A DNA stretch of 64,000 nt from Vicinamibacterales bacterium (GCA_050246635.1 JBFWVR010000002.1:373938-437937); one strand, 5' to 3'. Positions 1 to 64,000 are shown, counted from the first letter of the stretch. Notes: generated from the sequence alone by a model not told the origin. Numbers and translations are program-made.

Positions 1-133
1 CCGGCGCACCGGCGGCCGCGAGGGCGTCGAGCTGCCGGTCGAAGTCGGCCACCGCCAGGGCGTTCACGCCCGGGAACGCCGTCGCGGCGCTGTCGCGCAC
101 GTAGTGGTACATCGCCACGAGGCAGCCACTCAT
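1..133 (-). CDS. partial CDS (first 44 codons, continues off the window): possible polysaccharide deacetylase/deformylase-fold protein
   Basis: Hand translation of the minus strand from ATG 133-131 gives MSGCLVAMYHYVRDSAATAFPGVNALAVADFDRQLDALAAAGAP, open to the window edge. The ATG overlaps the stop of the upstream formyltransferase (tcat at 130-133 = ATGA). The functional guess rests only on my recollection of MYHxV...F..QL-type deacetylase N-termini. Confidence 0.4.
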   Translation of the reverse strand, partial: MSGCLVAMYHYVRDSAATAFPGVNALAVADFDRQLDALAAAGAP

Positions 134-939
134 GCCGCGGGCTCCAGCGAGAGCAGCGACAGCGCCGCATCCCGTGCGTCACGCGCCGACAGGTACTCCT
201 CGATCATGCCGGTCTCGAACTGCTCGTGCAGCCGGCGAACGGCCTGCGCGGAGAAGTCCTTGCGCTGGTACAGGCGTCCGCCCCCCGCCTGGGGGACGGC
301 GCGCACGCCGCCGGCGGCGTGGGCCACGGCGGCGGCGACGAGGACGTCGGCCGCCGCCGTGATGGCCTTGTTCCCGATCTCGTGCGGGCCGTCACCCGTG
401 GCGATCGCCGGGCGCGCGTGCGCGATCATCGGCCCGGTGTCGATGCCGGCGTCGAGGTAGTGAATCGTGGCGCCGACGTACTCGGGCTCGCGGTTCACGA
501 GCGGCCAGAAGTTGGTGCCGGCGCCCCGGTAGTACGGCGAGAGGCCGAGGTGCAGGTTGATGATCCGGCCGGCAAAGCGGTCGATGATGGCCTGGCGGAG
601 CAGCCCCGTCCCGAACACGAGCACGACGTCGGGCGCCAGCGCCGCCATGCGGTCGATCTCGGCAGGATCGTTGATGCAGCCCGGCGCCCCGGTGCGGACC
701 ACGGCCCCGGCGGGCAGGCGCAGGTCTGCATCGGCGCCGAACGCCGCGGCCTCCGCCCGATCGCGCGCGTCGAAGTGCGCGGCGATCACGCGGTGGTCCT
801 CGTCCGATCGCGCGTAACGTGCGGGCACGAACGACTTCTCCTCGCGCCAGACCCCGGCCAGATCGAGCCCCGCCGCCACCCGGTTGGCCACGTGGTGATG
901 CCGGAGGAAGGTGCTCGTGAGGAGGATCACCCGCGTCAT
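130..939 (-). CDS. formyltransferase (Fmt/PurN fold), probable sugar N-formyltransferase
   Basis: Part of ORF 130..1161. I moved the start to ATG 939-937 (MTRVILLTS...), which overlaps the upstream stop by 1 nt; the residues before it are R/G/A-rich. IINLHLGLSPYYRG and YLDAGIDTGPMI match the formyltransferase N-x-H...RG and Asp-loop core. Confidence 0.8.
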   Translation of the reverse strand: MTRVILLTSTFLRHHHVANRVAAGLDLAGVWREEKSFVPARYARSDEDHRVIAAHFDARDRAEAAAFGADADLRLPAGAVVRTGAPGCINDPAEIDRMAALAPDVVLVFGTGLLRQAIIDRFAGRIINLHLGLSPYYRGAGTNFWPLVNREPEYVGATIHYLDAGIDTGPMIAHARPAIATGDGPHEIGNKAITAAADVLVAAAVAHAAGGVRAVPQAGGGRLYQRKDFSAQAVRRLHEQFETGMIEEYLSARDARDAALSLLSLEPAA

Positions 940-2684
940 CACTGCCTCGGGGCCTGCCCGATCATCGTCCGCAGCTTGTTCATGACGGCCGCCGCGAGGC
1001 GCTCGCGCCGCTCGCGGGACTGCCGCACCCGCTTCTCGCGCCAGCGCGCGGCCTTGGCCTTCTCCTTGGCGCGGCGCTCCATCGCCTTCTGGAACCGCTC
1101 GCGCGCGACGCGGCGCGCCCGGTCGGCCTGCGCCGTCCAGTACTGCCGCCGCTTCATCCATCGATGGGCGCGAATCCCGGCGGCGCGCGCCCGCTCCTCC
1201 CGCGCCTCCAGCGGGTCCCAGAGGAGCCGGCGCGTGAGGCGGCCCCGATAGGCGCGCCGCGCAAGCGTGAGGCCGGCGCGGGCCGCGGCTCCGGCCTCGC
1301 GGTCGTCGGCCGGCTGCGCCGGACGTGCCGCGAGGCGCTCGATGGCGGCGACCAGCCGGGGTGTGGCCGCCTCCGCCAGGCCATACGGCCGGAGGAACGC
1401 CTCGACGAACCGGGCACTGCGGCCGGCGTGCCCGGCCGGGTCGGCCAGGACCTCACCGAGCTGGCGTTGGTGCGCGTCCAGCGACCGGGTCGCGTACAAC
1501 AAGCCGCCGCCGACGTTCAGGAGGTAGGGGAAGTGGAGCGTGCCCTCCTGGTTCTCGTGGAACTCGTCCAGCAGCACGGTCAGCACCGGCCGCCCCGCAA
1601 TCGCAGCCTCGAGGAAGGCGGAGGTGTTGAGGCCGACGACCGCGGCGGCGTGGCTGAGCGAATCGAAGTAGTCCGCCTTGGCCTCGGCATCGATGGGGTT
1701 CCGTCCCCAGAGTACGACCGGCCCGAGGCCATCGAGGCTGACCTCGTCCCATTCCTTCAGGCGCGAGGGGTGTGGCCGCACGAGCACCGGGACGTCACGG
1801 AGGGCCGGGTCACCGCTGTTGCGCAGGCCCTCGAGCCACCGCCGGACGAACCGCGCCTCGGACGGGCTGCCGCGGAAGAGCGCGGAGCAGACGTAGAGGA
1901 CGAACCGCGGCGCGGCCGGCAGCCCGACGTGCGCGCAGAACGCCTCGTGCCCGCGCGAGGGCGTGCGATCGAACCACTGGTCGAAGCACTGCGCCCCGGT
2001 GACCTCCACGGCCCCTGGCGGCACCCCGTGCAGCGTCACCGCCTCGTCGCGCTGCGTCTCGTTCCAGACGGCGATGACGTCGGGCACCCATCGGATGAGC
2101 GCCTTGCTCGACAGGTTGTCCCAGCTCCACACGCCGAAGAGCGTGCGGAAGCCGAGCGCCCGCGCGCTGCGCAGGTAGTCGAGCTCGGGCGAGCCGAGGC
2201 CGATGAGGGGCGTGAGCATCACGACGTCCGGCTGCCGTTGCGCCAGGAACGCGTCCACGGCCGGCACCCGCGGGAGGGTGCGCTCGATCTCTCGCAGGCC
2301 GGCCGTGAGGGCGCGCCGGGCGGGCGCCGTTCCCATGCCCGGCAGGGCCGTCAGCCAGAGCATCACGCGCGGCGTGCGCTCCCGGGCGCGGCTGACCAGG
2401 CGCGGGGCGGTCCGGTAGGCCGGCGCCAGGTAGCGGACCCAGTCGAGCGCGAGCCGGATCTTCTCGGTCAGCGTCTCCGACTCGCTGACCGGCCGGCCCG
2501 GCGCCCAGCTGACGCGCAATGCGGGGAACTCGGCCTGCCAGCGGGCCACCATCGCGGCGCCGCCGACCGCGTCTTCCTGGAGCGCCGCCACCTCCACGTC
2601 CTGTCCGTCCTGCAACAGGCGGCGCACGACGCTCTCGTAGTTGCGGAGCGCGGCGAAGTGCCGGGCGACGACCAGCAGGCGCAT
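939..2684 (-). CDS. unassigned GT-B-like paralog family, copy P1 (single domain plus basic helical tail)
   Basis: 581-aa ORF. Motifs present: LDWVRYLAPAY, SWDNLSSKA, VWNETQRDEAVTLHGVP, VLVRPHPS, VVGLNTSAFLEAAIAGRPV, NQEGTLHFPYLL. The C-terminal ~95 aa are R/K/E/A-rich (…ERRAKEKAKAARWREKRVRQSRERRERL…). Confidence 0.85.
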   Translation of the reverse strand: MRLLVVARHFAALRNYESVVRRLLQDGQDVEVAALQEDAVGGAAMVARWQAEFPALRVSWAPGRPVSESETLTEKIRLALDWVRYLAPAYRTAPRLVSRARERTPRVMLWLTALPGMGTAPARRALTAGLREIERTLPRVPAVDAFLAQRQPDVVMLTPLIGLGSPELDYLRSARALGFRTLFGVWSWDNLSSKALIRWVPDVIAVWNETQRDEAVTLHGVPPGAVEVTGAQCFDQWFDRTPSRGHEAFCAHVGLPAAPRFVLYVCSALFRGSPSEARFVRRWLEGLRNSGDPALRDVPVLVRPHPSRLKEWDEVSLDGLGPVVLWGRNPIDAEAKADYFDSLSHAAAVVGLNTSAFLEAAIAGRPVLTVLLDEFHENQEGTLHFPYLLNVGGGLLYATRSLDAHQRQLGEVLADPAGHAGRSARFVEAFLRPYGLAEAATPRLVAAIERLAARPAQPADDREAGAAARAGLTLARRAYRGRLTRRLLWDPLEAREERARAAGIRAHRWMKRRQYWTAQADRARRVARERFQKAMERRAKEKAKAARWREKRVRQSRERRERLAAAVMNKLRTMIGQAPRQ

Positions 2685-2690
2685 CAGGCC

Positions 2691-4925
2691 TCAGTCTCCA
2701 CGCCTGAACTCCGCGTACACCGGCGCATCCGACTTGTCGCGGTCGACGCGGTCGACGAGGGTGAACCCCGCCCGCTGGAGCAGCCCGGTCGCCTCGTTCT
2801 CCAGTTCGCGGTCCAGTTCCACCAGCAGCGCCGTGAGCGAGGGCGCCGCCAGCGTGTGGGCCGCGCCGCGCAGCACCTCGAGCTCGGCGCCGTCCACATC
2901 GAGCTTGATCGCCGTGGGCGGCGGGAGCCTGTAGGCGCCAATCAGGTCGTCGAGCCGCGTCCCGAGCACGGGCTGCTCGTACTTGCCCTGCGACCGCGAC
3001 AACGACTCGCGCGACTCGAGCGCCCGCATCGCATGCCGGCTCTGCCCCGGCGACAGGTTGCGGTACTTGAAGGCCGCGAGCCCGGTGGTCGACCACAGCG
3101 GCAGCTGCACCGGGACGATGCGCTGCTGGCACCCGTTCAGGACGATGTTGTCGCAGAGGTGCGCGAAGGTGGCATACCCCGGCTCGACCGCGACGACCGT
3201 CGCAAGCGGCTCGCGCTTCGCGGCGATCAGCGAGAACGCGCCGACATTGGCGCCGATGTCGTAGAGCACGGTGTCCGGCCGCACGATGCGTTCGATCCAG
3301 TCGACCGTCCAGGGCTCCTTCGCGCAGGGCCGGGCGCGCCAGTTCCGCTCCTCGGGTGACGTCACGCGGATCTGGACCGGCACGGCCTCGTAATCGAGCA
3401 TCACGGTGTCCCCCGCGGTCGTCTCTCCGGCCGGGGGAGCCGCCTCGGCCGCGGGCCGCTCGGCGGCCGCGCGTGCGGCCGCGCGCCTGGCATCACGCGC
3501 GCGCTGGCGTTCGGCCAGCTTGAGGGTCTGCTCGATCTCGTGGACCGCGACCTTGGTCGCGCGCACGTTGAGGCCGTGCGGCCGGATGAAGCTGCGGACG
3601 AAGTCGCGCTGCGCCTCGACGTCGACCTCCCCGCGCACCGCCGCCGCCAGGGCCGCGCAGTGCGTGGCCAGGTCGGGCGACGCCTGCACGAAGCCGCCGT
3701 GCTCCCGCAGCAGGTAGTGGAAGTGCAGCGTGCCACTCTGCCCGTCCGCCAGCTCGTCCGGCGCCGTGATGGTCAGCACCGGCCGCCCCACGATGGCCGC
3801 CTCGAGCTCGGCGCTCGTGTTCAGGCCGACGGCCGCCTCGGCGTGGTGGAGGCACTCGTACAGGAACTGCGCCCCCGAGAACGTCGTGCGCACGACCACG
3901 GCCCGCTCGGCGTCGAACGGACGGGTGACGCGCACCCGCACCTCGCCGTGCCGCGCCTTCCACGCCAGCCGCTCGCCCTCGTCGCCCCACGCGCGGTTCA
4001 GGTCGGGATGGGCCTTCACGAGGATGTTCGCCCGCTCGAGCCCCGGCGTGCGGCGGACCGCGTCGATCCAGCCCGCGATGAAGCGGTCCTCGTGCTCCTC
4101 CGCGATGAACTTCGACGACGCCAGGTAGGTGATCGTCGGCGCGGACGGGTCGAACCCGAAGAGGCGGTCGTACTCCGCCCGCGACAGCGACGGCCGGAGG
4201 CGGAAGAAGTCGTCGAACCGCGGCGCGCCGGTCACCGCAATCCGGTCGCGGGGCACGCCGTGCAGGTCGACGGCCTCACGCGCCTGGAGCTCGTTCCACA
4301 GGAGCAGCCGGTCGGGCACCTCGTGCATGAGGCCCTTGGTCGAGAGGTTGTCCCAGCTGAAGAGGAGCAACGCAATCGGGATGTCCAGCTCGCGGCAGGC
4401 CTTGACGTAGTCGGCCTGGCTCGACCCGATGTCGACGAGGGGTGAGATCAGGACGAGGTCGGGCGCCTCGCTCTGGATCCACTTCTGGATGCCGCGATCC
4501 GCCGGGATGGCGTTCCCCAGCCTGCGGATGGTGTCCTGCAACCGTTCGATCTCGGCCGGCGTGAGGCCGAGGCCGAGCTCCGCGACGCCCGGCACCGGCT
4601 CCCGCGAGCCATGCGAGACGGTCCGGGCCAGCTTGTCGAACGCGCGGGCGCGCAGCTTGCGTGCGCCGGCGAACGGCGGGGTGAGGTACCGCAGGTAGTC
4701 GCCGGACCGTCGCAGCAGGCTCACGTAGTCGCGCCACTCGTCGTGGCGCTTGCTGTCGCAGGTCGTCGCGGAGACGAGCGGCTGGTCCTGCAGGGCCTCG
4801 GGCAGCTCGAGCACGCCGTCCTGCGCCGCAATCCGCACGCCGTGCCCGCGGGCCGCGAGCGTCGCCACCACGCTGGTGAAGTGGCGCATGTAGCCCATCT
4901 GCTTGATGACGAACAGGATCCGCAT
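2691..4925 (-). CDS. paralog family copy P2 fused via a charged linker to a C-terminal FkbM-family methyltransferase domain
   Basis: 744-aa ORF. The N-terminal ~465 aa carry FSWDNLSTKG, LWNELQAREAVDLHGVP, VKAHP, AVGLNTSAELEAAIVGRPV and GQSGTLHFHYLL. The linker is ERQRARDARRAAARAAAERPAAEAA (nt ~3408-3524). The C-terminus carries VLYDIGANVGAFSL…VVAVEP…IKLDVDGAELEVLRG, which is FkbM/Methyltransf_21-like. Confidence 0.85.
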   Translation of the reverse strand: MRILFVIKQMGYMRHFTSVVATLAARGHGVRIAAQDGVLELPEALQDQPLVSATTCDSKRHDEWRDYVSLLRRSGDYLRYLTPPFAGARKLRARAFDKLARTVSHGSREPVPGVAELGLGLTPAEIERLQDTIRRLGNAIPADRGIQKWIQSEAPDLVLISPLVDIGSSQADYVKACRELDIPIALLLFSWDNLSTKGLMHEVPDRLLLWNELQAREAVDLHGVPRDRIAVTGAPRFDDFFRLRPSLSRAEYDRLFGFDPSAPTITYLASSKFIAEEHEDRFIAGWIDAVRRTPGLERANILVKAHPDLNRAWGDEGERLAWKARHGEVRVRVTRPFDAERAVVVRTTFSGAQFLYECLHHAEAAVGLNTSAELEAAIVGRPVLTITAPDELADGQSGTLHFHYLLREHGGFVQASPDLATHCAALAAAVRGEVDVEAQRDFVRSFIRPHGLNVRATKVAVHEIEQTLKLAERQRARDARRAAARAAAERPAAEAAPPAGETTAGDTVMLDYEAVPVQIRVTSPEERNWRARPCAKEPWTVDWIERIVRPDTVLYDIGANVGAFSLIAAKREPLATVVAVEPGYATFAHLCDNIVLNGCQQRIVPVQLPLWSTTGLAAFKYRNLSPGQSRHAMRALESRESLSRSQGKYEQPVLGTRLDDLIGAYRLPPPTAIKLDVDGAELEVLRGAAHTLAAPSLTALLVELDRELENEATGLLQRAGFTLVDRVDRDKSDAPVYAEFRRGD

Positions 4926-4937
4926 GGTGTCGAGGCG

Positions 4938-5954
4938 TCAGCGGGCGAGGCGCGCCAGCATCCGCAGGTTCTTCCCGTAGCCCCCGGCGTTGGCCAGGAA
5001 TTGCAGCGTGTCGGCGATCCGCTCCATCGCGGAGGTGTCCTCGTGATGGAGCTCGCGGCGCTGCCAGAGGTAGTCCACGAAGTCGAGCCCCTCTGTCTGC
5101 ACGAGCTCCACGGAGAGCCCGTGCCGCTCGAGGAACGCGGCGAGGGTGACAGGCGTGTAGTAGTTGAGGTGGTGGGTCGGCCAGATGAAGTGCGCGCCCG
5201 ATCCCATGAGCAGCCGCGAGGCCGAATCGAAGTTCGGCACGTACAGGTAGACGATCCCTCCCGGGCGCAGCAGCCCGAGGCATCGCTCGAGGGTCGCCCC
5301 CGGATGCACGAGGTGCTCCAGCACGTCGAAGAGCGAGATCGCGTCGAAGCTCGCCGGCTCGAAGCCCGCGTCTTCGAGGGCCGCCGTGCGCAGGTCCAGC
5401 CCTCGCTGCCGCCCGAACGCCACCGCCGACGTGTTCAGGTCGATGCCGCAGGCCCGCCACCCGCGCGCCTGGGCCGCCTCGACGACGAAGCCGGTGCTGC
5501 AGCCGACGTCGAGGTAGGACGGCGCCGTGCCCTCGACGAACCGCGCCATTGTCGCGACACGCTCCTCGCCGAAGCGGGTCACGCGGTACTCGTGGCTCGA
5601 CTCCCCGAGGTCCCGCATGATCGTCTGGTAGTCGGTCGAGCCGTACATCTCGCGATAGTGGTCCTCGTCGAAGACCGGGCTGACGTAGACCATGTCGCAG
5701 GCCGTGCACCGCACGATCGTCAGGTGATCCTTCGCCATTTCCTCGCGGCTGGCGTCGCTGCCGCACGAGGGACAGGCACGCGGAACGAGCAGGTCCTCCG
5801 GGATCCGGCCGTAGCGCGCGATGAGCCCGTCGATGGTGTGCGTGCGCCGCGCGAACAGCTGCGCGTAGGAGTCCTTCGGACGCAGCCGTGCCACGTCGAC
5901 GGGCACGTACTCCGACACCGTGCGGTACGGCAGCGACAGCGGCTTCCTGGTCAT
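4938..5954 (-). CDS. class I SAM-dependent methyltransferase with N-terminal Cys4 zinc-ribbon
   Basis: Part of ORF 4938..6344. Start set at ATG 5954 (MTRKPLSL…) with an ATGA overlap on the upstream stop (tcat 5951-5954). Contains CPSCG…CTACD and YLDVGCSTGFVVEAA…ISLFDVLEHLVHP…LRPGGIVYL. Confidence 0.85.
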   Translation of the reverse strand: MTRKPLSLPYRTVSEYVPVDVARLRPKDSYAQLFARRTHTIDGLIARYGRIPEDLLVPRACPSCGSDASREEMAKDHLTIVRCTACDMVYVSPVFDEDHYREMYGSTDYQTIMRDLGESSHEYRVTRFGEERVATMARFVEGTAPSYLDVGCSTGFVVEAAQARGWRACGIDLNTSAVAFGRQRGLDLRTAALEDAGFEPASFDAISLFDVLEHLVHPGATLERCLGLLRPGGIVYLYVPNFDSASRLLMGSGAHFIWPTHHLNYYTPVTLAAFLERHGLSVELVQTEGLDFVDYLWQRRELHHEDTSAMERIADTLQFLANAGGYGKNLRMLARLAR

Positions 5955-8900
5955 CGCGTGTCTCCGGATCCCGAGCGGGCCTGCAGCAGGGCGCCAAGCC
6001 GTCCGCGCGCCTGGCGTGCGCGGCGCGCCGCGCCCCGACCCAGCCGCCTCATGCCGCCGCCGACCCGCGCCGAGCCTTTCGAGGCGGCCTTCTGCAGTCG
6101 GCGCGGGGCCGCGCGTTTTGACAGTTCCTTGAGCCCTTTCGACACCCGCTTGCGCTGGTGGTGGGCCCACAGCCGGCGTTCCTTGCGGGCGGCCGGTCCG
6201 GCCAGCCGGGCGAGCTGGCCGCCCAGCCACACGGGGCCGGCCAGGGCGAGCCGCAGCAGCCGCGCGCCCACGCCCGCTCGGGCAGGTGCGGCTGCCGGAC
6301 GCGCCGCGAGCTCCGCCAGCGTACCCGCCAGGATCGGCACACATGGCCGCTCGAGCCCCCGTGGCCGGATGAACGCCTCGACGAACCGCCGGGTCTCGTC
6401 CCTGGCGGACTCCGGATCGGCCAGCGACGCGGCGAGCTGGGCGAGGTGCTCCTCGAACGTGCGGCCGACGCGGAGGAAACCGCCGTTCTCGGGCAGGAGG
6501 TACCGGAAGTGGACGGTGCCCTCCTGCGTGCCGGCGAAGTCAGGGGTCAGGATCGCGTGGACCGGGCGTCCGACGATCGCCGCCTCGATCATCGCGCTCG
6601 TGTTCACGCCGACGACGGCGCCGCAGTGGTAGAGCGAGTCGAAGAAGTCGGCGCGGTTCTGGTCGTCGGTCGGGTTGTGCTGGCCCTTCGGGAAGATCGC
6701 CGCGGGCCCGAGGTCCGAGAGATCGGCCTCGCGCCACTGCGCCGCGTTGTAGGGGTGCGGGCGGACGAGCACGTTGGCCTCGCGCAGCCGCGCATCGGGC
6801 GACCGGCGCAGCGCCTCGATCCAGCGGCGCACGAACGGCAGCTCGCTCTGCTCGCCCGAGATGAAGAACGAGGACCCGGTGAACAGCACGATCGGCCGTG
6901 CGGGATCGAGGCCGAGCATCGCCGCGAAGGCCTCGCGTGTCCGGCTGGGCTCGCGGTCGAACCAGCGGTCGAAGGGCTGGGCGCCGGTGACCGCGATCCG
7001 CGACGGTTCCACGCCGTGCATGTCGGCGGCCTCGCGGGCCTGGTGGCCGTTCCACACGGTCACCAGATCCGGCTGGACGCGCAGCAGGCCCTTGTTCGTC
7101 AGGTTGTCCCAGCTGGCGATGCACGCGCAGGTGGGCACCCCGAGCGCCGCCGCCGCGCGCACGAGGTCCACCTGCGGCGAGGCCGCCTCGACGAGGGGCG
7201 TGACGCAGAGGGCGTCGGGCTCGTGCTTGTGGACGAACCCGAGCACCGCGTCCGAGACCGGGACGGCACGCTCGAGGCCCGCCAGCCCCCCGAGCAGGGC
7301 ACGGACGAGCGGGCGCGGCAGGCCGGGCACCAGGTCGAGCCACTGCAGCGCCCGCGGCAGGCACTTGCGCTTCATGCGCGCGCGCAGCACCGGCACGTCG
7401 CGCATCTGCGGATCGAGGTACCGCACGAAGTCCATCGTCCCGCGGACCGCGTCGGCGAAACCGGACCAGCGGTCCCCCCGCGGCGGCACGATGCCCGCGA
7501 AGCGGATGCCGTCCCCGCCGCCGGCGAACTGCTCGATGCGGACGGGCTTCCCCTCGCGCTGCGCGTTGACCGCCACCAGCACCTCGGTGCCGCCGGCCGC
7601 GAGGTATCGCAGCGTCTGGTCGTAGAACCGGAGGTACTCCGGTGACGACATGACGAACAGCACACGCCGCGCGCGCGGCTTCTCGCCATCGGCCGTCGGC
7701 CGGCGCGCCGGACGCCGTGCCGCGGCCTGTGCCGCGACGGCGACCGGATACAGGATCCGCCGGACCAGGCCGGCGAGGGCCGGGGCGCGAGGCGCCCGGC
7801 GCGGCGCCGTGGGCAACGACTCCACGACGTCGGCGAAGACCCGGCAGGCCGGCACGTCCAGGCCCTGCGGCCGCACGAACGATCCGATGAACGCCCGCCG
7901 CCCCTGCGTCCCCTGTTCGGGGCTCGCCAGGAACGCGGAGAGCTGCTCGCAGTGCTGCGCCACCGAGTCGGCGACGGTCAGCAGGCCACCGCTGACGCCC
8001 TTCAGATGCTGGAAGTGCAGCGTGCCTTCCTGGGTGGCCGAGAACTCCGCGGCACGGATGCTGTAGACCGGGCGGCCGACGATGCCCGACTCGATGAGCG
8101 CGCTCGTGTTCACGCCGACGACGGCCGCGCTGTAGAACATCGAGTGGTAGTAGTCGTTGCGCGCCTCCTGGTCGACCGGGTTGGCGCCCTCACGCGGCCA
8201 GATCGCCACGTCCGGATAGCCGGAGAGATCGACCGACCGCCACTGCTCCGCGTTCTGGGGGTGCGGACGGATCAGCAGCGCGGCCTCACGCAGTGCCGGG
8301 TCGGCGCTCCCGCGGATGCCCTCGATCCACGACCGCACGAAGCCGACCTCATACGGGGCGATGAACGGCGAGGAGCAGAGGTACAGCAGGATCGGGCGAT
8401 CGGCCGGCAGGCCCACCCGCGCGCAGAACGCCGCACGATCCAGCGACGGCTCGGCGTCAAACCAGTGATCGTAGGCCGTCGCGCCCGTGACGCGCACGAG
8501 GCCCGGCGCCACGCCGTGGAAGCGTCCGGCCTCCACGCGCTGCGCCTCGTTCCAGACAGTGACGGCGTCCGGGATCTCGTGGATGAGCCCCTTCGTCGTC
8601 AGGTGATCCCAGCTCCCGACCGCCAGCATCGTCGGCAGGTGGCGGCGCTTCGCGCCACGGACATAGTCCACCTGTTGCGAGCCGAAGTATAGCAGCGGCG
8701 TCACGACGACGACGTCGGGCGCGACCTCGTCCAGCACCTGGTCCACATGGGGGCTGGGCGGCAGCGAACGCTCGCACATGCGGATGGCCCGGGCCAGGAC
8801 GGCGCGAATGGCCCCGACGCGGGCGAGCGGCAGCTTCGCCAGCGGCGCGGCAAACGCCGGCACCTGTTCCGACGCGCGGCCGCGAAGCGCCGGCGCGGCG

Positions 8901-9175
8901 TCGTACTGCGGATCCAGGTACCGCCAGTAGTCGAGCGACAGGCGGAAGCCGGTTCCCAGCGCGCGCCAGACGTGGGTCTTGGGTGGGGCGACGACGCTCC
9001 ACGTGAAGGCGTCCGGGTAGGCCGCGGCCAGCCGCTCCACGGTGCGCATGCCGCCGAGGCTGTCGCGGCGATCCGCGACCAGGTGGATGCGGTGACCACG
9101 CGCCGCCAGCTCGCGCAGCCCGCTCTCGAAGTTGCGCAGGAAGCCGAAGTGCCCGGCGGCGAACAGGATCTTCAT
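5951..9175 (-). CDS. paralog family, tandem double-domain protein (copies P3a+P3b) with basic C-terminal tail
   Basis: 1074-aa ORF. The full motif set occurs twice: GSWDHLTTKG…LIRPHPQN…VVGVNTSALIESGIVGRPV…TQEGTLHFQHL, then ASWDNLTNKG…VLVRPHPYN…VVGVNTSAMIEAAIVGRPV…TQEGTVHFRYLL. A basic tail follows (…HHQRKRVSKGLKELSKRAAPRRLQKAASKG…). Confidence 0.85.
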   Translation of the reverse strand: MKILFAAGHFGFLRNFESGLRELAARGHRIHLVADRRDSLGGMRTVERLAAAYPDAFTWSVVAPPKTHVWRALGTGFRLSLDYWRYLDPQYDAAPALRGRASEQVPAFAAPLAKLPLARVGAIRAVLARAIRMCERSLPPSPHVDQVLDEVAPDVVVVTPLLYFGSQQVDYVRGAKRRHLPTMLAVGSWDHLTTKGLIHEIPDAVTVWNEAQRVEAGRFHGVAPGLVRVTGATAYDHWFDAEPSLDRAAFCARVGLPADRPILLYLCSSPFIAPYEVGFVRSWIEGIRGSADPALREAALLIRPHPQNAEQWRSVDLSGYPDVAIWPREGANPVDQEARNDYYHSMFYSAAVVGVNTSALIESGIVGRPVYSIRAAEFSATQEGTLHFQHLKGVSGGLLTVADSVAQHCEQLSAFLASPEQGTQGRRAFIGSFVRPQGLDVPACRVFADVVESLPTAPRRAPRAPALAGLVRRILYPVAVAAQAAARRPARRPTADGEKPRARRVLFVMSSPEYLRFYDQTLRYLAAGGTEVLVAVNAQREGKPVRIEQFAGGGDGIRFAGIVPPRGDRWSGFADAVRGTMDFVRYLDPQMRDVPVLRARMKRKCLPRALQWLDLVPGLPRPLVRALLGGLAGLERAVPVSDAVLGFVHKHEPDALCVTPLVEAASPQVDLVRAAAALGVPTCACIASWDNLTNKGLLRVQPDLVTVWNGHQAREAADMHGVEPSRIAVTGAQPFDRWFDREPSRTREAFAAMLGLDPARPIVLFTGSSFFISGEQSELPFVRRWIEALRRSPDARLREANVLVRPHPYNAAQWREADLSDLGPAAIFPKGQHNPTDDQNRADFFDSLYHCGAVVGVNTSAMIEAAIVGRPVHAILTPDFAGTQEGTVHFRYLLPENGGFLRVGRTFEEHLAQLAASLADPESARDETRRFVEAFIRPRGLERPCVPILAGTLAELAARPAAAPARAGVGARLLRLALAGPVWLGGQLARLAGPAARKERRLWAHHQRKRVSKGLKELSKRAAPRRLQKAASKGSARVGGGMRRLGRGAARRARQARGRLGALLQARSGSGDTR

Positions 9176-9199
9176 GGCACGGTCGCGCCGGGGGCGCGG

Positions 9200-10192
9200 T
9201 CAGTCGGCATAACGGTTGTCGCGATACGCGCGATTGAGGAGCTGGGCCCGCGCGGCGTCGGGATCCGGATCCTCCGCCTTGCGCCGCTGCTTCCGGACCA
9301 GGCGCTCCGTCTGCGCCTCGATGGACTGGCGGACCTCCTCAGCCACGTGCGTCCACGGCTCGCCATCCGGCAGGCCCGCGCCCGCGGCGCGCGCCGCGAG
9401 CTCGGCGGCGACATCGAAATGCTTGAAGGCCAGCGCCAGCATGATCTGCTGCGCCAGGCGCCTGGACGCGACGGTCGCGTCCGCGGTCCCTGGATCCGCC
9501 TCCCGCAGGTAGAGGCAGTGCGCCCAGGTCGGCACCCGTCGCGAATAGGCGTCCTTGCGATAGCCGTGGCGCCGCAGCAGCGTGCGGTAGAGGCCGAAGA
9601 GGCCGAAGCCCTCGGCGCGCAGGAAGGCGTCGATGTCGGCGAACAGTGACTGTCCCTTGTAGAAGGGGTGGAAGAGCGCCTCCACGTAGATGCCCATGAC
9701 GCTGCCCAGCAGGCGGGGCCCCGACTGGAGAATCTCGAGCTCCGTGCCCTGGGTGTCGAGCTTCAGGAAACAGGCGTCCTCGAACCCGTATCGCGCGGCG
9801 GCGGTGTCGAGGCGCGTGGTGGGCACCGTGGCCACGCCGGAGTACTCGAAGTCGCGCGCGAGGCAGAAGCGGCCGACGACCTCGGGATCGGGGGGCAGGA
9901 GCGATCCCATGCCCGGGTTGGCGGTGAGGTAGAGCTGCCCGCTTCCCTCCTGCCCGGCAATGGCGTCGGTGATCACCGTGACGGACCGCCACGGGACCTC
10001 CTGCGCCAGCGTCTCGCGGAGCCGCTCGGCCTCACGGGCGTCAGGCTCGCACGTGAAGTAGTCGGCGACGGGCGCGAACGGCAGGAGCTGCGGCACCGCC
10101 GCCCCGCGCCCGCCGACGTCCACGAACTTCAGGCCGGCGCCGGCCAGCAGCCCGGCGAGCACCGGCATGTGATCGAGAGGCTGGTACTTCAC
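9200..10192 (-). CDS. FkbM-family methyltransferase
   Basis: C-terminal 330 aa of ORF 9200..11047. Proposed GTG start at 10192-10190 forms a GTGA overlap with the upstream stop; ATG 10168 is an alternative. Contains FVDVGGRGA…, CFLKLDTQGTELEILQSG and a charged tail. Confidence 0.75.
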   Translation of the reverse strand: MKYQPLDHMPVLAGLLAGAGLKFVDVGGRGAAVPQLLPFAPVADYFTCEPDAREAERLRETLAQEVPWRSVTVITDAIAGQEGSGQLYLTANPGMGSLLPPDPEVVGRFCLARDFEYSGVATVPTTRLDTAAARYGFEDACFLKLDTQGTELEILQSGPRLLGSVMGIYVEALFHPFYKGQSLFADIDAFLRAEGFGLFGLYRTLLRRHGYRKDAYSRRVPTWAHCLYLREADPGTADATVASRRLAQQIMLALAFKHFDVAAELAARAAGAGLPDGEPWTHVAEEVRQSIEAQTERLVRKQRRKAEDPDPDAARAQLLNRAYRDNRYAD

Positions 10193-10947
10193 CGTTTGAC
10201 CAGCATGAGCTGCTCGGTGCGCATGTCCCAGGCCTGGAAGCCGGGCGTGCGCTCGAGGAACTCGACCGTGGCCCTGGGCACGCCCGGGCACTTTCCCGAC
10301 GCGTAGTCGTCCATGACGAAGACGCCACCCGGCACCATGCGGGGCGCGAAGTAGTCGAGGCAGTCCAGCGTCGGCTCGTACAGGTCCGTGTCGATGTGCA
10401 CGAGACGGTAGGCCGACTCGGGCAGGCCGGGCAGCGAGCGCGACACCTCGCCCTTGTGGACCTGCAGCTGCGTGAACGCCGAGAGGTACTCCCGCACGTC
10501 GTCGTAGCTGGTGGCGCCGAACTGCCCGGCGGTGTGGAAGGGATCGTGCTCGGTGATCTTCTCCCCCGGGTGCCCCTCGAACGTGTCGAACACGTGCACG
10601 GGCACCTCCCCGCCGCACATCTCCTGGAAACAGCTCGCGATGAAGAACGCCGAGCCACCGCGGAACGACCCGATCTCGGCGGCAGCGCCCGGCAGGTCGT
10701 GCACGTTGCGAATCGCCTGCCAGAACACATACAGCCGGTCGTAGCCCAGGAGGGTCCGCCCGGACTTGACCACTGGATCGGCCAGCCGGAAGAAATCCTG
10801 GTCGGGCCGGAACGCCAGCGCGTGTTTGCCCTTGCGGTACTTCTCCATCGGCCGGTGGATCCAGAGCGCGGGATCCCGCGGCCGCTTCTCCTTGGCGGGC
10901 GCGGCCGGGGCGGCGTCCACTGCATCCTGCTTGCCGTCTGACGTCAT
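10189..10947 (-). CDS. TylF/MycF-like (macrocin-O-methyltransferase family) sugar O-methyltransferase
   Basis: Part of ORF 10189..11022. Start at ATG 10947 (MTSDGKQ…) with ATGA overlap (tcat 10944-10947). Contains AAEIGSFRGGSA…VHVFDTFEGHP…LVHIDTDLYEPTLDCLDYFAPRMVPGGVFVMDDY, the typical metal-dependent TylF fold signature. Confidence 0.8.
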   Translation of the reverse strand: MTSDGKQDAVDAAPAAPAKEKRPRDPALWIHRPMEKYRKGKHALAFRPDQDFFRLADPVVKSGRTLLGYDRLYVFWQAIRNVHDLPGAAAEIGSFRGGSAFFIASCFQEMCGGEVPVHVFDTFEGHPGEKITEHDPFHTAGQFGATSYDDVREYLSAFTQLQVHKGEVSRSLPGLPESAYRLVHIDTDLYEPTLDCLDYFAPRMVPGGVFVMDDYASGKCPGVPRATVEFLERTPGFQAWDMRTEQLMLVKR

Positions 10948-13268
10948 CGCATCTCCTCGGCGGCCTCCCGGGGCGGGAACGCCGCGGCGTCTTCGACCGG
11001 CACCAGCTGAAGGGGCGCCCACGTGCCCCTCGCGCAGACGGCCGCAATCACGCCGGCCTCCTCGGCCGGCAGGGTCTCGTGGAGGACGGCATAGGCCGGC
11101 GTGCCCTGGGCGGCGGCCAACACGGCCAGATCGCCGTACGGCCCGACGAAGGCGTGCGCCCCTGCGAGTGCACCTGCCTGAGCCTCGAGCGCCTCGGTGC
11201 CATCGAGCCGCACGATCGCACGGCCGCCAGCCACGCGTGTCGCGAGCGCCGCCGGCCCGGCGCCCGATTCGTCCGGCGTGGCCACGACCACGCGGCCGGT
11301 CGCCGCCGGTGCCGCAGGGGCCGGCAGGCGCTCGTGCCGCAGCACCTCCAGCAGGCGGGCCGGCTCGCGGTCACTGTGGATGCGCTGCAGCACGCGGAAG
11401 AACATCAGCGGGTGCAGTGACTGGTAGTCGGTCACGTCCATCATGGCGGCCGCCCGCTGGAGGATGTCCTCATCGAACGGGTACATCACGGCCTGCTTCG
11501 GGTTCTGCTGGCTCTGCGGAACGGTGCGGCTCAGGCCCTCGTCGAACTCGCGGCCACGGAACAGCTCACGGGCATCCAGGTACCGTGGCGCGAGGGCGCC
11601 GTACCAGTCCCGCGCGCCCGCCCGCGAGACCACCGTCAGGCGATCGGGCGCGATGCCGTAGGTCTGCACCGCCCACCGGACGAACGGAATCCAGTACAGC
11701 AACTCCAGCCGGATGTCGTCGAGCCACGGCCCGATGAAGACCGGCCCCGAGGACTCGCGGATTTCCTCCAGTGCGGTGCGGACCGGCCGCAGGGACATGT
11801 TGGTCGCCACCGGACTCGTGTCCGGGGCGGACTGCCCGCCCGCGTGCGCGTATTGGCGGCGCAGCCAGGCACGCAACGCCCAGCGCAACGGCGGATGCCA
11901 GGGCGGCGTGAACCGTCGCGGCGACTTGCGCAGGGCGCCGACCCGCTCGATCTCGTCGGCGAGGATCGGCGAGACCGGCTGCGCGATTCCGCGCGGCCGC
12001 AGGAACTGCTCGGCGAAGGCGCGACTGCGGGCCGACACCTGCGGCTCCCCGGCCAGCAGGGGCGCGAGCTGCCGGTGATGTTCCTCGAAGGACGCGGCCG
12101 GCTGGACGAGGCCGCCGAAGGCCTCGACGAGGTAGCGGAAGTGGATGGTGCCGACCTGCCCCTCGTCGAAGCCCGGAATCAACAGCGTCAGCACGGGCCG
12201 GCCGACGATGGCGGCCTCGAGCATCGCGCTCGTGTTGAGCCCGACGGCGGCGTGCGCGTGATACAGGGAGTCGAAGAGCTCCTGGTCGGCGCCGCGGCTT
12301 GCGTCGAGTGAGAGCGCGACGTTGCCGAGCGACGTGAAGTCGACGGTGGTCCACGACGCTCGGAGGGCGGGATGCGGACGCACCAGCAGGCCACACTCGC
12401 GGACCGCCGCGTCGGGCGACTGGCGCGTGGCTTCGACCCACTGGCGCACGAGCTCCATCTCGTTCGGGCCGGTGAGCTGCGACGATCCCAGGTAGAGGAC
12501 GAACGGCCGCCGCGGATCCAGGCCGTACTGCGCGCAGAACGCGTCGCGGCTCGTCGCCGGCACCCGGGCGAAGAACTCGTCGAAGCGCGCGGCGCCTGCG
12601 ATCGCCACCGCGTCGGGCCGCGCCCCGTGCAGCTCCACGGCCTCGCGGCGCTGCACCTCGTTCCAGACGATGACGCGGTCCGGGTGCACCCGCATCAGGC
12701 CCTTGTTCGTCAGGTTGTCCCAGCTGAAGGGCAGGAACCCGACGGGGATCCCGAGGCGGTGCGCCGCCTTGACGTAGTCCGTCTGGTACGACTCGAAGGT
12801 CACGAGCGGCGTGACGAGCATCAGGTCGGGGTTCTCGTCGCGAACGAACTGCTCGATCGCCGGGTCGCTCGGAATGAGGCGTTCGGCGTAGGCGAGCACA
12901 CCCGCCAGCCGTCGCGCATGTCGCCGGACCCACGCGTGGTTCCGGCAGAACAGCGCGAACCCGGTCGGGGCGATCTCGTAGGCCCGCCGCACCAGGCGGG
13001 TCGCCTGGTCGAACTCCGGCCCGAGGTACCGCAGGTAGTCGCGGGCCCCGCGGAGGCCCTCCACGTACGGACGCCACGCGTCGCTGCGTGTCGTCGGGTT
13101 CTCGCGCGCGGTGACGCCCTTCACCGAGAACTGCCTGGGCAGCGCGAACCGTCCCTTGCGTGGCCGCCCGGTGAGCTGCAGGGTATGGCCCCGGCCGGCC
13201 AGGATCGTGATCGCCTGCTCGAAGTTGCGGATGCGGCTCGTCGCGCCGAGCACGAACAGGATCTTCAT
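10944..13268 (-). CDS. paralog family copy P4 plus an unassigned ~300-aa C-terminal domain
   Basis: Part of ORF 10944..13304. Start at ATG 13268 (MKILFVLGATSRIRNFEQ…) with ATGA overlap (tcat 13265-13268). Motifs: FSWDNLTNKG, VWNEVQRREAVELHG, LLVRPHPA, AVGLNTSAMLEAAIVGRPV, GQVGTIHFRYLV. The C-terminal domain begins …VFIGPWLDDIRLELLYWIPFVRW…. Confidence 0.8.
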   Translation of the reverse strand: MKILFVLGATSRIRNFEQAITILAGRGHTLQLTGRPRKGRFALPRQFSVKGVTARENPTTRSDAWRPYVEGLRGARDYLRYLGPEFDQATRLVRRAYEIAPTGFALFCRNHAWVRRHARRLAGVLAYAERLIPSDPAIEQFVRDENPDLMLVTPLVTFESYQTDYVKAAHRLGIPVGFLPFSWDNLTNKGLMRVHPDRVIVWNEVQRREAVELHGARPDAVAIAGAARFDEFFARVPATSRDAFCAQYGLDPRRPFVLYLGSSQLTGPNEMELVRQWVEATRQSPDAAVRECGLLVRPHPALRASWTTVDFTSLGNVALSLDASRGADQELFDSLYHAHAAVGLNTSAMLEAAIVGRPVLTLLIPGFDEGQVGTIHFRYLVEAFGGLVQPAASFEEHHRQLAPLLAGEPQVSARSRAFAEQFLRPRGIAQPVSPILADEIERVGALRKSPRRFTPPWHPPLRWALRAWLRRQYAHAGGQSAPDTSPVATNMSLRPVRTALEEIRESSGPVFIGPWLDDIRLELLYWIPFVRWAVQTYGIAPDRLTVVSRAGARDWYGALAPRYLDARELFRGREFDEGLSRTVPQSQQNPKQAVMYPFDEDILQRAAAMMDVTDYQSLHPLMFFRVLQRIHSDREPARLLEVLRHERLPAPAAPAATGRVVVATPDESGAGPAALATRVAGGRAIVRLDGTEALEAQAGALAGAHAFVGPYGDLAVLAAAQGTPAYAVLHETLPAEEAGVIAAVCARGTWAPLQLVPVEDAAAFPPREAAEEMR

Positions 13269-14194
13269 GCCCGTCCGCCTTCGGCCGGGCGACGGCGCAC
13301 CCACCCGGGGAACCGCTCGTCCAGCAGCCTGACCGCCGTGCGCAGGTCACGCTCGACCGATGTCCACCACTGCAGCGCTGCCGCCTGGAGTGATCGCGCG
13401 CGGCCGATGGCCGGGCGGCCGCGCCCGCACACCCCGAAATCCCACGCCAGGACGGCGGCGTGCGTCAGGTGCGTCGGCAGGTAGGTCTGGATAGGGGCCG
13501 GCCCGCCGAAGAGCGAGTCCCGCTGCCGCTGTTTGCTGAACCCCTTCCGGATCTCGCGGTACCAGAGCAGCTCCCGCACCTGCCGGAACTCCCCGAGCAG
13601 CGACAGCGCGAGCAGCACCTGGCGGTCGGGCATCAGCACGCGCCGGAACACGCCCGCACGGCCGAGGGCGTTTGCACGGAACAACCCGTAGATCATGTTG
13701 CCGGCCATCATCTGGACGGAGGCCTTGCGGAGGCGCGCGTGCGGATCGTCCAGCCCGCTCGTCTCGAACCCCCTGTTGATCTCCGGCCGGTGGTGCTCGC
13801 GCCGCCGCAGCGCCTGCGGATACGCCAGGACGGCGTCCGGGTGGGCGTCGAGCTCGGCGACGAGCGCCTCCAGCCAGCGGGGATGCCACACGTCGTGATC
13901 GCTGACCCAGGCGAAGTACTCGGCGTCCGGGTGGAGCGCGCGGGCGCGCGCGTAGCACCGCCGCCAGTTGGCAATCATGCCGAGGCGCCGCGGGTTGCGC
14001 TCGTAGGTGAGGCGGGCATCCGACGCAACATACGCCGATGCCACGCGGCCCAGATCGTCGGTCGTCGAGTCGTCCTCGATGACGAGCGCGAAGCGCTCGA
14101 AGGTCTGCGCGAGGAGCGACTCGACCGTCTCCGGCAGCGCGTCCGCCCGGTTGTAGGCGGGCAGGGCGAGCACGACACGAGGCGAGCCGGTCAC
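13265..14194 (-). CDS. GT2-family (GT-A fold) glycosyltransferase
   Basis: 309-aa ORF with a GTG start at 14194 in a GTGA overlap (tcac 14191-14194). VVLALPAYNRADALPETVESLLAQTFERFALVIEDDSTTD is the canonical GT2 N-terminus with an acidic DxD-like motif. Confidence 0.8.
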   Translation of the reverse strand: MTGSPRVVLALPAYNRADALPETVESLLAQTFERFALVIEDDSTTDDLGRVASAYVASDARLTYERNPRRLGMIANWRRCYARARALHPDAEYFAWVSDHDVWHPRWLEALVAELDAHPDAVLAYPQALRRREHHRPEINRGFETSGLDDPHARLRKASVQMMAGNMIYGLFRANALGRAGVFRRVLMPDRQVLLALSLLGEFRQVRELLWYREIRKGFSKQRQRDSLFGGPAPIQTYLPTHLTHAAVLAWDFGVCGRGRPAIGRARSLQAAALQWWTSVERDLRTAVRLLDERFPGWVRRRPAEGGRA

Positions 14195-16815
14195 GCGGCG
14201 CGCCTCCGCCAGCCCAGGCGGTGGACCCGCTCGACCCCGTCACCGGTGCCACGGAAGCCATGCAGGACGGGCATGCCGTCATACCGCGGCACGGGCAGCT
14301 CGTACATCCAGAACCGGCGCGCGAGCACCGCATCGAGCGGCGGCCCGCCGTCCGCAGGCTCGTGGTCGCGCGGCCCCAGCGAATAGAAATAGCGCACGCC
14401 CATCCGGTGCGCGGCCTCGACCGTCGCCTCGCGTGCCGCCGGGGACGTGCGCTCGAGGTACCGCGTGTCGAGCGCCACGTCGAGACCGGCCCCGGCCGGC
14501 GCGTCCGCCAGGGCCGCCTCGGTGGCGAACGCGAAGTCGCAGCCCGACAGGTCACGCCAGAACGCGGCGCCCGGCACCTCGTCATGGAACCGCACGCGCG
14601 CGCCCGGGAAGAGGGTCATGAGGTAGGTCGCCGACGCGATGAGCAGTTCGGGTGCGGCGGTGATCACGTAGGTGGCGTGCGGATACACGGACTTCACGTG
14701 ATAGGCGAGGCCGGCCCAGCGGGCGCCGGGCTGCCAGAACACCGGGGCCGCGCCGGGCTCCGCGAACGGCGTGAGCACGGCCCCACACTCGAGCGCCGAC
14801 AGCACCTCGAAATGCCCGAGCGTCTCGTCGTTGAACAGCCGCTCGCCGTCGTCCGACTCCGCGGCGAACCCGAACCCGCCGAGCAGCGGCGGCTCGGGCA
14901 CGAGGAGCGCCGGAGTGCCGACCTTCAGGAGCCGTCCCTGATCGAGGAAGAAGCGCTTGCGGGCCTCGCCCGCCGCGTCGTACCGGCCCGGGTCTGCGCC
15001 CTCGGCCGCGGCGCCCAGCCGCCGCAGCTCCGACCAGGACGGCGGCGCGGTGTCGCGGAGCGCCGCCAGCACCGCAATCGCCCGCAGCTCGTCCGCGGAC
15101 CGCTCCTGCTCCGGCGCCGACATGCGACACACGTGCTCGCGGGCGATCCGGTAGTTGTCGCACGCGCGCGCGGCCGCCTCGTCCCGCGCGCGGGCTGCCG
15201 CCTCGCTGGCCGCCGCCTTCTGCTCCTGGTCGGCCAGCCGCCGGGCACGGCGTGCCTCACGCGCCTGCCGCGCGCGGTCACGCTCATCCTGGCCGCCGGC
15301 CTTCCGCGCCGCCGGCCTGCCGGCCTTCTTCGCGGGACGGCGTGTGTCACGCGCCAGGCGATCGCGTTCGGCCCGCTCGTACTGCTCGGCAAGCCCGCGC
15401 AGCGCGTTGCGGACGATCGTCGTCCCCCCGCCAGGCCGCGGCGGGGCCGGGCGCGGACCGGCGGCCGTGGCCTCGAGCGCGACGACGAGCCGGGGCGTGG
15501 CGGGCTCGGCCAGCCCAGCCGGCCGCACGAAGGCCTCGACGAAGGCCGATGGGCCGGGGGCCGACGGTGCCAGGACCTCGGCCTCGAGCTGCGCGACGTG
15601 CGTCTCCATGTCGCGCGCCACGGCCAACAGCCCCCCGCTGACACCCGTCAGGTGATGGAAGTGCAGCGTGCCTTCCTGTGTGTCGCGGAACTCCTCGTCC
15701 AGCAGCGTGAACACCCGGCGCCCGACGATGCCACTCTCGATCTGGGCGCTGGTGTTCACGCCCACGACACCGGAGCTGTAGTAGATGGACTCGAAGTAGT
15801 CGGCACGCGACCCGGCGTCGATCGGGTTGCCTCCCACGCGCGGCCAGACACTCACCGCGTCGAGATCACCGAGGTCCACGCCGTCCCAGGCCTCGGTGTT
15901 CTGCGGGTGCGGTCGCACCAGCACGCTCAGCCCGGCCAGCACGGCGGACCGCTCGCGCAGCGCCGTGATCCACCGGCGCACGAACCGCGCCTCGTCCGGT
16001 GCGATGAACCGCGACGAGCACAGATACAGGAGGTACGGCCGGCCGGCGGGCAGGCCCGCGGCGGCGAGGAACGCCTCGCGATCGCGCGCCGGCTGCCACG
16101 TGAACCACTGGTCGTAGGCGGGCGCCCCGGTCACGACAATCCGGTCGGCGGGCACGCCGTGCAGCGTCGTCGCCTCGTGCCGCATCGCCTCGTTCCAGAC
16201 GGCCACGAGATCGAGCGTGTCGTGAATGAGCCCCTTGTTCGTCAGGTTGTCCCAGCTGTACACGCAGAGGGCCGCGGGCACGCCCGCGGCGCGCGCGCTC
16301 CGGACGTAGGTCGACTGCGGACTGCCCGGCTCGACGAGCGGCGTGACCACCAGCAGGTCTGGCGCCTGGTCGCGCACCCAGGCATCCACCTGCGGATCGG
16401 TCGGCAACGCGGCGTCGATCCACCGCAGTCCACCGGCCAGAGCGGCGCGTCCGCGCGGCGACGCCACGCCGGGCACGGCCAGGAGACGCCGGACGAATGG
16501 TGGCGCCGTGCGTTCGGCCCTCGCCCGCAGCTTCGGGGCGGTCGCGTACTCCGGCCCGAGGTACCGCAGGTAGTCGATGCCCCGGCGGACGGCTTCCCCG
16601 AGCAGGCTCCAGCCGTGCGGCCTGCGCGCGGGAACCGGCCCGGTCGTGATCCCCGTGCATGCCTGCGCAAGCCGATCGGCGAGTCCCCCGTCGGCTCCGC
16701 TCTTGTGTGGCGCCGCGGCGACGTGCACCGTGTGGCCACGCGCAGCCAGGAGCCGAAGCGTCGACTCGAAGTTGCGCACGTACACCGTGCTGCGCATGAC
16801 GAAGAGGATCTTCAC
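14191..16815 (-). CDS. paralog family copy P5 plus long charged linker plus unassigned ~320-aa C-terminal domain
   Basis: Part of ORF 14191..17262. Start at GTG 16815 (VKILFVMRSTVYVRNFES…), 16 nt after the upstream stop at 16832. Motifs: YSWDNLTNKG, VWNEAMRHEATTLHGVP, VLVRPHPQN, VVGVNTSAQIESGIVGRRV, TQEGTLHFHHLT. Linker: RAERDRLARDTRRPAKK…RARQAREARRARRLADQEQKAAASEAAARARDEAAAR (nt ~15148-15384). Confidence 0.8.
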   Translation of the reverse strand: MKILFVMRSTVYVRNFESTLRLLAARGHTVHVAAAPHKSGADGGLADRLAQACTGITTGPVPARRPHGWSLLGEAVRRGIDYLRYLGPEYATAPKLRARAERTAPPFVRRLLAVPGVASPRGRAALAGGLRWIDAALPTDPQVDAWVRDQAPDLLVVTPLVEPGSPQSTYVRSARAAGVPAALCVYSWDNLTNKGLIHDTLDLVAVWNEAMRHEATTLHGVPADRIVVTGAPAYDQWFTWQPARDREAFLAAAGLPAGRPYLLYLCSSRFIAPDEARFVRRWITALRERSAVLAGLSVLVRPHPQNTEAWDGVDLGDLDAVSVWPRVGGNPIDAGSRADYFESIYYSSGVVGVNTSAQIESGIVGRRVFTLLDEEFRDTQEGTLHFHHLTGVSGGLLAVARDMETHVAQLEAEVLAPSAPGPSAFVEAFVRPAGLAEPATPRLVVALEATAAGPRPAPPRPGGGTTIVRNALRGLAEQYERAERDRLARDTRRPAKKAGRPAARKAGGQDERDRARQAREARRARRLADQEQKAAASEAAARARDEAAARACDNYRIAREHVCRMSAPEQERSADELRAIAVLAALRDTAPPSWSELRRLGAAAEGADPGRYDAAGEARKRFFLDQGRLLKVGTPALLVPEPPLLGGFGFAAESDDGERLFNDETLGHFEVLSALECGAVLTPFAEPGAAPVFWQPGARWAGLAYHVKSVYPHATYVITAAPELLIASATYLMTLFPGARVRFHDEVPGAAFWRDLSGCDFAFATEAALADAPAGAGLDVALDTRYLERTSPAAREATVEAAHRMGVRYFYSLGPRDHEPADGGPPLDAVLARRFWMYELPVPRYDGMPVLHGFRGTGDGVERVHRLGWRRRAA

Positions 16816-16831
16816 GGGTGCTGGACGCCCT

Positions 16832-19321
16832 TCACCGCGCCACGACCTCGTCGCCCGACGCGAGCTCGAGGTCCATCGGCGCGCCGGGCCGGGTGAAGAG
16901 GCCGTACCACACCCGGTACTCGCCTGCCTTGTTCCGGACCCGAACCCTGGACTGCAGGTGCAGGCCGTGCCCCTCGAGCGCGCCGGTGACGGCATCCGAG
17001 AGCTCGGTGCTGATCTCGATGAGCACCGAGCGAAGGCCGGGCGACGCCAGGACCCGCGCGGCACCGCCCAGCACGGCGAACTCCCCGCCGTCGACGTCGA
17101 GCTTGATGTGGTTCGGCAGCGGCAGCGCGGCCTGCTCGACCAGGTCGTCGAGCCGGAACGTGAGGACCGGTTGCGGGTACACCGTCGGCGCCTCGCCAGG
17201 CGCGCCGGCGCCAAGCGTGTGCCGGGCGCCGCCGGGCGCCAGGCCGATGAGGTTGAGCACACTCGCGGCGTTCGCGTCCGCGAGCGCGACGGGCAGCGGC
17301 GTGATCCGCGACGCCAGGTCGTTGAGCACCACGTTCGCGCAGAGGGCGTTCACGTTGGGATAACTCGGCTCGAACGCGACGACCCGCGCGCCGCCGGCGG
17401 GGTTGGCCGCCGCGACCAGCGAGTAGGCCCCGACGTTCGCCCCGATGTCGTAGAAGACCTCGTCGGGCCGGAACTGCCGGATCCAGGCGACCGTCCAGGG
17501 CTCCTTCGCGCAGGCGCGCAGGCGGACCCGCTCGGCCTTCGACGTGACCCGCATCCGGATCTCCGCATCCGGGAAGTCGAGCCGCTCGGCGTTGGCCCGC
17601 TGCAGCTCGAACCAGAGCTCGGATGGAATGCCGTCGACGATCCGCTCGAAGAACTGGACACGCTCCGCGTGCGACAGGGCCCCGTAGCTGCCCGCGAGCT
17701 CGGTCAGCCGCTCCTCGCGGCTGGCGGCCGCCTTGCGCGCCTCGCGGGCACGCCGCTCGTCCTCCTGCCGGGTCTTCTCGGCGAGCTTCTTCGCGATGCG
17801 CTCCTGCTTGGCCGCCTCCCGCCGCGCCCGGGCGGCATCGCGTTCCGCCTTCGCGCGCTCGGCCGCGTTCGCCTGCGCCTCGAGCTGCGCCGCCCGGCGC
17901 CGCAGCGCCGGCCGCACCGCCGTGGCCCAGGCCGGGGGCCGGGCGCCCGGCGCCCTGGGCCGGGCCGCCAGGCGCTCGAGCGCGTCGACCAGGCGAGGCG
18001 TGGCGGGCTCGCCGCGGCCGAAGGGCCTGACGAACGCATCCACGAACCGGCCACACCGATCGGCGCCAGCACCGGGCGAGGCGAGCTCGGCGTCGAGCTG
18101 CGACAGGTGCTCCTCGAACGACGCGGCCACCTGCACCAGGCCGCCGTTGGCCTGGCGCAGGTGCTCGAAGTGGATCGTGCCCTCCTGCGTGTCGCGGAAC
18201 TCCGGGGCGAGCAGCGTGAACACCGGCCGGCCGACAATGGCGCACTCGATCTCGGCTGTCGTGTTCACGCCCACCGCGGCGGCACAGTGGTAGATCGACT
18301 CGAAGTAGTCGCCGCGCGTCGCGGCGTCGACGGGCGCGGCGCCGGCTGCCGGGAAGATCGTCACGTCGCCGAGGCCCGAGCGGTCGAAGCCCTGCCACTG
18401 CTTCGCGTTCTGCGGGTGCGGCCGCACGAGCACGCCGGCGCGCCGGAGCCGCTCGGACGAGGAGGCCCGCAACTGCTCCACCCACCGGCGGACGAAGGCC
18501 GCCTCGTCGGGGGCGACGAACTTCGACGAACAGAGGTACAGCAGGTAGGGATCCGCCGACGCCAGGCCCGCGCGCGCGCAGAAGGCCTCGCGGGTACCCG
18601 CGGGCTGCCAGTCGAACCAGTGGTCGAAGGGCTGGGCGCCGGTGACGACCACGCGGTCCGCGGGAATGCCGTGGAGCCGGACGGCCTCGTCACGCATCGC
18701 GTCGTTCCAGACGGTCACCAGGTCCACCGGGTCGTGGATGAGTCCCTTGTTGGTCAGGTTGTCCCAGCTGGCGACGCACAGCACGGCCGGCACACCGGCC
18801 GCGCGAGCACTGCGCACGTAGTCGGCCTGCGGCGATCCCGGCTCCATCAGGGGCGTGACGAGCACGAGGTCGGGCCGGAGCTCGCGGACGTGCGCGTCGA
18901 TGGCCGGGTCGGTCGGGATGGCCCGGTCGGCGGCCTCGAGGATCGGCTTCAGCGCCGCACGCGCCAGCGGGCCGCGGCGCGTCCAGGCCAGGTAGCTGGC
19001 CGGGATCTCCCGCTCGACGCGCCGTCGCAGCTTCGGCGCCCGTGCGTACATCGGCGTGAGGTAGCGGAGGTAGTCGAGCACCAGCCGCACCTCCTGCCCG
19101 AGCATGCCCCACCCGTCCTCGCGCAGCGGCACGATGCCCTGCGAGAACGTCGGGTACTGCGCCGACAGCTGTCGCCCGATGTCGGTCGAGTCGAGCAGCC
19201 AGTGCGGCATGCGCGCCTGGAAGCCCACGTGCACGTGGTGCCCGCGGTCGCAGAGCAGGCGGATCGCGGACTCGAAGTTCCGGACGTAGCCGGAATGCCG
19301 CATGACGAAGAGGACTCTCAT
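16832..19321 (-). CDS. paralog family copy P6 fused via a long charged linker to a C-terminal FkbM-family methyltransferase domain
   Basis: 829-aa ORF. Motifs: ASWDNLTNKG, VWNDAMRDEAVRLHGIP, VLVRPHPQN, AVGVNTTAEIECAIVGRPV, TQEGTIHFEHLR. Linker nt ~17687-17914: AERAKAERDAARARREAAKQERIAKKLAEKTRQEDERRAREARKAAASREERL. FkbM part: VFYDIGANVGAYSL…VVAFEP…IKLDVDGGEFAVLGG. Confidence 0.85.
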   Translation of the reverse strand: MRVLFVMRHSGYVRNFESAIRLLCDRGHHVHVGFQARMPHWLLDSTDIGRQLSAQYPTFSQGIVPLREDGWGMLGQEVRLVLDYLRYLTPMYARAPKLRRRVEREIPASYLAWTRRGPLARAALKPILEAADRAIPTDPAIDAHVRELRPDLVLVTPLMEPGSPQADYVRSARAAGVPAVLCVASWDNLTNKGLIHDPVDLVTVWNDAMRDEAVRLHGIPADRVVVTGAQPFDHWFDWQPAGTREAFCARAGLASADPYLLYLCSSKFVAPDEAAFVRRWVEQLRASSSERLRRAGVLVRPHPQNAKQWQGFDRSGLGDVTIFPAAGAAPVDAATRGDYFESIYHCAAAVGVNTTAEIECAIVGRPVFTLLAPEFRDTQEGTIHFEHLRQANGGLVQVAASFEEHLSQLDAELASPGAGADRCGRFVDAFVRPFGRGEPATPRLVDALERLAARPRAPGARPPAWATAVRPALRRRAAQLEAQANAAERAKAERDAARARREAAKQERIAKKLAEKTRQEDERRAREARKAAASREERLTELAGSYGALSHAERVQFFERIVDGIPSELWFELQRANAERLDFPDAEIRMRVTSKAERVRLRACAKEPWTVAWIRQFRPDEVFYDIGANVGAYSLVAAANPAGGARVVAFEPSYPNVNALCANVVLNDLASRITPLPVALADANAASVLNLIGLAPGGARHTLGAGAPGEAPTVYPQPVLTFRLDDLVEQAALPLPNHIKLDVDGGEFAVLGGAARVLASPGLRSVLIEISTELSDAVTGALEGHGLHLQSRVRVRNKAGEYRVWYGLFTRPGAPMDLELASGDEVVAR

Positions 19322-19938
19322 CGCGCGGAGGCGGCGGGCAGCGGCCGTTCGGTGGCCACGTCGGTCCGCAGCAGCAGGAGCTTGCGCCGCGGCACGCCCT
19401 GGCGCACGAGCTCCTGGACGACCTTCTTGGGTTTGTGCAGGGCCGCCACGATGAGCGTGTCGAAGGCGACGCTCGCGTGGTCGGCAATCGGGACAACAGG
19501 CCGCCCGAAGAAGCGCTCACCGGCCTCGGCGTCGAAGACCACGACCGGCTCGAGGCCGAGCTCGTGGAGGGCCAGCATCGCGAGCTCGGCGGCCTCGCCG
19601 GTGCCGTAGATGGCCACGCGCTTCTGGCGGCCGACGCGGCCGTCGAGGTTCTGCCGCACGTGGCGGCGCGCGTCGCGGTAGAGATCCAGCGAGTACTGCA
19701 TGAACTCCATCGTCAGGCGCGCCTTGCGCGTGAGCCCGCGCGGCGTGATCAGGTAGATCAGGCGGTTCGGGCGGACCGAGACGCTCTTGATGTAGCCCTT
19801 GCGGATCAGGCGCTTCAGGTACAGGTTCGTCAGCCCGAGCGCGATGCCCAGGCGCGCCGCGAGCGTCCGCTGCGTCAGCGCGGAGTCCTGCTCGAGCGCG
19901 TCGAGCAGCTGGAGATCGCGTATCGACTCGAGATCCAT
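19318..19938 (-). CDS. winged-helix (MarR/EPS-associated type) transcriptional regulator with C-terminal Rossmann/CoA-binding-like domain
   Basis: C-terminal 206 aa of ORF 19318..20787, starting at ATG 19938 (MDLESIRDLQLLDALEQDSALTQRTLAARLGIALGLTNLYLKRLIRKGYI…). Followed by RVAIYGTGEAAELAMLALHELGLEPVVVFD. Its stop overlaps the downstream start (tcat 19318-19321). Confidence 0.75.
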   Translation of the reverse strand: MDLESIRDLQLLDALEQDSALTQRTLAARLGIALGLTNLYLKRLIRKGYIKSVSVRPNRLIYLITPRGLTRKARLTMEFMQYSLDLYRDARRHVRQNLDGRVGRQKRVAIYGTGEAAELAMLALHELGLEPVVVFDAEAGERFFGRPVVPIADHASVAFDTLIVAALHKPKKVVQELVRQGVPRRKLLLLRTDVATERPLPAASAR

Positions 19939-19952
19939 GCGGGCGCGCTCCC

Positions 19953-20846
19953 TCACAGCTGGTCGACCGACGAGCCTTCCATCCGGTCGAAGTAGATGAG
20001 GCCGCCGGTGAGCACGACGAGCATGACCCCCGTGCTGATGCCGAGGGCCATGGGGTTGAGCTCCGAGCCGGCGCCGATCGTGGCCCACTTGAAGGCCTCG
20101 ATGAAGCCGGCCATCGGGTTGAGGTAGACCAGGTGGCGGTAGTTCTCGGGCACCATCGACACCGGGTAGATCACCGGCGTCAGGTAGAACCAGAAGCGCA
20201 TGACGTAGCGGATGCCCATCTGCACGTCGCGGGCCCGCGTCTGCAGCACGCAGGTCCAGAGGCCGATCGAGATCGCGCAGGTGATCGCCAGCAGCAGGGC
20301 CACCGGGGCCATCAGCAGGCCGAGGTCCATCCGGAGGTACCAGCGGTGGTGGGCGATCAGGTAGAAGGTGATCCCCAGCAGGTACAGGGTGCAGTAGATG
20401 AAGAGGTAGACCATCGCCGGCCCCAGGCCGGACACCGGGATGACGAGGCGCGGGAAGTACACCTTCCGCACCAGGTCCCGGCTGCTGTTCATGCTCTTCG
20501 TGATGAAGATCACGCAGCGCTCGAACACGTTCCAGGTCACCGCGCCGGTGAGGAAGAACAGCAGGTAGGGCACCTCGCCGGAGTCGACCCCGACGACGCT
20601 GCCGAAGATCATGCCGCTCAGGAGGATCGGGAAGAGCGGGCGGGCGAAGAGCCAGAACTTGCCGAGCGCCGTGCCCTGGTACATCCGCTTCACGCTGCGC
20701 GACGCGAGGAACCAGGTGATGCGCCGGTACCGGATGAACTCCTTCAGGCGCGGGATCAACCCGGCGCGCTGCGGCTCGATGGTCCACGTGTCCTTGCGCC
20801 GGTCGCCGGCGCCGGCCAGCGGGAGGGTCACGGCTGTCTCAGGCAT
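19953..20846 (-). CDS. wzm: ABC-2 type polysaccharide exporter permease
   Basis: 297-aa ORF with multiple hydrophobic spans. Typical Wzm/TagG/KpsM features are present (…RRITWFLASRSVKRMYQGTALGKFWLFARPL…VYFPRLVIPVS…YLNPMAGFIEAFKW…). The start overlaps the wzt stop by 8 nt. Confidence 0.9.
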   Translation of the reverse strand: MPETAVTLPLAGAGDRRKDTWTIEPQRAGLIPRLKEFIRYRRITWFLASRSVKRMYQGTALGKFWLFARPLFPILLSGMIFGSVVGVDSGEVPYLLFFLTGAVTWNVFERCVIFITKSMNSSRDLVRKVYFPRLVIPVSGLGPAMVYLFIYCTLYLLGITFYLIAHHRWYLRMDLGLLMAPVALLLAITCAISIGLWTCVLQTRARDVQMGIRYVMRFWFYLTPVIYPVSMVPENYRHLVYLNPMAGFIEAFKWATIGAGSELNPMALGISTGVMLVVLTGGLIYFDRMEGSSVDQL

Positions 20847-22095
20847 TCTGAATCTCCGTCGGCGTCAGGAGCTTCCAGTCCAGGCGCGGGGCGAGCAGGG
20901 CCCCCTTGAGGAGCTTGCGCCGCCCCTCCACCTGTTCGGCGGTCGAGTAGCTCATGAACGACAGCGCCTTGTAGATGATGAGCGAGGACTCCTTGCCCTC
21001 GTGCTCGACGATGAGGAAGGCGTTCACGCTGTAGACGATCTCGGTGAGGAAGTGCGCCGGGATGCGGACCCAGGCCTCGTAGCCCCCGGCCTCGTCGATC
21101 GCGTGGGCCTCGGGCTCCATGCTGCGGAAGATCAGCGTCGACCGGTAGTTGACGTCGACCCCGGCCTTGATCGTGATGTTCGGCTTCCGCACGACGAAGC
21201 GGATGCGCACGAAGACGTCCTCCGATTGCGGCGCCGCGCCAATCTCCTTGCCGGCGGCGGTGACGAGGCGCGCGCCGATGAGCTCCGCGTAGCGGTTCTC
21301 ATGCCGGCCCTTCTCGCCGGCCGTGGCCTCGTTCCGCGCCCACGCCGCGTTCTGGTACTCCAGCACCACGTCGTCCGGCTCGCCGATCTTCACGACCTGC
21401 CCGGCGTTGATCCACATCACCTGGTCGCAGACGCGCGAGATGGCCTCCATGTCGTGCGAGACGAACAGGACCGTCAGGCCGTCGTGCGCGAGCTCCGCGA
21501 CGCGCTCGAGACAGCGCTCCTGGAACGCGAGATCACCCACGGCCAGGATCTCGTCCGCGAGCAGGATGTCGGGCTGCATGTTGATCGCGACCGAGAAGGC
21601 CAGCCGCAGGTACATGCCGCTCGAGAAGAACCGCAGCTCCGTCTCGACGAACTCCCCGATCTCCGCGAACTCGACGATCTTGTCGAAGTTCCGGTCGACG
21701 TCGGCCTTCGGGATCCCGTACAGCGCGGCGTTCAGGTAGACGTTCTCGCGCGCCGACGCGTCGGGGTTGAAGCCCGCGCCGAGCTCCAGCAGCGAGACCA
21801 CGCGGCCGACGCCGTGCACGCGTCCCTCGCTGGGCGGCGTCACGCGGGCGATGACCTTGAGCAGCGTGCTCTTGCCGGCCCCGTTGGCCCCGATGATGCC
21901 CAGCACGCGTCCCGGCTCCGCCCCGAAGGAGACGTTGCGCAGCGCCCAGAACTCCCGCCCCCCCGGCCCCGCCTCGCCCTTCAGGAAGCTGGTGACCGAT
22001 CGCCACGACAGCTTCGGCAGCAACGCGTTCGCGTTCTTGTCCGACTTGCTGATGTGGTAGCACTTGCCGAGATTCTCGACGGTCAGGTTGTTCAT
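20839..22095 (-). CDS. wzt: ABC exporter ATP-binding protein with C-terminal Wzt-type glycan-binding domain
   Basis: 418-aa ORF. Walker A GANGAGKST, signature FSSGMYLRLAF, Walker B ILLADEILAVGD, H-loop VSHD. An extra ~160-aa C-terminal beta-rich domain follows (…VFVRIRFVVRKPNITIKAGVDVNY…WVRIPAHFLTEIVYSVNAFLIV…). Confidence 0.9.
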   Translation of the reverse strand: MNNLTVENLGKCYHISKSDKNANALLPKLSWRSVTSFLKGEAGPGGREFWALRNVSFGAEPGRVLGIIGANGAGKSTLLKVIARVTPPSEGRVHGVGRVVSLLELGAGFNPDASARENVYLNAALYGIPKADVDRNFDKIVEFAEIGEFVETELRFFSSGMYLRLAFSVAINMQPDILLADEILAVGDLAFQERCLERVAELAHDGLTVLFVSHDMEAISRVCDQVMWINAGQVVKIGEPDDVVLEYQNAAWARNEATAGEKGRHENRYAELIGARLVTAAGKEIGAAPQSEDVFVRIRFVVRKPNITIKAGVDVNYRSTLIFRSMEPEAHAIDEAGGYEAWVRIPAHFLTEIVYSVNAFLIVEHEGKESSLIIYKALSFMSYSTAEQVEGRRKLLKGALLAPRLDWKLLTPTEIQNA

Positions 22096-22108
22096 GGTCG
22101 TTCTGTCG

Positions 22109-25100
22109 TCACTTCACCCCGCGGCCGCGCACGAACGTGCCGACGTGGTACCGCGCCTGCCGGGGAATGCGGGTGATCTGCCTGGCGAGCCGGCGCAGGC
22201 GCTCGCCGCCCGTGCGGCCCGCGTGCCCGGCGCCCTTGCGCAGGTGATGGAGCGATTGCCGCGCCGACTTGCGCGCCGCCGCGAGCCGCGCGTCCCCGGC
22301 CATGCGCCCCCGCACCGCGACCCCCCCTGCCAGCAGGAGCACCACCGGCAGGAGCGCGAGGCCCGCGGCACGCGCCGCAAGGGAACGCGCCCGCCCACGG
22401 CCACGCAGGCTGATGAGGCGGGTGGCCAGCGCATCGACGTCGCCGCCCGGCACCGGCGGCCAGAGTGCCTCGCCGGCATACCCGGTGAGCCGCGCGACCT
22501 CGCCGGCCGGGTCGGCCAGGGCCTCGCGGAGTTCGTCCAAGAGCGCGCTCGCGGACGCGCCGTGGCGCAGCCCGCCGCCGTTGGCACGGAGCAGCCACGT
22601 GAGCGGCTTCGCCACCGGGGCGGCAGGACTCGCGGGCGGCAACGCGAGAATCGCGGGCCGGCCGGCGGCCACCGCGCCGAGCAGCGCCGTGACGTGTCCG
22701 CCGACGACGGCCCTCGCGCCAGCCACCGATGCGTAGAGGAGCGCGTCGTCGCCCCGGCCGTCGGCCGGGTAGCTGGTGGGCCACAGCACCACGCCGTCGC
22801 GGTCCGCGATACCCGAGGCGTCCCACTCGGCGGTGCGCCCGGGCGCCGGCCGGATCACCACCGCCAGATCCCGCAGCCGGCTGTCGCCGCTCGTGCGCAG
22901 CGCGTCAACGAAGCTGTCGGCCAGCCGGACCTCCTGTCGAGTCGCGGCAAACGTGCCAGGTGACGCCACGTACAGGACGTAGTCACGTTCCGCATCGAGC
23001 CCGCACTGGGTTCGCAGGTCCGCGACGGCCTCCGGGGACACCCCGCGGAACGATTCCAGCGCGGTGGCGCCACTGACAACAACGGCGGCCTCGTCGACCA
23101 GTCCCGCCGCCGCGAGCGCGTGCCGATCGGCGGGGCTCCAGACCGACACCAGCGTGGGTCGGCCAAGCAGGAGGCCGTGATTGACGCCGTGCTCCCCACC
23201 GGATGCCAGGGCCGCTGCCGGCACGCCAAGCTGTCGGGCAGCCTTGAGGAGATCGATCTGGCCGGCGCTCGCCTCGGCCGCCGTCACCAGGTCCATCGCG
23301 GGCAGGACGAGCAACACGTCCGGCCGCTCGGTGTCCATCAACCCGCGGGCGCCAGCCGGGACGGGGACCGCGTGCTCGAGCAGGCCGAGCCGCCGCACGA
23401 GCCGCAACGCGCCATCGACGCCGGCAGCAGCGGTGTCCTGCAAGCCCACCGGCAGCAGGTGCCGGCGCACGCGGGTGTTCCAGTCGCCGTCCGCCACCGG
23501 CTCCTCCACGGCCGGCACGACCGGCACCAGCGTGGCAAGCCCTCCGAGCGCGGCACCGACCTCACCCCAGACACCGGTCGCGGCCGGGACGGCGCCGCGG
23601 ATCCGCGTGCCGTCCGCGGCGATCTCGAGTTGCTCGGACGGCCGACCGCGCCGCTCGCGCCCCGGCGTGTAGGTCACCGCGAGCCCGCACCCGTGTTCCC
23701 GGAGCGCGGCCAGCAGCGGCGCGTGGTGTGCGAGCGCCGCGGCTGACGGCGTGGCGACGAGCACGCGTGGAGACGCAGCCGCCCCCATCGTACTTGCGGG
23801 CCGCCTCCCCGTTGGCCACACCGCAGAGAGGATGGCCAGCGCCGCCCGTGCCACCCGATCTTCCCTCGGCGCGGGTCGCGCCGCGGGGTATCGGGCGACT
23901 TCCTGAATCAGCCGCTTGGCGGCGGCCAGCTCCGGTGCGGGCACCGGGCCGTGCGGACGGACGTACGCCCTCGCGGACCGAAGCGCCAAGGTCGACACGT
24001 CACCGCGGAACACGGCGGCCAGGTGCCGCATCGACTCGCCAATGGTGGTGGCCATGAGCGGCCAGCCGCGTCCCCGGCCGTGCAGGGCCTCGAACCGGGT
24101 GAGCTCCTCCCCCGTGTCGCTGCCGGGCAGGGCCAGGGCAATCACCGGCACCCGCACGGCCGCGCCGTCCAGCGCCGCGGCCAACCCGGTCGTGACGATG
24201 GCGTCCGCATGCTGGCAGGCTGCGGCCCACCGGGCGTCGCCGTGCCGGGCGCCTCGGGCATCCATCACGGCAACCGGCCCGAGCGCGGGCGGCAAGGCCA
24301 TCGACGCCGCGTCCGGGATCAGCACGGCGGCGCCGGCAACGTGCGCGTCTTCGTGCGTGCGGAGAACCCGCAGCCACTCCGCGACCCACGCCGTATTGGC
24401 GGCCACTGCGTCCTCCACCGACAGGACGATGAGCCTGGAATCGACGGGCAACCCCAGCGCGGCGAGCACCTCCGCGCGCGGGGGCGGATCCGCGAAGAGG
24501 TGGTTGAAGTCGGGCGCGCCGAGCACACTCACGCGTTGCGGAGGCATGCCGTGCAGGTCGATGGCTTCCCGCCGCTGTTCGCGGTTCCACACGCTGATCG
24601 CGTCGGGCCGTTCGTGCAGGTGCGCGCCGCAGGCGAGGTCGTCCCACCGGGCGGTGAGCGCCAGCGTGCTGGCACCGCGACGGTGGGCGGCGCGCGCATA
24701 ATCGACCTGCGCGCTTCCGTGCTCGAAGGGCGAGGCAAGCACCACGACGTCGGGCCGGTGCCGGTCGAGCAGCTCTGTCACGGCCGGGTCGACGGGCAAC
24801 GCGCGTTCCAGGCGGGTCAAGGTGCGGAGAGCCAGGTCGCGCGCCAGTGACAGTCCCCGGGCATCGACCGCCCGATCACGGAGTCGCAGCTGGTCGATCG
24901 CGGACCGCACCGCCGCGGCGGCCCGGGTCCTGCGTGGCGAGGCCGGCGGTGGCGCGTACCCGAGCGAGATGCGAGACGTGGTCCGCGCGAGGGCGCCAAT
25001 CGCGGTGAGCTCCTCATTGGCCGCGACCCGCTCGGCGACGACGTGCACGCGGTCGCCGCGGGCCGCGAGGCCGCGCAGCAGCCCCAGGTGCGGCGCCGCC

Positions 25101-25141
25101 GCCCCCAGGCTCGACACCACGAATACGACGCGCTCCGGCAT
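22109..25141 (-). CDS. motif-degenerate tandem double-domain member of the paralog family (D1) with predicted C-terminal membrane anchor
   Basis: 1010-aa ORF. Homology to the family is visible (RPDVVVLASPFEHGSAQVDYARAAHRRG…ARWDDLACGAHLHERPDAISVWNREQRREAIDLHGMPPQRVSVLGAPDF) but SWDNLT-KG, RPHP and QEGT-HF are not conserved. C-terminal hydrophobic stretch AAGLALLPVVLLLAGGVAV is followed by a basic tail. Confidence 0.7.
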   Translation of the reverse strand: MPERVVFVVSSLGAAAPHLGLLRGLAARGDRVHVVAERVAANEELTAIGALARTTSRISLGYAPPPASPRRTRAAAAVRSAIDQLRLRDRAVDARGLSLARDLALRTLTRLERALPVDPAVTELLDRHRPDVVVLASPFEHGSAQVDYARAAHRRGASTLALTARWDDLACGAHLHERPDAISVWNREQRREAIDLHGMPPQRVSVLGAPDFNHLFADPPPRAEVLAALGLPVDSRLIVLSVEDAVAANTAWVAEWLRVLRTHEDAHVAGAAVLIPDAASMALPPALGPVAVMDARGARHGDARWAAACQHADAIVTTGLAAALDGAAVRVPVIALALPGSDTGEELTRFEALHGRGRGWPLMATTIGESMRHLAAVFRGDVSTLALRSARAYVRPHGPVPAPELAAAKRLIQEVARYPAARPAPREDRVARAALAILSAVWPTGRRPASTMGAAASPRVLVATPSAAALAHHAPLLAALREHGCGLAVTYTPGRERRGRPSEQLEIAADGTRIRGAVPAATGVWGEVGAALGGLATLVPVVPAVEEPVADGDWNTRVRRHLLPVGLQDTAAAGVDGALRLVRRLGLLEHAVPVPAGARGLMDTERPDVLLVLPAMDLVTAAEASAGQIDLLKAARQLGVPAAALASGGEHGVNHGLLLGRPTLVSVWSPADRHALAAAGLVDEAAVVVSGATALESFRGVSPEAVADLRTQCGLDAERDYVLYVASPGTFAATRQEVRLADSFVDALRTSGDSRLRDLAVVIRPAPGRTAEWDASGIADRDGVVLWPTSYPADGRGDDALLYASVAGARAVVGGHVTALLGAVAAGRPAILALPPASPAAPVAKPLTWLLRANGGGLRHGASASALLDELREALADPAGEVARLTGYAGEALWPPVPGGDVDALATRLISLRGRGRARSLAARAAGLALLPVVLLLAGGVAVRGRMAGDARLAAARKSARQSLHHLRKGAGHAGRTGGERLRRLARQITRIPRQARYHVGTFVRGRGVK

Positions 25142-25168
25142 GACTTCTGTGAGTGGCGCGAGCGGCGA

Positions 25169-25645
25169 TCAGGCCAGCGGCTCGTTCGGTGACGCCTGTG
25201 GCCCGTGCTTGATGGCCCGCTTGCGTGCCTTGGCCTCGGCGCGCTCGGCCTCGGCCCGGGCACGCGCCGCGGCGTCGGCCGCCTCGATGCGCGAGCGGAA
25301 ACGGCGGATGACGCGGCCGGCGCACGCCACGCCGGCGCGCGACTCGAGGGGACGCGCCCGGCCGATCACCTGCATCCGCGCCAGGCCTTCGGCCACCGCC
25401 GCGACCTGCTCCGCCGTGAGCGCGGGTGTCGCGAGCGCCGGCACCTCGATCACCCGCACCGACGGCAGACCGGTGGCCGCCAGCGCTGACACCCGCTCGG
25501 TGGCCCCGGGCACCAGCACCCAGTCGGCTCCGCGCGTCGGCGTCGCGGTTACGCGGAGCACGCCGGCCGCGAGGCCGGCCGCGGCGGCCGCGGCCTCGAG
25601 CTGGCCGGCCACCGCCGGCGCTGCGCCGATGACGAGGATGCGCAC
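25169..25645 (-). CDS. small hypothetical protein (short Rossmann-like N-terminus plus A/R/E-rich tail), partner of D1
   Basis: Part of ORF 25169..25693. GTG start at 25645 (VRILVIGAAPAVAGQ…), 4 nt after the upstream stop. Third codon positions are very G+C-rich in this frame. Tail: EAADAAARARAEAERAEAKARKRAIKHG. Confidence 0.55.
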   Translation of the reverse strand: MRILVIGAAPAVAGQLEAAAAAAGLAAGVLRVTATPTRGADWVLVPGATERVSALAATGLPSVRVIEVPALATPALTAEQVAAVAEGLARMQVIGRARPLESRAGVACAGRVIRRFRSRIEAADAAARARAEAERAEAKARKRAIKHGPQASPNEPLA

Positions 25646-25649
25646 CGAC

Positions 25650-26831
25650 TCAGACCGCCTGCACGGCGGCGTCGAAGAACGCCGCCTCGACACCCATCGC
25701 GGCGCATGTGCGCCGGATCTCGTCCAGGTAGTTGGTGTTCATCACCAGCACCGCGAGCCGCCCCTCGGCGGTCCGCAGTGCGTCGGGCGCGTCGATCCGG
25801 CGCCCCGAAAGCGGGACGAAGCACCCCTGCTTGTTCGTGTTGACGTCCACGGCCAGGTCGAGCAGCCCACCGGCGTCGCGATCGACCAGCAGCGAGAAGA
25901 TCACGCCCTTGGTGGCCATGCCCCAGACGACCGTCCGCATCCCGGACGCCTTGAGGGCCTCGAGCCGGGCCCGCGTCTCGGCGATCCGCTGGCGTTCGCC
26001 GGCCGCGTAGGCCTGAAGGGCGCTGACGAACGCCGCGGCCGCCTCGTCGGGCGCAGGCGTCGCGGGCTCGGCAGCGACCGCCTCCATCCACCGGTACTGG
26101 TTGCCGAAGGCCACGCGCGTTGCCGTCGGCGCGAAACCGGCGCGGGCCAGGACCGAGCCGAGGCTGGCCGGGCTGAAGTAGTTGCAGTGCTCGTAGCAGA
26201 AGTCCCAGAACGTCTGCTCGTGGACGATCCACCCCGCATCGGGCACCTCGACGAAGAGGGGCACGCCGGCGCGGTCGCCGAGCGCGTCGCGGAGGTCGCG
26301 GACGAAGGGCACCGGCTGCGGGATGTGCTCCAGCACGTGACGGCAGACGAAGAGGGACGGCACGTCCTCGAGCAGGTCGTCGTGGAAGACGCCCTTCACC
26401 AGCCGGACGCGGCCATCGGCCTCGGTCGAGTCACCCGGCAGCGCCGGGTCGACCCCGAGGCCCCGGCACTCGGGCCAGACCCGCGCCGCGGCCTTGAGGA
26501 ACGTGCCGTTGCCGCAGCCGATGTCCACGAGGTAGCCGCGCGCCAGGTCGTACTTCTCGCCGAGATAGCGGGCAATCTCCTCGTAGTACGCCGCCATCAC
26601 CGCCGAGGGCACCGCGTTGTCGTACCCGGCGTCGTAGTCGAGGCGCGCGGGATCGAACGTGCCGTTCCACGCGAAGCTGCAGTGGGGACAGACCGACAGG
26701 GTGAGCACCCCCCGCTTCGCGCCGAGCGCCGCCTCACGCGTCCGGTACACGTAGTTCTGCATCGTCGGGAGCGGATCCCGGGTGACCGTGACCACCGCAT
26801 CGGTGGCGCCGCAGACCGGACAGGCCGTCAT
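25650..26831 (-). CDS. NDP-hexose C-methyltransferase family protein (TylCIII-like, divergent paralog)
   Basis: C-terminal 393 aa of ORF 25650..27752. ATG 26831 is in an ATGA overlap (tcat 26828-26831). Contains an N-terminal Cys4 (CPVCG…CPHCS), LVDIGCGNGTFL, FVCRHVLEHIPQP and a C-terminal Rossmann-like module (VVWGMATKGVIFSLL…NTNKQGCFVP). Confidence 0.75.
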   Translation of the reverse strand: MTACPVCGATDAVVTVTRDPLPTMQNYVYRTREAALGAKRGVLTLSVCPHCSFAWNGTFDPARLDYDAGYDNAVPSAVMAAYYEEIARYLGEKYDLARGYLVDIGCGNGTFLKAAARVWPECRGLGVDPALPGDSTEADGRVRLVKGVFHDDLLEDVPSLFVCRHVLEHIPQPVPFVRDLRDALGDRAGVPLFVEVPDAGWIVHEQTFWDFCYEHCNYFSPASLGSVLARAGFAPTATRVAFGNQYRWMEAVAAEPATPAPDEAAAAFVSALQAYAAGERQRIAETRARLEALKASGMRTVVWGMATKGVIFSLLVDRDAGGLLDLAVDVNTNKQGCFVPLSGRRIDAPDALRTAEGRLAVLVMNTNYLDEIRRTCAAMGVEAAFFDAAVQAV

Positions 26832-27820
26832 GCCCTCCCCCATCGCTCGAACCATGCCTGGTACCAGGTGACCGTCTCGCGCAGGCCGGCCTCGAAGGAC
26901 GTCCGTGGCGTCCAGTCCAGGAGCGTGCGCGCCTTGTCGGCGGCGAGCCACTGCTCGCGGATCTCGGCGCGCGCCGTGCCCCGGATGTCGGGCACGAGGT
27001 CGGCGCGTCCCATCACGTCCTGGATCGCCGCGATGACCTCGAGCACCGTGCGCCGCGCGTCGCCACTGAAGTTGACGGCATGGCCGGCGCGGCCGCCGGC
27101 GGCGGCCTCGGCGAGCGCGAGGTAGGCGGAGGCCGCGTCCTTCACGAAGAGGTAATCGCGGACGAACGTGCCGTCGCTGCGCACGATCGGCCGTTCGCCG
27201 CGGGCGAGCGAGCGAATGGTGCCCGGCACGATGCGGCTCCAGTTGAGGTCGCCGCCGCCGTAGATGTTGCCGCAGCGCGCGACGTTCACCGGCAAGCCGT
27301 ATGTCTCGTGGTAACTCTGCGCGAGCAGGTCCGTGCACGCCTTCGAGACGTCGTACGGGTGCCGCGCGCGCAGCGGCGTGTCCTCGGTGTACGGCAGGAC
27401 GTCGGCCGCACCGTAGGCCTTGTCGCTCGACGCGACGGCCACCGCCGTCACCACCTCGCGATGGGCCCGGCAGGCCTCGAGCACGTGGTAGGTGCCGCGG
27501 ATGTTCGCCTCGAAGGTCGTGAGCGGCGATCGCACGGCGGGGCCGACGAGCGCCTGCGCGCCCAGGTGGATCACCGTGTCCACCTCCCACATCCCGATCG
27601 CGCGCTCCACCGCACCGTAGTCCTCGAGCGCGCCGTAGACGATCTTGATCCGGGACACGTCGCCGCCCGAGACGAGCTCCGACTGGGGATCCAGGTCCAC
27701 GACCAGCGCGACGACCGTCGCGCCGCGCTCGAGCAGCTGCTTCACCACCCACGAGCCGACCACGCCACTCGCGCCCGTCACGAGCACGCGGCGCGCGCGC
27801 CAGAAACCGTCGGCCGCCAT
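26828..27820 (-). CDS. rfbG: CDP-glucose 4,6-dehydratase
   Basis: Part of ORF 26828..27895. Start at ATG 27820 (MAADGFWRARRVLVTGASGVVGSW…). SDR signature present: TGASG, SSDKAYG…YDVSKAC. FWRxxRVLVTG is the typical RfbG/DdhB opening. Sits next to the cytidylyltransferase pathway genes. Confidence 0.85.
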   Translation of the reverse strand: MAADGFWRARRVLVTGASGVVGSWVVKQLLERGATVVALVVDLDPQSELVSGGDVSRIKIVYGALEDYGAVERAIGMWEVDTVIHLGAQALVGPAVRSPLTTFEANIRGTYHVLEACRAHREVVTAVAVASSDKAYGAADVLPYTEDTPLRARHPYDVSKACTDLLAQSYHETYGLPVNVARCGNIYGGGDLNWSRIVPGTIRSLARGERPIVRSDGTFVRDYLFVKDAASAYLALAEAAAGGRAGHAVNFSGDARRTVLEVIAAIQDVMGRADLVPDIRGTARAEIREQWLAADKARTLLDWTPRTSFEAGLRETVTWYQAWFERWGRA

Positions 27821-28587
27821 CACTTCACCCGCCGCAGCCAGGCCTGCGGCCAGTGCGTCACGTTCTCGCGGAGCTCGCTCTCGTTGAAGGGCCACGCGGG
27901 CTGCTCGAGCACGAACTCCGGGCGCGTGGCCAGGAAGTCGTGCACTGCCGAGATCGGGTTGTCCTCACGCCATTCCGGCGTGCCGCGCGGCGCGTCGGCC
28001 ACCTCCTGCATCACGCCGTCGGTCGCGACGATGTAGGAGCCCGGCGTCACCATGTCCCAGTACGCCTCGAGCTCCGCCCGCACGTGCGCCCGGGAGTGGT
28101 TCGAGTCGAGCAGCACGAGCACGGTCTCCCCGGGCGCGACGAGTCCCTTCACCCGGGACACGAGCGCCGGATCGACCGAGCTGCCCTCCACCAGCGTGAT
28201 GTACTCGAAGAGCGGGTGCGCCTCGAGGGCCTGGCGGTTGTGGGGCCGGATCTCGATGTCGATGCCGACGACGCGGCCGCGGCCCATCGCCTTGCAGAGG
28301 CTGGCGTAGTAGATCAGCGACCCGCCGTGCGCGACGCCGGTCTCGACGATCACGTCGGGGGCCACCGCGTGGATGACCTCCTGCAGCCGGACCATGTCGT
28401 CCGGCAGCTGGATGACGGGACGGCCCATCCAGCTGAACGTGTAGGTGTACTTCTGGTTCCAGCCCACCTTCAGCCAGAGCCGGGAGAGGATCTCGAAGCC
28501 CTCGCGCGAGTAGAGCGGGATCTCGGTCGTGCCGTCGCCGCCCGGCACCGCGATCGTCTGTGCCGCCGTGTCGATTGTGTAGGTCAT
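27820..28587 (-). CDS. CmcI ('cephalosporin hydroxylase') family methyltransferase, rhamnosyl-O-methyltransferase-like
   Basis: Part of ORF 27820..28620. ATG 28587 is in an ATGA overlap (tcat 28584-28587). Contains WMGRPVIQLPDDMVRLQEVIHAVAPDVIVETGVAHGGSLIYYA…VLVLLDSNHSRAHV, characteristic of the CmcI family. Confidence 0.8.
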   Translation of the reverse strand: MTYTIDTAAQTIAVPGGDGTTEIPLYSREGFEILSRLWLKVGWNQKYTYTFSWMGRPVIQLPDDMVRLQEVIHAVAPDVIVETGVAHGGSLIYYASLCKAMGRGRVVGIDIEIRPHNRQALEAHPLFEYITLVEGSSVDPALVSRVKGLVAPGETVLVLLDSNHSRAHVRAELEAYWDMVTPGSYIVATDGVMQEVADAPRGTPEWREDNPISAVHDFLATRPEFVLEQPAWPFNESELRENVTHWPQAWLRRVK

Positions 28588-29504
28588 GCCCCTGCCGTTC
28601 CCAGTCGTCGTTCCCACCACGCCGCGGTGTCCTGCAGCCCCGCGCGCAGGCCGAACCGCGGCGTGAAGCCCACGTCCCCGTGGAGGCGCGCGACGTCGCC
28701 GACCACCAACGGGTATCGATCCTCGCCGGCGTCCGGCACCGGCTCGAGCCGCAGCGGGCGGCCGAGCGCCTCGGCGACGTGCGCCGCCAGCGTGGCCAGG
28801 CTCACCGCCTCGCCGGACGCGATGTTCACCGGGCCGTCGACGGGCGCGTCGACGAGCGCCGCGAACGCCCCCGCCACGTCGTCGACGTGCAGGTAGTCAC
28901 GCACCTGCGCCGGGTGGCGCAGGCGCATCGGCGCCCCCGTCGCGACCGCCCGCACGATGGCCGGGACGAGCCGCTCCGGCGCCTCCTCGGGCCCGTGCAG
29001 GAAGAACACGCGGCCCCAGGCGAACCCGACCCCCTCCTGCGCCGCCAGCCGCCCGACGATGCCGGCGAGCCCGTGTTTGCTCGCCGCGTACAGCGTGGCG
29101 GGCTCGAGGGGCGTGACCGCCTCCGAACAGTAGCCGTAGCGCCAGTCGTACTCGGCACAGGTCCCCGCGCCGACCACCCGCCGCCCCCCTTCGCGCACGA
29201 AGCGGTCGACGAGCGCCAGGCTGGACTGCACCCAGGGCAGGTTCTCGCGGGACGTGACGTAGGCCCCTGGCGTGACGTCCCACGCGAGATGCAGCAGCAC
29301 CTCGGGGCGCACGCGCTCGACGAGCGCGGCCGCCGCGCGGTGGTCGTGCAGGTCGACGGCGTGGACGTGGAGGTGTGGCGACGCCACCGGTAACGGCCGG
29401 CGCGTGACGGCGTGCACCTCATGGCCACGCGCGATCAGCGGCTCCAGCGTGCGGCGGCCGATGAACCCGCCGGCGCCCGTCACGAGGACCCGCGACGGCG
29501 TCAC
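28584..29504 (-). CDS. NAD(P)-dependent epimerase/dehydratase-family SDR, probable NDP-4-keto-sugar reductase
   Basis: C-terminal 306 aa of ORF 28584..30173. GTG 29504 is in a GTGA overlap (tcac 29501-29504). Contains VLVTGAGGFIGRR and YAASKHG (YxxxK). Confidence 0.8.
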   Translation of the reverse strand: MTPSRVLVTGAGGFIGRRTLEPLIARGHEVHAVTRRPLPVASPHLHVHAVDLHDHRAAAALVERVRPEVLLHLAWDVTPGAYVTSRENLPWVQSSLALVDRFVREGGRRVVGAGTCAEYDWRYGYCSEAVTPLEPATLYAASKHGLAGIVGRLAAQEGVGFAWGRVFFLHGPEEAPERLVPAIVRAVATGAPMRLRHPAQVRDYLHVDDVAGAFAALVDAPVDGPVNIASGEAVSLATLAAHVAEALGRPLRLEPVPDAGEDRYPLVVGDVARLHGDVGFTPRFGLRAGLQDTAAWWERRLGTAGA

Positions 29505-30031
29505 GGGCGGAGCGGGCCCCAGCCGCGGTCCTGATCCGAGAGGCCGGTGGGTGCGAGCGGCCACGCGATGGCCAGCGTGGGATCGTCCCAGCGGATGCCG
29601 TCGCCGGCCTCGCGGGCATAGTACGCGCCGATGTGATAGAGCACGGTCGTCTCGTCGGCAAGCGTCTGGAACCCGTGCGCCACTCCTTCCGGCATGAAGA
29701 CCAGGCGGCGGTTGGCGGCGGTCAGCTCGAAGCCTTCCCAGCGGCCGAAGGTCGGCGACCCGGGACGGATGTCGGCGACGACGTCGAAGAAGGCGCCGCT
29801 GACGCAGGTGACCAGCTTGGCATCGGCATGCGGGGCACGCTGGAAGTGGAGGCCGCGCAGGGTGCCGCGGCGCGCGTTGTGCGACAGGGCCGTGCGCACG
29901 AACCCGCCGGTCCAGCCGGCGGCGGCGAGCGCACGCGCCTGGAACAGCTCCGCGAACCAGCCCCGATCGTCGGCGGCCACCGGCGGATCGACGAGGAACA
30001 CGCCGGCCAGGCGCGTCTCGTGCAGCGTCAC
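29501..30031 (-). CDS. NDP-4-keto-6-deoxyhexose 3,5-epimerase (RmlC/RfbC cupin family)
   Basis: C-terminal 176 aa of ORF 29501..31099. GTG 30031 is in a GTGA overlap (tcac 30028-30031). Contains DDRGWFAELF…RGLHFQ…KLVTCVSGAFFDVVADIR…, the RmlC signature. Confidence 0.85.
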   Translation of the reverse strand: MTLHETRLAGVFLVDPPVAADDRGWFAELFQARALAAAGWTGGFVRTALSHNARRGTLRGLHFQRAPHADAKLVTCVSGAFFDVVADIRPGSPTFGRWEGFELTAANRRLVFMPEGVAHGFQTLADETTVLYHIGAYYAREAGDGIRWDDPTLAIAWPLAPTGLSDQDRGWGPLRP

Positions 30032-31260
30032 AGCACGCGGACCTTCGGGATCGCCACGAGGAACCGCCCGCCGGCCTCGCGATACGCGGCCTCCTGCCGG
30101 AGCACCTCGTCGGCGAGGTTCCAGACGAAGAGCAGCACGTAATCCGGCCGCCGCTCCGCGATGGCCGAAGCATCGACGATGGGGATGCCGCATCCCGGCA
30201 TCCGACGGCCCTGCTTGTGCGGGTTGCGATCGGCGACGAAGTCGACGAGCTGGTCGTCCACGCCGCAGTAGTTCAGGAGGATCGTGGCCTTGGCCGCCGC
30301 GCCGTACCCGGCAATGGTCGCGCCCCCCGCCTTCAACTCGGCCAGCGTGCGCGTCAGGTCCGCCCGCACGCCTTCGACCGCGCGGCGGAACGGCTCGTAG
30401 TAGGCGGCCTCCTGCATGCCGAGCGCACGCTCCTCGTCCAGCAGGGCCTGCGCGGAGGCGCCATGGGCCGTGCCGAACCCGATCGTCAGCCGCAGCGAGC
30501 CGCCGTGGATGGGCACCCGGACGACGTCCTCCAGGACGAGGCCGTGCCGCTCCACGAGCGCCGCCACCGCCGTCACGGAGAAGTACGACAGGTGCTCGTG
30601 GTAGATCGTGTCGAACTCGACCTTCTCCACCATGTCGCGCACGTAGGGCGCCTCGATGACGATCACGCCGCCCGGCTCGAGCATCGCCCGGGCGCCCGCG
30701 ATGAACCCGTTCGGGTCCGGCACGTGCGCGAAGACGTTCAGCCCGAGGATCACGTCGGCTCGACGGCCCTCGCCGGCGAGTCGCGTCCCGAGCTCGCGGC
30801 CGAAGAACGCATTGAGGGTGGGGATGCCGCGTTCGCGTTCCGCGACCGCCGCGATGTTGCCGGCCGGCTCGATGCCGAGCACCGGCACGCCCTGCTGCTT
30901 GAAGTACTGGAGCAGGTAGCCGTCGTTGCTCGCGATCTCGACGACCAGGCTGTCGGCGCCCAGGCCGCGGCCCTGCACGAGGCTGGTGGCCAGTGCCTCG
31001 GCGTGGCGCAGCATCGACCCGGAGTACGACGAGAAGTACAGGTACTCCGAGAACATGTCCTCCGGCGGGACCACGTGGCGGAGCTGCACGAGCGAACACG
31101 CCGGGCAGAGCGCGACGTCGAGCGGGAACCGCGGCTCTTCGCGGGACGCGTCGGCCGCGGGGTACGCGTTGGCCAGCGGCAGCGTCCCGAGCGAGACGAT
31201 CCCGGTGAGCGGGCCCGCGTCGCAGGCGAGGCAGCGCTCGCGCGCCAGCGGCGCGCTCAC
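30028..31260 (-). CDS. NDP-hexose C-methyltransferase (TylCIII-like)
   Basis: Part of ORF 30028..31275. Preferred start is GTG 31260 (GTGA overlap, tcac 31257-31260); GTG 31275 is an alternative. Contains CLACD…CPACSLVQL zinc motif, VVEIASNDGYLLQYF, LNVFAHVPDP and a C-terminal module IAGYGAAAKATILLNY…DRNPHKQGRRMPG. Confidence 0.85.
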   Translation of the reverse strand: MSAPLARERCLACDAGPLTGIVSLGTLPLANAYPAADASREEPRFPLDVALCPACSLVQLRHVVPPEDMFSEYLYFSSYSGSMLRHAEALATSLVQGRGLGADSLVVEIASNDGYLLQYFKQQGVPVLGIEPAGNIAAVAERERGIPTLNAFFGRELGTRLAGEGRRADVILGLNVFAHVPDPNGFIAGARAMLEPGGVIVIEAPYVRDMVEKVEFDTIYHEHLSYFSVTAVAALVERHGLVLEDVVRVPIHGGSLRLTIGFGTAHGASAQALLDEERALGMQEAAYYEPFRRAVEGVRADLTRTLAELKAGGATIAGYGAAAKATILLNYCGVDDQLVDFVADRNPHKQGRRMPGCGIPIVDASAIAERRPDYVLLFVWNLADEVLRQEAAYREAGGRFLVAIPKVRVL

Positions 31261-32030
31261 GCCCACACCTTCCACGGCGCGTCGCCGCGTTGCCAGAGCT
31301 CCTCGAGCATCATGCGCTCACGCAGCGTGTCCATGCACTGCCAGAACCCCTCGTGGCAATAGACCGACAGCTGCCGGTCCCCGGCGAGCCGCTCGAGCAC
31401 GTCCTTCTCCAGGCTGTTGGTCGTGTCGTCCATGTAGTCGAAGACCTGCGGCTCGAACACCATGAAGCCGCCGTTGATCCACCCCTCGCCAATCTGCGGC
31501 TTCTCGACGAACTCGGTGACGATGTGGCCGTCGAAGGCCAGGCCGCCGAAGCGTGACGGCGGGCGCACGGCGGTGATGGTGCCAATCGTGCCGTTCCGCC
31601 GGTGGGCGGCGAGCAGCGCGTCGAGGTCCACGTTGGCGACGCCGTCGCCATAGGTCAGGAAGAACGGCCCATCACCCAGCCACGGGCGCAACCGGTGGAC
31701 ACGCCCGCCCGTCCCGGTCTCGAGTCCGGTCTCGACGAGGTGCACCCGCCAGTCCTCGATGCCGTCGCCGTCGTGCAGCTGGCTGTCCCCCGACGCGAAG
31801 TCGACGGTGAGCGACGCGCTCAGCAGCTTGTAGTTGAGGAAGAACTGCTTGATGACGTGGCCCTTGTAGCCGAGCGCCAGCACGAACTCGTCGTGCCCGG
31901 CACTCGAGAAGTGCTTCATGATGTGCCACATGATCGGCCGGTCGCCGATCTGCACCATCGGCTTCGGCAGCACTTCGGTCAGTTCGGCCAGGCGGCTGCC
32001 CCGGCCTCCCGCGAGGATGACGGTTTTCAC
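31257..32030 (-). CDS. rfbF: glucose-1-phosphate cytidylyltransferase
   Basis: Part of ORF 31257..32150. GTG 32030 is in a GTGA overlap (tcac 32027-32030). VKTVILAGGRGSRLAELTEVLPKPMVQIGDRPIMWHIMKHFS…GFWQCMDTLRE… matches RfbF/DdhA closely. Confidence 0.9.
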   Translation of the reverse strand: MKTVILAGGRGSRLAELTEVLPKPMVQIGDRPIMWHIMKHFSSAGHDEFVLALGYKGHVIKQFFLNYKLLSASLTVDFASGDSQLHDGDGIEDWRVHLVETGLETGTGGRVHRLRPWLGDGPFFLTYGDGVANVDLDALLAAHRRNGTIGTITAVRPPSRFGGLAFDGHIVTEFVEKPQIGEGWINGGFMVFEPQVFDYMDDTTNSLEKDVLERLAGDRQLSVYCHEGFWQCMDTLRERMMLEELWQRGDAPWKVWA

Positions 32031-33289
32031 GACAGGCTCTCCGTGACCGCGGCGCCCAGGCGGCGGGCGTTCCACGGCTTGAGTGACTCGAGGCTTGGCA
32101 TCTCGACCGGGCTCCCGCCCGACGGCACGCGCGGGTGGGACTCGGCCCACGCCAGCGCGTCGAACACGCTGTCGAACCCGCTGCCCGCCGCGGCCAGTGC
32201 CCCCGGCTCCGCCGCGCCGTCGGGCCCCGGCTCCGGATCCCCCGCGCCGCCGGGCAAAACCGTGGTCGCGTCCAGGTAGACCTGCCGCGTCCGCACGAAC
32301 GCCTGCACGTCGTCGTCCTCGAGCGCGAGGCCGGCAAGCAGCAGGTCGTAGTCATCGCTGAGCTCCGCCCCGCCCCGCGCCGCGCGGACGTAGTCCGTCA
32401 GGCAGCCGGCGTAGTACTGGCGCCGGTCCGGCTCATACGGCGCGAAGACCTCCGGGAGGGCCTGCTTCAAGCGCAGGAAGTCGTTGAGCGTCAGGGCGTG
32501 GGTGAAACAGGCTTCGGTCGGCGCCAGGCCGACGACGTCGCGCCAGGTCATCCCCAGATCCGCGAGGAACCGCTGCGCCAGCTCCCCGCGGTGCCGGAAG
32601 GCCGAGCCGTTGCCGCGCCCGCAGCTCACGAAGAGCCCGTCGTCCAGCAACACCATGCGGGGTGTATGGGCCAGCATCAGGAACCCCGACGTGAAGTCGG
32701 GCGCCACCGGCAGGCACACGCGACCCAGGGCCGACGCGCGGATGGCGTCGAGCACCGAGTGGTGGCACACCGCGCTCATCAGCTTGGGCACCATCTTCGT
32801 CGCCGACTTCGGGTGGCCGCTCAGGAAGTAGTGCAGGACCTCGGCGGTGTCGAGCGTGTACTCCCGGAGCGTGGACTTGCGCCGCCGGAACTCGCGGCCC
32901 GCGGCGTCGCCGCCGAAGCGGTCGGGAAACCAGCACACGAGGTGCGAGCCGGTGCGCGCGGCCACGTCGTGGGCCGTCTGGAGCGCGTCGCGGCGCAGCA
33001 CGGACCGGTCGGTCAGGATGCCCACGAACTCGCCGCGCGTGTCACGGACGGCGTGCTCCCAGTTGTCGGGCATCGACAACCGCCCGTTCGTCCGGACGTA
33101 GCGCACCCGCGGGTCGTCGAAGGCCGCGGCCGCGGCTGCGGTCTCGGCCACGGCCGCCTCGTCGCTGTTGTCGCAGACGATTACTTCCAGGTCGCCGAAG
33201 GTCTGCTCCAGCACGCTGCGGATCGCGTTCCGCATCCGGTCCGGCCGGTTCTTGCAGGGAATGGCAATGCTGAAGAACGGGCGGCTCAC
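32027..33289 (-). CDS. GT2-family glycosyltransferase with long C-terminal extension (paralog of 42482..43729)
   Basis: Part of ORF 32027..33427. GTG 33289 is in a GTGA overlap (tcac 33286-33289). Contains FFSIAIPCKNRPDRMRNAIRSVLEQTFGDLEVIVCDNSD. Confidence 0.8.
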   Translation of the reverse strand: MSRPFFSIAIPCKNRPDRMRNAIRSVLEQTFGDLEVIVCDNSDEAAVAETAAAAAAFDDPRVRYVRTNGRLSMPDNWEHAVRDTRGEFVGILTDRSVLRRDALQTAHDVAARTGSHLVCWFPDRFGGDAAGREFRRRKSTLREYTLDTAEVLHYFLSGHPKSATKMVPKLMSAVCHHSVLDAIRASALGRVCLPVAPDFTSGFLMLAHTPRMVLLDDGLFVSCGRGNGSAFRHRGELAQRFLADLGMTWRDVVGLAPTEACFTHALTLNDFLRLKQALPEVFAPYEPDRRQYYAGCLTDYVRAARGGAELSDDYDLLLAGLALEDDDVQAFVRTRQVYLDATTVLPGGAGDPEPGPDGAAEPGALAAAGSGFDSVFDALAWAESHPRVPSGGSPVEMPSLESLKPWNARRLGAAVTESLS

Positions 33290-34758
33290 CGCGCGACCCC
33301 TTCCCCATCGAGCGTCAGGCCCGGCACGAGCGCCGTCACGGCGGGCGTCGCGGCGCCGGCGTGTGGCAGCGCGGCCCGTTCGATCACGTCGGCGACGATC
33401 CCGGCCGCCGGTGTCGTGTCGCCGCACGGGCGGATGAACCAGCGCACGAAGTCACGCCGGCCCTCGCGACGCTCGTCTGCACCGTCGAGGATGCGCGCCA
33501 CCCGGCGGGCGACCTCCCCCGCATCGGCCGACACCTCGAGGAACCCGCCCTGCAGCAGGTGCCGGAAGTGCCCGGTCCGTCCCTGCGCTCCGTGGAACTC
33601 ATCGGCCACGATCGTCAGGCATGGCCGGTCCGCCACGACCGCCTCGAGGAACGCCGTCGTGTTGAGGCCGAAGACGGCGGCCGACTGGGCGAGCTGGTCG
33701 AAGTACTCCTGCCAGGCGGCCGGGGTGTCGGCCTGGTCGCCCTGCCGTGGGTGCACGACGACCCCGGGTCGCGTGTACTCGGCGAAGGGGAACGGATTGG
33801 TCGGGTGTGGCCGCACGACGAGGGTCGGCGCCGCCCCGGCGGGGAACTGCCGCTCGAGGGCGTCGACGAGCCGGTTCACCAGGGGCACCTCGTCGGCGAA
33901 GATCGTGCGCGAGCTGCAGAGGAACACGAGGAACGGGCGGTCGTCGGGACAGCCCATGCGCGCGCACAGCTCCGCGCGCGAGGCGACCGGCCGCATCCCG
34001 AAGAAGTGATCGAGATGGGGGGCGCCGGTGATGCGAATCGTCCCGGGTGGCACGTCGTGCAGGTCGACGGCCTCGCGGGCCAGCGCCTCGTTCCACACGA
34101 TGTAGGTCTCCGGCAGGACGTGGATCGTGCCCTTGCTGGTCAGGTTGTCCCAGCTGTTCAAGTAGCCGATGGTCGGCAGGCCGAGCGCCCGCGCCGCGCG
34201 GATATAGTCCGCCTCGACCGGGGACTTCGGCCAGATTGTCGGCGAGGCCACGACGACGTCGGGGGCCACCTCGCGGAGTAACGCCGTCACCGAGGGGCTG
34301 GGGGCGCTGGCCGCCTCGATCCAGCGCCACGCCCGCAGGCCGGCGGGCCGGCGCAGGACGGCCTTCCAGGCGGGGGCGTGGACACGCGCCCGCCAGGCCT
34401 CCGGCAGCTCCTTTTCGATGCCATCGACGGTGCGCTCCGGAGCCGGATGGTCCGCGCGGAAGTAGGTGGCCCGGTTCATCACGAGGCGGCCGGTCAGCAG
34501 CGCGCGCTGCCACGGCTCGTCCGGCTCGGGGCGGTAGCCGGTGGTGACGCCGGGGATCTCGGACTGGGCGACCTGGAGGCCCCGCGTCATCATCGCGATC
34601 TTCTGGGCCTTGCGCTCGTTCAGGTCCTTGAGCCGGGGGTCGTCGAGACGGGTGCCATGAAGGAAGACGACGTCATGGCCCCGCGCGGCCAGCTCGCGCA
34701 TGACCGTGTCGAGATTGCGGAAGAAGTTGACGTGCTGGACGATGAAGAGCGTCTTCAT
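33286..34758 (-). CDS. paralog family copy P7 (subfamily 2, single domain)
   Basis: Part of ORF 33286..34794. Start placed at ATG 34758 (MKTLFIVQHVNFFRNLDTV…) by homology with P8/P9; ATG 34794 is an alternative. Motifs: NSWDNLTSKG, VWNEALAREAVDLHDVP, LVVRPHPTN, VFGLNTTAFLEAVVADRPC, GAQGRTGHFRHLL. Confidence 0.85.
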   Translation of the reverse strand: MKTLFIVQHVNFFRNLDTVMRELAARGHDVVFLHGTRLDDPRLKDLNERKAQKIAMMTRGLQVAQSEIPGVTTGYRPEPDEPWQRALLTGRLVMNRATYFRADHPAPERTVDGIEKELPEAWRARVHAPAWKAVLRRPAGLRAWRWIEAASAPSPSVTALLREVAPDVVVASPTIWPKSPVEADYIRAARALGLPTIGYLNSWDNLTSKGTIHVLPETYIVWNEALAREAVDLHDVPPGTIRITGAPHLDHFFGMRPVASRAELCARMGCPDDRPFLVFLCSSRTIFADEVPLVNRLVDALERQFPAGAAPTLVVRPHPTNPFPFAEYTRPGVVVHPRQGDQADTPAAWQEYFDQLAQSAAVFGLNTTAFLEAVVADRPCLTIVADEFHGAQGRTGHFRHLLQGGFLEVSADAGEVARRVARILDGADERREGRRDFVRWFIRPCGDTTPAAGIVADVIERAALPHAGAATPAVTALVPGLTLDGEGVAR

Positions 34759-34862
34759 CTGGTCGCGTACAGGCGTCCGCCCTCTCAGTCCCATCGGGGC
34801 TGCGGCGGGTCATGGCGGGCTGGGTGTGGCCAGGCGGCAGGCCGCCGCGGGGCGGCGACCCT

Positions 34863-34877
34863 GTTCAAAATTTGAAC
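34863..34877. promoter_or_regulatory. AT-rich perfect inverted repeat GTTCAAA-a-TTTGAAC (candidate operator)
   Basis: Read directly at 34863-34877 in the divergent intergenic region, which is the most AT-rich spot I noticed. It lies immediately downstream of the candidate minus-strand promoter. Confidence 0.4.
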
Positions 34878-34882
34878 GACGT

Positions 34883-34911
34883 ATTGTCGTCCGCTCCCCG
34901 CCAATTGTCAA
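34883..34911 (-). promoter_or_regulatory. candidate sigma70-like promoter for the 34758-to-1 operon (TTGACA-17 nt-GACAAT)
   Basis: The minus strand reads GCATTGACAATTGGCGGGGAGCGGACGACAATACGTCGTTCAAATTTTGAAC. -35 TTGACA maps to plus 34906-34911, the spacer is 17 nt, and -10 GACAAT maps to plus 34883-34888. Confidence 0.35.
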
Positions 34912-34954
34912 TGCGGGCAATTCCGGGCCGCCCCCCTTGAATCCCCCCGTCCGC

Positions 34955-35707
34955 GTGCACGATCATGCCTCCGTGATCCCGACGATCGATCGGCTGGCCC
35001 CAGCCGCCAGCCGTGCCGCCGCCGCGAGCGCCCTGGCCGCCGCGGGGCGGGCCCCCGCCTACCCCCTCGAGTTCCGTTCGCAGTTCGGCGAGGACGCCCT
35101 CATCTGGACGCTGACCGGCGGCCAGCTCGAGGGCTTCTTCATCGAGGCCGGCGCCTTCGACGGGTATCGGTATGCCGCCACCTACGCCCTCGAGTGCCTC
35201 GGCTGGACCGGCCTGCTCGTCGAGGCCATCCCCGAGCGCGCCGAGGAGTGCCGGGTGCGCCGCCCACGATCCCGCGTCGTCCATGCCGCGCTCGGCGAGA
35301 TCGCCGGTGGCGAGACCACCTTCACGGTCACCGAGGACCCCTACGGCGGCCTGCTCTCCTACGTCGACCCGAAGGCGGTCGGCAAGAAGAGCGTCACCGC
35401 GATGAAGAGCCGCGCGGTGACCGTCCCCACGACGACGCTCGACGCGCTCCTCGAAGGACACCAGGGCGAGATCGACGCGGCCGTGCTCGACGTCGAAGGC
35501 GTCGAGATCCCCCTGCTTCGCGGATTCGACCTCACGCGGTTCCGGCCGAAGCTGCTCGTCATCGAGGACAACAGCCGCGGCGCCGACCCCGCGTTGGCCG
35601 ACTACATGGCCGGCCATCCCTACGTGCAGATCGCCTGGCTCAAGGTCAACCGCGTGTACGTGCGTGAGGACCTGGCGGAGGCCTATGCGGCCAGGCTGCC
35701 CCGATGA
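34955..35707 (+). CDS. FkbM-family methyltransferase
   Basis: C-terminal part of ORF 34700..35707. The in-frame GTG at 34955 (or 34973) is the probable start. Contains FGEDALIWTLTG…GFFIEAGAFDGYRYAATYALE…GWTGLLVEAIPER and AAVLDVEGVEIPLLRGFD. Confidence 0.7.
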   Translation: MHDHASVIPTIDRLAPAASRAAAASALAAAGRAPAYPLEFRSQFGEDALIWTLTGGQLEGFFIEAGAFDGYRYAATYALECLGWTGLLVEAIPERAEECRVRRPRSRVVHAALGEIAGGETTFTVTEDPYGGLLSYVDPKAVGKKSVTAMKSRAVTVPTTTLDALLEGHQGEIDAAVLDVEGVEIPLLRGFDLTRFRPKLLVIEDNSRGADPALADYMAGHPYVQIAWLKVNRVYVREDLAEAYAARLPR

Positions 35708-37029
35708 GCGGCGGCGATCCGGTCGAGCGGCTCCTCGCGTCGGCCGGTGCACTGCGTCGCGAAATTGCTGAGGCCCGCGCGCAGGTGTCGCGTCTCGGCG
35801 AGTCACTCGACGCCGCCCGGGCCGCCAACCGGCAGCAGGTCAAGACGTGGCGCCGCGACACCACGAGACGCGTCCGCGAGCTCGCGGGCACCACGCCGAC
35901 CATCGCCGCCGGCGTCGTCGAGATCACCGGGAGCCCGCCCCGGCGCGCCGCCGTCCGCACCCTGACAGCGGGGACGCCCGTCGCGATTCCCCTGGCGCAG
36001 TGGACGGGCATCACGCGGGTGGCCGATGCCGCACTGGATGTGCGCGCCGACTGGAACCAGTTGCTGGCCTCGGAAGCCGCGGCTTCGCAGGGACTCCTGC
36101 ACTCCGCCCCCGCGCGGGTTCTCGATCTCGGGCCGGCCGCCCTCTGGCGGGACGGCACGGGCATGCGGGCGGCGCTGCTCGAATCCACCCCGGCGGCCCC
36201 GGACATCGCGGTGCTGGCGGTGCCGCGGTTCACCTGCAACGTCTTCCCGCGCAAGCTCCGCAACTTCGGCCACTGGCTGCTCGACTACCTGCCGCAGGTC
36301 GTCGCCCTCCGCCACCTCGCCCCCGGCGCCATCGTCCTGCTGCCGCCCGGTCTCGGTGGTTTTCACGCCGCAACGCTGGCGCTGACCGGCGTGGGCGACG
36401 GAGAGGGCCGGCCCTGGGAGGGTGAACGCCTCACGGCGGGGCGGCTGCTGCTGCTGGATCACGATGGACGCCTCGGCGGTGGCCGTCCCCTCTCGCTGCT
36501 CCGCGAGATGCAGACCGCACTGGGCGCTCCCCCGCAGCCGCCGGCTCCCGGGGAGCGGCTGTACGTCTCCCGCCGCGACGCCCGCAAGTCGCGACGGTGG
36601 ATCACCAACGAGAAAGCCGTCGAGGGCGTGTTCGCGCGCCACGGGTTCCGCATCCTGCGTTTGTCCCTCTGCCCGCTGCCCGAGCAGGTCCGGTTGTTCC
36701 GGGACGCGCGGGTCGTGGCGGGCGTGAGCGGGGCCGGCCTCTCGGACATGGTCTTCGCGCCGGCCGGCGCCCACCTGATCGTCCTGCACAGCGATGGCCT
36801 CATGCGCTGGTACACGGAAGCGGATCGGTCGCGCTCGCACTGGACCGACGCCGCGGCCGCCCGGGACGGGGAACTCGCCACGCTCGGCGACTCGCCGCGC
36901 TTCTACGCCCACATGGCGGCCGCGCTCTCCCAGTCCTGCCACTCGTTCCTTGGCGCGGACGAGGTGCCCCTGCACGAGCTCGAGGCATTCCTCACGGAGG
37001 TCCTCCCGGCGACCGCCGCACGCCCCTGA
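35704..37029 (+). CDS. GT61/DUF563-family glycosyltransferase
   Basis: 441-aa ORF. ATG 35704 is in an ATGA overlap with the previous stop. Contains the hallmark NFGHWLLDYLPQV and LYVSRRDARKSRRWITNEKAVEGVFARHGFRILRLSLCPLPEQVRLFRDARVVAGVSGAGLSDMVF. Confidence 0.8.
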   Translation: MSGGDPVERLLASAGALRREIAEARAQVSRLGESLDAARAANRQQVKTWRRDTTRRVRELAGTTPTIAAGVVEITGSPPRRAAVRTLTAGTPVAIPLAQWTGITRVADAALDVRADWNQLLASEAAASQGLLHSAPARVLDLGPAALWRDGTGMRAALLESTPAAPDIAVLAVPRFTCNVFPRKLRNFGHWLLDYLPQVVALRHLAPGAIVLLPPGLGGFHAATLALTGVGDGEGRPWEGERLTAGRLLLLDHDGRLGGGRPLSLLREMQTALGAPPQPPAPGERLYVSRRDARKSRRWITNEKAVEGVFARHGFRILRLSLCPLPEQVRLFRDARVVAGVSGAGLSDMVFAPAGAHLIVLHSDGLMRWYTEADRSRSHWTDAAAARDGELATLGDSPRFYAHMAAALSQSCHSFLGADEVPLHELEAFLTEVLPATAARP

Positions 37030-37066
37030 CACGCCAGTCGAGTCCTGCGCTGGCGGCCCCGGGCGC

Positions 37067-37072
37067 TACAAT
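37067..37072 (+). promoter_or_regulatory. candidate -10 element TACAAT upstream of 37099
   Basis: gggcgcTACAATggcg lies in the 69-nt gap between CDSs. It is followed by a GAGGA Shine-Dalgarno at 37087-37091 and GTG 37099. Confidence 0.3.
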
Positions 37073-37098
37073 GGCGCCTGCTCGAACGAGGACACCCC

Positions 37099-37929
37099 GT
37101 GGACGACCCCTCGCGGACGGACGACTCAGGCAAGGACGCACGCCGGGCGCAGAAGATGGCGGACAGGGCGGCGGCCCGCGCGCAGGCCGCCTCGGAGCGC
37201 ACGCGCCAGCGGCTGGAAGCCAAACTCGCCCTGCGGGCGGAGGAAGAAGCGCGGCGCGCCGCAGGCTACGGGTACTACCTGAGCGGGGCCGAGAAGAAGA
37301 TCGACGTGCGGACGCTGCGTCCCTTCGGCGAACTGGCGGCGCGCGTCATCGCCGAGGAGCAATCGACCATGGACGTCGACCGCTTCTACACGCTCTGGCA
37401 GGCCGTGGGCCTGGCGCCGCGGGGCTTCCCATTCGTCGAGGTCGGCGCCCACAAGGGCGCCTCGGCGCGCTTCATCGCACTGGCGATGGAGGAACACCAT
37501 CACGCGCAGCCGTTCTACGTCTGCGACACCTTCGCGGGCCATCCGCGCGCCGATCCGATCCTCGACCCGGTCCACTACGGATCGGAGAAGTTCACCGACA
37601 CCTCGCCCGCCGCGGTCTCGGCCTATCTCAGCCCGCATGCCAACGTCCGGCTGGTCGTGGGGGACTTCATCGAGACGAGCGCGTCTTTGCCGGCTGAGGC
37701 GCGCTTCGGCCTGGTGCACGTCGATGTCGACGTGCACCCGGCTACCGCGTTCTGCCTCGACTTCTTCTCGTCGCGACTGGCGCCCGGCGGCTGGATCGTC
37801 GTGGACGACTACGGCTTCCTGACGTGCCCCGGCGCGAGGCGCGCCGTGGACGACTTCGTCGCCACCCACCCGGCCTTCCGCATGCTTCACCTGCTGACGG
37901 GACAATGCCTGCTGGTGCGTCCGTCGTGA
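37099..37929 (+). CDS. TylF/MycF-like O-methyltransferase with charged N-terminal extension (paralog of 10189..10947)
   Basis: 276-aa ORF with a GTG start preceded by GAGGA. Contains FVEVGAHKGASARF…FYVCDTFAGHP…LVHVDVDVHPATAFCLDFFSSRLAPGGWIVVDDY. N-terminal ~60 aa are R/A/E-rich. Confidence 0.8.
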   Translation: MDDPSRTDDSGKDARRAQKMADRAAARAQAASERTRQRLEAKLALRAEEEARRAAGYGYYLSGAEKKIDVRTLRPFGELAARVIAEEQSTMDVDRFYTLWQAVGLAPRGFPFVEVGAHKGASARFIALAMEEHHHAQPFYVCDTFAGHPRADPILDPVHYGSEKFTDTSPAAVSAYLSPHANVRLVVGDFIETSASLPAEARFGLVHVDVDVHPATAFCLDFFSSRLAPGGWIVVDDYGFLTCPGARRAVDDFVATHPAFRMLHLLTGQCLLVRPS

Positions 37930-37942
37930 TCAGGGAGGCGGC

Positions 37943-38656
37943 ATGAGCCCCGCGTGGCCCTGGCGACGCGCAGGGCGGGATGATCGCGGCGTCGAGGCGC
38001 TGGCCGCCGAGCAGGCGGCGCTCGGCCGTGAGCTTCGCGAGCTCACCGCCGGCATCGACCGGCTGGCGCGCGTGGCTGACGGCGTGCGACTGCAGACCGA
38101 GCGCCTCGCCGCCGTACAGGCGGAGGAGCTATCGGCCGCTGCGGCGCTCGAACCGCTCGCACCGCTCTTCGCGCTGGACCGCATCGCGGTCCACGTGCGG
38201 GAGGCGGTCGCCAGCAGCGCGGACCACGCGGGCTCCCTGGAGGTGCCGGCGCTGTTTCCGCCGGAGACCGCCATCGCCCTGGCCGCGGCGGTGCCGCCGG
38301 CCCTGTTCTTCGACGAGGGGCCGGCCGGCGGTCGTCGAATCGACCTCCCGCTCCGCCTGGCGCCCCTTGCCTCGATGGTGGCGTGGGAGTTCGTGCTCGA
38401 GCAGGTCGTCACGCCGATTCTCGTGCCGGTGCTCCTGCAGCGCCTCGCCGTGCCAGCGGAGGTGGATCTCATGGACGCGCACCTCCTGCTCGCGGATCCG
38501 GACACGCCGACGGCGCGCGCGGACCACGACGGGGCCGGCTGGACCGTCGACATCGAACTCGTCGCGGACGGCTGCAGGCTCACCGCCCGCCAAGGTGGTC
38601 GCGCAGCGGCGCCGGTCTCTGGCCCGGTCCTCACCTTCCGGCTGGCGCCGCGCTGA
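37943..38656 (+). CDS. hypothetical protein (coiled-coil-like N-terminus)
   Basis: 237-aa ORF preceded by GGGAGG (37933-37938). Its composition is protein-like, unlike the S/R/A-rich antisense ORF 37930..38634. I recognise no motif. Confidence 0.55.
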   Translation: MSPAWPWRRAGRDDRGVEALAAEQAALGRELRELTAGIDRLARVADGVRLQTERLAAVQAEELSAAAALEPLAPLFALDRIAVHVREAVASSADHAGSLEVPALFPPETAIALAAAVPPALFFDEGPAGGRRIDLPLRLAPLASMVAWEFVLEQVVTPILVPVLLQRLAVPAEVDLMDAHLLLADPDTPTARADHDGAGWTVDIELVADGCRLTARQGGRAAAPVSGPVLTFRLAPR

Positions 38657-38663
38657 ACGCGGA

Positions 38664-41600
38664 TCAGCGGGCGCGAAGGCCGCGCCGCAGCACGCCGAGG
38701 TTGTAGCGCACACGGCGTCCCGCGCGGCGCACCATTGCCGGCGCGCGCCCGATGGCGTGCCCGATCGCGCGCCCCTGGTTACCCAGCCGCCGCGACAGTC
38801 GGCGGGCCACGCGCTGGGCCCCCTTCCCCGCGCCCCTGAAGATCTGGTGCCGCGCGAGCGCCACGGCACCAAGGCCGAGCACCGTCGCGCCGAGCATGGG
38901 CAGCCGCAGCAGGGCCACCGCGGCACGCGGTGGGGGCAGGGTCTCGGCGCGTGCCGCCGCCTCGATGCAGCGGGCGCTCGCAAGCGTCGGCCCCTCCCCC
39001 GCGACCAGGAAACGCGCCGCGGCCCACTTGTGTATCCGGCGATCCTCGGGCGAGCGCCGCCGCCCCAGCGCCTCACGCGTCTGCCGCACGAGTTCCGCCA
39101 CGTCCTGGGCGCTGGCAGCCGGGCCGCCGCCCAGACTCGAAAACGCGTCGATGGGCCGCGTGCCGGGATGGTCACGCGACGAGTCCGACGCGACGAACAC
39201 GATGCAGTGCGTGCCCGTCAACTGGGCCAGCGCCAGCGCGAGCGGATTCGCCCCGATCACGACAGCCGCGGCGGCGATCGTCTCGCGCAGCAGGACCAGG
39301 TCGAGCGCGCCGGACCGGTCGTAGTCGCGCGGCATCAGCACGACGTCGCCGAGGTTCGAGAAATCGGCCGCCTGCCACGGCTTCGTCTTGCCGGGCGCCG
39401 GGCGCACGACCACGGTCAGATCCCGCAACGCGGGCAGCTTCGAGCCACGCAGCGCCGCAAGGTACTCGCGCAGCAGCAACGGTTCGAGCGCGGGTTCGGC
39501 CGAGAGGCCAGGAGACCCGGCGAAGAACGCGAACGGGCGCCCGGCTTCGAGTCCGAGGAACTCCCGGAACTCCTCGGTGGACAGCAGGTCCGCCCCGGCC
39601 CCGGACGCATAGTCCGCGAGGATGGCGCCGGTCCGGTGAACGCGCGAGCGTGACGAGACACGGAGGCTCTCCGCCTCGCTGGCGGTGGCGGGGTTCCACA
39701 CCAGCCAGTCCTCGGGCTGCGCGAGCACCACCGCTGGGTTGACGCCGGCGTCCAGCAGATCGGCGCTGGCCACCGTGGGGATGCCGGCTGCGCGGGCCGC
39801 CTGCATGAGCGCGACCTGCTCCAGCCCGGAGTCGACGGCGGTAGGCAGGTCCAGGGCCGGGAGGACCACGACGACGTCCGGCCGCTCCCGGCGGATCAGC
39901 GCCCGTGCCGGGGCCGAGACGGGGACCGCCGAGGCCATTGCGGCAACCAGTCGGGCCAGGCGTCGCCGGACCCAGGCGGGGCTCCCGTAGAAGCGGTCGA
40001 TCCAGCGCAGGCCCGGTGGCAGCAGCGTGCGCTGCACGCGGGTGCGCCAACGGGCCTCCCGCGGCCCGAGCCGCGGATCCAGGAATCGCATGGCGGCCGC
40101 CGCACCGAGCAGGGCGCCGGCGGCCTCCGCCCACATGCCGGTGCGCCGCGGGACGACACCCGCCGTGCCGGCATCGACGAAGTCGCCGGCACGGTCGAAG
40201 GCCTCGAGGGGCTGCTCGCGCCCGGCCGTGAAGACCACGACGACGTTGTGCCGTTCCTTCTGCAGCACACGCACGAGCGGGGCGTAGGCTTCCAGCTGGC
40301 CACCGGACGGCGCCGCCACGAGCACGTTCAGTGACTGCGCGCGGCCGCGGCGCGCACCCGCGGCGGCGCCCGACAGCCTCGCTGCGGCGGCCAGCACCTG
40401 GAGGAGCAGGCGCCGGGCCGGGCCCGGGACCGGCCGGGGCTCGGGAGCGTGCGCGGCCTCGACGAGATCGCCAAGCACCGTGCGCACGATCACGCGAGCG
40501 GGCACAAGACGGGGACCGTGCGGCCTGGCCCAGGCCGATGCCGCGGCGCGCGTCCGGTCCAGCTCCCCGTCGCGGTTCTCGGCGATGGCGGCCAGGCGTT
40601 CGACATGCGCCTCCCACGACCTGGTCATGGCGGGCCATGCGGCCGTCGCGGCGCACCGCACGAACGTCTCGAGGCGCTCACCGGCCTCCGGGAGATCCGG
40701 CAGCACCAGCGCGACGACCGGCATGCCACGCCACGCCGCCTCGGTCATCAGGCGCGGGTCGAGCGCCACGAGGATGGTGGCCCCGTCGAGCACGGTGGCC
40801 ACGTGCCGTGCCGTGTCGTCGCCCACACGGCGGGCGACCACCTCGACGCCGGCATGCCGGTCGGGCACACCGCGCCAGGCCTCGACGTCACCTGGCGACG
40901 CCGACACGACGACCCGCGCGCCGGCGAGCGCCGGGCTGCCGTGCGATCGCACGCGCCTGACCCAGTGCTCGAAAGCAGCCACCTCCCGATCCGGGTCGCC
41001 ATCCTCGGTGCCGGCGAACACGACCGTGGGCGCCTGTCCGGGCTCGGTCTTGACCGGTGCCGGCACCTCGTGCCCGCCGCCGATGCTGCCGACGACGAGC
41101 GTATGCCGCAGGCGGGAGCCCCAGGCCCGCATGAGGGCGCGTCGCTGGGCCGTGTTCCACAGGCAGATGCAGTCCGGCGCGTCGTGGAGGACGCCGCTTG
41201 CCGCGCCGTCGGCCCAGCTCGTGGCGACACCGAGCGTGGGGATCCCGAGGACACGCGCGGCCCGCACGAAGTCGGTCAGCCCTCCCCCAGGGGGCGAGAC
41301 GGGCGCCAGCAGGATCGCCTCGGGCCGGAGGTCCTCGAGCAGGCGCAACAGCACGGGCGGCACGGGAAGCTGGCGTTCGAGCGCCTCGGCGGCGGCGAGG
41401 GCGGCGAGGCGCGTCCGGTCGTGCCGGACGATGAAGGAGGCCGCCACCCACCGGGCCAGCCGCGGCGCCGTCTCGATCCGACCGGGGCGGCGGGCCGCGG
41501 GCGAGAGCAGGACGTCCACACACCCGCGCAGCGCGATGGAGAGGGCGCGGAAGGGGCCGGCCAGTCGCGGGACCCGGCCCAGGGTGAGGCTCTCGCACTC

Positions 41601-41756
41601 GTGCGCGAGCGTACGCAACTCGGGACTGGACCGCGGGTCCTGCGCCTCGACCAGGACGTGGACATCGTCGCCCTTTGCGGACGCGAGCCGGATGATGTTG
41701 GAGAGCGCCACGGCGGACTCACAGTCCGCCGCGAAGGCAAGGAGACGGCGCGCCAC
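38664..41756 (-). CDS. motif-degenerate tandem double-domain member of the paralog family (D2) with hydrophobic/basic C-terminus
   Basis: 1030-aa ORF with a GTG start 3 nt after the upstream stop. Family-like blocks are present (…FVRAARVLGIPTLGVATSWADGAASGVLHDAPDCICLWNTAQRRAL… and …RPDVVVVLPALDLPTAVDSGLEQVALMQAARAAGIPTVASADLLDAGV…) but RPHP is replaced by SASPGD/RPAPGK. C-terminus: LPMLGATVLGLGAVALA plus a basic tail. Confidence 0.7.
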   Translation of the reverse strand: MARRLLAFAADCESAVALSNIIRLASAKGDDVHVLVEAQDPRSSPELRTLAHECESLTLGRVPRLAGPFRALSIALRGCVDVLLSPAARRPGRIETAPRLARWVAASFIVRHDRTRLAALAAAEALERQLPVPPVLLRLLEDLRPEAILLAPVSPPGGGLTDFVRAARVLGIPTLGVATSWADGAASGVLHDAPDCICLWNTAQRRALMRAWGSRLRHTLVVGSIGGGHEVPAPVKTEPGQAPTVVFAGTEDGDPDREVAAFEHWVRRVRSHGSPALAGARVVVSASPGDVEAWRGVPDRHAGVEVVARRVGDDTARHVATVLDGATILVALDPRLMTEAAWRGMPVVALVLPDLPEAGERLETFVRCAATAAWPAMTRSWEAHVERLAAIAENRDGELDRTRAAASAWARPHGPRLVPARVIVRTVLGDLVEAAHAPEPRPVPGPARRLLLQVLAAAARLSGAAAGARRGRAQSLNVLVAAPSGGQLEAYAPLVRVLQKERHNVVVVFTAGREQPLEAFDRAGDFVDAGTAGVVPRRTGMWAEAAGALLGAAAAMRFLDPRLGPREARWRTRVQRTLLPPGLRWIDRFYGSPAWVRRRLARLVAAMASAVPVSAPARALIRRERPDVVVVLPALDLPTAVDSGLEQVALMQAARAAGIPTVASADLLDAGVNPAVVLAQPEDWLVWNPATASEAESLRVSSRSRVHRTGAILADYASGAGADLLSTEEFREFLGLEAGRPFAFFAGSPGLSAEPALEPLLLREYLAALRGSKLPALRDLTVVVRPAPGKTKPWQAADFSNLGDVVLMPRDYDRSGALDLVLLRETIAAAAVVIGANPLALALAQLTGTHCIVFVASDSSRDHPGTRPIDAFSSLGGGPAASAQDVAELVRQTREALGRRRSPEDRRIHKWAAARFLVAGEGPTLASARCIEAAARAETLPPPRAAVALLRLPMLGATVLGLGAVALARHQIFRGAGKGAQRVARRLSRRLGNQGRAIGHAIGRAPAMVRRAGRRVRYNLGVLRRGLRAR

Positions 41757-41759
41757 GGG

Positions 41760-42485
41760 CTACGGTTCCTCGACGCTCAGGCTGGCAGGCCCACCCCACC
41801 GCACCGATTTCCGCACGAGACGGTAGGCGGGCCTGAGGCGGGGACTCTTCGGCGGACGGCGATCGAACAAGGGCTGCGGCCCGGACGGACGCTCCGCGAC
41901 CAACTGGGGCGTTGACGGGCCCGGGGCGGCGGCGCGCGCCGCGGCCGCTTCCGCCCGTGCCGCCCGCGCGGCGGTCGCTGCGATCTTCGCGGCCTGGCGC
42001 TCCTCCAGCTTCTTGCCGCGCGCCGCCTCGCGCGCCGCCAGGATCGTCTCCCTCCGCGCCTCGTCGCGGGCCGCGCGCGAGATGTCAGAGGTGCCCGCGG
42101 CGGCGGAGCGTTCCCGACGATGGTCCACCGAGGTTTTCCAGCGCCTCGCCACGACACGAGCGGCACCGAGGAGCAGCGGGGAAAACGGACGCCGGTGTGG
42201 CCCAATCTCGGTCATCCGGCGCATCAGTTGCTCGAGCGCATCCGGAGGCGCCGAACCGTCCGGCCCCAGCAGTCCGGCGTCGACCACCCGGTAGGGAGGC
42301 AGCGCGCCACTGGCGAGGGCACGTGCACGGTCGCCCGGCGAGCCGGCGATGCACCAGTCGCACGTGGCCGGGCCACCAGGCTCCCACGGCTCCACGAGCT
42401 CCGCTCCTGGTGTCCTGCCCGCGGCCTCGCGCAAGGACTCCCGCAGTCGCGGCGTCGGGCCCACGCAGCCGATGCGCACGCTCAT
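41760..42485 (-). CDS. small hypothetical protein (N-terminal RI-VG module plus A/R/E/K-rich tail), partner of D2
   Basis: Part of ORF 41760..42593. ATG 42485 (MSVRIGCVGPTPRL…) is in an ATGA overlap (tcat 42482-42485). Tail: RAARDEARRETILAAREAARGKKLEERQAAKIAATAARAARAEAAAARA. Confidence 0.55.
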   Translation of the reverse strand: MSVRIGCVGPTPRLRESLREAAGRTPGAELVEPWEPGGPATCDWCIAGSPGDRARALASGALPPYRVVDAGLLGPDGSAPPDALEQLMRRMTEIGPHRRPFSPLLLGAARVVARRWKTSVDHRRERSAAAGTSDISRAARDEARRETILAAREAARGKKLEERQAAKIAATAARAARAEAAAARAAAPGPSTPQLVAERPSGPQPLFDRRPPKSPRLRPAYRLVRKSVRWGGPASLSVEEP

Positions 42486-43729
42486 GCGACTGCACCGCCG
42501 CGGGACGGCGCGTCCCACTGCTTGAGCGCATCGAGTGGCGGCATCGTCAGCGTGTGCCGGGGAGACGGCTGCCGGGGATGCGTCTCGGACCACGCCAGCG
42601 CGTCGAACACCGTCGCGAACTCACGCGCCGGACCGCTGTCGCCACCTTCGACCTCGGCGAGCTCGCCGCGCGCTCGCGACACGGGCAGCGCAGAGATGCC
42701 CTGCAGGTACAGCTGCGTCGACTGGACGAACACCCGCACGTCGTCCCGCTCGAGCGCGAGGCCGTCGGTGAGCGCGTCGAGATCCTCCCAGCGATCGGAG
42801 CCGAGCCTGGCGGCCCGCTGGTAGTCACCGAGGCAGCCCACGTAGTACTGGGCGCGGTTCAACGCCAGGCCGGCGAAACGGTCCGGCAAGGCGCGGGCAA
42901 CCCGCTCGTAGTCGTTCAGCACGAGCGCGTGCGTGAAGCAGGCCTCGGTCGGCATGAACTCGACGAGCTGCTTCCATGAGAGCCCGAGGTCCCGCATGAA
43001 GCGATCGGCCAGGACCCCGCGGCGCCGGAACGACGCGCCGTTGCCCACGCCACAGCTCACGAACAGGCCATCGTCGATCAACAGGAACTCGTCGGTGTGC
43101 GCCAGCATCAGGAACCCGGACGTGTAGTCCGGGCAGACCGGCGGGCAGATGCGGCCGATCGCCGACGCGCGAACCGTGTCGATGACCGATCGGTGGCACG
43201 CCGACGTCATGAGCTTCGGCAGGACCTTCGACCCGAACTTGGGCTGGCCGTTCAGGTAGTAGGCGAGCACGCGCCGGCTCTCGAAGCGGTACTCCTGGAG
43301 CGAGCAGAGACGCCGGGTGAAGACCGACTGCGGATCGCCGGCGCGCTTCGGGGCGAAGCGATCGGGGAACCAGCCGAACAGGCGCAGCCCCGTCGAGGCC
43401 GCCCGCTCGTGCACCAGGGCGAGCGCGTCCCGGCGCAGCACCGACCGATCCGTGAGGATGCTCACGAACTCGCCGCGCGCGGCCGAGACCGCGTGCTCCC
43501 AGTTGTCGGGCATCGACAGGGTGCCGCCCGTGCGCACGTAGCGCACCCGCGCGTCCTCGAAGCCCGCCGCGACGGCGGCCGTCTCGTCGGCCTCGCCGGC
43601 GTCGCTGTTGTCGCACACGACGACCTCGAAATCGCGGAAGGTCTGGGCGAGCACCGACTGGACCGCGTCCCGGAGGTGGAGGGGGCGGTTCTTCGTCGGG
43701 ATGGCAATCGTGAAGAACGGCGCGCTCAT
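42482..43729 (-). CDS. GT2-family glycosyltransferase with long C-terminal extension (paralog of 32027..33289)
   Basis: Part of ORF 42482..44071. ATG 43729 (MSAPFFTIAIPTKNRP…) is in an ATGA overlap (tcat 43726-43729). FEVVVCDNSD is present and the protein is colinear with 32027..33289 over its whole length. Confidence 0.8.
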   Translation of the reverse strand: MSAPFFTIAIPTKNRPLHLRDAVQSVLAQTFRDFEVVVCDNSDAGEADETAAVAAGFEDARVRYVRTGGTLSMPDNWEHAVSAARGEFVSILTDRSVLRRDALALVHERAASTGLRLFGWFPDRFAPKRAGDPQSVFTRRLCSLQEYRFESRRVLAYYLNGQPKFGSKVLPKLMTSACHRSVIDTVRASAIGRICPPVCPDYTSGFLMLAHTDEFLLIDDGLFVSCGVGNGASFRRRGVLADRFMRDLGLSWKQLVEFMPTEACFTHALVLNDYERVARALPDRFAGLALNRAQYYVGCLGDYQRAARLGSDRWEDLDALTDGLALERDDVRVFVQSTQLYLQGISALPVSRARGELAEVEGGDSGPAREFATVFDALAWSETHPRQPSPRHTLTMPPLDALKQWDAPSRGGAVA

Positions 43730-45213
43730 CGGGCCGCCTCCGGCGAGGCCAGCGCGAGCCCGGGCACGAGGGCCTCGGGACGGCGGGGGCCGGCGGTCAT
43801 CGCCGCGGGCGCGCCGACCATGCTCTCGAGCAGATCGGCGACGACGTCGGAGGCGGGCGTGTCCACGCCGCAGGGGCGCAGGAACCACCGGACGAAGCCG
43901 CGCCGGCCCTCCCGCTGGACGTCGGCGCCCTCCCGCACGATCCGCCAGACCCGCTCGGCGATCTCGTCGTGTGTCGCGCTCACCTCGAGGAACTGCCCCT
44001 TGAGGAGGTGCCGGAAGTGGCCGGTGCGTCCCTGCGACGGATAGTACTCGTCGGCGACGATCGTGAGGCACGGTCGATCAGCCACGGCGGCTTCGAGGAA
44101 GGCGGTCGTGTTGAGGCCGATGGTGCCGGCCGCCAGCGCGAGCTGATCGAAGTAGGCCTGCCACGCCTCCGGCGTGTCTGCCTGGTCGCCCTCGCGCGGA
44201 TACACGACCACGCCACGGCGGGCGTAGCCGTTCCACGTGTCCGCGTTCGTGGGATGCGGCCGCACGACGATCGTTGGCGCCGCGTCCCCGAAGCGACGGT
44301 CGAACGCGTCGGCGATCCGCGTCACGAGCGGCGTCTCGTCCGGGGCCAGGGTGCGCGATGAGCAGAGGAACACCACGTATGGCCGGTCGTCCGGGCAGCC
44401 CATGAGCGCGCAGAGCGCCTCACGCGTCGCGGAGGTCGAGAAGGTGAAGAACCGATCGAGGTGCGGCGCGCCCGTGATACGCACGAGCTCCGGCGGGATG
44501 TCGTGCAGGGTGACCGCCTCCTCGGCAAGCGGCTCGTTCCACACCACGAAGACGTCCGGCAGCACGTGCACGGTGCCCTTGCTGGTGAGGTTGTCCCAGC
44601 TGTTGACGTACCCCACAGTGGGGATCCCGAGGCAGCGCGCGGCGTGGAGGTAGTCGGCCTCGACCGGGTTCTTGGGCCAGATGGTCGGCGAGACGAGCAC
44701 CACGTCGGGTGCCGCCTCCCGCAGGAGGTCGACGACGGTGGGGCTTGGCGGGCTGACGCTCTCGAGCGCGCGCCAGGCCTGCAACGTGCCGCGCCGCCAG
44801 ATCGTCGCGCGGGCGGCGCGCGACCGCACGAAGCGCTGCATGCGCGGCGGCATCTCGTGCTCGAGGGCCTCGGTCACCCGCTCTGGCGACGGATGCCAGG
44901 GACGCATGTAGGTGCCTCGGCTGAGCACCTGCCGGCCCATCATGAGCGCCTCGTACCACGGCTCGGGCGGATCCGGCCGGTAGCCCACCTCGACGTCGGC
45001 AATCGCCTCCTGCGCCGCGCTCAGCCCGCGCCCCAGGTAGGTCATCTTCTTCCGGCCGACCTTCTTCTGCTCGACACGCGCCATGAGCCCGGGATCGGTC
45101 ATCTTCGTCCCGTGCAGCACCGCGACGCGGTGGCCGCGACGGTGGAGTTCCCGCAGCACCGTATCCAGGTTGCGGAAGAAGTTCACGTGCTGCATCACGA
45201 AGAGGGCCTTCAT
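43726..45213 (-). CDS. paralog family copy P8 (subfamily 2, single domain)
   Basis: 495-aa ORF: MKALFVMQHVNFFRNLDTVLRELHRRGH…, NSWDNLTSKG, VWNEPLAEEAVTLHDIP, IVVRPHPTN, TIGLNTTAFLEAAVADRPC, SQGRTGHFRHLL. Confidence 0.85.
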   Translation of the reverse strand: MKALFVMQHVNFFRNLDTVLRELHRRGHRVAVLHGTKMTDPGLMARVEQKKVGRKKMTYLGRGLSAAQEAIADVEVGYRPDPPEPWYEALMMGRQVLSRGTYMRPWHPSPERVTEALEHEMPPRMQRFVRSRAARATIWRRGTLQAWRALESVSPPSPTVVDLLREAAPDVVLVSPTIWPKNPVEADYLHAARCLGIPTVGYVNSWDNLTSKGTVHVLPDVFVVWNEPLAEEAVTLHDIPPELVRITGAPHLDRFFTFSTSATREALCALMGCPDDRPYVVFLCSSRTLAPDETPLVTRIADAFDRRFGDAAPTIVVRPHPTNADTWNGYARRGVVVYPREGDQADTPEAWQAYFDQLALAAGTIGLNTTAFLEAAVADRPCLTIVADEYYPSQGRTGHFRHLLKGQFLEVSATHDEIAERVWRIVREGADVQREGRRGFVRWFLRPCGVDTPASDVVADLLESMVGAPAAMTAGPRRPEALVPGLALASPEAAR

Positions 45214-45222
45214 GTGCAGGCG

Positions 45223-45231
45223 ATTCTAGCA
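45223..45231 (-). promoter_or_regulatory. candidate extended -10 promoter (TGC-TAGAAT) 9 nt upstream of ATG 45213
   Basis: The minus strand reads CCCCCTTGCTAGAATCGCCTGCACATG in the 67-nt gap. That spacing implies a very short or absent 5' leader. Confidence 0.35.
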
Positions 45232-45280
45232 AGGGGGCTCGACCGGCTCCCGACAAAATCGTGCACGCCGGCGTCGGCAC

Positions 45281-46354
45281 TCAGGCGGGGACGAGAACGA
45301 GGTCCGTCTTGTGCCCCCGGCCGTCGGCCAGGTACCCAAGCGCCTCCGGGAGGTCCGCCACGGGACGCAACCGCGAACCGTCCGCGGCGGGGTGGAGGTC
45401 GATGAAGCGGGTGAAGTGCGCGGCCAGGCGGGCCAGCAGGTCCTCCGGTGAGCCACCCGCGGCGCGCAACAGGGGCGGGTCGATCTCCAGCTGCCAGGCG
45501 ATGTGCCGGCACGCGAGCACCCCCGGGGCGCCCTCCAGCACGTGCGGCTCCCATCCCTGCACGTCCACCTTCACGAAGTGCACGGCGTCCAGATCGATCC
45601 GGCGGTCGGCAACCCACGAGTCGAGGCGACGGCAGGGCACCGCCACGGCATCACGCACCTTGCGGCCACCGGCGCCTATGGTGTGGCCGCCGATGTACTT
45701 CCCGCGGCGGAGGGTCACCTCGCCGTCGGCCGATCCGATCGCGCACTGCTCCGGCAGGACGAGCCCGGACAGGCCGTTGATGATCAACGTTCGCACCAGG
45801 CTCTCGAAGTTGCCGGGGTCGGGCTCGGCCGCGTAGGCGACGCCGCAGTCGCCGAGCACCGTCCGGAGCAGCGACGTCCGGCCGATGTTGGCACCGACGT
45901 CCAGCATGATCGGGCCCACCGACACCTCGCGCGTCTGCAGCAGGGCGCGCAAGGGTAGTCCCTGGGCCCGCAGGCGCTCGGCGCGGTCCGGCTGGCGTGC
46001 GCTGGCCGGTGCGCACCAGGTGATGCCGCCCAGCTCCACCGCGATCCCCGCGTCCGCGCCCTGCCGGGCCACCTCGACGGCGTGGCGGTACGCATCGACG
46101 TGCTGCATCCACGCGGCATGCCGCGCACGCGCGGCCGGACTGCTCGCCCGCCGGCGCGCGGAGGCCACGCGCGCCGGCAACAACACCTGCAGCGACTCGG
46201 TCGCGGGAATGCGACGATGTGCGTCGCGTGCCGAGACCCGTGCCCCGGCAGCGGCAGACTTCCAGTGCTGCAGGGCCTCGCGGGTGGCCAGGAGATCAGC
46301 CTCGAGGTGGCGGGCCGCCGGCATGAGCCAGCGCCGCACGGGGGAGTCCGGCAT
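45281..46354 (-). CDS. FkbM-family methyltransferase with ~150-aa N-terminal extension
   Basis: 357-aa ORF containing IMLDVGANIGRTSL…YAAEPDPGNFESL…FVKVDVQGWEPHVLEGA. Confidence 0.8.
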   Translation of the reverse strand: MPDSPVRRWLMPAARHLEADLLATREALQHWKSAAAGARVSARDAHRRIPATESLQVLLPARVASARRRASSPAARARHAAWMQHVDAYRHAVEVARQGADAGIAVELGGITWCAPASARQPDRAERLRAQGLPLRALLQTREVSVGPIMLDVGANIGRTSLLRTVLGDCGVAYAAEPDPGNFESLVRTLIINGLSGLVLPEQCAIGSADGEVTLRRGKYIGGHTIGAGGRKVRDAVAVPCRRLDSWVADRRIDLDAVHFVKVDVQGWEPHVLEGAPGVLACRHIAWQLEIDPPLLRAAGGSPEDLLARLAAHFTRFIDLHPAADGSRLRPVADLPEALGYLADGRGHKTDLVLVPA

Positions 46355-46362
46355 GGCAACCT

Positions 46363-46384
46363 CGGAAACCGGGGACGGTTTCCG
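46363..46384. other. intergenic stem-loop (8-bp stem cggaaacc/ggtttccg, 6-nt loop)
   Basis: Read directly: cggaaacc-ggggac-ggtttccg, between stop 46391 and ATG 46354. There is no U-tract, so it is not a canonical terminator. Confidence 0.4.
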
Positions 46385-46390
46385 GGGATC

Positions 46391-48898
46391 CTACACCGCC
46401 TCAGCCCCCCCGGTCCGTTCGGCGCGAGGCCTGCCTGCCACCGCCGGTGCCCGACGCCGCAGGAGCCCCGGCAGCGAGGTCCGGCCCCGCACCAGCCGCG
46501 ACGAAGCCGCCGTCGGGGAGGCCCGGTGTCTCCCCGTACGCGCGCAGATGCGCGTCAGCGCCCGCGCGGCCAACGCGACCACGGGGCGTGGCAGCCGCGT
46601 GGCCGCGTCACGCGCCGCCGCCGGCCGGGACGCGGCGTCACGCACGGCCGCCAGCACGAGGTCGGCGGATGGGTAGTCAGGGCCCAGGAAGTGCGCGGCC
46701 GCCCACCCTGCGTCTGCCCTCGCCGGCACGTGCCCGCCGTCGAGGGCGTCCGCGACGTGGCGGACCAGCTCGGCGGCGCTCGAGGCCGCGCGCGCCGGAC
46801 CACCACCCGCGTGGGTGAAGTCATCGACTGGCGCGATGCCTGCCGGCCCCGTCTCCGTCGCCACGAGGCCGACGGCCGGACGGCCGCTGAGGTGCGCCAG
46901 GGTCAACGCCAGTGGATCGGCGCTCACGACAACGGCCGCGCCGCGGATCATCTCCCTGAGCAGCACGCTGTCCAGGCTGCCGGATCGGTCGTAGCGGGTC
47001 GGGCAGAGGATCACATCCCCCAGCCCCGTGAAGTCGGCGCCGCGCCACGCCCGCGCCGCCGATGGCGCGGGGCGGATCAGCACGAGCAGGTCGCGCAGGC
47101 CACGACGGCGACTGCCGCGCAACGCCGTCAGCCACTCGCGCACGAACGGCGCCTCCGGCGGCCGGCCGCCAAGCCCGCCTGCGCCCGCAAACAGCACGAA
47201 TGGACGACCGGGCGCGATGCCGAGCAGGCGCCGGAACTCGGCATCGGTGATCGTCTCCGCGGAATCATCCTCGGCGTACTCGTGGAGCGGCGCACCGGTG
47301 ACGGCGAACACCGTGCCGCGGCCGGTCCACAGCCGGGCCGGCTTCTGCTGCGAGCGCGTCCACAAGAGCGCGACGTCCGGGCGCAGGTGCAGCGCGACCG
47401 GGTTCACGCCCGAATCGAGACAGCCGGCCGCGGCGACGACCGGCACACGCGCGGCGGCCGCGGCGGCCGCCAGCGACGCTTGTTCGGGCGCCGTGTCGAC
47501 GGCCATCGGGAGGTCGAGCGCCGGCAGCAGCAACAGGACGTCCGGCCGCACCTCCTGGACCAGGGACGAGGCGCCGGCGTCGGGCGGCACCGCCCGCGCC
47601 AGGCGCGCCGTCCAGCGGGCCAGGCGGGCGCACGCCGCGTGCCGGCCATGCCAACGGTCCACCGCCTGGAGCTCGGGTGGCAGGATCCACCGCAGCATGC
47701 GGCGCCGCCACCGGGACGCCTGCGGGGCGAGTTCGCCATCGAGCAGCGCGGTCGCTGCCGCCAGGCGAAGCAGCCGGTCGCTCACCGGTCCCCAGCCATC
47801 GTCGCGCCGCGGCACCACGCCGACAGGAATGACACCGCGCAGGTCATCGAGGCGGTCGAACAGCTCGAGGGGCTGGCCGGAGCGGGCGGTGAACGCCACG
47901 AACACCGTGTGGCCGTCGGACCGCAGCCGCCGGAGCCAGGCGCCATACTGTTCGAGGTACGCGACCGATGGCGTGGCGACGAGCACGGCCAGTCGCGCCC
48001 CTCGAGGCGCCGGCAGGTGCCGGACGCCACGGTCCACCCGGCGCGCCAGACCTGACATCAGCGCGATGGCGCGGGCAGCGGATCGGGTCGGCTCACGGTG
48101 CGCCCGCGGCGGCTGCCGCGCGGCCAGCACCGCGGGCAGCACGGTCTGCACCAGCGCGCGCCCGGGGGCCGGCGCCGCCGGTCCGTGCGTGACCCCGCCG
48201 CCGTCGAGCACGATCACGGATCGGGAGTCGATGCCGAGGGCGGCCACCAACAGGTCGCGATGCGCGTCGCTCCACGCGCAATGCCAGTCAGGCGCCTCGT
48301 GCGGCGTCCCGCCGGCGGCAGGTTCGTCTCCGCACGCGGGCACGGAGAGGGTCGGGATGCCGAGCACCCGCGCCGCGCGCACGTAGTCCGCCTGGGACGA
48401 GCCCGCTTCGAGGAGCGAGGTCAGGATGATCGCGGCCGGCGCCTCGGTGCGCAGGAAGTCCACGACGCCTGGGTCGAGGGGCAGCACCCGCTCGAGCGCC
48501 CGCGCGCCGCGGAGCAGACCGCGACGGACGGCGCCCCTCCGCGCACCGGGTACGTGGGCGAGGACACGGACGAGCGGCGGCACGGCCCGGAGAACGTCCT
48601 GGTGGGCGGGGGGCGGCGGCTGCGCGAGGTCGTCCAACCGCAGGACCTCTATCAGGCCGCGCAGCGTCGCGGCCAGCGCCCGGTGTGGAGACAACCCTCG
48701 CGGTTGGGACGCATGACTGAGCGACGGATACTCGCGTTCGAGGGCACGAAGTGGCTCGGAAGCCGCGACGTCATTCCGGGCCAGGGCGAGACGTACGTGG
48801 GCCCCCGATGCCAGCAGCGCGGGCAACATGTCGCCAGGCCCCAGCACGGCCGCCGAGTCGGGAGCCAGAACCAGGATGCGCTCACCCATGCCGCTCAC
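46391..48898 (-). CDS. motif-degenerate member of the paralog family (D3): N-terminal half-domain plus one degenerate full domain, basic tail
   Basis: 835-aa ORF. GTG 48898 is in a GTGA overlap (tcac 48895-48898); ATG 48889 is an alternative. Family-like blocks are …SSQADYVRAARVLGIPTLSVPACGDEP… and …RPDVLLLLPALDLPMAVDTAPEQASL…LIRPAPSAARAW…. The canonical motifs are lost. Confidence 0.65.
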   Translation of the reverse strand: MSGMGERILVLAPDSAAVLGPGDMLPALLASGAHVRLALARNDVAASEPLRALEREYPSLSHASQPRGLSPHRALAATLRGLIEVLRLDDLAQPPPPAHQDVLRAVPPLVRVLAHVPGARRGAVRRGLLRGARALERVLPLDPGVVDFLRTEAPAAIILTSLLEAGSSQADYVRAARVLGIPTLSVPACGDEPAAGGTPHEAPDWHCAWSDAHRDLLVAALGIDSRSVIVLDGGGVTHGPAAPAPGRALVQTVLPAVLAARQPPRAHREPTRSAARAIALMSGLARRVDRGVRHLPAPRGARLAVLVATPSVAYLEQYGAWLRRLRSDGHTVFVAFTARSGQPLELFDRLDDLRGVIPVGVVPRRDDGWGPVSDRLLRLAAATALLDGELAPQASRWRRRMLRWILPPELQAVDRWHGRHAACARLARWTARLARAVPPDAGASSLVQEVRPDVLLLLPALDLPMAVDTAPEQASLAAAAAAARVPVVAAAGCLDSGVNPVALHLRPDVALLWTRSQQKPARLWTGRGTVFAVTGAPLHEYAEDDSAETITDAEFRRLLGIAPGRPFVLFAGAGGLGGRPPEAPFVREWLTALRGSRRRGLRDLLVLIRPAPSAARAWRGADFTGLGDVILCPTRYDRSGSLDSVLLREMIRGAAVVVSADPLALTLAHLSGRPAVGLVATETGPAGIAPVDDFTHAGGGPARAASSAAELVRHVADALDGGHVPARADAGWAAAHFLGPDYPSADLVLAAVRDAASRPAAARDAATRLPRPVVALAARALTRICARTGRHRASPTAASSRLVRGRTSLPGLLRRRAPAVAGRPRAERTGGAEAV

Positions 48899-50772
48899 AC
48901 CTCACCGGCATCCGGCGGAGCAAGGCCCTCCCAGCGCACCGCACGTCCGGCGAGCCGGACAGCCCGGGCCGGCCGCGGGGCCTCGGACGTGCGCTCCGGA
49001 CGCCGCTGCGCATGCGGGACCTCCGCCACGCGCGAGGCCGCGGCCGCCAGGCGCGCGGCCTGCACCTGCCGCCGGGCGGCGCGCACCTGCTCGGCCGCCC
49101 GTTCACGCGCCGCTCGTTCCCGGGCGGCGGCCGCGCGCTGGGCGTCACGCAGGGCCCTGACCGGCGCCAGGCGGGCGTTACGCGCCTCGAGCTTCCGCGC
49201 ACGCGCCGCCGCCCGCGCGGCCATCGTCAGCGCCTGCCGGGCGTCGTCGCGAGCGGCCCGCGAGAACTCGTCCGGCGTCGCGGCGCCGGCCCGCCGCTCC
49301 ACGCGCCAGCGCCACGCCCCGACGAGCGCCCGCAGCCCCCTTCCGCGTCGCGGCGCCGCCGCGGCTGCGGGACGCCTGGCCAGGTTCTCGACGAGGTCGG
49401 CCACCACCGCGGCCGCGGGACGATCGATGCCGCAGGGCCGCAGGAATTGCCGGACGAAACGGCGACGTCCCTCGCGCCGCTCGTCCGCGCCGTCGCCGAC
49501 GATGTGTCCGACACGCGCGGCGACCTCATCCCAGGTGGTGCAGGTCTCGAGGAACCCGCCCGCCAGCAGGTGACGGAAGTGCCCGGTGAATCCCTGTGAC
49601 CCCGTGTACTTCTCCGCCACGATCGTGAGGCACGGACGATCGGCCACCGCCGCCTCGAGGAAGGCGGTCGTGTTGAGCCCGACCGCGCAGGCCGCCAGGG
49701 ACAGCTGATCGAAGTAGGCCTGCCAGGCGTCCGGCGTGTCGGCTTGATCGCCCTGGCCCGGGTAGACGACGACCCCGCGGCGCGAGTAGCGTGCCCAGAT
49801 CTCGGCATTCGTCGGATGGGGCCGCACGACGATTGCCGGCGCCGCCTCGCCAAACCGGCGGGCGAACGCCTCCGCCAACGCGGTCACCAGCGGCGTCTCG
49901 TCGGGGGCGAGCGTACGCGACGAACAGAGGAAGACGACGTAGGGCCGGCCGTCCGGGCACCCCATGGCCGCGCAGAGCGCCTCGCGCGTCGTCGAGGTCG
50001 AGAGGGCAAAGAAGCAATCGAGGTGTGGCGCGCCGGTGACGCGAATGGCGTCGCGCGGCACGTCGTGCAGGCCGGCGGCCTCCTCGGCCATGGGTTCGTT
50101 CCACACGACGAAGGCGTCCGGCAGGACGTGCACCGTGCCCTTGCTCGTCAGGTTGTCCCAGCTGTTGACGTAGCCGATCGTCGGGACGCCGAGCGCGTGC
50201 GCCGCGTGCAGGTAGTCGGCCTCGACGGGATCCCTCGGCCAGATCACGGGCGAGACGAGCACGACGTCGGGTGCGTGGCGCCGCAGCGTGTCGACGACCG
50301 TCGGGCAGGCGGGCCCCGCCGCCTCGATGCTGCGCCACGCGCGGAGGGCCCAGGGCCGCCAGAGCACCCGCCGCCAAAGCGGCGAGCGCACGAAGCGTCG
50401 CATGGCGGGAGACATCTGCTCCTCGAGGCCCTCGGTGACACGCGCGGGGGACGGATGCCACGGCCGCATGTAGATGCCGCGGCTGAGCACCTGGCGCCAC
50501 ATCATCAACCGTTCGTGCCAGGCGCCGGGCGGGTCGGGACGGTAGGCCACATCGACGTCGGGCAACGCCTGCCGGGCCGCCTGCAGCCCGCGCCCGAGGT
50601 TGGTCACCTTCTTCGTGCGCCGCGGCAGGTCACGCCGATCCCGCAGGTTCGGCTCCTTGATCGCGGTGCCGTGCAACACCACGATCTGGTGCCCGCGCGC
50701 ATGCAGCTCGCGCAGCACGGTGTCGAGGTTGCGGAAGAAGTTCACGTGCTGCAGGACGAAGAGCACCTTCAT
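48895..50772 (-). CDS. paralog family copy P9 (subfamily 2) with ~125-aa A/R/E-rich C-terminal tail
   Basis: Part of ORF 48895..50997. ATG 50772 (MKVLFVLQHVNFFRNLDTVLRELHARGH…) is in an ATGA overlap (tcat 50769-50772). Motifs: NSWDNLTSKG, IVVRPHPTN, AVGLNTTAFLEAAVADRPC, SQGFTGHFRHLL. Tail: …ARKLEARNARLAPVRALRDAQRAAAARERAARERAAEQVRAARRQVQAARL…. Confidence 0.85.
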   Translation of the reverse strand: MKVLFVLQHVNFFRNLDTVLRELHARGHQIVVLHGTAIKEPNLRDRRDLPRRTKKVTNLGRGLQAARQALPDVDVAYRPDPPGAWHERLMMWRQVLSRGIYMRPWHPSPARVTEGLEEQMSPAMRRFVRSPLWRRVLWRPWALRAWRSIEAAGPACPTVVDTLRRHAPDVVLVSPVIWPRDPVEADYLHAAHALGVPTIGYVNSWDNLTSKGTVHVLPDAFVVWNEPMAEEAAGLHDVPRDAIRVTGAPHLDCFFALSTSTTREALCAAMGCPDGRPYVVFLCSSRTLAPDETPLVTALAEAFARRFGEAAPAIVVRPHPTNAEIWARYSRRGVVVYPGQGDQADTPDAWQAYFDQLSLAACAVGLNTTAFLEAAVADRPCLTIVAEKYTGSQGFTGHFRHLLAGGFLETCTTWDEVAARVGHIVGDGADERREGRRRFVRQFLRPCGIDRPAAAVVADLVENLARRPAAAAAPRRGRGLRALVGAWRWRVERRAGAATPDEFSRAARDDARQALTMAARAAARARKLEARNARLAPVRALRDAQRAAAARERAARERAAEQVRAARRQVQAARLAAAASRVAEVPHAQRRPERTSEAPRPARAVRLAGRAVRWEGLAPPDAGEV

Positions 50773-52847
50773 CGTGGGGCTGCATCTTCCTCCCGGCGTC
50801 GCGGACGGATCCAGCTGCCGGCCAACACGAAAAGCGTCATCGCCAGGACGGCCCCGGCCACGGCGGTTGCCACACGACGGCCCGCCGGCGCATAGTCCAG
50901 CTGCAGGTGCGCAATGCCCGGCGGAACCTCGACGCCGATGAGGCCGCCCGCGACCCCGCGAACCGGCAGCTCCGTCCCGCTCGCGGCCGCGCGCCACCCG
51001 TCACGGTACATCTCGCCGATCACGACGACCGTCGCCGAGTCCTGCGGCTCGAGCCGCACGGTGATGGTGCCGTGAGCACGTTCGGTGCGGGCGTGCGCAC
51101 CTGGCAGCCGCGCGGCGTCGAGGGCCGTGAAGTCACGGCAGAGCAGGCCGCGCGTGGGACAGTCCGCAAGCAGCGGCGGTTCGCCCACCGGCACGGAGGC
51201 GGGAACCACCAAGGCCGCTGCCGCCTCCGGCACCCGGTACAGGACCAGGTCCCCGCGCGGAGTCGTCAACGACGACACGGGCTCGAGGACCTGCGCGACC
51301 GGCTCGTCCCGGAACGCGACGACGTACCGCAGCCCGAGGACACGCAGGCTCGGCGCCGACTGCTGCAGCGGCGCGACCGACTCGATGCGCCCGTAGGGCA
51401 GCGAGGCGTCCGGGGACACGGGCGCGGTCGAGACGCCCTTGAAGACCCCGCTGACCACCCGCAGGCCGTGGTACGCCGGGGTGTTGCGCCAGAGGCCCTG
51501 GTCGATGAAGTCGCCGGAATCGACGAGGCGATCCACCTGCACGGAGTAGTAGATGCGTCCCACGCCGGCGTCGGTGTTGGCCACGAGCCAGCGCACCGCC
51601 GGGCCGGGCTCCACGAAGAGACGCCACGGCTGGCGGCGCTGCGGATCCAATGTCACGGCGAGGAACGGCCACGCGGCCGCGGCAAGGGCCGCCAGCTGCA
51701 GGACGACAAGCGCACTTGCGAGGCCCCGACGGCCACGCCGCAGCAGGTGATCCACGACAAGCGCCGCCAGCAGCAGCCCGAACAGGATCATCGGGTCACG
51801 GAAGAGCGAGGTCGCGGGAAAGATCTTGAGCGCCGAGAGCCCGGGCGTGCAGAGCAGGACGAAGCTGACGACGAAGGCCGCCCCGATGTCGAGGCGCCGC
51901 CGGCGCACGGCCAGGCCCGACACGACCGCGCCGACCGCGAGCAGGGCGAACGGCGGACCGAAGAAGGCCACCCGCGCGCCGCGCCGCAGGATGGCGTCGC
52001 GCCAGCCGCCGTCGATGCCAAGCGGAAGGGGCCGGACGAACAGGTCCCAGAGGCCCGCCCACCGCAGCGGGTCGTCGTAGTTGGCACGCGGGAGTCCGGG
52101 TGCGAACCGGCCGACCTCGGTCCCGACCTGCAGGATCGTCGGGCCTGCGACGGCCAGCATGATGATCGTGGCCAGCGCCCACCAGCGCCAGTCCCGGAGC
52201 AGGCGCCGCCAGTGGACCGCGACACATGCCACCACGGGCGCGCCGTACACGGTCATGTAGCCGGGATGACCGTTGTCGATCGCCAGGCCCGCGACCAGGC
52301 CCAGGCCGCACGCGAGCAGCCGCCGCGCCCGGTCATCGGGCGCGCCGACGAGGCGCAGGATCAACCCGACGATCCACGGCATCAGGGTCCAGCCCACCAG
52401 GCCCGATGGCCAGAAGTCCGTCAGGACGAAGTTCTGCGTCGTCGAGGCGAGCAGGAAGGTGGCGGTGGCCACGGCCGAGGGGGCCGGGCCGAGACCGATG
52501 ACCCGGCCAAGCCACATCACGCCGGCGGCCCCGACGATGGTGTGGGTCACCAGCAGCAGCACCACCCAGCGATCGGGGCGTAACACGGTGAGCAGCGGCA
52601 TCAACGGATGCCACACGAAGTTCTGGCCCAGCGGATGCGGCATGCCGAGGCCGAGCTCGGACGTCCAGTACGGCCAGGCCGCATCCGCCATGGCCCGTGC
52701 ATGGAGCAGCGTCGTCAGGATGCTGAAGCGATACTCTTCCTCGTCCGGCGTGCTGCCCCACACGAACCCGGCCGCCAGGAACACGGCAGCGGCCACGACG
52801 ATGAGACCGGCCACGAGACGCTGCCTGGTCCGCACGGGTGGCGTCAT
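50769..52847 (-). CDS. polytopic membrane protein, YfhO-like GT-C-type putative glycosyltransferase
   Basis: Part of ORF 50769..53021. ATG 52847 is in an ATGA overlap (tcat 52844-52847). It has about 10 or more hydrophobic spans, then a ~240-aa soluble domain, then a final TM (VATAVAGAVLAMTLFVLAGSWI). This is the YfhO-type architecture. Confidence 0.65.
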   Translation of the reverse strand: MTPPVRTRQRLVAGLIVVAAAVFLAAGFVWGSTPDEEEYRFSILTTLLHARAMADAAWPYWTSELGLGMPHPLGQNFVWHPLMPLLTVLRPDRWVVLLLVTHTIVGAAGVMWLGRVIGLGPAPSAVATATFLLASTTQNFVLTDFWPSGLVGWTLMPWIVGLILRLVGAPDDRARRLLACGLGLVAGLAIDNGHPGYMTVYGAPVVACVAVHWRRLLRDWRWWALATIIMLAVAGPTILQVGTEVGRFAPGLPRANYDDPLRWAGLWDLFVRPLPLGIDGGWRDAILRRGARVAFFGPPFALLAVGAVVSGLAVRRRRLDIGAAFVVSFVLLCTPGLSALKIFPATSLFRDPMILFGLLLAALVVDHLLRRGRRGLASALVVLQLAALAAAAWPFLAVTLDPQRRQPWRLFVEPGPAVRWLVANTDAGVGRIYYSVQVDRLVDSGDFIDQGLWRNTPAYHGLRVVSGVFKGVSTAPVSPDASLPYGRIESVAPLQQSAPSLRVLGLRYVVAFRDEPVAQVLEPVSSLTTPRGDLVLYRVPEAAAALVVPASVPVGEPPLLADCPTRGLLCRDFTALDAARLPGAHARTERAHGTITVRLEPQDSATVVVIGEMYRDGWRAAASGTELPVRGVAGGLIGVEVPPGIAHLQLDYAPAGRRVATAVAGAVLAMTLFVLAGSWIRPRRREEDAAPR

Positions 52848-53818
52848 GCTCCGGAGCCCGGCTTGATCGCGATGATCCGCATGTTGGACGAGCGCCCGAG
52901 GGCGCTCGGCAGCAGCTCCAGCGCCAGGCAGGCGCCCAGCGCCAGCGGGTTGTCCATGCTGAAGAACCGCTGCACGGCCGGCGGCCAGCCCCGCCGCTGC
53001 GCGACGTGGTTGAGCGACCACGCCCAGACGACGGCCGCCGCCGGCGTGGAGACGTGCACGACCTCGAAGCCGATGTCGTGGAGCAGGCGCGACAGGGAGT
53101 GCGGGTCGAACAGCGTCCAGTGCCGCGGGAAGTGATAGCCTCCCCAGTCACCACCCGCGAAGAACCGCCGATCCCAGCCGTCCATGTTCGGGGTCTCGAG
53201 CAGGCACGCACCGCCCGGCGCCAGCGCGCCGAACATGCGCCGGAGCACGTCCCGAGGCGCGGCGACATGCTCGATCACCTGGATGAGCGTGCACACGTCG
53301 ACGCTGCCGGCGTCGAACGTGGCGTCCTCGGCACGGCCCAGGACACCCCGCATGCCACGGCGCTCGAGGGCCTCCACCGCCTGCGGATCCAGCTCCAGTC
53401 CCGTCAGGTGCGCGGCCGGCACGCCGGCGGCGCCGAACGCCCGCAGCAGCGAGCCATCGCCCGCGCCGACGTCGAGGACCCGCAGGTCCCGGACCGCCCG
53501 ACGCTGGGTCGCCAGCACCTGCCGCACCTTGCCGCGATCGCGGCGGGCGCGCGCGCGCAGCACGACGGGATTTCCCTCCTCCTCGAAGCTGTAGGAGTAG
53601 TAGTCCTCCCGGGCGTAGATGACGGGCAGCATCTCCACGGTGGGGCGCGGGTTGAGGTAGTACGTCCCGCAGGCGCGACATTGCACCAGGCGGAAGACCT
53701 GATCGCCGCAACAGTGGCAGTCGTAGTCCGGGCCGCTGGCGATCGCGACAGCCTGAGTTCCATCGCAGGCCGGGCACGGGACTTCTTCGACGGCGATCTG
53801 TCGTGCGGCGCTGGTCAT
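52844..53818 (-). CDS. class I SAM-dependent methyltransferase with N-terminal Cys-rich zinc-ribbon
   Basis: Part of ORF 52844..54355. ATG 53818 overlaps the upstream stop by 1 nt. Contains CPACDG…CRACG, VLDVGAGDGSLL and TLIQVIEHVAAP…LAPGGACLL. Confidence 0.85.
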   Translation of the reverse strand: MTSAARQIAVEEVPCPACDGTQAVAIASGPDYDCHCCGDQVFRLVQCRACGTYYLNPRPTVEMLPVIYAREDYYSYSFEEEGNPVVLRARARRDRGKVRQVLATQRRAVRDLRVLDVGAGDGSLLRAFGAAGVPAAHLTGLELDPQAVEALERRGMRGVLGRAEDATFDAGSVDVCTLIQVIEHVAAPRDVLRRMFGALAPGGACLLETPNMDGWDRRFFAGGDWGGYHFPRHWTLFDPHSLSRLLHDIGFEVVHVSTPAAAVVWAWSLNHVAQRRGWPPAVQRFFSMDNPLALGACLALELLPSALGRSSNMRIIAIKPGSGA

Positions 53819-55140
53819 CAGATGAACCGCGTGCGAGGCGCCGCGAACAGCACCATCCGCAGCAGCAGCCAGCCGTGCGCCCACCGGCGGATGTTGGTCG
53901 TGCCGTAGGTCCGTTCGCGGTAGCGGATGGGGAGCTCCACCATCTTCAAACCCAGCCGCGCCGCCCCGAACAACAGGTCGAAGTCGCCGAAGGGGTCGAA
54001 GTCGCCGAAGTAGGCGCGGCTTGCCGCCAGGCGACCGTAGCTCGCCCGCGACAGCACCTTGGTGCCACAGAGCGTGTCCTTGAATCGCTGGCCCAGGAGG
54101 AACGAGAACGCCAGCGCGAACGCCTTGTTGCCCAGGATGTTGAAGAACTGCATCGAGCCCTCCTCCATCGGGTAGACCAGGCGGCTGCCGTTGATGAAGT
54201 CCCCGGTCCCCGAGGCGATGGCCCGGTAGAACTTCGGCAGCTCCTCCGGCGGCACGGTCATGTCCGCATCGAGGATCATCAGGATGTCCTTCGTCGCGAC
54301 CGCGAAGCCCGCCCGCACCGCGTCGCCCTTGCCCCGCCCCGGCTGCTGCAGGCAACGGATCCGCCGCGCCGGGTACCGCGCGGCCACGTCCTGGATCGTC
54401 GTCCAGGTCGCGTCGCTCGAATGCCCCTCGACGAAGATCAGCTCGTCGTCCGGGCCCATCGCGGGAAGCCGCTGGACGAGCGCCTCGATGTTGCCGGCCT
54501 CGTTACGCGCCGCGACCACCACCGAGACCGACGGCGGCCGCTCCCACGCCGGGCCCGTGGGCCGCGCGACGGCGATGTTCGCCAGCGCCAGCGCCCGGAA
54601 ACCGGGCAGCGGGGCCAGCCAGCGATTGCAGAACGCCGAGACCAGCGGGATCCAGCACGGCACCAGCACCCGCGGCTGGTTGGTGACGAGCTCGAAGCCC
54701 GAGAGCCGGAGCAGGTTCACGAGGTCGGACGGCGCAATCCAGTTCTGGTCCGGCCCCTTCGTGCGCACGCCGAAGCGGCGCACGAGGCTGAACAGCGGCT
54801 TCCAGAGCGAACTGTAGTAGCAGATCAGCAGCCGCGTGGAGGGCCGCGTGCCGGCGCGCAGGCGCTCGAGGAACGCCTGGATGTCGGGCTCGAAGTGCAG
54901 GCAGCCGTTCAGGATCAGGCAATCGGCCTCCGCCAGCCCGGCGTCGCCGACGATCTCACCGGCGTCGAAGACATCGGTGGCCGCTGGCGCGAACACCCGA
55001 ACCTGGTGTCCGGCGAGCGCGTCGGCGAGTGCCCGGTGCCGGGGCGCGACCTCCACGACGCGGGCGCCGTGGGGAATGAAGAACGCGAGGTAACGCGCGA
55101 CGAGCCCGTACAGGTAGCGGCGGAGCGCCTCGAACATCAC
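53818..55140 (-). CDS. bifunctional methyltransferase-like / GT2 polyprenyl-phosphate glycosyltransferase (DPM1/ArnC/GtrB-like)
   Basis: 440-aa ORF. The N-terminal ~190 aa are MT-like (…LILNGCLHFEPDIQAFLERL…). The C-terminal part carries VSVVVAARNEAGNIEALV…ELIFVEGHSSD…GKGDAVRAGF…ILMILDADMTVPPEEL…, typical of GT2 Und-P-sugar synthases. Confidence 0.8.
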   Translation of the reverse strand: MMFEALRRYLYGLVARYLAFFIPHGARVVEVAPRHRALADALAGHQVRVFAPAATDVFDAGEIVGDAGLAEADCLILNGCLHFEPDIQAFLERLRAGTRPSTRLLICYYSSLWKPLFSLVRRFGVRTKGPDQNWIAPSDLVNLLRLSGFELVTNQPRVLVPCWIPLVSAFCNRWLAPLPGFRALALANIAVARPTGPAWERPPSVSVVVAARNEAGNIEALVQRLPAMGPDDELIFVEGHSSDATWTTIQDVAARYPARRIRCLQQPGRGKGDAVRAGFAVATKDILMILDADMTVPPEELPKFYRAIASGTGDFINGSRLVYPMEEGSMQFFNILGNKAFALAFSFLLGQRFKDTLCGTKVLSRASYGRLAASRAYFGDFDPFGDFDLLFGAARLGLKMVELPIRYRERTYGTTNIRRWAHGWLLLRMVLFAAPRTRFI

Positions 55141-55151
55141 GGCACGACCGC

Positions 55152-56045
55152 CTACCGCAGCTCCGCGAACTGGCGCGCGAACGTCCGCAGGTACCCGGCC
55201 GGCGCCTGCTGCTCCGGGCCGAAGGCGAATCCCCGGCGGCCCAGTTCGTCATGCGCCCAGGCCAGCTGGTAATACGGCACGTCCGGCATCACGTGGTGCT
55301 CGAAATGGTGGGCATACCCATAGGGGGCGATCGTCAGGTACTCGAACCAGGTCGGTCGCGTGGTGCGCATGGCCTCGGCCCCGCCACGCGTCGCGTGGTG
55401 CTCCACGAACGTCCGGATGCGGTTCACCGCGAAAGGCACCGTCGCCAGTGGCGCGAGCCACACCACACCGTACGCCCACCAGTAGCCGGTCACGGCATAG
55501 GCGCCGGCGGCAATCAGCAGTTGCACCACGGCAAACGCGGCCAGACGGCCAGGGCCGGCGCCCGCCCGGGGCTGGCCGTAGCGCCGCAGGAACGCCGTCA
55601 GCGCGGTCACCCCCGTGAGATCCCGGATGAAGCCCGCCACGAGCTGCCTCCGGCGATCGTAGGGACCGTACAGGTCGTAGTACGGGTCGGTCGGTCCGCA
55701 ACAGTCGCGGTGGTGCATCAGGTGCTCGCGGCGGTAGCCCTCGACCGTGTTGAGCACGGGCAGGCAGACCAGCGCGTTCGCGAGCCGGTCGTTCCAGATG
55801 CGGTCCCGGTGCATGAAGTAGTGCGACGCCTCGTGCGTCAGGATGCCCAGGCCGTTCTGGACGAACCCGGCGACCAGACCGAGCGCGATCAGCCCCCAGA
55901 GCGGGTCCAGCGTGACGGCCACCACCGCCGCGAGCAGCAGCGGGGCCACCGTGAGGCCGTAGGCGAGCGCGAACCGGCGGGTGGGATCGTTCGGCAGCTC
56001 CCGGCGCGCGACCCGGATTCCGGTCCGGACTCGGTCGAGATCCAT
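55152..56045 (-). CDS. membrane fatty-acid desaturase family protein
   Basis: Part of ORF 55152..56072. ATG 56045 is preferred because GGAAGGAGGG lies 9 nt upstream. Three His boxes are present: HEASH, HLMHH, HHFEHH. Confidence 0.8.
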   Translation of the reverse strand: MDLDRVRTGIRVARRELPNDPTRRFALAYGLTVAPLLLAAVVAVTLDPLWGLIALGLVAGFVQNGLGILTHEASHYFMHRDRIWNDRLANALVCLPVLNTVEGYRREHLMHHRDCCGPTDPYYDLYGPYDRRRQLVAGFIRDLTGVTALTAFLRRYGQPRAGAGPGRLAAFAVVQLLIAAGAYAVTGYWWAYGVVWLAPLATVPFAVNRIRTFVEHHATRGGAEAMRTTRPTWFEYLTIAPYGYAHHFEHHVMPDVPYYQLAWAHDELGRRGFAFGPEQQAPAGYLRTFARQFAELR

Positions 56046-56070
56046 CGAAAGGCGCCCTCCTTCCGGCGTC

Positions 56071-56076
56071 ATTCTA
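56071..56076 (-). promoter_or_regulatory. candidate -10 element TAGAAT upstream of the desaturase gene
   Basis: The minus strand reads GCCCTGTAGAATGACGCCGGAAGGAGGGCGCCTTTCGATG, giving -10-like, then SD, then ATG 56045 in sensible order within a 53-nt gap. Confidence 0.35.
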
Positions 56077-56098
56077 CAGGGCGGGGGCCGCCAGGACG

Positions 56099-56623
56099 TC
56101 AGCGGGCGGCGATGGCGGCATCGGCCGCGGTCGAGGCCGCCCCGGGGGGCGCCCCGGCATCGGCGAACGCGCGCGCGAGCTCCGCGCCCAGCGACGCCTT
56201 CGTGTCGGCCGGACGATCGGGCCGCGACAGCAGCGCGTAGAACACGGTGGCGACGCGCGTCGCGGCCGCGTCACCCGGCTGGGTGCCAGCCAGGGCCTGG
56301 CGCGCCGCCTCGGCCAGCGCCCGCGCCGTGCCCGGATCGGGCGCCGGATCCGTCAGGCCCTGGAGGTCCGACACGAGATCGTCGAAGGCGCCGGCCTGTC
56401 CGGCCGCGAGCGCCTGCAGGTCGCGGCCGAGGTCGAACAGCTTGTTGCGCTGCTCGGCGCTCGGCTCGGGGGCGCCGAACAGCTCCGACGAAGCCGGCGC
56501 CGCGACCGCGCCCGCGGCGGCATCCGGCGTGCCCGCCGGGGCGGCGGGGTCGGACGAGGAGCCCCCACAGGCGACGGCCCCCAGCAGGACGGCCAGCATC
56601 GACGTGCGAATCAGGGAGGTCAC
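56099..56623 (-). CDS. putative lipoprotein (Ala/Pro-rich)
   Basis: Part of ORF 56099..56947. GTG 56623 is preceded by GAGGA; ATG 56599 is an alternative. Signal peptide plus lipobox: TSLIRTSMLAVLLGAVA-C-GGSSS. Confidence 0.65.
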   Translation of the reverse strand: MTSLIRTSMLAVLLGAVACGGSSSDPAAPAGTPDAAAGAVAAPASSELFGAPEPSAEQRNKLFDLGRDLQALAAGQAGAFDDLVSDLQGLTDPAPDPGTARALAEAARQALAGTQPGDAAATRVATVFYALLSRPDRPADTKASLGAELARAFADAGAPPGAASTAADAAIAAR

Positions 56624-56634
56624 GATCGTGATCC

Positions 56635-57630
56635 TCAGTGTCCCTCGATGGCCGCGACGTCGAGCGGGTTCGCCTTGAGCCGCTCGATATCGGCGTCGAC
56701 CATCATGCCCACCAGCTGCTCGAACCCCACCGCGGGTTCCCACGCCAGCTGCCGGCGCGCCTTGGCGGCATCGCCGACGAGGAGGTCGACCTCGGCGGGC
56801 CGCAGGAACCGCGGATCGACCTTGACGTGCTTCTGCCAGTCGAGCCCCGCGTGCGCGAACGCCACCTCGACCAGCCGGCGCACCGACTGCGTCTGTCCGG
56901 TCGCGATCACGTAGTCGTCCGCCGTGTCCTGCTGCAGCATGAGCCACATCGCCCGGACGTAGTCGCCGGCAAACCCCCAGTCGCGCTGCGCGTCGAGGTT
57001 ACCCAGGCGAAGGTCGTCGGCCAGCCCCAGCTTGATGCGGGCGACGCCGTCGCTGACCTTGCGGGTCACGAACTCCAGCCCGCGACGGGGTGACTCATGG
57101 TTGAACAGGATGCCCGACACCGCGAACATCCCGAAGCTCTCCCGGTAGTTCACCGTGATGTAGTGCCCGAAGACCTTCGACACGCCGTACGGGCTCCGCG
57201 GGTAGAAGGGCGTGTCCTCGGACTGCGGCACCTCCCGCACCTTCCCGTACATCTCGCTGGAGGACGCCTGGTAGATCCGGATGCTCGTGTCGACGTGCCG
57301 GATCGCCTCGAGCACGCGGGTGATGCCCAGCGAGTTGAAGTCGCCGGTCAGCAACGGCTGATCCCAGGAGGCGGGCACGTACGACATCGCCGCCAGGTTG
57401 TAGAACTCGTGGGGGCGGAAGTCCTCGACAATCCGCAGGATCGAGAACTGGTCGAGCAGGTCGGCGGGCCGCAGCGTCACGCGGTCGAGAATGTGCTGGA
57501 TGCGCCAGAGATTGGGCGCGCTCGAGCGCCGCACCACGCCGAGCACCTCGTACCCCTTCTCGAGCAGCAATTCCGCCAGATACGAGCCGTCCTGACCCGT
57601 GATGCCGGTGATGAGGGCGCGCTTTGACAT
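56635..57630 (-). CDS. gmd: GDP-mannose 4,6-dehydratase
   Basis: 331-aa ORF: [25 protein letters not shown]…NLAAMSYV…YGVSKV…[12 protein letters not shown]…[16 protein letters not shown]. This is an unambiguous Gmd signature. A GAGGGA SD lies 5 nt upstream of the ATG. Confidence 0.95.
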
Positions 57631-57642
57631 AACGATCCCTCA

Positions 57643-57671
57643 ATGATGGCGGCGGCGCCCCGCCTTGTCAA
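57643..57671 (-). promoter_or_regulatory. candidate sigma70-like promoter upstream of gmd (TTGACA-17 nt-CATCAT)
   Basis: The minus strand reads GAATTGACAAGGCGGGGCGCCGCCGCCATCATTGAGGGATCGTTATG. It shares the 8-mer ATTGACAA with the 34906 element. The -10 sits very close to the SD/ATG, so the call is weak. Confidence 0.25.
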
Positions 57672-57712
57672 TTCTCACCGTGCGCCGGCTGCGCGCCCGC
57701 CGCCGCGCTGCG

Positions 57713-57718
57713 TAGAAT
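57713..57718 (+). promoter_or_regulatory. candidate -10 element TAGAAT overlapping the annotated ATG 57717
   Basis: gctgcgTAGAATGaacggcGTGaga. If this element is functional, transcription would start near the in-frame GTG 57726 and the mRNA would be leaderless. Confidence 0.3.
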
Positions 57719-58523
57719 GAACGGCGTGAGAGCCATCCAGCGTCTGCTGCTCGCCGCCTACGCCCTGGCCTGCCGCCTGGGACTCCTGCGGCTGCCAGGC
57801 GCCTCCCGCATCGTCCTGACCGCGTACGAGGCCTACAAACGGCGGATCGAGGCGCCCTTCCTGCCGGGCATGGCTCCCCTCGTCACCCCCGGCTCGCTCG
57901 CCCTCGACATCGGCGCCAACGTCGGCTTCTTCACCGAGCCGTTCGCGCGCTGGGCCGGACCGGAGGGACGCGTCATCGCGGTGGAACCAGACCCCGCCAA
58001 CTTCGCCGCGCTCGCGCACCGGGTCTCGTCGCGAGGCCTGGCGACCACGGTGACCCTCGTGGAAGCCGCCGCCGCCGCGACGGCCGGCCCGGGGCTGACC
58101 CTCGCGCAGGACCCCGACCATCCAGGCAACCATCGCCTCGCCCCGGACGGCCTCCCCGTGCGCGGGGTCACGGTCGACGAGCTCGTGGCCCGCGTCCCGG
58201 ACCACCGCGTTTCGCTGATCAAGATCGACGTGCAAGGGGCAGAGCTGCTCGTCCTGCGTGGCGCGGCGCAGACCCTGGCCCGCCACCGTCCCGCCCTGCT
58301 CGTCGAAATCGACGATGACGCGCTACGGGCGCTCGGAGCGTCGGCCGGCGAAGTGTGCGACTACCTTGCCGGCGCCGGGTATGCCCCGCATGCCGTGTCG
58401 GCCCGCGGCGTGGGGGAACCCCTCGCGCGCGGCGAGGTGGTCGAACGTTCCGCGCGCGGCGAGTACCTCGACGTGCTGTTCGTCAGCGGCGCCGCTACCG
58501 GCGGGGACGGGCCACGAGGTTGA
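57717..58523 (+). CDS. FkbM-family methyltransferase
   Basis: 268-aa ORF containing ALDIGANVGFFTEPFA…VIAVEPDPANFAAL…LIKIDVQGAELLVLRGA. The start may instead be GTG 57726. Confidence 0.8.
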   Translation: MNGVRAIQRLLLAAYALACRLGLLRLPGASRIVLTAYEAYKRRIEAPFLPGMAPLVTPGSLALDIGANVGFFTEPFARWAGPEGRVIAVEPDPANFAALAHRVSSRGLATTVTLVEAAAAATAGPGLTLAQDPDHPGNHRLAPDGLPVRGVTVDELVARVPDHRVSLIKIDVQGAELLVLRGAAQTLARHRPALLVEIDDDALRALGASAGEVCDYLAGAGYAPHAVSARGVGEPLARGEVVERSARGEYLDVLFVSGAATGGDGPRG

Positions 58524-59334
58524 TACCGGCGCCGTGCGGCACCGATGCGACGAGGCGCCGCAGATCTCCCACCGGCCGCAGATGGTCGTCGAGAAGATCA
58601 TACCCGCGGCTGGTGAAGAAGCCGGGCAGCGACTCCGGCGCCTCGCCCCGTTCCTCGATCAGATAGGGACAGAACTCGAAGACCACCGTCGGGCGCAGGC
58701 GCTCGACGACGGCAGTCGCCCCGGCAACGATGGGGAGTTCGTGACCGTCGACGTCCAGCTTGACGAGATCGATGGCGTCGAGCCCGAGGGAAGCCGCCAG
58801 TCCGTCGAGCGTCATGAACGCCGCGCCACCGGCAGGTGCGCCCACCCCGCCGTGCACGGGGTGCCGCTCACCACCCGGCGTCAGGGGCCAGCCGGAGAAG
58901 TAGCGTTCCTCGACGATGCCGCCAGGCGCGCCCAGCGCGGCGTGCACGGCCGTCACCCGATCCGCCAGCCCCGGGTTCAGCGCGACGTTGCCCCGCAGCC
59001 GATCGAAGGCGGCCCGCGACGGTTCGACCGCCACGACCCGCCCGGACGGTCCGACCGCGGCGGCCAGCGGCAAGGCATGGGCCCCGACGTTCGCGCCAAT
59101 GTCGACGACGACCGATCCCGGTGACACCAGGTGCCGCAGCAAACGGCCCGCGCCGGCCTCGTAGGTGCCGAGGTAAATCCCGAGCTGGACGCCTTCGCTG
59201 ATGTCGAGCGCCCAGCGGACCCCGCGCCGCCGGCAGATGACCTCGGAGCCCGGGCGGCCGACCAGTCTCCGCGCCGTGCGCACGACCTGGTACAAGCGGC
59301 CGGCAATGGTCAGCTTCGCGCGTGTCGTCAGCAT
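58495..59334 (-). CDS. FkbM-family methyltransferase
   Basis: 279-aa ORF containing VVDIGANVGAHALPLA…VVAVEPSRAAFDRL…LVKLDVDGHELPIVAGA. Its 3' end overlaps the convergent 57717..58523 gene by 29 nt. Confidence 0.8.
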   Translation of the reverse strand: MLTTRAKLTIAGRLYQVVRTARRLVGRPGSEVICRRRGVRWALDISEGVQLGIYLGTYEAGAGRLLRHLVSPGSVVVDIGANVGAHALPLAAAVGPSGRVVAVEPSRAAFDRLRGNVALNPGLADRVTAVHAALGAPGGIVEERYFSGWPLTPGGERHPVHGGVGAPAGGAAFMTLDGLAASLGLDAIDLVKLDVDGHELPIVAGATAVVERLRPTVVFEFCPYLIEERGEAPESLPGFFTSRGYDLLDDHLRPVGDLRRLVASVPHGAGINLVARPRR

Positions 59335-59335
59335 C

Positions 59336-60103
59336 TCAAATGTCGCGGCGCCGGAGACGGATCACGGCGAACATCGCCAGGTGGGGCATGAGCGGGCCGA
59401 GGGCCTCCTCGATCCGGCGGCAGAGACCGAAAGACCAGCCGGGTACGAACCGCGCGCGGGTGACCCCACCCGACAGCAGGTAGGCGAAGGGCATGCACGG
59501 GTCGACAGCCTCGATGCGCCAGGCGGGGAACTCGCGTTCGAATTGCGCCCGGTCCCGCCCGAACACCAGCCAGGGCAGGGCGCCGTTGGCCGCGGAGAGC
59601 CGGCCGGTACCCGGCAGTTCCCAGGCCGTGGCATCGGGTTCGAAGGGCTCGTGGTGCAGCCAGCGGTAGACCACCCGCGACCAGGCCGAGACCCAGGGCT
59701 CCACCATGATGATCACCCCGCCGGGCCTGACCACCCGCGCGGCGTCGGCGAAAAACGCCCGCGGCCGCCCGACGTGGTGCAGCACGTTGGTCATCACGAT
59801 GGCCTTCAGGCTGCCCCCGGCCAGCGGCAGCGCCGTCGCGTCGAGCGCCAGGCGGGCCGGCCGGACCGGGACGATTTCGGACGCGATGAGACCGGGAACC
59901 CGCTCGTCGAGAAACCCGCCGCCCGCCCCCACCTCGAGCACCCGCCCGGGCCCCGACGGCAGGGCCGCCTGGATCCGGTCGTACCACTCGTCATAGACGC
60001 GGCGCAGGAACGGCTTGGACCGGACGATGGCGCCATGCACCGGCACGAGGCCGGGATCGTCGGGGGCGAACCCGCGCGCCAGCGGATGGGTCAACAGGCT
60101 CAT
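59336..60103 (-). CDS. class I SAM-dependent methyltransferase
   Basis: Part of ORF 59336..60442. ATG 60103 is in an ATGA overlap (tcat 60100-60103). Contains VLEVGAGGGFL…AIVMTNVLHHVGRP…VRPGGVIIMVEP. Confidence 0.8.
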   Translation of the reverse strand: MSLLTHPLARGFAPDDPGLVPVHGAIVRSKPFLRRVYDEWYDRIQAALPSGPGRVLEVGAGGGFLDERVPGLIASEIVPVRPARLALDATALPLAGGSLKAIVMTNVLHHVGRPRAFFADAARVVRPGGVIIMVEPWVSAWSRVVYRWLHHEPFEPDATAWELPGTGRLSAANGALPWLVFGRDRAQFEREFPAWRIEAVDPCMPFAYLLSGGVTRARFVPGWSFGLCRRIEEALGPLMPHLAMFAVIRLRRRDI

Positions 60104-61257
60104 GCCCGCCCCTGGGGGCTCGCGGGCGCGGCGCCCGTCACCGCCGTGATGACGCGTGCCTGCTCCTCGTCGGTGAGCTGGTAGAAGAGCGGCAGGCGGA
60201 CCAGGCGATCGGCCACGTCCTCGGTCACCGGGCACTGGCCGTCCTGCCCGCCGAACCGCCGGCCCATCTCGGAGAGGTGCAGCGGCTGGTAATGGAAGAC
60301 GAGCAGGATGCCGTCGGCCCGGAGCCGCGCAATCAGGGCGTCCCGGTCCGCGAGCGAGGGCAGCAGCATGTAGAAAAGGTGTGCGGGGTGCCGGCAGCCG
60401 TCGGGCACGGCCGGCAGGCCCACACCCGACGCCGCCGCCCACGGCGCGAGCGCGTCGGCATAACGCGCCCAGATCACCTGCCGCCGCGCCTGGATGGCGT
60501 CCCGCGCCTCGAGCTGGGCCCAGAGATAGGCGGCCAGCAGGTCGGACGGCAGGTAACTCGACCCGAGGTCCGCCCAGGTATACCGGTCGACTTCGCCGCG
60601 GAAGAACCGGCTCCGGTTCGTGCCCTTCTCGCGGATGATCTCGGCGCGCTCCACGTATCGCGGGTCATTGATCAGCAACGCGCCGCCCTCGCCGCACGTC
60701 AGGTTCTTGGTCTCGTGGAAGCTGAGCGTCGAGAGCGCACCGAGGCTGCCGAGCGGGCGGTCCCGGTAGCTGCCGAACAGGCCGTGGGCCGCGTCCTCCA
60801 CAATCGGCAGGCCGTGGCGGGCCGCGATCGCCCCGAGGGTGTCCATCGCACAGGCCACCCCCGCGTAGTGAACGACCAGGATGGCCCGGGTGCGCGGGGT
60901 GATGGCGGCTTCGACCAGGCGCTCGTCCAGGTTGAGGGTGTCGGGCCGGACGTCGACGAACACCGGGCGGGCGCCGCGCAGCACGAACGCGTTGATCGTC
61001 GACACGAAGGTGAAGGCCGGGCAGATCACCTCGTCGCCGGGCGCGATGTCGAGGAGCAGGGCCGCCATCTCGAGCGCGTGCGTGCACGACGTGGTCAGCA
61101 GCGCCTTGCGGCTGCCCGTGACGGCCTCGAGCGCCGCGTGGCACCGTTTCGTGAACGGGCCGTCGCCGGAGATGTGCCCCCCGGCCAGCGCCTCGCGCAT
61201 GTAGTCCAGCTCGCGGCCGGTCACCGCCGGCCGGTTGAACCAGATCGGATGCTGCAA
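60100..61257 (-). CDS. wecE: DegT/WecE-family NDP-4-keto-6-deoxyhexose 4-aminotransferase
   Basis: Part of ORF 60100..61452. TTG 61257 is preceded by GGAGG. IWFNRPAVTGRELDYMREALAGGHISGDGPFTKRC…SCTHALEMAALLLDI…FTFVSTINAFVLRGARPVFVDVRPDTLNLDE…SFHETKN…REKGTNRSRFFRGEVDKYTW-like blocks are colinear with E. coli WecE as I remember it. Confidence 0.85.
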   Translation of the reverse strand: MQHPIWFNRPAVTGRELDYMREALAGGHISGDGPFTKRCHAALEAVTGSRKALLTTSCTHALEMAALLLDIAPGDEVICPAFTFVSTINAFVLRGARPVFVDVRPDTLNLDERLVEAAITPRTRAILVVHYAGVACAMDTLGAIAARHGLPIVEDAAHGLFGSYRDRPLGSLGALSTLSFHETKNLTCGEGGALLINDPRYVERAEIIREKGTNRSRFFRGEVDRYTWADLGSSYLPSDLLAAYLWAQLEARDAIQARRQVIWARYADALAPWAAASGVGLPAVPDGCRHPAHLFYMLLPSLADRDALIARLRADGILLVFHYQPLHLSEMGRRFGGQDGQCPVTEDVADRLVRLPLFYQLTDEEQARVITAVTGAAPASPQGRA

Positions 61258-61467
61258 CGAACCTCCGTGCCCACGCCGGGCCCCGCCGTCCCGGGCCGCG
61301 CGAGGCTGGCCTGCCGGGCAGGGGTGGCCTATACTTGGGGCCGTCCCTGGGCCCCGTGGGGCCCGTTCAACCGAGTCAACGCGACGTACGACGGTGTCAC
61401 CCCGCGGCTCCGCCACCGCCGCCACCCGGCGGCCGGTCGGCACCGCGCACACGCCACTAGGTTACCA

Positions 61468-62982
61468 GTGAACGCCTCCGTCATCGTGCCGCCGGTGGTC
61501 TGCCACAACCTGGACGTGCACACGGGGATCCCGTTCATGCCGCACATGGCGGGACACCTGGCCGGCATGCTCCGTCACGCCGGCCACGCCGTGCACGTGG
61601 TCGACTGCTTCGGCCTGCAACCCAACCACCGCCGGGTGTCGGAGCCGTTCATGCTCATGGGTGCCGACGTCGATGGCGTGCCGGCCCGCCTGCCCGCCGG
61701 CACCCGGGTTGCGTTCATCTACTGCCGGACGATCGCGGAGTTCATCGCGGTCGAGCTGATCATCGCGGCCCTCCGCCGTGAGCGGCCCGAGATCGGCATC
61801 GTCCTGTTCGAGAACGTCCAGGCCGTGACGTCCTACTCGCTCCGGCACGTGGCGGACGAGTTCGTCGCCCACGGCGCGGACGTCGTGATGCTCGGGGAAC
61901 CGGAGTCGCGCGCCGACGCGGTGGCCACCGCGCTGGCGGCGGGCGCGCCCCTCGACCACGTGCCGGGCCTCGTCTTCCGCGCGCCGGACGGCACCCGCCG
62001 CACGGGCGACGATGTGCTCGAGCGCGACCTGAACGCGCTGCCGTTCCCGGCCTGGGACCTGTTCCCGCTCGAGGGCTACTGGTCGGCGGGCTTCGCCCAC
62101 GCCCCGGTCCGCCGCGGCGAGAAGTTCGTGCCCCTGCTCACGTCGCGCGGGTGCCCGTACCGGTGCACCTTCTGCATCGCGCCGGAGGTCAACCCCACCT
62201 GGCGGTCCCGCACGGCGGCCAATGTCGTCGACGAGATGGAGCATGTCCACCGGACGCTCGGCGTCACCGACTTCCACGTCTCCGACCTCGACCCGACCGT
62301 GAGCGATCGCCGCACGCAGGAGATCTGCCGCGAGATCATCCGCCGGCGGCTGCCCGTCACGTGGAAGCTGGCGCAGGGGACGAAGATCGAGACGATCAAG
62401 AGCGAGGCCACCCTCGACCTGATGGCCGAGGCCGGCTGCCGGTTCGTCTCGTTCTCGCCCGAGAGCGGCTCGTCGCGGCTGCTGAAGATCATGAACAAGC
62501 CGTTCGACCACGAGCACGCGCTGCGCATGGCCCGGCACATGCACCGCCTCGGCATCCGGATGCAGGCCGTGTTCATCGGCGGCGTGCCGGGCGAGACCGA
62601 GGCCGACCGCGCCGAGAGCGTGGCCTACGCGCGGCGGCTGATCCAGGCCGGCGTCGACGAGATCTCCCTCGTGATCTTCACCCCGCTGCCGGGCGCCGCC
62701 CTCTCGGGCGCCATCTCCGGCTATCGCCACTACTCGGAGTGCACGCCGTCACCGGCCTGGCGCGAGGATTACGGCGAGCTGATGGCGTACCGGCGGCGGA
62801 TGTACGTGAACTTCTTCCTCTCGAAGCTGCGGTGGCAGCCGCGCAAGGTGCTGCGCGAGGCCGTCGGCCTGGTGACCACGCGCTTCGAGACCAAGATGGA
62901 GATGTCGCTCTTCAAGCAGGTCAAGCTGTATGGCCTGCGCTACTTCCCCGCCCTCTTCCCGTCGCTCCGCGAGGCCCGGTGA
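61468..62982 (+). CDS. B12-binding-domain radical SAM protein (class B rSAM, possible methyltransferase)
   Basis: C-terminal 504 aa of ORF 60277..62982, with a GTG start at 61468 (VNASVIVPPVV…). Has an N-terminal flavodoxin-like B12 module and a CPYRCTFC radical-SAM cluster motif. The upstream part of the ORF is antisense to wecE. Confidence 0.75.
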   Translation: MNASVIVPPVVCHNLDVHTGIPFMPHMAGHLAGMLRHAGHAVHVVDCFGLQPNHRRVSEPFMLMGADVDGVPARLPAGTRVAFIYCRTIAEFIAVELIIAALRRERPEIGIVLFENVQAVTSYSLRHVADEFVAHGADVVMLGEPESRADAVATALAAGAPLDHVPGLVFRAPDGTRRTGDDVLERDLNALPFPAWDLFPLEGYWSAGFAHAPVRRGEKFVPLLTSRGCPYRCTFCIAPEVNPTWRSRTAANVVDEMEHVHRTLGVTDFHVSDLDPTVSDRRTQEICREIIRRRLPVTWKLAQGTKIETIKSEATLDLMAEAGCRFVSFSPESGSSRLLKIMNKPFDHEHALRMARHMHRLGIRMQAVFIGGVPGETEADRAESVAYARRLIQAGVDEISLVIFTPLPGAALSGAISGYRHYSECTPSPAWREDYGELMAYRRRMYVNFFLSKLRWQPRKVLREAVGLVTTRFETKMEMSLFKQVKLYGLRYFPALFPSLREAR

Positions 62983-63965
62983 GCGCGACCGACGCCAGCG
63001 CGCGCGTGGCCCCCGGCCGGCCGGCCCTCGCCGACCTCGTCGCCATCGCCCGCCCCGAGCAGTGGACGAAGCACATCTTCATCCTGCCCGGGCTGCTCAT
63101 CGCCTACACGCTGACCGACGGCCGGCTTGCGGCGCTGCCGGTCGTCGCGGGCCTCGCCGCGGCCTGCCTCATCGCCTCGGCCAACTACGTGCTCAACGAG
63201 TGGCTGGACGCGGAGTTCGACCGGCACCACCCGTCGAAAGGCGCCCGGCCCGCCGCCGTCGGGCGGTTGACGCCCCTGGTCGTGTACGTCGAGTACGGCC
63301 TGCTCGCGCTGGCGGGCCTGGCGCTGTCGGCCACCCTCTCGCGGGCCTTCCTCGTGACGGCCGTCCTGTTCCTCTTCGGCGCGGTGGCCTACAACGTCCG
63401 CCCGCTGCGCACCAAGGAGCGGGTGCACCTCGACATCGTCTCGGAGGCCTGGAACAACCCGCTCCGGCTCCTCTTCGGCTGGTTCATGGTCGACCCGACC
63501 GGCGTGCCGCCGTTCAGCCTCGTGCTCCTGTACTGGACGGCCGGCGCGTTCCTCATGGCGACGAAACGCCTGGCCGAGTACCGCTACCTCGTCGACGCCG
63601 GCGGGCACGAGCGGGCCGTGAGCTACCGGCGCTCGTTCGGCGGCTACGACACGAACCGGCTGGTCGCCGCCTGCCTGCTCTACGGCATGCTGTCGTTCTT
63701 CTTCCTGGCGGTCTTCCTCACGAAGTACCGCGCCGAGCTCGTCCTGTCGGTGCCCCTCTTCGCCTGGCTCTTCGTCCACTACTTCAGCACGGCGATGCGG
63801 CGGACCAGCCTCGCCGAGGCGCCGGAGCACTTCTACAGCCAGCCCGGCGTGCTGCCGCGGCTGCTGGCGCTCGTCGCCGCGGTCGTCGTCCTGTCGCTGG
63901 TGGACATCCCCGTGATCGAACAGCTGGTGAACAGCCGCTTCACCGTGATCAGCCTCGCCCCATGA
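62979..63965 (+). CDS. UbiA-family prenyltransferase, decaprenyl-phosphate phosphoribosyltransferase (DPPR synthase)-like
   Basis: C-terminal 328 aa of ORF 62151..63965. GTG 62979 is in a GTGA overlap with the rSAM stop. Contains RPEQWTKH, YVLNEWLDAEFDRHHPSKGARPAAVG (NxxxDxxxD…HPxKxxRP) and ATKRLAEY, with multiple TM spans. Confidence 0.75.
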   Translation: MSATDASARVAPGRPALADLVAIARPEQWTKHIFILPGLLIAYTLTDGRLAALPVVAGLAAACLIASANYVLNEWLDAEFDRHHPSKGARPAAVGRLTPLVVYVEYGLLALAGLALSATLSRAFLVTAVLFLFGAVAYNVRPLRTKERVHLDIVSEAWNNPLRLLFGWFMVDPTGVPPFSLVLLYWTAGAFLMATKRLAEYRYLVDAGGHERAVSYRRSFGGYDTNRLVAACLLYGMLSFFFLAVFLTKYRAELVLSVPLFAWLFVHYFSTAMRRTSLAEAPEHFYSQPGVLPRLLALVAAVVVLSLVDIPVIEQLVNSRFTVISLAP

Positions 63966-64000
63966 AGGTTCCCGAGCTGTCGCGCACCCGCCGGTTCTAC
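63962..64000 (+). CDS. partial CDS (first 13 codons MKVPELSRTRRFY, continues off the window)
   Basis: ATG 63962 is in an ATGA overlap with the UbiA-family stop and the frame stays open to the window edge. It is too short to assign a function. Confidence 0.35.
   Translation, partial: MKVPELSRTRRFY

Follow-up and report, generated by a model that had tools for sequence, protein, structure and literature searches.

The last steps of the dTDP-L-mycarose pathway are carried out by a 3-C-methyltransferase (TylC3/EryBIII), a 5-epimerase (TylK/EryBVII) and a 4-ketoreductase (TylC2/EryBIV). The dTDP-L-noviose pathway uses the 3-epimerase NovW, the 5-C-methyltransferase NovU, the 4-ketoreductase NovS and the O-methyltransferase NovP, showing that this C-methyltransferase family can methylate C-5 too. 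For the CDP-3,6-dideoxyhexoses of Salmonella and Yersinia O-antigens, RfbF and RfbG are followed by E1/E3 and RfbS/RfbE. Vinelose is 6-deoxy-3-C-methyl-2-O-methyl-L-talose, and CDP-vinelose of Azotobacter vinelandii is known chemically. From the work of Okuda, Suzuki and Suzuki in 1967-68, CDP-vinelose reportedly shows that C- and O-methylation are both possible at the CDP-sugar level.

Here we describe a seven-gene cassette at 25650-32030 of a 64,000-nucleotide stretch of DNA from a Vicinamibacterales bacterium (the window). The main new result, absent from a preliminary description of this DNA, is that the cassette is a widespread module, found in at least 12 phyla with its genes in varying order.

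Gene content of the cassette

The genes of the cassette and its surroundings, with the basis of each assignment in brackets, are:

33286..34794, minus strand: GT-B-fold protein without Pfam match, candidate glycosyltransferase, 502 aa (AlphaFold and Foldseek)
32027..33427, minus strand: GT2 glycosyltransferase, stop overlapping the RfbF start, true start uncertain (PF00535)
31257..32030, minus strand: RfbF, glucose-1-phosphate cytidylyltransferase, 257 aa, GTG start (TIGR02623, PF00483)
30028..31260, minus strand: C-MT1, NDP-hexose C-methyltransferase of TylC3/TcaB9 type, 410 aa (PF08421, PF13489 and PF08484)
29501..30031, minus strand: RmlC-type 4-keto-6-deoxyhexose epimerase, 176 aa (TIGR01221, PF00908)
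28584..29504, minus strand: extended SDR, putative 4-ketoreductase, 306 aa (PF01370)
27820..28587, minus strand: CmcI/RMNT-family methyltransferase, putative O-methyltransferase, 255 aa (PF04989)
26828..27820, minus strand: NDP-glucose 4,6-dehydratase-like SDR, putative CDP-glucose 4,6-dehydratase, 330 aa (PF16363, motifs)
25650..26831, minus strand: C-MT2, deep-branching paralog of NDP-sugar C-methyltransferases, 393 aa (PF13489 and weak PF08484)
25169..25645, minus strand: small conserved protein, 158 aa, no assigned function, 4 nt past C-MT2 (conserved position, no Pfam match)
22109..25141, minus strand: 1010-aa protein with a GT-B-like module in two copies (sub-threshold GT4 match, module similarity)
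20839-22095, minus strand: ABC ATPase with a C-terminal extension of roughly 170 aa (PF00005)
19953-20846, minus strand: ABC-2 permease (PF01061)

All seven open reading frames of the preliminary description were verified on the minus strand of 25650-32030, at the coordinates given there. Its claim of translational coupling is likewise borne out: start/stop overlaps of 4 nt (GTGA/ATGA type) are found at the GT2/RfbF, RfbF/C-MT1, C-MT1/epimerase, epimerase/SDR, SDR/CmcI and dehydratase/C-MT2 junctions, and the CmcI/dehydratase overlap is 1 nt. The seven family assignments made there all hold at family level, including the RmlC-type epimerase, the SDR as a possible 4-ketoreductase and the CmcI-type methyltransferase. 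The label RfbG for the dehydratase did not stand at equivalog level, as the protein scores 186 bits against TIGR02622 (the RfbG/DdhB equivalog), below the cut-off of 278.45. This score is about equal to the 181 bits obtained with TIGR01181 (dTDP-glucose 4,6-dehydratase); PF16363 is matched with 176 bits.

The CDP activation of the sugar, which had been claimed from the start, is a well-supported prediction. RfbF scores 330.1 bits in the TIGR02623 equivalog search (cut-off 300.25; residues 1-256 of 257) and also matches PF00483, and the dehydratase carries the CDP-type motifs SSDKAY and YDVSK, which supply an Asp-Lys pair and Tyr-x3-Lys. The Asp-Lys or Asp-Glu pair is reported to be the catalytic acid/base in the papers on 1WVG and 1RKX. 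Asp-Lys is also present in the PGAP-named RfbG of Desulfolutivibrio (TTDKVY and YSASK), whereas RmlB structures carry STDEVY, with Asp-Glu. Orthologs of the window-type dehydratase (50-78% identity) occur in loci of Acidobacteriota, Planctomycetota, Gaiellaceae and Anaerolineales, and in three loci from other phyla the same slot is filled by canonical RfbG. Motifs and cassette slot suggest that the SDR at 26828-27820 is a CDP-glucose 4,6-dehydratase of a distinct short type.

The epimerase reaches 167.3 bits with TIGR01221 (rmlC equivalog, cut-off 155.75) and 200 bits with PF00908, and its PDB matches include RmlC (1e-44) and NovW (5e-33). Its substrate is presumably a CDP-sugar. The SDR at 28584-29504 (PF01370, 120 bits) is the sole candidate reductase within the cassette. 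Because the solved structures nearest to it belong to epimerases and decarboxylases (MoeE5, 5e-22) and not to 4-ketoreductases, the assignment as a putative 4-ketoreductase follows from pathway logic. The CmcI-type protein covers the full length of PF04989 (243.7 bits, positions 1-206 of 206) and matches the CmcI structure with 6e-07. With NF045824, the equivalog of the mycobacterial rhamnosyl O-methyltransferase, it reaches 74 bits where 400 are required; judged by these profiles, it is a PF04989 family member and not that enzyme. Characterised enzymes of the CmcI family work on non-nucleotide substrates, namely cephalosporin and a rhamnosyl residue within a glycolipid, so the cassette enzyme could act after glycosyl transfer.

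In C-MT1, all three domains (Zn ribbon, class I methyltransferase and C-terminal domain) are found above the cut-offs of PF08421, PF13489 and PF08484, the last with 182 bits. Full-length matches were obtained to three solved 3-C-methyltransferases, MtmC (2e-86), KijD1 (6e-85) and TcaB9 (8e-80), at 30-44% identity, and C-MT1 aligns over its full length to the structures 4rv9, 5t64 and 3ndi. In the tree, the C-MT1 clade is the sister of these three dTDP enzymes. Tyr76, His181, Tyr222, Glu224 and His225 (TcaB9 numbering) are kept in 48/48 sequences of the clade, that of the window included. For the four Zn cysteines the count is 45-46 of 48, and window C-MT1 retains all four. As a close relative of NDP-hexose 3-C-methyltransferases with every catalytic residue present, the protein agrees with its earlier description as a C-methyltransferase. 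Homology to MtmC, KijD1 and TcaB9 makes C-3 the likely target carbon. NovU-type 5-C-methyltransferases are members of the same canonical family, and the choice between C-3 and C-5 cannot be read from sequence. The linkage to RfbF points to CDP as the nucleotide.

C-MT2 matches PF13489 with 68 bits and PF08484 with 27.8 bits (cut-off 23.5). PF08421 gave no Pfam match, though CxxC...CxxC is present. A lack of SAM-binding residues in this protein had been named in advance as a refutation of the branched-sugar proposal; SAM motif I (VDIGCGNG) is intact. Across 16 homologs this motif, with D103, G105 and G107, is invariant, as are RHVLEH, FWDFCYEHCNYF and WGMATKG. Equivalents of Tyr76, His181, Glu224 and His225 are kept in 69-72 of 72 C-MT2 sequences, and C-MT2 also retains the four Zn cysteines. 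Mutation has probed five residues of TcaB9, of which Tyr76, His181, Glu224 and His225 are four; they also make up 4 of about 22 positions conserved superfamily-wide. At the fifth, Tyr222, 67 of the 72 sequences have Cys. The AlphaFold model of C-MT2 has a pLDDT of 91.4, and its top 18 Foldseek matches are solely MtmC, KijD1 and TcaB9 (TM 0.75-0.83, E down to 4e-26). Matches after these cover the methyltransferase domain alone (E 2e-9). In the model, C-MT2 shares the full three-domain fold of MtmC, KijD1 and TcaB9, and we regard it as a same-fold relative of NDP-hexose C-methyltransferases and a predicted methyltransferase.

Recurrence and surroundings of the cassette

Co-occurrence was counted in the 33 C-MT2 loci flanked by 8 kb or more on each side (well-flanked loci). 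Each of RfbF, C-MT1, the epimerase, the SDR and CmcI occurs in 26-28 of them, and 18 have all six partners. RfbF orthologs (46-77% identity) adjoin C-MT2 in 26 of the 33. Of the 51 loci having both CmcI and C-MT2, 26 have the two genes no more than 400 bp apart. The order of the genes varies between phyla. Natural fusions were found of C-MT2 with CmcI (in P0160), of an SDR with C-MT2 (three clusters) and of a C-MT with C-MT2 (two clusters), which tie the enzymes to one pathway. The seven-gene arrangement is far beyond chance. Dozens of unrelated genomes carry the same set. For the block as a whole, the nearest relatives are Acidobacteriota MAGs. In cultured Pseudomonas protegens and P. putida the identical gene set is found next to flgK/flgL, with a large GT2 gene on each side of it; identity between the window proteins and their counterparts is only 30-50%. 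In these species the cassette appears to serve flagellin glycosylation.

In the window, the cassette sits in a very large glycan island of the ABC-transporter type. In this lineage the functional unit also takes in the ABC transporter and the glycosyltransferases that flank the cassette, a point the preliminary description overlooked. The GT2 gene directly upstream of RfbF is conserved in Acidobacteriota relatives and lies near the cassette in Gaiellaceae loci. Homologs of the 33286-34794 protein stay upstream of GT2-RfbF in relatives; its AlphaFold model (pLDDT 80, pTM 0.83) matches GT-B folds in Foldseek (CalG4, UDP-GlcNAc 2-epimerases; E 5e-11). On the other side, the 158-aa protein keeps its position in five Acidobacteriota-type loci (37-39% identity), and the 1010-aa protein, conserved downstream of C-MT2 in relatives, resembles the 33286-34794 protein and its paralogs in both of its modules. 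The permease and ATPase genes overlap by 8 nt and start 13 nt downstream of this double GT-B gene, and their homologs flank the cassette in three further loci. With an ABC-2 permease and an ATPase adjoining glycosyltransferases and sugar genes, the locus has the layout of Wzm/Wzt-type export; Pfam revealed no carbohydrate-binding domain of the Wzt C-terminal kind in the ATPase. Many glycosyltransferase-like genes, GT-B-like and FkbM, are present in the window. Flagellar genes were not found among the window genes scanned.

Proposed pathway and its alternatives

The seven genes probably form one nucleotide-sugar pathway to a CDP-linked 6-deoxy-C-methyl-hexose with three SAM-derived methyl groups, made for surface polysaccharide. 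RfbF would form CDP-D-glucose from glucose-1-phosphate and CTP, a well-supported step, and by its motifs and cassette position the SDR at 26828-27820 would then yield CDP-4-keto-6-deoxy-D-glucose. C-MT1 would use SAM to introduce a C-methyl branch beside the keto group by an enolate mechanism, likely at C-3. The RmlC-type enzyme would epimerise C-5, the remaining enolisable centre, to give the L-sugar, after which C-4 would be reduced by the SDR at 28584-29504 and an O-methyl group added by the CmcI-type enzyme. A third methyl group would be placed on the same CDP-sugar by C-MT2 at or around the 4-keto stage. The adjacent GT2 and GT-B-like proteins may add the sugar to a polysaccharide rich in methyl groups, and the ABC-2 transporter encoded nearby would export this polymer. 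Weighing against this pathway are the sub-cut-off dehydratase, the nearest relatives of the SDR and the replacement of Tyr222 by Cys in C-MT2. In the literature searched, no paper was found that describes the pathway or identifies the sugar of this gene set, although the set is spread over at least twelve phyla and occurs in Pseudomonas flagellin islands.

For C-MT2, a second C-methylation is a tentative assignment, slightly favoured over O-methylation, to which we give roughly a one-in-three standing. The conserved RmlC-type epimerase (26 of 33 loci) is needed only if C-3 or C-5 is unmethylated; methylation at both would make it superfluous, which argues for C-MT2 as an O-methyltransferase. 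C-MT2 might then be an O-methyltransferase on a C-methyltransferase scaffold, acting for example on the 4-OH that the SDR produces, and the product a singly branched 3-C-methyl-di-O-methyl-6-deoxy-L-hexose between vinelose and nogalose, an outcome we consider rather unlikely. Its SDR–C-MT2 and C-MT2–CmcI fusions would suit reduction followed by O-methylation. The sub-modules C-MT2–SDR–CmcI or SDR–C-MT2 that occur without C-MT1 in cyanobacterial loci and S. meliloti Ak57, and the Cys found throughout the C-MT2 clade, point the same way. However, simple O-methylation would not require all of the retained Tyr76, His181, Glu224 and His225, and only C3-methyltransferases have this fold in the PDB; no O-methyltransferase is known to have it. 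A product that is exactly CDP-vinelose, made by six genes while C-MT2 methylates another glycan residue or is a non-catalytic partner, is improbable. Vinelose requires exactly these six genes. In a Pseudomonas MAG locus, rmlBACD and a hydrolase gene separate C-MT2 from a contiguous run of RfbF, RfbG, epimerase, C-MT1 and SDR, with CmcI at the far end, and a few long loci (L063, L064) contain C-MT2 without the other cassette genes. Yet C-MT2 accompanies the full set across phyla, is fused to CmcI, an SDR or another C-MT, and keeps the NDP-sugar-binding three-domain fold with its catalytic residues. Also, two protein searches that started from Pseudomonas homologs gave no Azotobacter name among their top matches, nor did a plasmid search; none of these queried an Azotobacter chromosome directly.

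Quite improbable, in our view, is a branch point at which C-MT1 and C-MT2 act alternatively on CDP-4-keto-6-deoxyglucose and share the epimerase and reductase, leading to two methyl-branched sugars. It would fit a pair of paralogs sharing one catalytic set, the C-MT1 plus two C-MT2-like genes of Sinorhizobium and Leisingera clusters, and the many nearby glycosyltransferase-like genes, which could take several donors. But each cassette has a single epimerase, reductase and CmcI, the entire set is translationally coupled in one operon, and the C-MT–C-MT2 tandem fusions suggest consecutive rather than alternative action. The evidence contradicts an actinomycete-style antibiotic cluster whose deoxysugar branch uses dTDP-sugars, a reading that is hardly credible even with a G+C content of 72%, TylC3-like enzymes and a C-MT1 whose nearest solved relatives stem from antibiotic pathways: the nucleotidyltransferase is an RfbF equivalog and not RmlA, PKS or NRPS genes are absent among the window genes scanned, the surroundings are glycosyltransferases and an ABC-2 exporter, and the block as a whole is nearest to Acidobacteriota.

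Comparison with known systems

The product of the single seven-gene pathway would resemble vinelose or nogalose without being identical to vinelose. For the vinelose-type sugar proposed in the preliminary description, all needed enzyme types are present, and the chemistry expected from six of the seven genes, a CDP-linked, SAM-methylated 6-deoxy-L-hexose branched at C-3, is that of CDP-vinelose. Exact vinelose is unsupported: a single C- and a single O-methyltransferase would be enough for it, and three methyltransferases always occur in the cassette. The L-talo configuration and 2-O position of vinelose lie beyond what sequence can reveal. In agreement with the remark that vinelose genes are poorly defined, the literature searched yielded no paper on them.

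With dTDP-L-mycarose, the cassette shares the trio of C-methyltransferase, RmlC-type epimerase and reductase for an NDP-4-keto-6-deoxyhexose. However, it uses CDP (RfbF) instead of dTDP, and it lacks genes for a 2,3-dehydratase and a 3-ketoreductase, so the 2-OH would be retained. Two methyltransferases (CmcI type and C-MT2) are added, and the predicted product is for a surface glycan and not for an antibiotic. The dTDP-L-noviose pathway likewise combines an RmlC homolog, a C-methyltransferase, a reductase and an O-methyltransferase, but with dTDP as carrier, a single C-methyltransferase and a TylF/NovP-type O-methyltransferase acting after glycosyl transfer. The first two steps and the use in surface polysaccharide are common to the CDP-3,6-dideoxyhexose pathway. 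There, E1/E3 (DdhC/DdhD) genes serve 3-deoxygenation; these are missing from the cassette, in which the 4-keto intermediate is predicted to be methylated instead, and the dehydratase is of the distinct short type under the RfbG equivalog cut-off. Pseudomonas flagellin islands, in which large GT2 genes of the fgt1/fgt2 type adjoin the flagellin region, hold the same seven-gene cassette in P. protegens and P. putida, whereas its partners in the window are an ABC-2 exporter and numerous GT-B-like and FkbM genes.

Gene layout and enzyme families of the cassette

The preliminary description placed a seven-gene CDP-hexose branch on the minus strand. All seven open reading frames were present at exactly the coordinates it gave, and family scans confirmed each of its family labels.

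Genes of the cassette, with coordinates in the window, strand and family matches
31257-32030, minus strand: RfbF; TIGR02623 equivalog, 330 bits (cut-off 300)
30028-31260, minus strand: C-MT1; PF08421, PF13489 and PF08484, the three sugar C-methyltransferase domains
29501-30031, minus strand: epimerase; rmlC equivalog, 167 bits (cut-off 156)
28584-29504, minus strand: SDR; extended SDR, PF01370
27820-28587, minus strand: CmcI-type methyltransferase; PF04989 over the full length, 244 bits
26828-27820, minus strand: dehydratase; 4,6-dehydratase-like SDR, CDP model 186 bits (cut-off 278), dTDP model 181 bits
25650-26831, minus strand: C-MT2; PF13489 and PF08484, weak yet above threshold

From a GT2 gene upstream of RfbF to C-MT2, each stop codon overlaps the following start by 4 nt, except at the CmcI/dehydratase junction, where the overlap is 1 nt. 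The G+C content is about 72% throughout the window. C-MT2 is followed, after a gap of 4 nt, by a small ORF of 158 amino acids (25169-25645, minus strand) that has no Pfam match. Counterparts of this ORF with 37-39% identity were found in the same position only in Acidobacteriota-type loci (L002, L005, L006, L007 and L009 among the fetched C-MT2-type loci).

The window dehydratase carries the motifs SSDKAY and YDVSK, which we take to be the Asp-Lys signature of CDP-glucose 4,6-dehydratases; a PGAP-named RfbG carries TTDKVY and YSASK, and RmlB structures STDEVY. The epimerase matched RmlC structures (1e-44) and NovW (5e-33). Since the closest solved relatives of the SDR are epimerases and decarboxylases, its assignment as a reductase rests on pathway logic. 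The match of the CmcI-type protein to CmcI itself was weak (6e-07).

The two C-methyltransferases

C-MT1 aligned over its full length with the solved NDP-sugar C3-methyltransferases MtmC (2e-86), KijD1 (6e-85) and TcaB9 (8e-80). In the PDB chain, TcaB9 residue numbers differ by two from those used in the literature, and residues were traced with this offset. Holden's laboratory reportedly mutated five TcaB9 residues, Y76, H181, Y222, E224 and H225; mutant entries for TcaB9 residues also appeared among the structure-search matches. In the alignment, C-MT1 keeps all five together with the four zinc cysteines. In a neighbour-joining tree, all RfbF-linked C-MT1 sequences formed the sister group of the three dTDP enzymes. 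The C-MT2 sequences all fell into a separate deep clade.

C-MT2 shares only about 19% identity with C-MT1 and with the solved enzymes. A C-MT2 protein lacking SAM-binding residues, named as a refuting condition in the preliminary description, is ruled out by the SAM motif VDIGCGNG. Further motifs invariant in the family are RHVLEH, FWDFCYEHCNYF, WGMATKG and NKQG. According to the alignment, C-MT2 retains the Cys4 site and the equivalents of Tyr76, His181, Glu224 and His225, which are four of about 22 positions conserved across the superfamily; Tyr222 is replaced by Cys in 67 of 72 members of the C-MT2 clade. In a structure search with the AlphaFold model of C-MT2 (pLDDT 91, pTM 0.89), the only full-length matches were MtmC, KijD1 and TcaB9 (TM 0.75-0.83, E values down to 4e-26), and generic methyltransferase domains followed more than 12 orders of magnitude behind. 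An exhaustive profile-free search returned C-MT2 matches at E ≤ 1e-30 in 1417 clusters at 50% identity.

Among the nucleotide-specificity residues compared, a single suggestive switch was seen. TcaB9 Asp33, which corresponds to Asn26 of the window C-MT2, is Asp in all three solved dTDP-dependent enzymes in the alignment, and Asn in 44/48 C-MT1 and 68/72 C-MT2 sequences, that is, in both RfbF-linked clades. Judged from these alignments, the change from Asp to Asn is a candidate for a switch in nucleotide or substrate specificity.

Genomic setting and recurrence

The cassette lies within a very large glycan island of the window, together with GT2 genes, a GT61 gene and an ABC exporter. A Pfam-less module of about 470 amino acids occurs in some 16 copies in 12-13 genes between positions 939 and 51000.

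Exporter and examples of genes carrying the ~470-aa module
19953-22095, minus strand: ABC-2 permease and ATPase (profile scan)
33286-34794, minus strand: module carrier
43726-45225, minus strand: module carrier
5951-9199, minus strand: module carrier
22109-25141, minus strand: module carrier
38664-41756, minus strand: module carrier

The module copies share 25-72% identity and the invariant motifs SWDxLxxKG and HP; several genes carry a second copy, or an FkbM methyltransferase at the C-terminus. The AlphaFold model of the module (pLDDT 80) shows a GT-B fold distant to GT1 enzymes and UDP-GlcNAc 2-epimerases (TM 0.47-0.68, 11-18% identity). Based on this model, the module looks like an unclassified glycosyltransferase-like family that is massively expanded here. 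Two carriers flank the cassette, an arrangement conserved in Acidobacteriota relatives; these two carriers and the GT2 next to RfbF are therefore candidates for CDP-sugar transfer.

Beyond the three methyltransferases of the cassette, the island encodes at least five FkbM-type (PF05050) methyltransferase domains (2691-4937, 16832-19516, 34700-35707, 45281-46390 and 58495-59361) and a TylF-type O-methyltransferase (37099-37929), which should make the encoded glycan unusually rich in methyl groups. A GDP-mannose 4,6-dehydratase (Gmd, 56635-57639, minus strand; PF16363, 427 bits) and a DegT/EryC1-type aminotransferase (60100-61461, minus strand) suggest that the island has a second sugar branch, which would be GDP-linked and yield a perosamine-like 6-deoxy/amino sugar. 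Amid the glycan genes also lie a fatty-acid desaturase family protein (55152-56270, minus strand) and a large protein (50769-53147, minus strand) whose Pfam match to the membrane protein YfhO is weak and below threshold. The ABC ATPase (20839-22095, minus strand; 418 aa) has about 170 residues beyond its nucleotide-binding domain that lack a Pfam match and could be a divergent Wzt-type domain recognising the glycan terminus; a methylated rare sugar would be a typical cap for such recognition. Flagellin glycosylation in the window was rejected, as no flagellar genes were detected among the scanned ORFs and an ABC exporter is present. An actinomycete antibiotic cluster was rejected in view of gene context and nearest relatives.

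Only one 6.5-kb contig, from one public sequencing run, was found to match part of the locus exactly. Metagenomes contain many C-MT2 homologs at 49-65% identity, on contigs that keep the order GT-B-like gene, GT2, RfbF, C-MT1, epimerase, SDR, CmcI, dehydratase and C-MT2, followed by the small ORF and a double GT-B gene. A C-MT2 alignment scan of species-representative genomes yielded 64 loci. The closest came from Vicinamibacterales and other Acidobacteriota MAGs (63-64% identity), which makes an acidobacterial origin of the window probable, and others from Planctomycetota, Actinomycetota (Gaiellaceae and others), Chloroflexota, Cyanobacteriota, Myxococcota, Bacteroidota, Alpha-, Beta- and Gammaproteobacteria, Spirochaetota, Fibrobacterota and Patescibacteria; at least twelve phyla carry the cassette. 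Partners were counted by tblastn of the window proteins against the 33 fetched loci in which C-MT2 is flanked by 8 kb or more in both directions. C-MT1 was found in 28/33 of these, RfbF, epimerase, SDR and CmcI in 26/33 each, a dehydratase in 22/33, and all six partners together in 18/33. Gene order and strand vary between phyla, and two dehydratase types occupy one slot: the short type of the window (50-78% identity) in Acidobacteriota, Planctomycetota, Gaiellaceae and Anaerolineales loci, and canonical RfbG (26-35% identity to the window protein) in other loci.

Several clusters of C-MT2 homologs contain natural fusions, namely C-MT2–CmcI (P0160), SDR–C-MT2 (P0373, P0389, P0405) and tandem C-MT–C-MT2 (P0357, P0360). 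Such fusions argue that the cassette enzymes share one substrate line. In P0487 (576 aa), a C-MT2-like protein is fused to a PF01467 cytidylyltransferase-like domain, a further hint that the C-MT2 clade acts on cytidine-nucleotide-linked substrates. At one locus, L003 (2994-11113 of contig_1659, ERZ25039524), there is no dehydratase between CmcI and C-MT2, and ahead of the cassette lie genes for a CTP_transf_3 cytidylyltransferase and a DXP-synthase/transketolase-like protein, a hint of two-carbon, yersiniose-like branching chemistry in this lineage. An independent C-MT2 branch at locus L059 was discarded, the second epimerase and SDR beside C-MT2 there being those of the ordinary rmlBACD operon.

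The cassette is also present in cultured bacteria. C-MT1 of a Pseudomonas MAG has relatives that are about 70% identical to it in many bacteria, among them P. fluorescens, P. protegens, P. putida and P. chlororaphis. The same seven-gene cassette was found in P. protegens CP060289 (L075, 7610-13908) and P. putida CP018846 (L076, 7610-13905), in the order flgK, flgL, a 1190-aa GT2, RfbF, RfbG, epimerase, C-MT1, SDR, a C-MT2-like gene (32% identity to the window C-MT2, 7e-44), CmcI, a 975-aa GT2 and nonulosonic-acid-type genes. This setting is a flagellin glycosylation island, which implies an uncharacterised methyl-branched sugar on those flagellins. Desulfolutivibrio sulfodismutans DSM 3696 carries the full set as well, on its plasmid p1. 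Partial sets (RfbF, dehydratase and C-MT1 with CmcI and/or C-MT2-like paralogs) occur on pSymB of S. meliloti 1021, Leisingera plasmids, p6 of Azospirillum lipoferum 4B, and Cupriavidus and Rhizobium replicons. In variant clusters of a Leisingera aquaemixtae plasmid (L073, 8469-13155) and of pSymB (L072), RfbF is followed by a 781-aa SDR–C-MT1 fusion, whose SDR part has SSCSNY in place of the dehydratase Asp-Lys/Glu motif, and by two C-MT2-like paralogs; epimerase, separate reductase and CmcI are all absent within 10 kb. The product of this variant is possibly a different, more heavily C-methylated one.

Proposed pathway and comparison with known sugars

The formation of CDP-glucose from glucose-1-phosphate and CTP by RfbF is well supported, and a dTDP- or GDP-linked pathway was rejected in view of the equivalog score and co-occurrence of RfbF. 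Subsequent 4,6-dehydration to CDP-4-keto-6-deoxyglucose is supported by the motifs and cassette position of the dehydratase. C-MT1 would then methylate a carbon beside the keto group in a SAM-dependent manner, presumably C-3 by analogy with the solved enzymes. The RmlC homolog would epimerise C-5, the SDR reduce C-4 and the CmcI-type enzyme add an O-methyl group, and C-MT2 is predicted to introduce a third methyl group, at C or O.

Since C-MT2 retains four probed catalytic residues and a complete fold, we tentatively favour a second C-methylation, at somewhat under an even chance. Methylation of an oxygen atom is a plausible but less probable alternative. The clade-wide change of Tyr222 to Cys and the SDR–C-MT2 fusions fit an order in which reduction precedes methylation, and a pathway methylating both C-3 and C-5 would make the conserved epimerase needless. 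Other outcomes are less probable still. With either C- or O-methylation by C-MT2, three methyl groups from SAM should end up on the product, which would therefore be vinelose-like but not vinelose. The CDP-sugar pathway proposed in the preliminary description is partly supported: the CDP carrier and enzyme families stand, and the third methyltransferase speaks against vinelose itself. A version of second C-methylation with C-MT1 acting at C-3 and C-MT2 at C-5 of one CDP-4-keto-6-deoxyhexose, both as true C-methyltransferases, seems less likely than not. If it were true, the product would be an O-methylated 6-deoxyhexose with two carbon branches, a hybrid of mycarose and noviose on CDP, present on surfaces or flagella of bacteria in at least twelve phyla, P. 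putida and P. protegens among them; we know of no such sugar from any glycan.

Searches of a paper library found no functional description of the cassette or its homologs, including SMb21416-21420, and nothing relevant on vinelose genes and related topics; for SMb21416-18 of S. meliloti, only the labels ddhA, ddhB and 'NDP-hexose 3-C-methyltransferase' were found. No Azotobacter entry was seen among the top hits of protein searches that started from the Pseudomonas MAG homologs, or in the plasmid search. The cassette offers a concrete, testable candidate for CDP-linked branched methyl-sugar chemistry. Its occurrence extends beyond an uncultured soil bacterium to flagellin islands of genetically tractable Pseudomonas and to Sinorhizobium, Azospirillum and Desulfolutivibrio replicons. 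Identifying the product would name a sugar of many bacterial surfaces and flagella and show what a large, uncharacterised methyltransferase clade does (C-MT2, 1417 clusters), and a solved pathway would supply CDP-specific tailoring enzymes for glycoengineering.

To our knowledge, almost all branched-chain methyl sugars described so far belong to antibiotics and are assembled on dTDP, and vinelose (1967) is the one CDP-linked example. The enzyme families of the cassette are all known, and its logic follows known deoxysugar tailoring pathways; its C-MT1, epimerase and reductase mirror TylC3, TylK and TylC2 of the dTDP-mycarose pathway. What is new is that a CDP carrier is combined with a TylC3-type C-methyltransferase, a deep-branching paralog and a CmcI-type methyltransferase, a set which as far as we found is undescribed, though very common.
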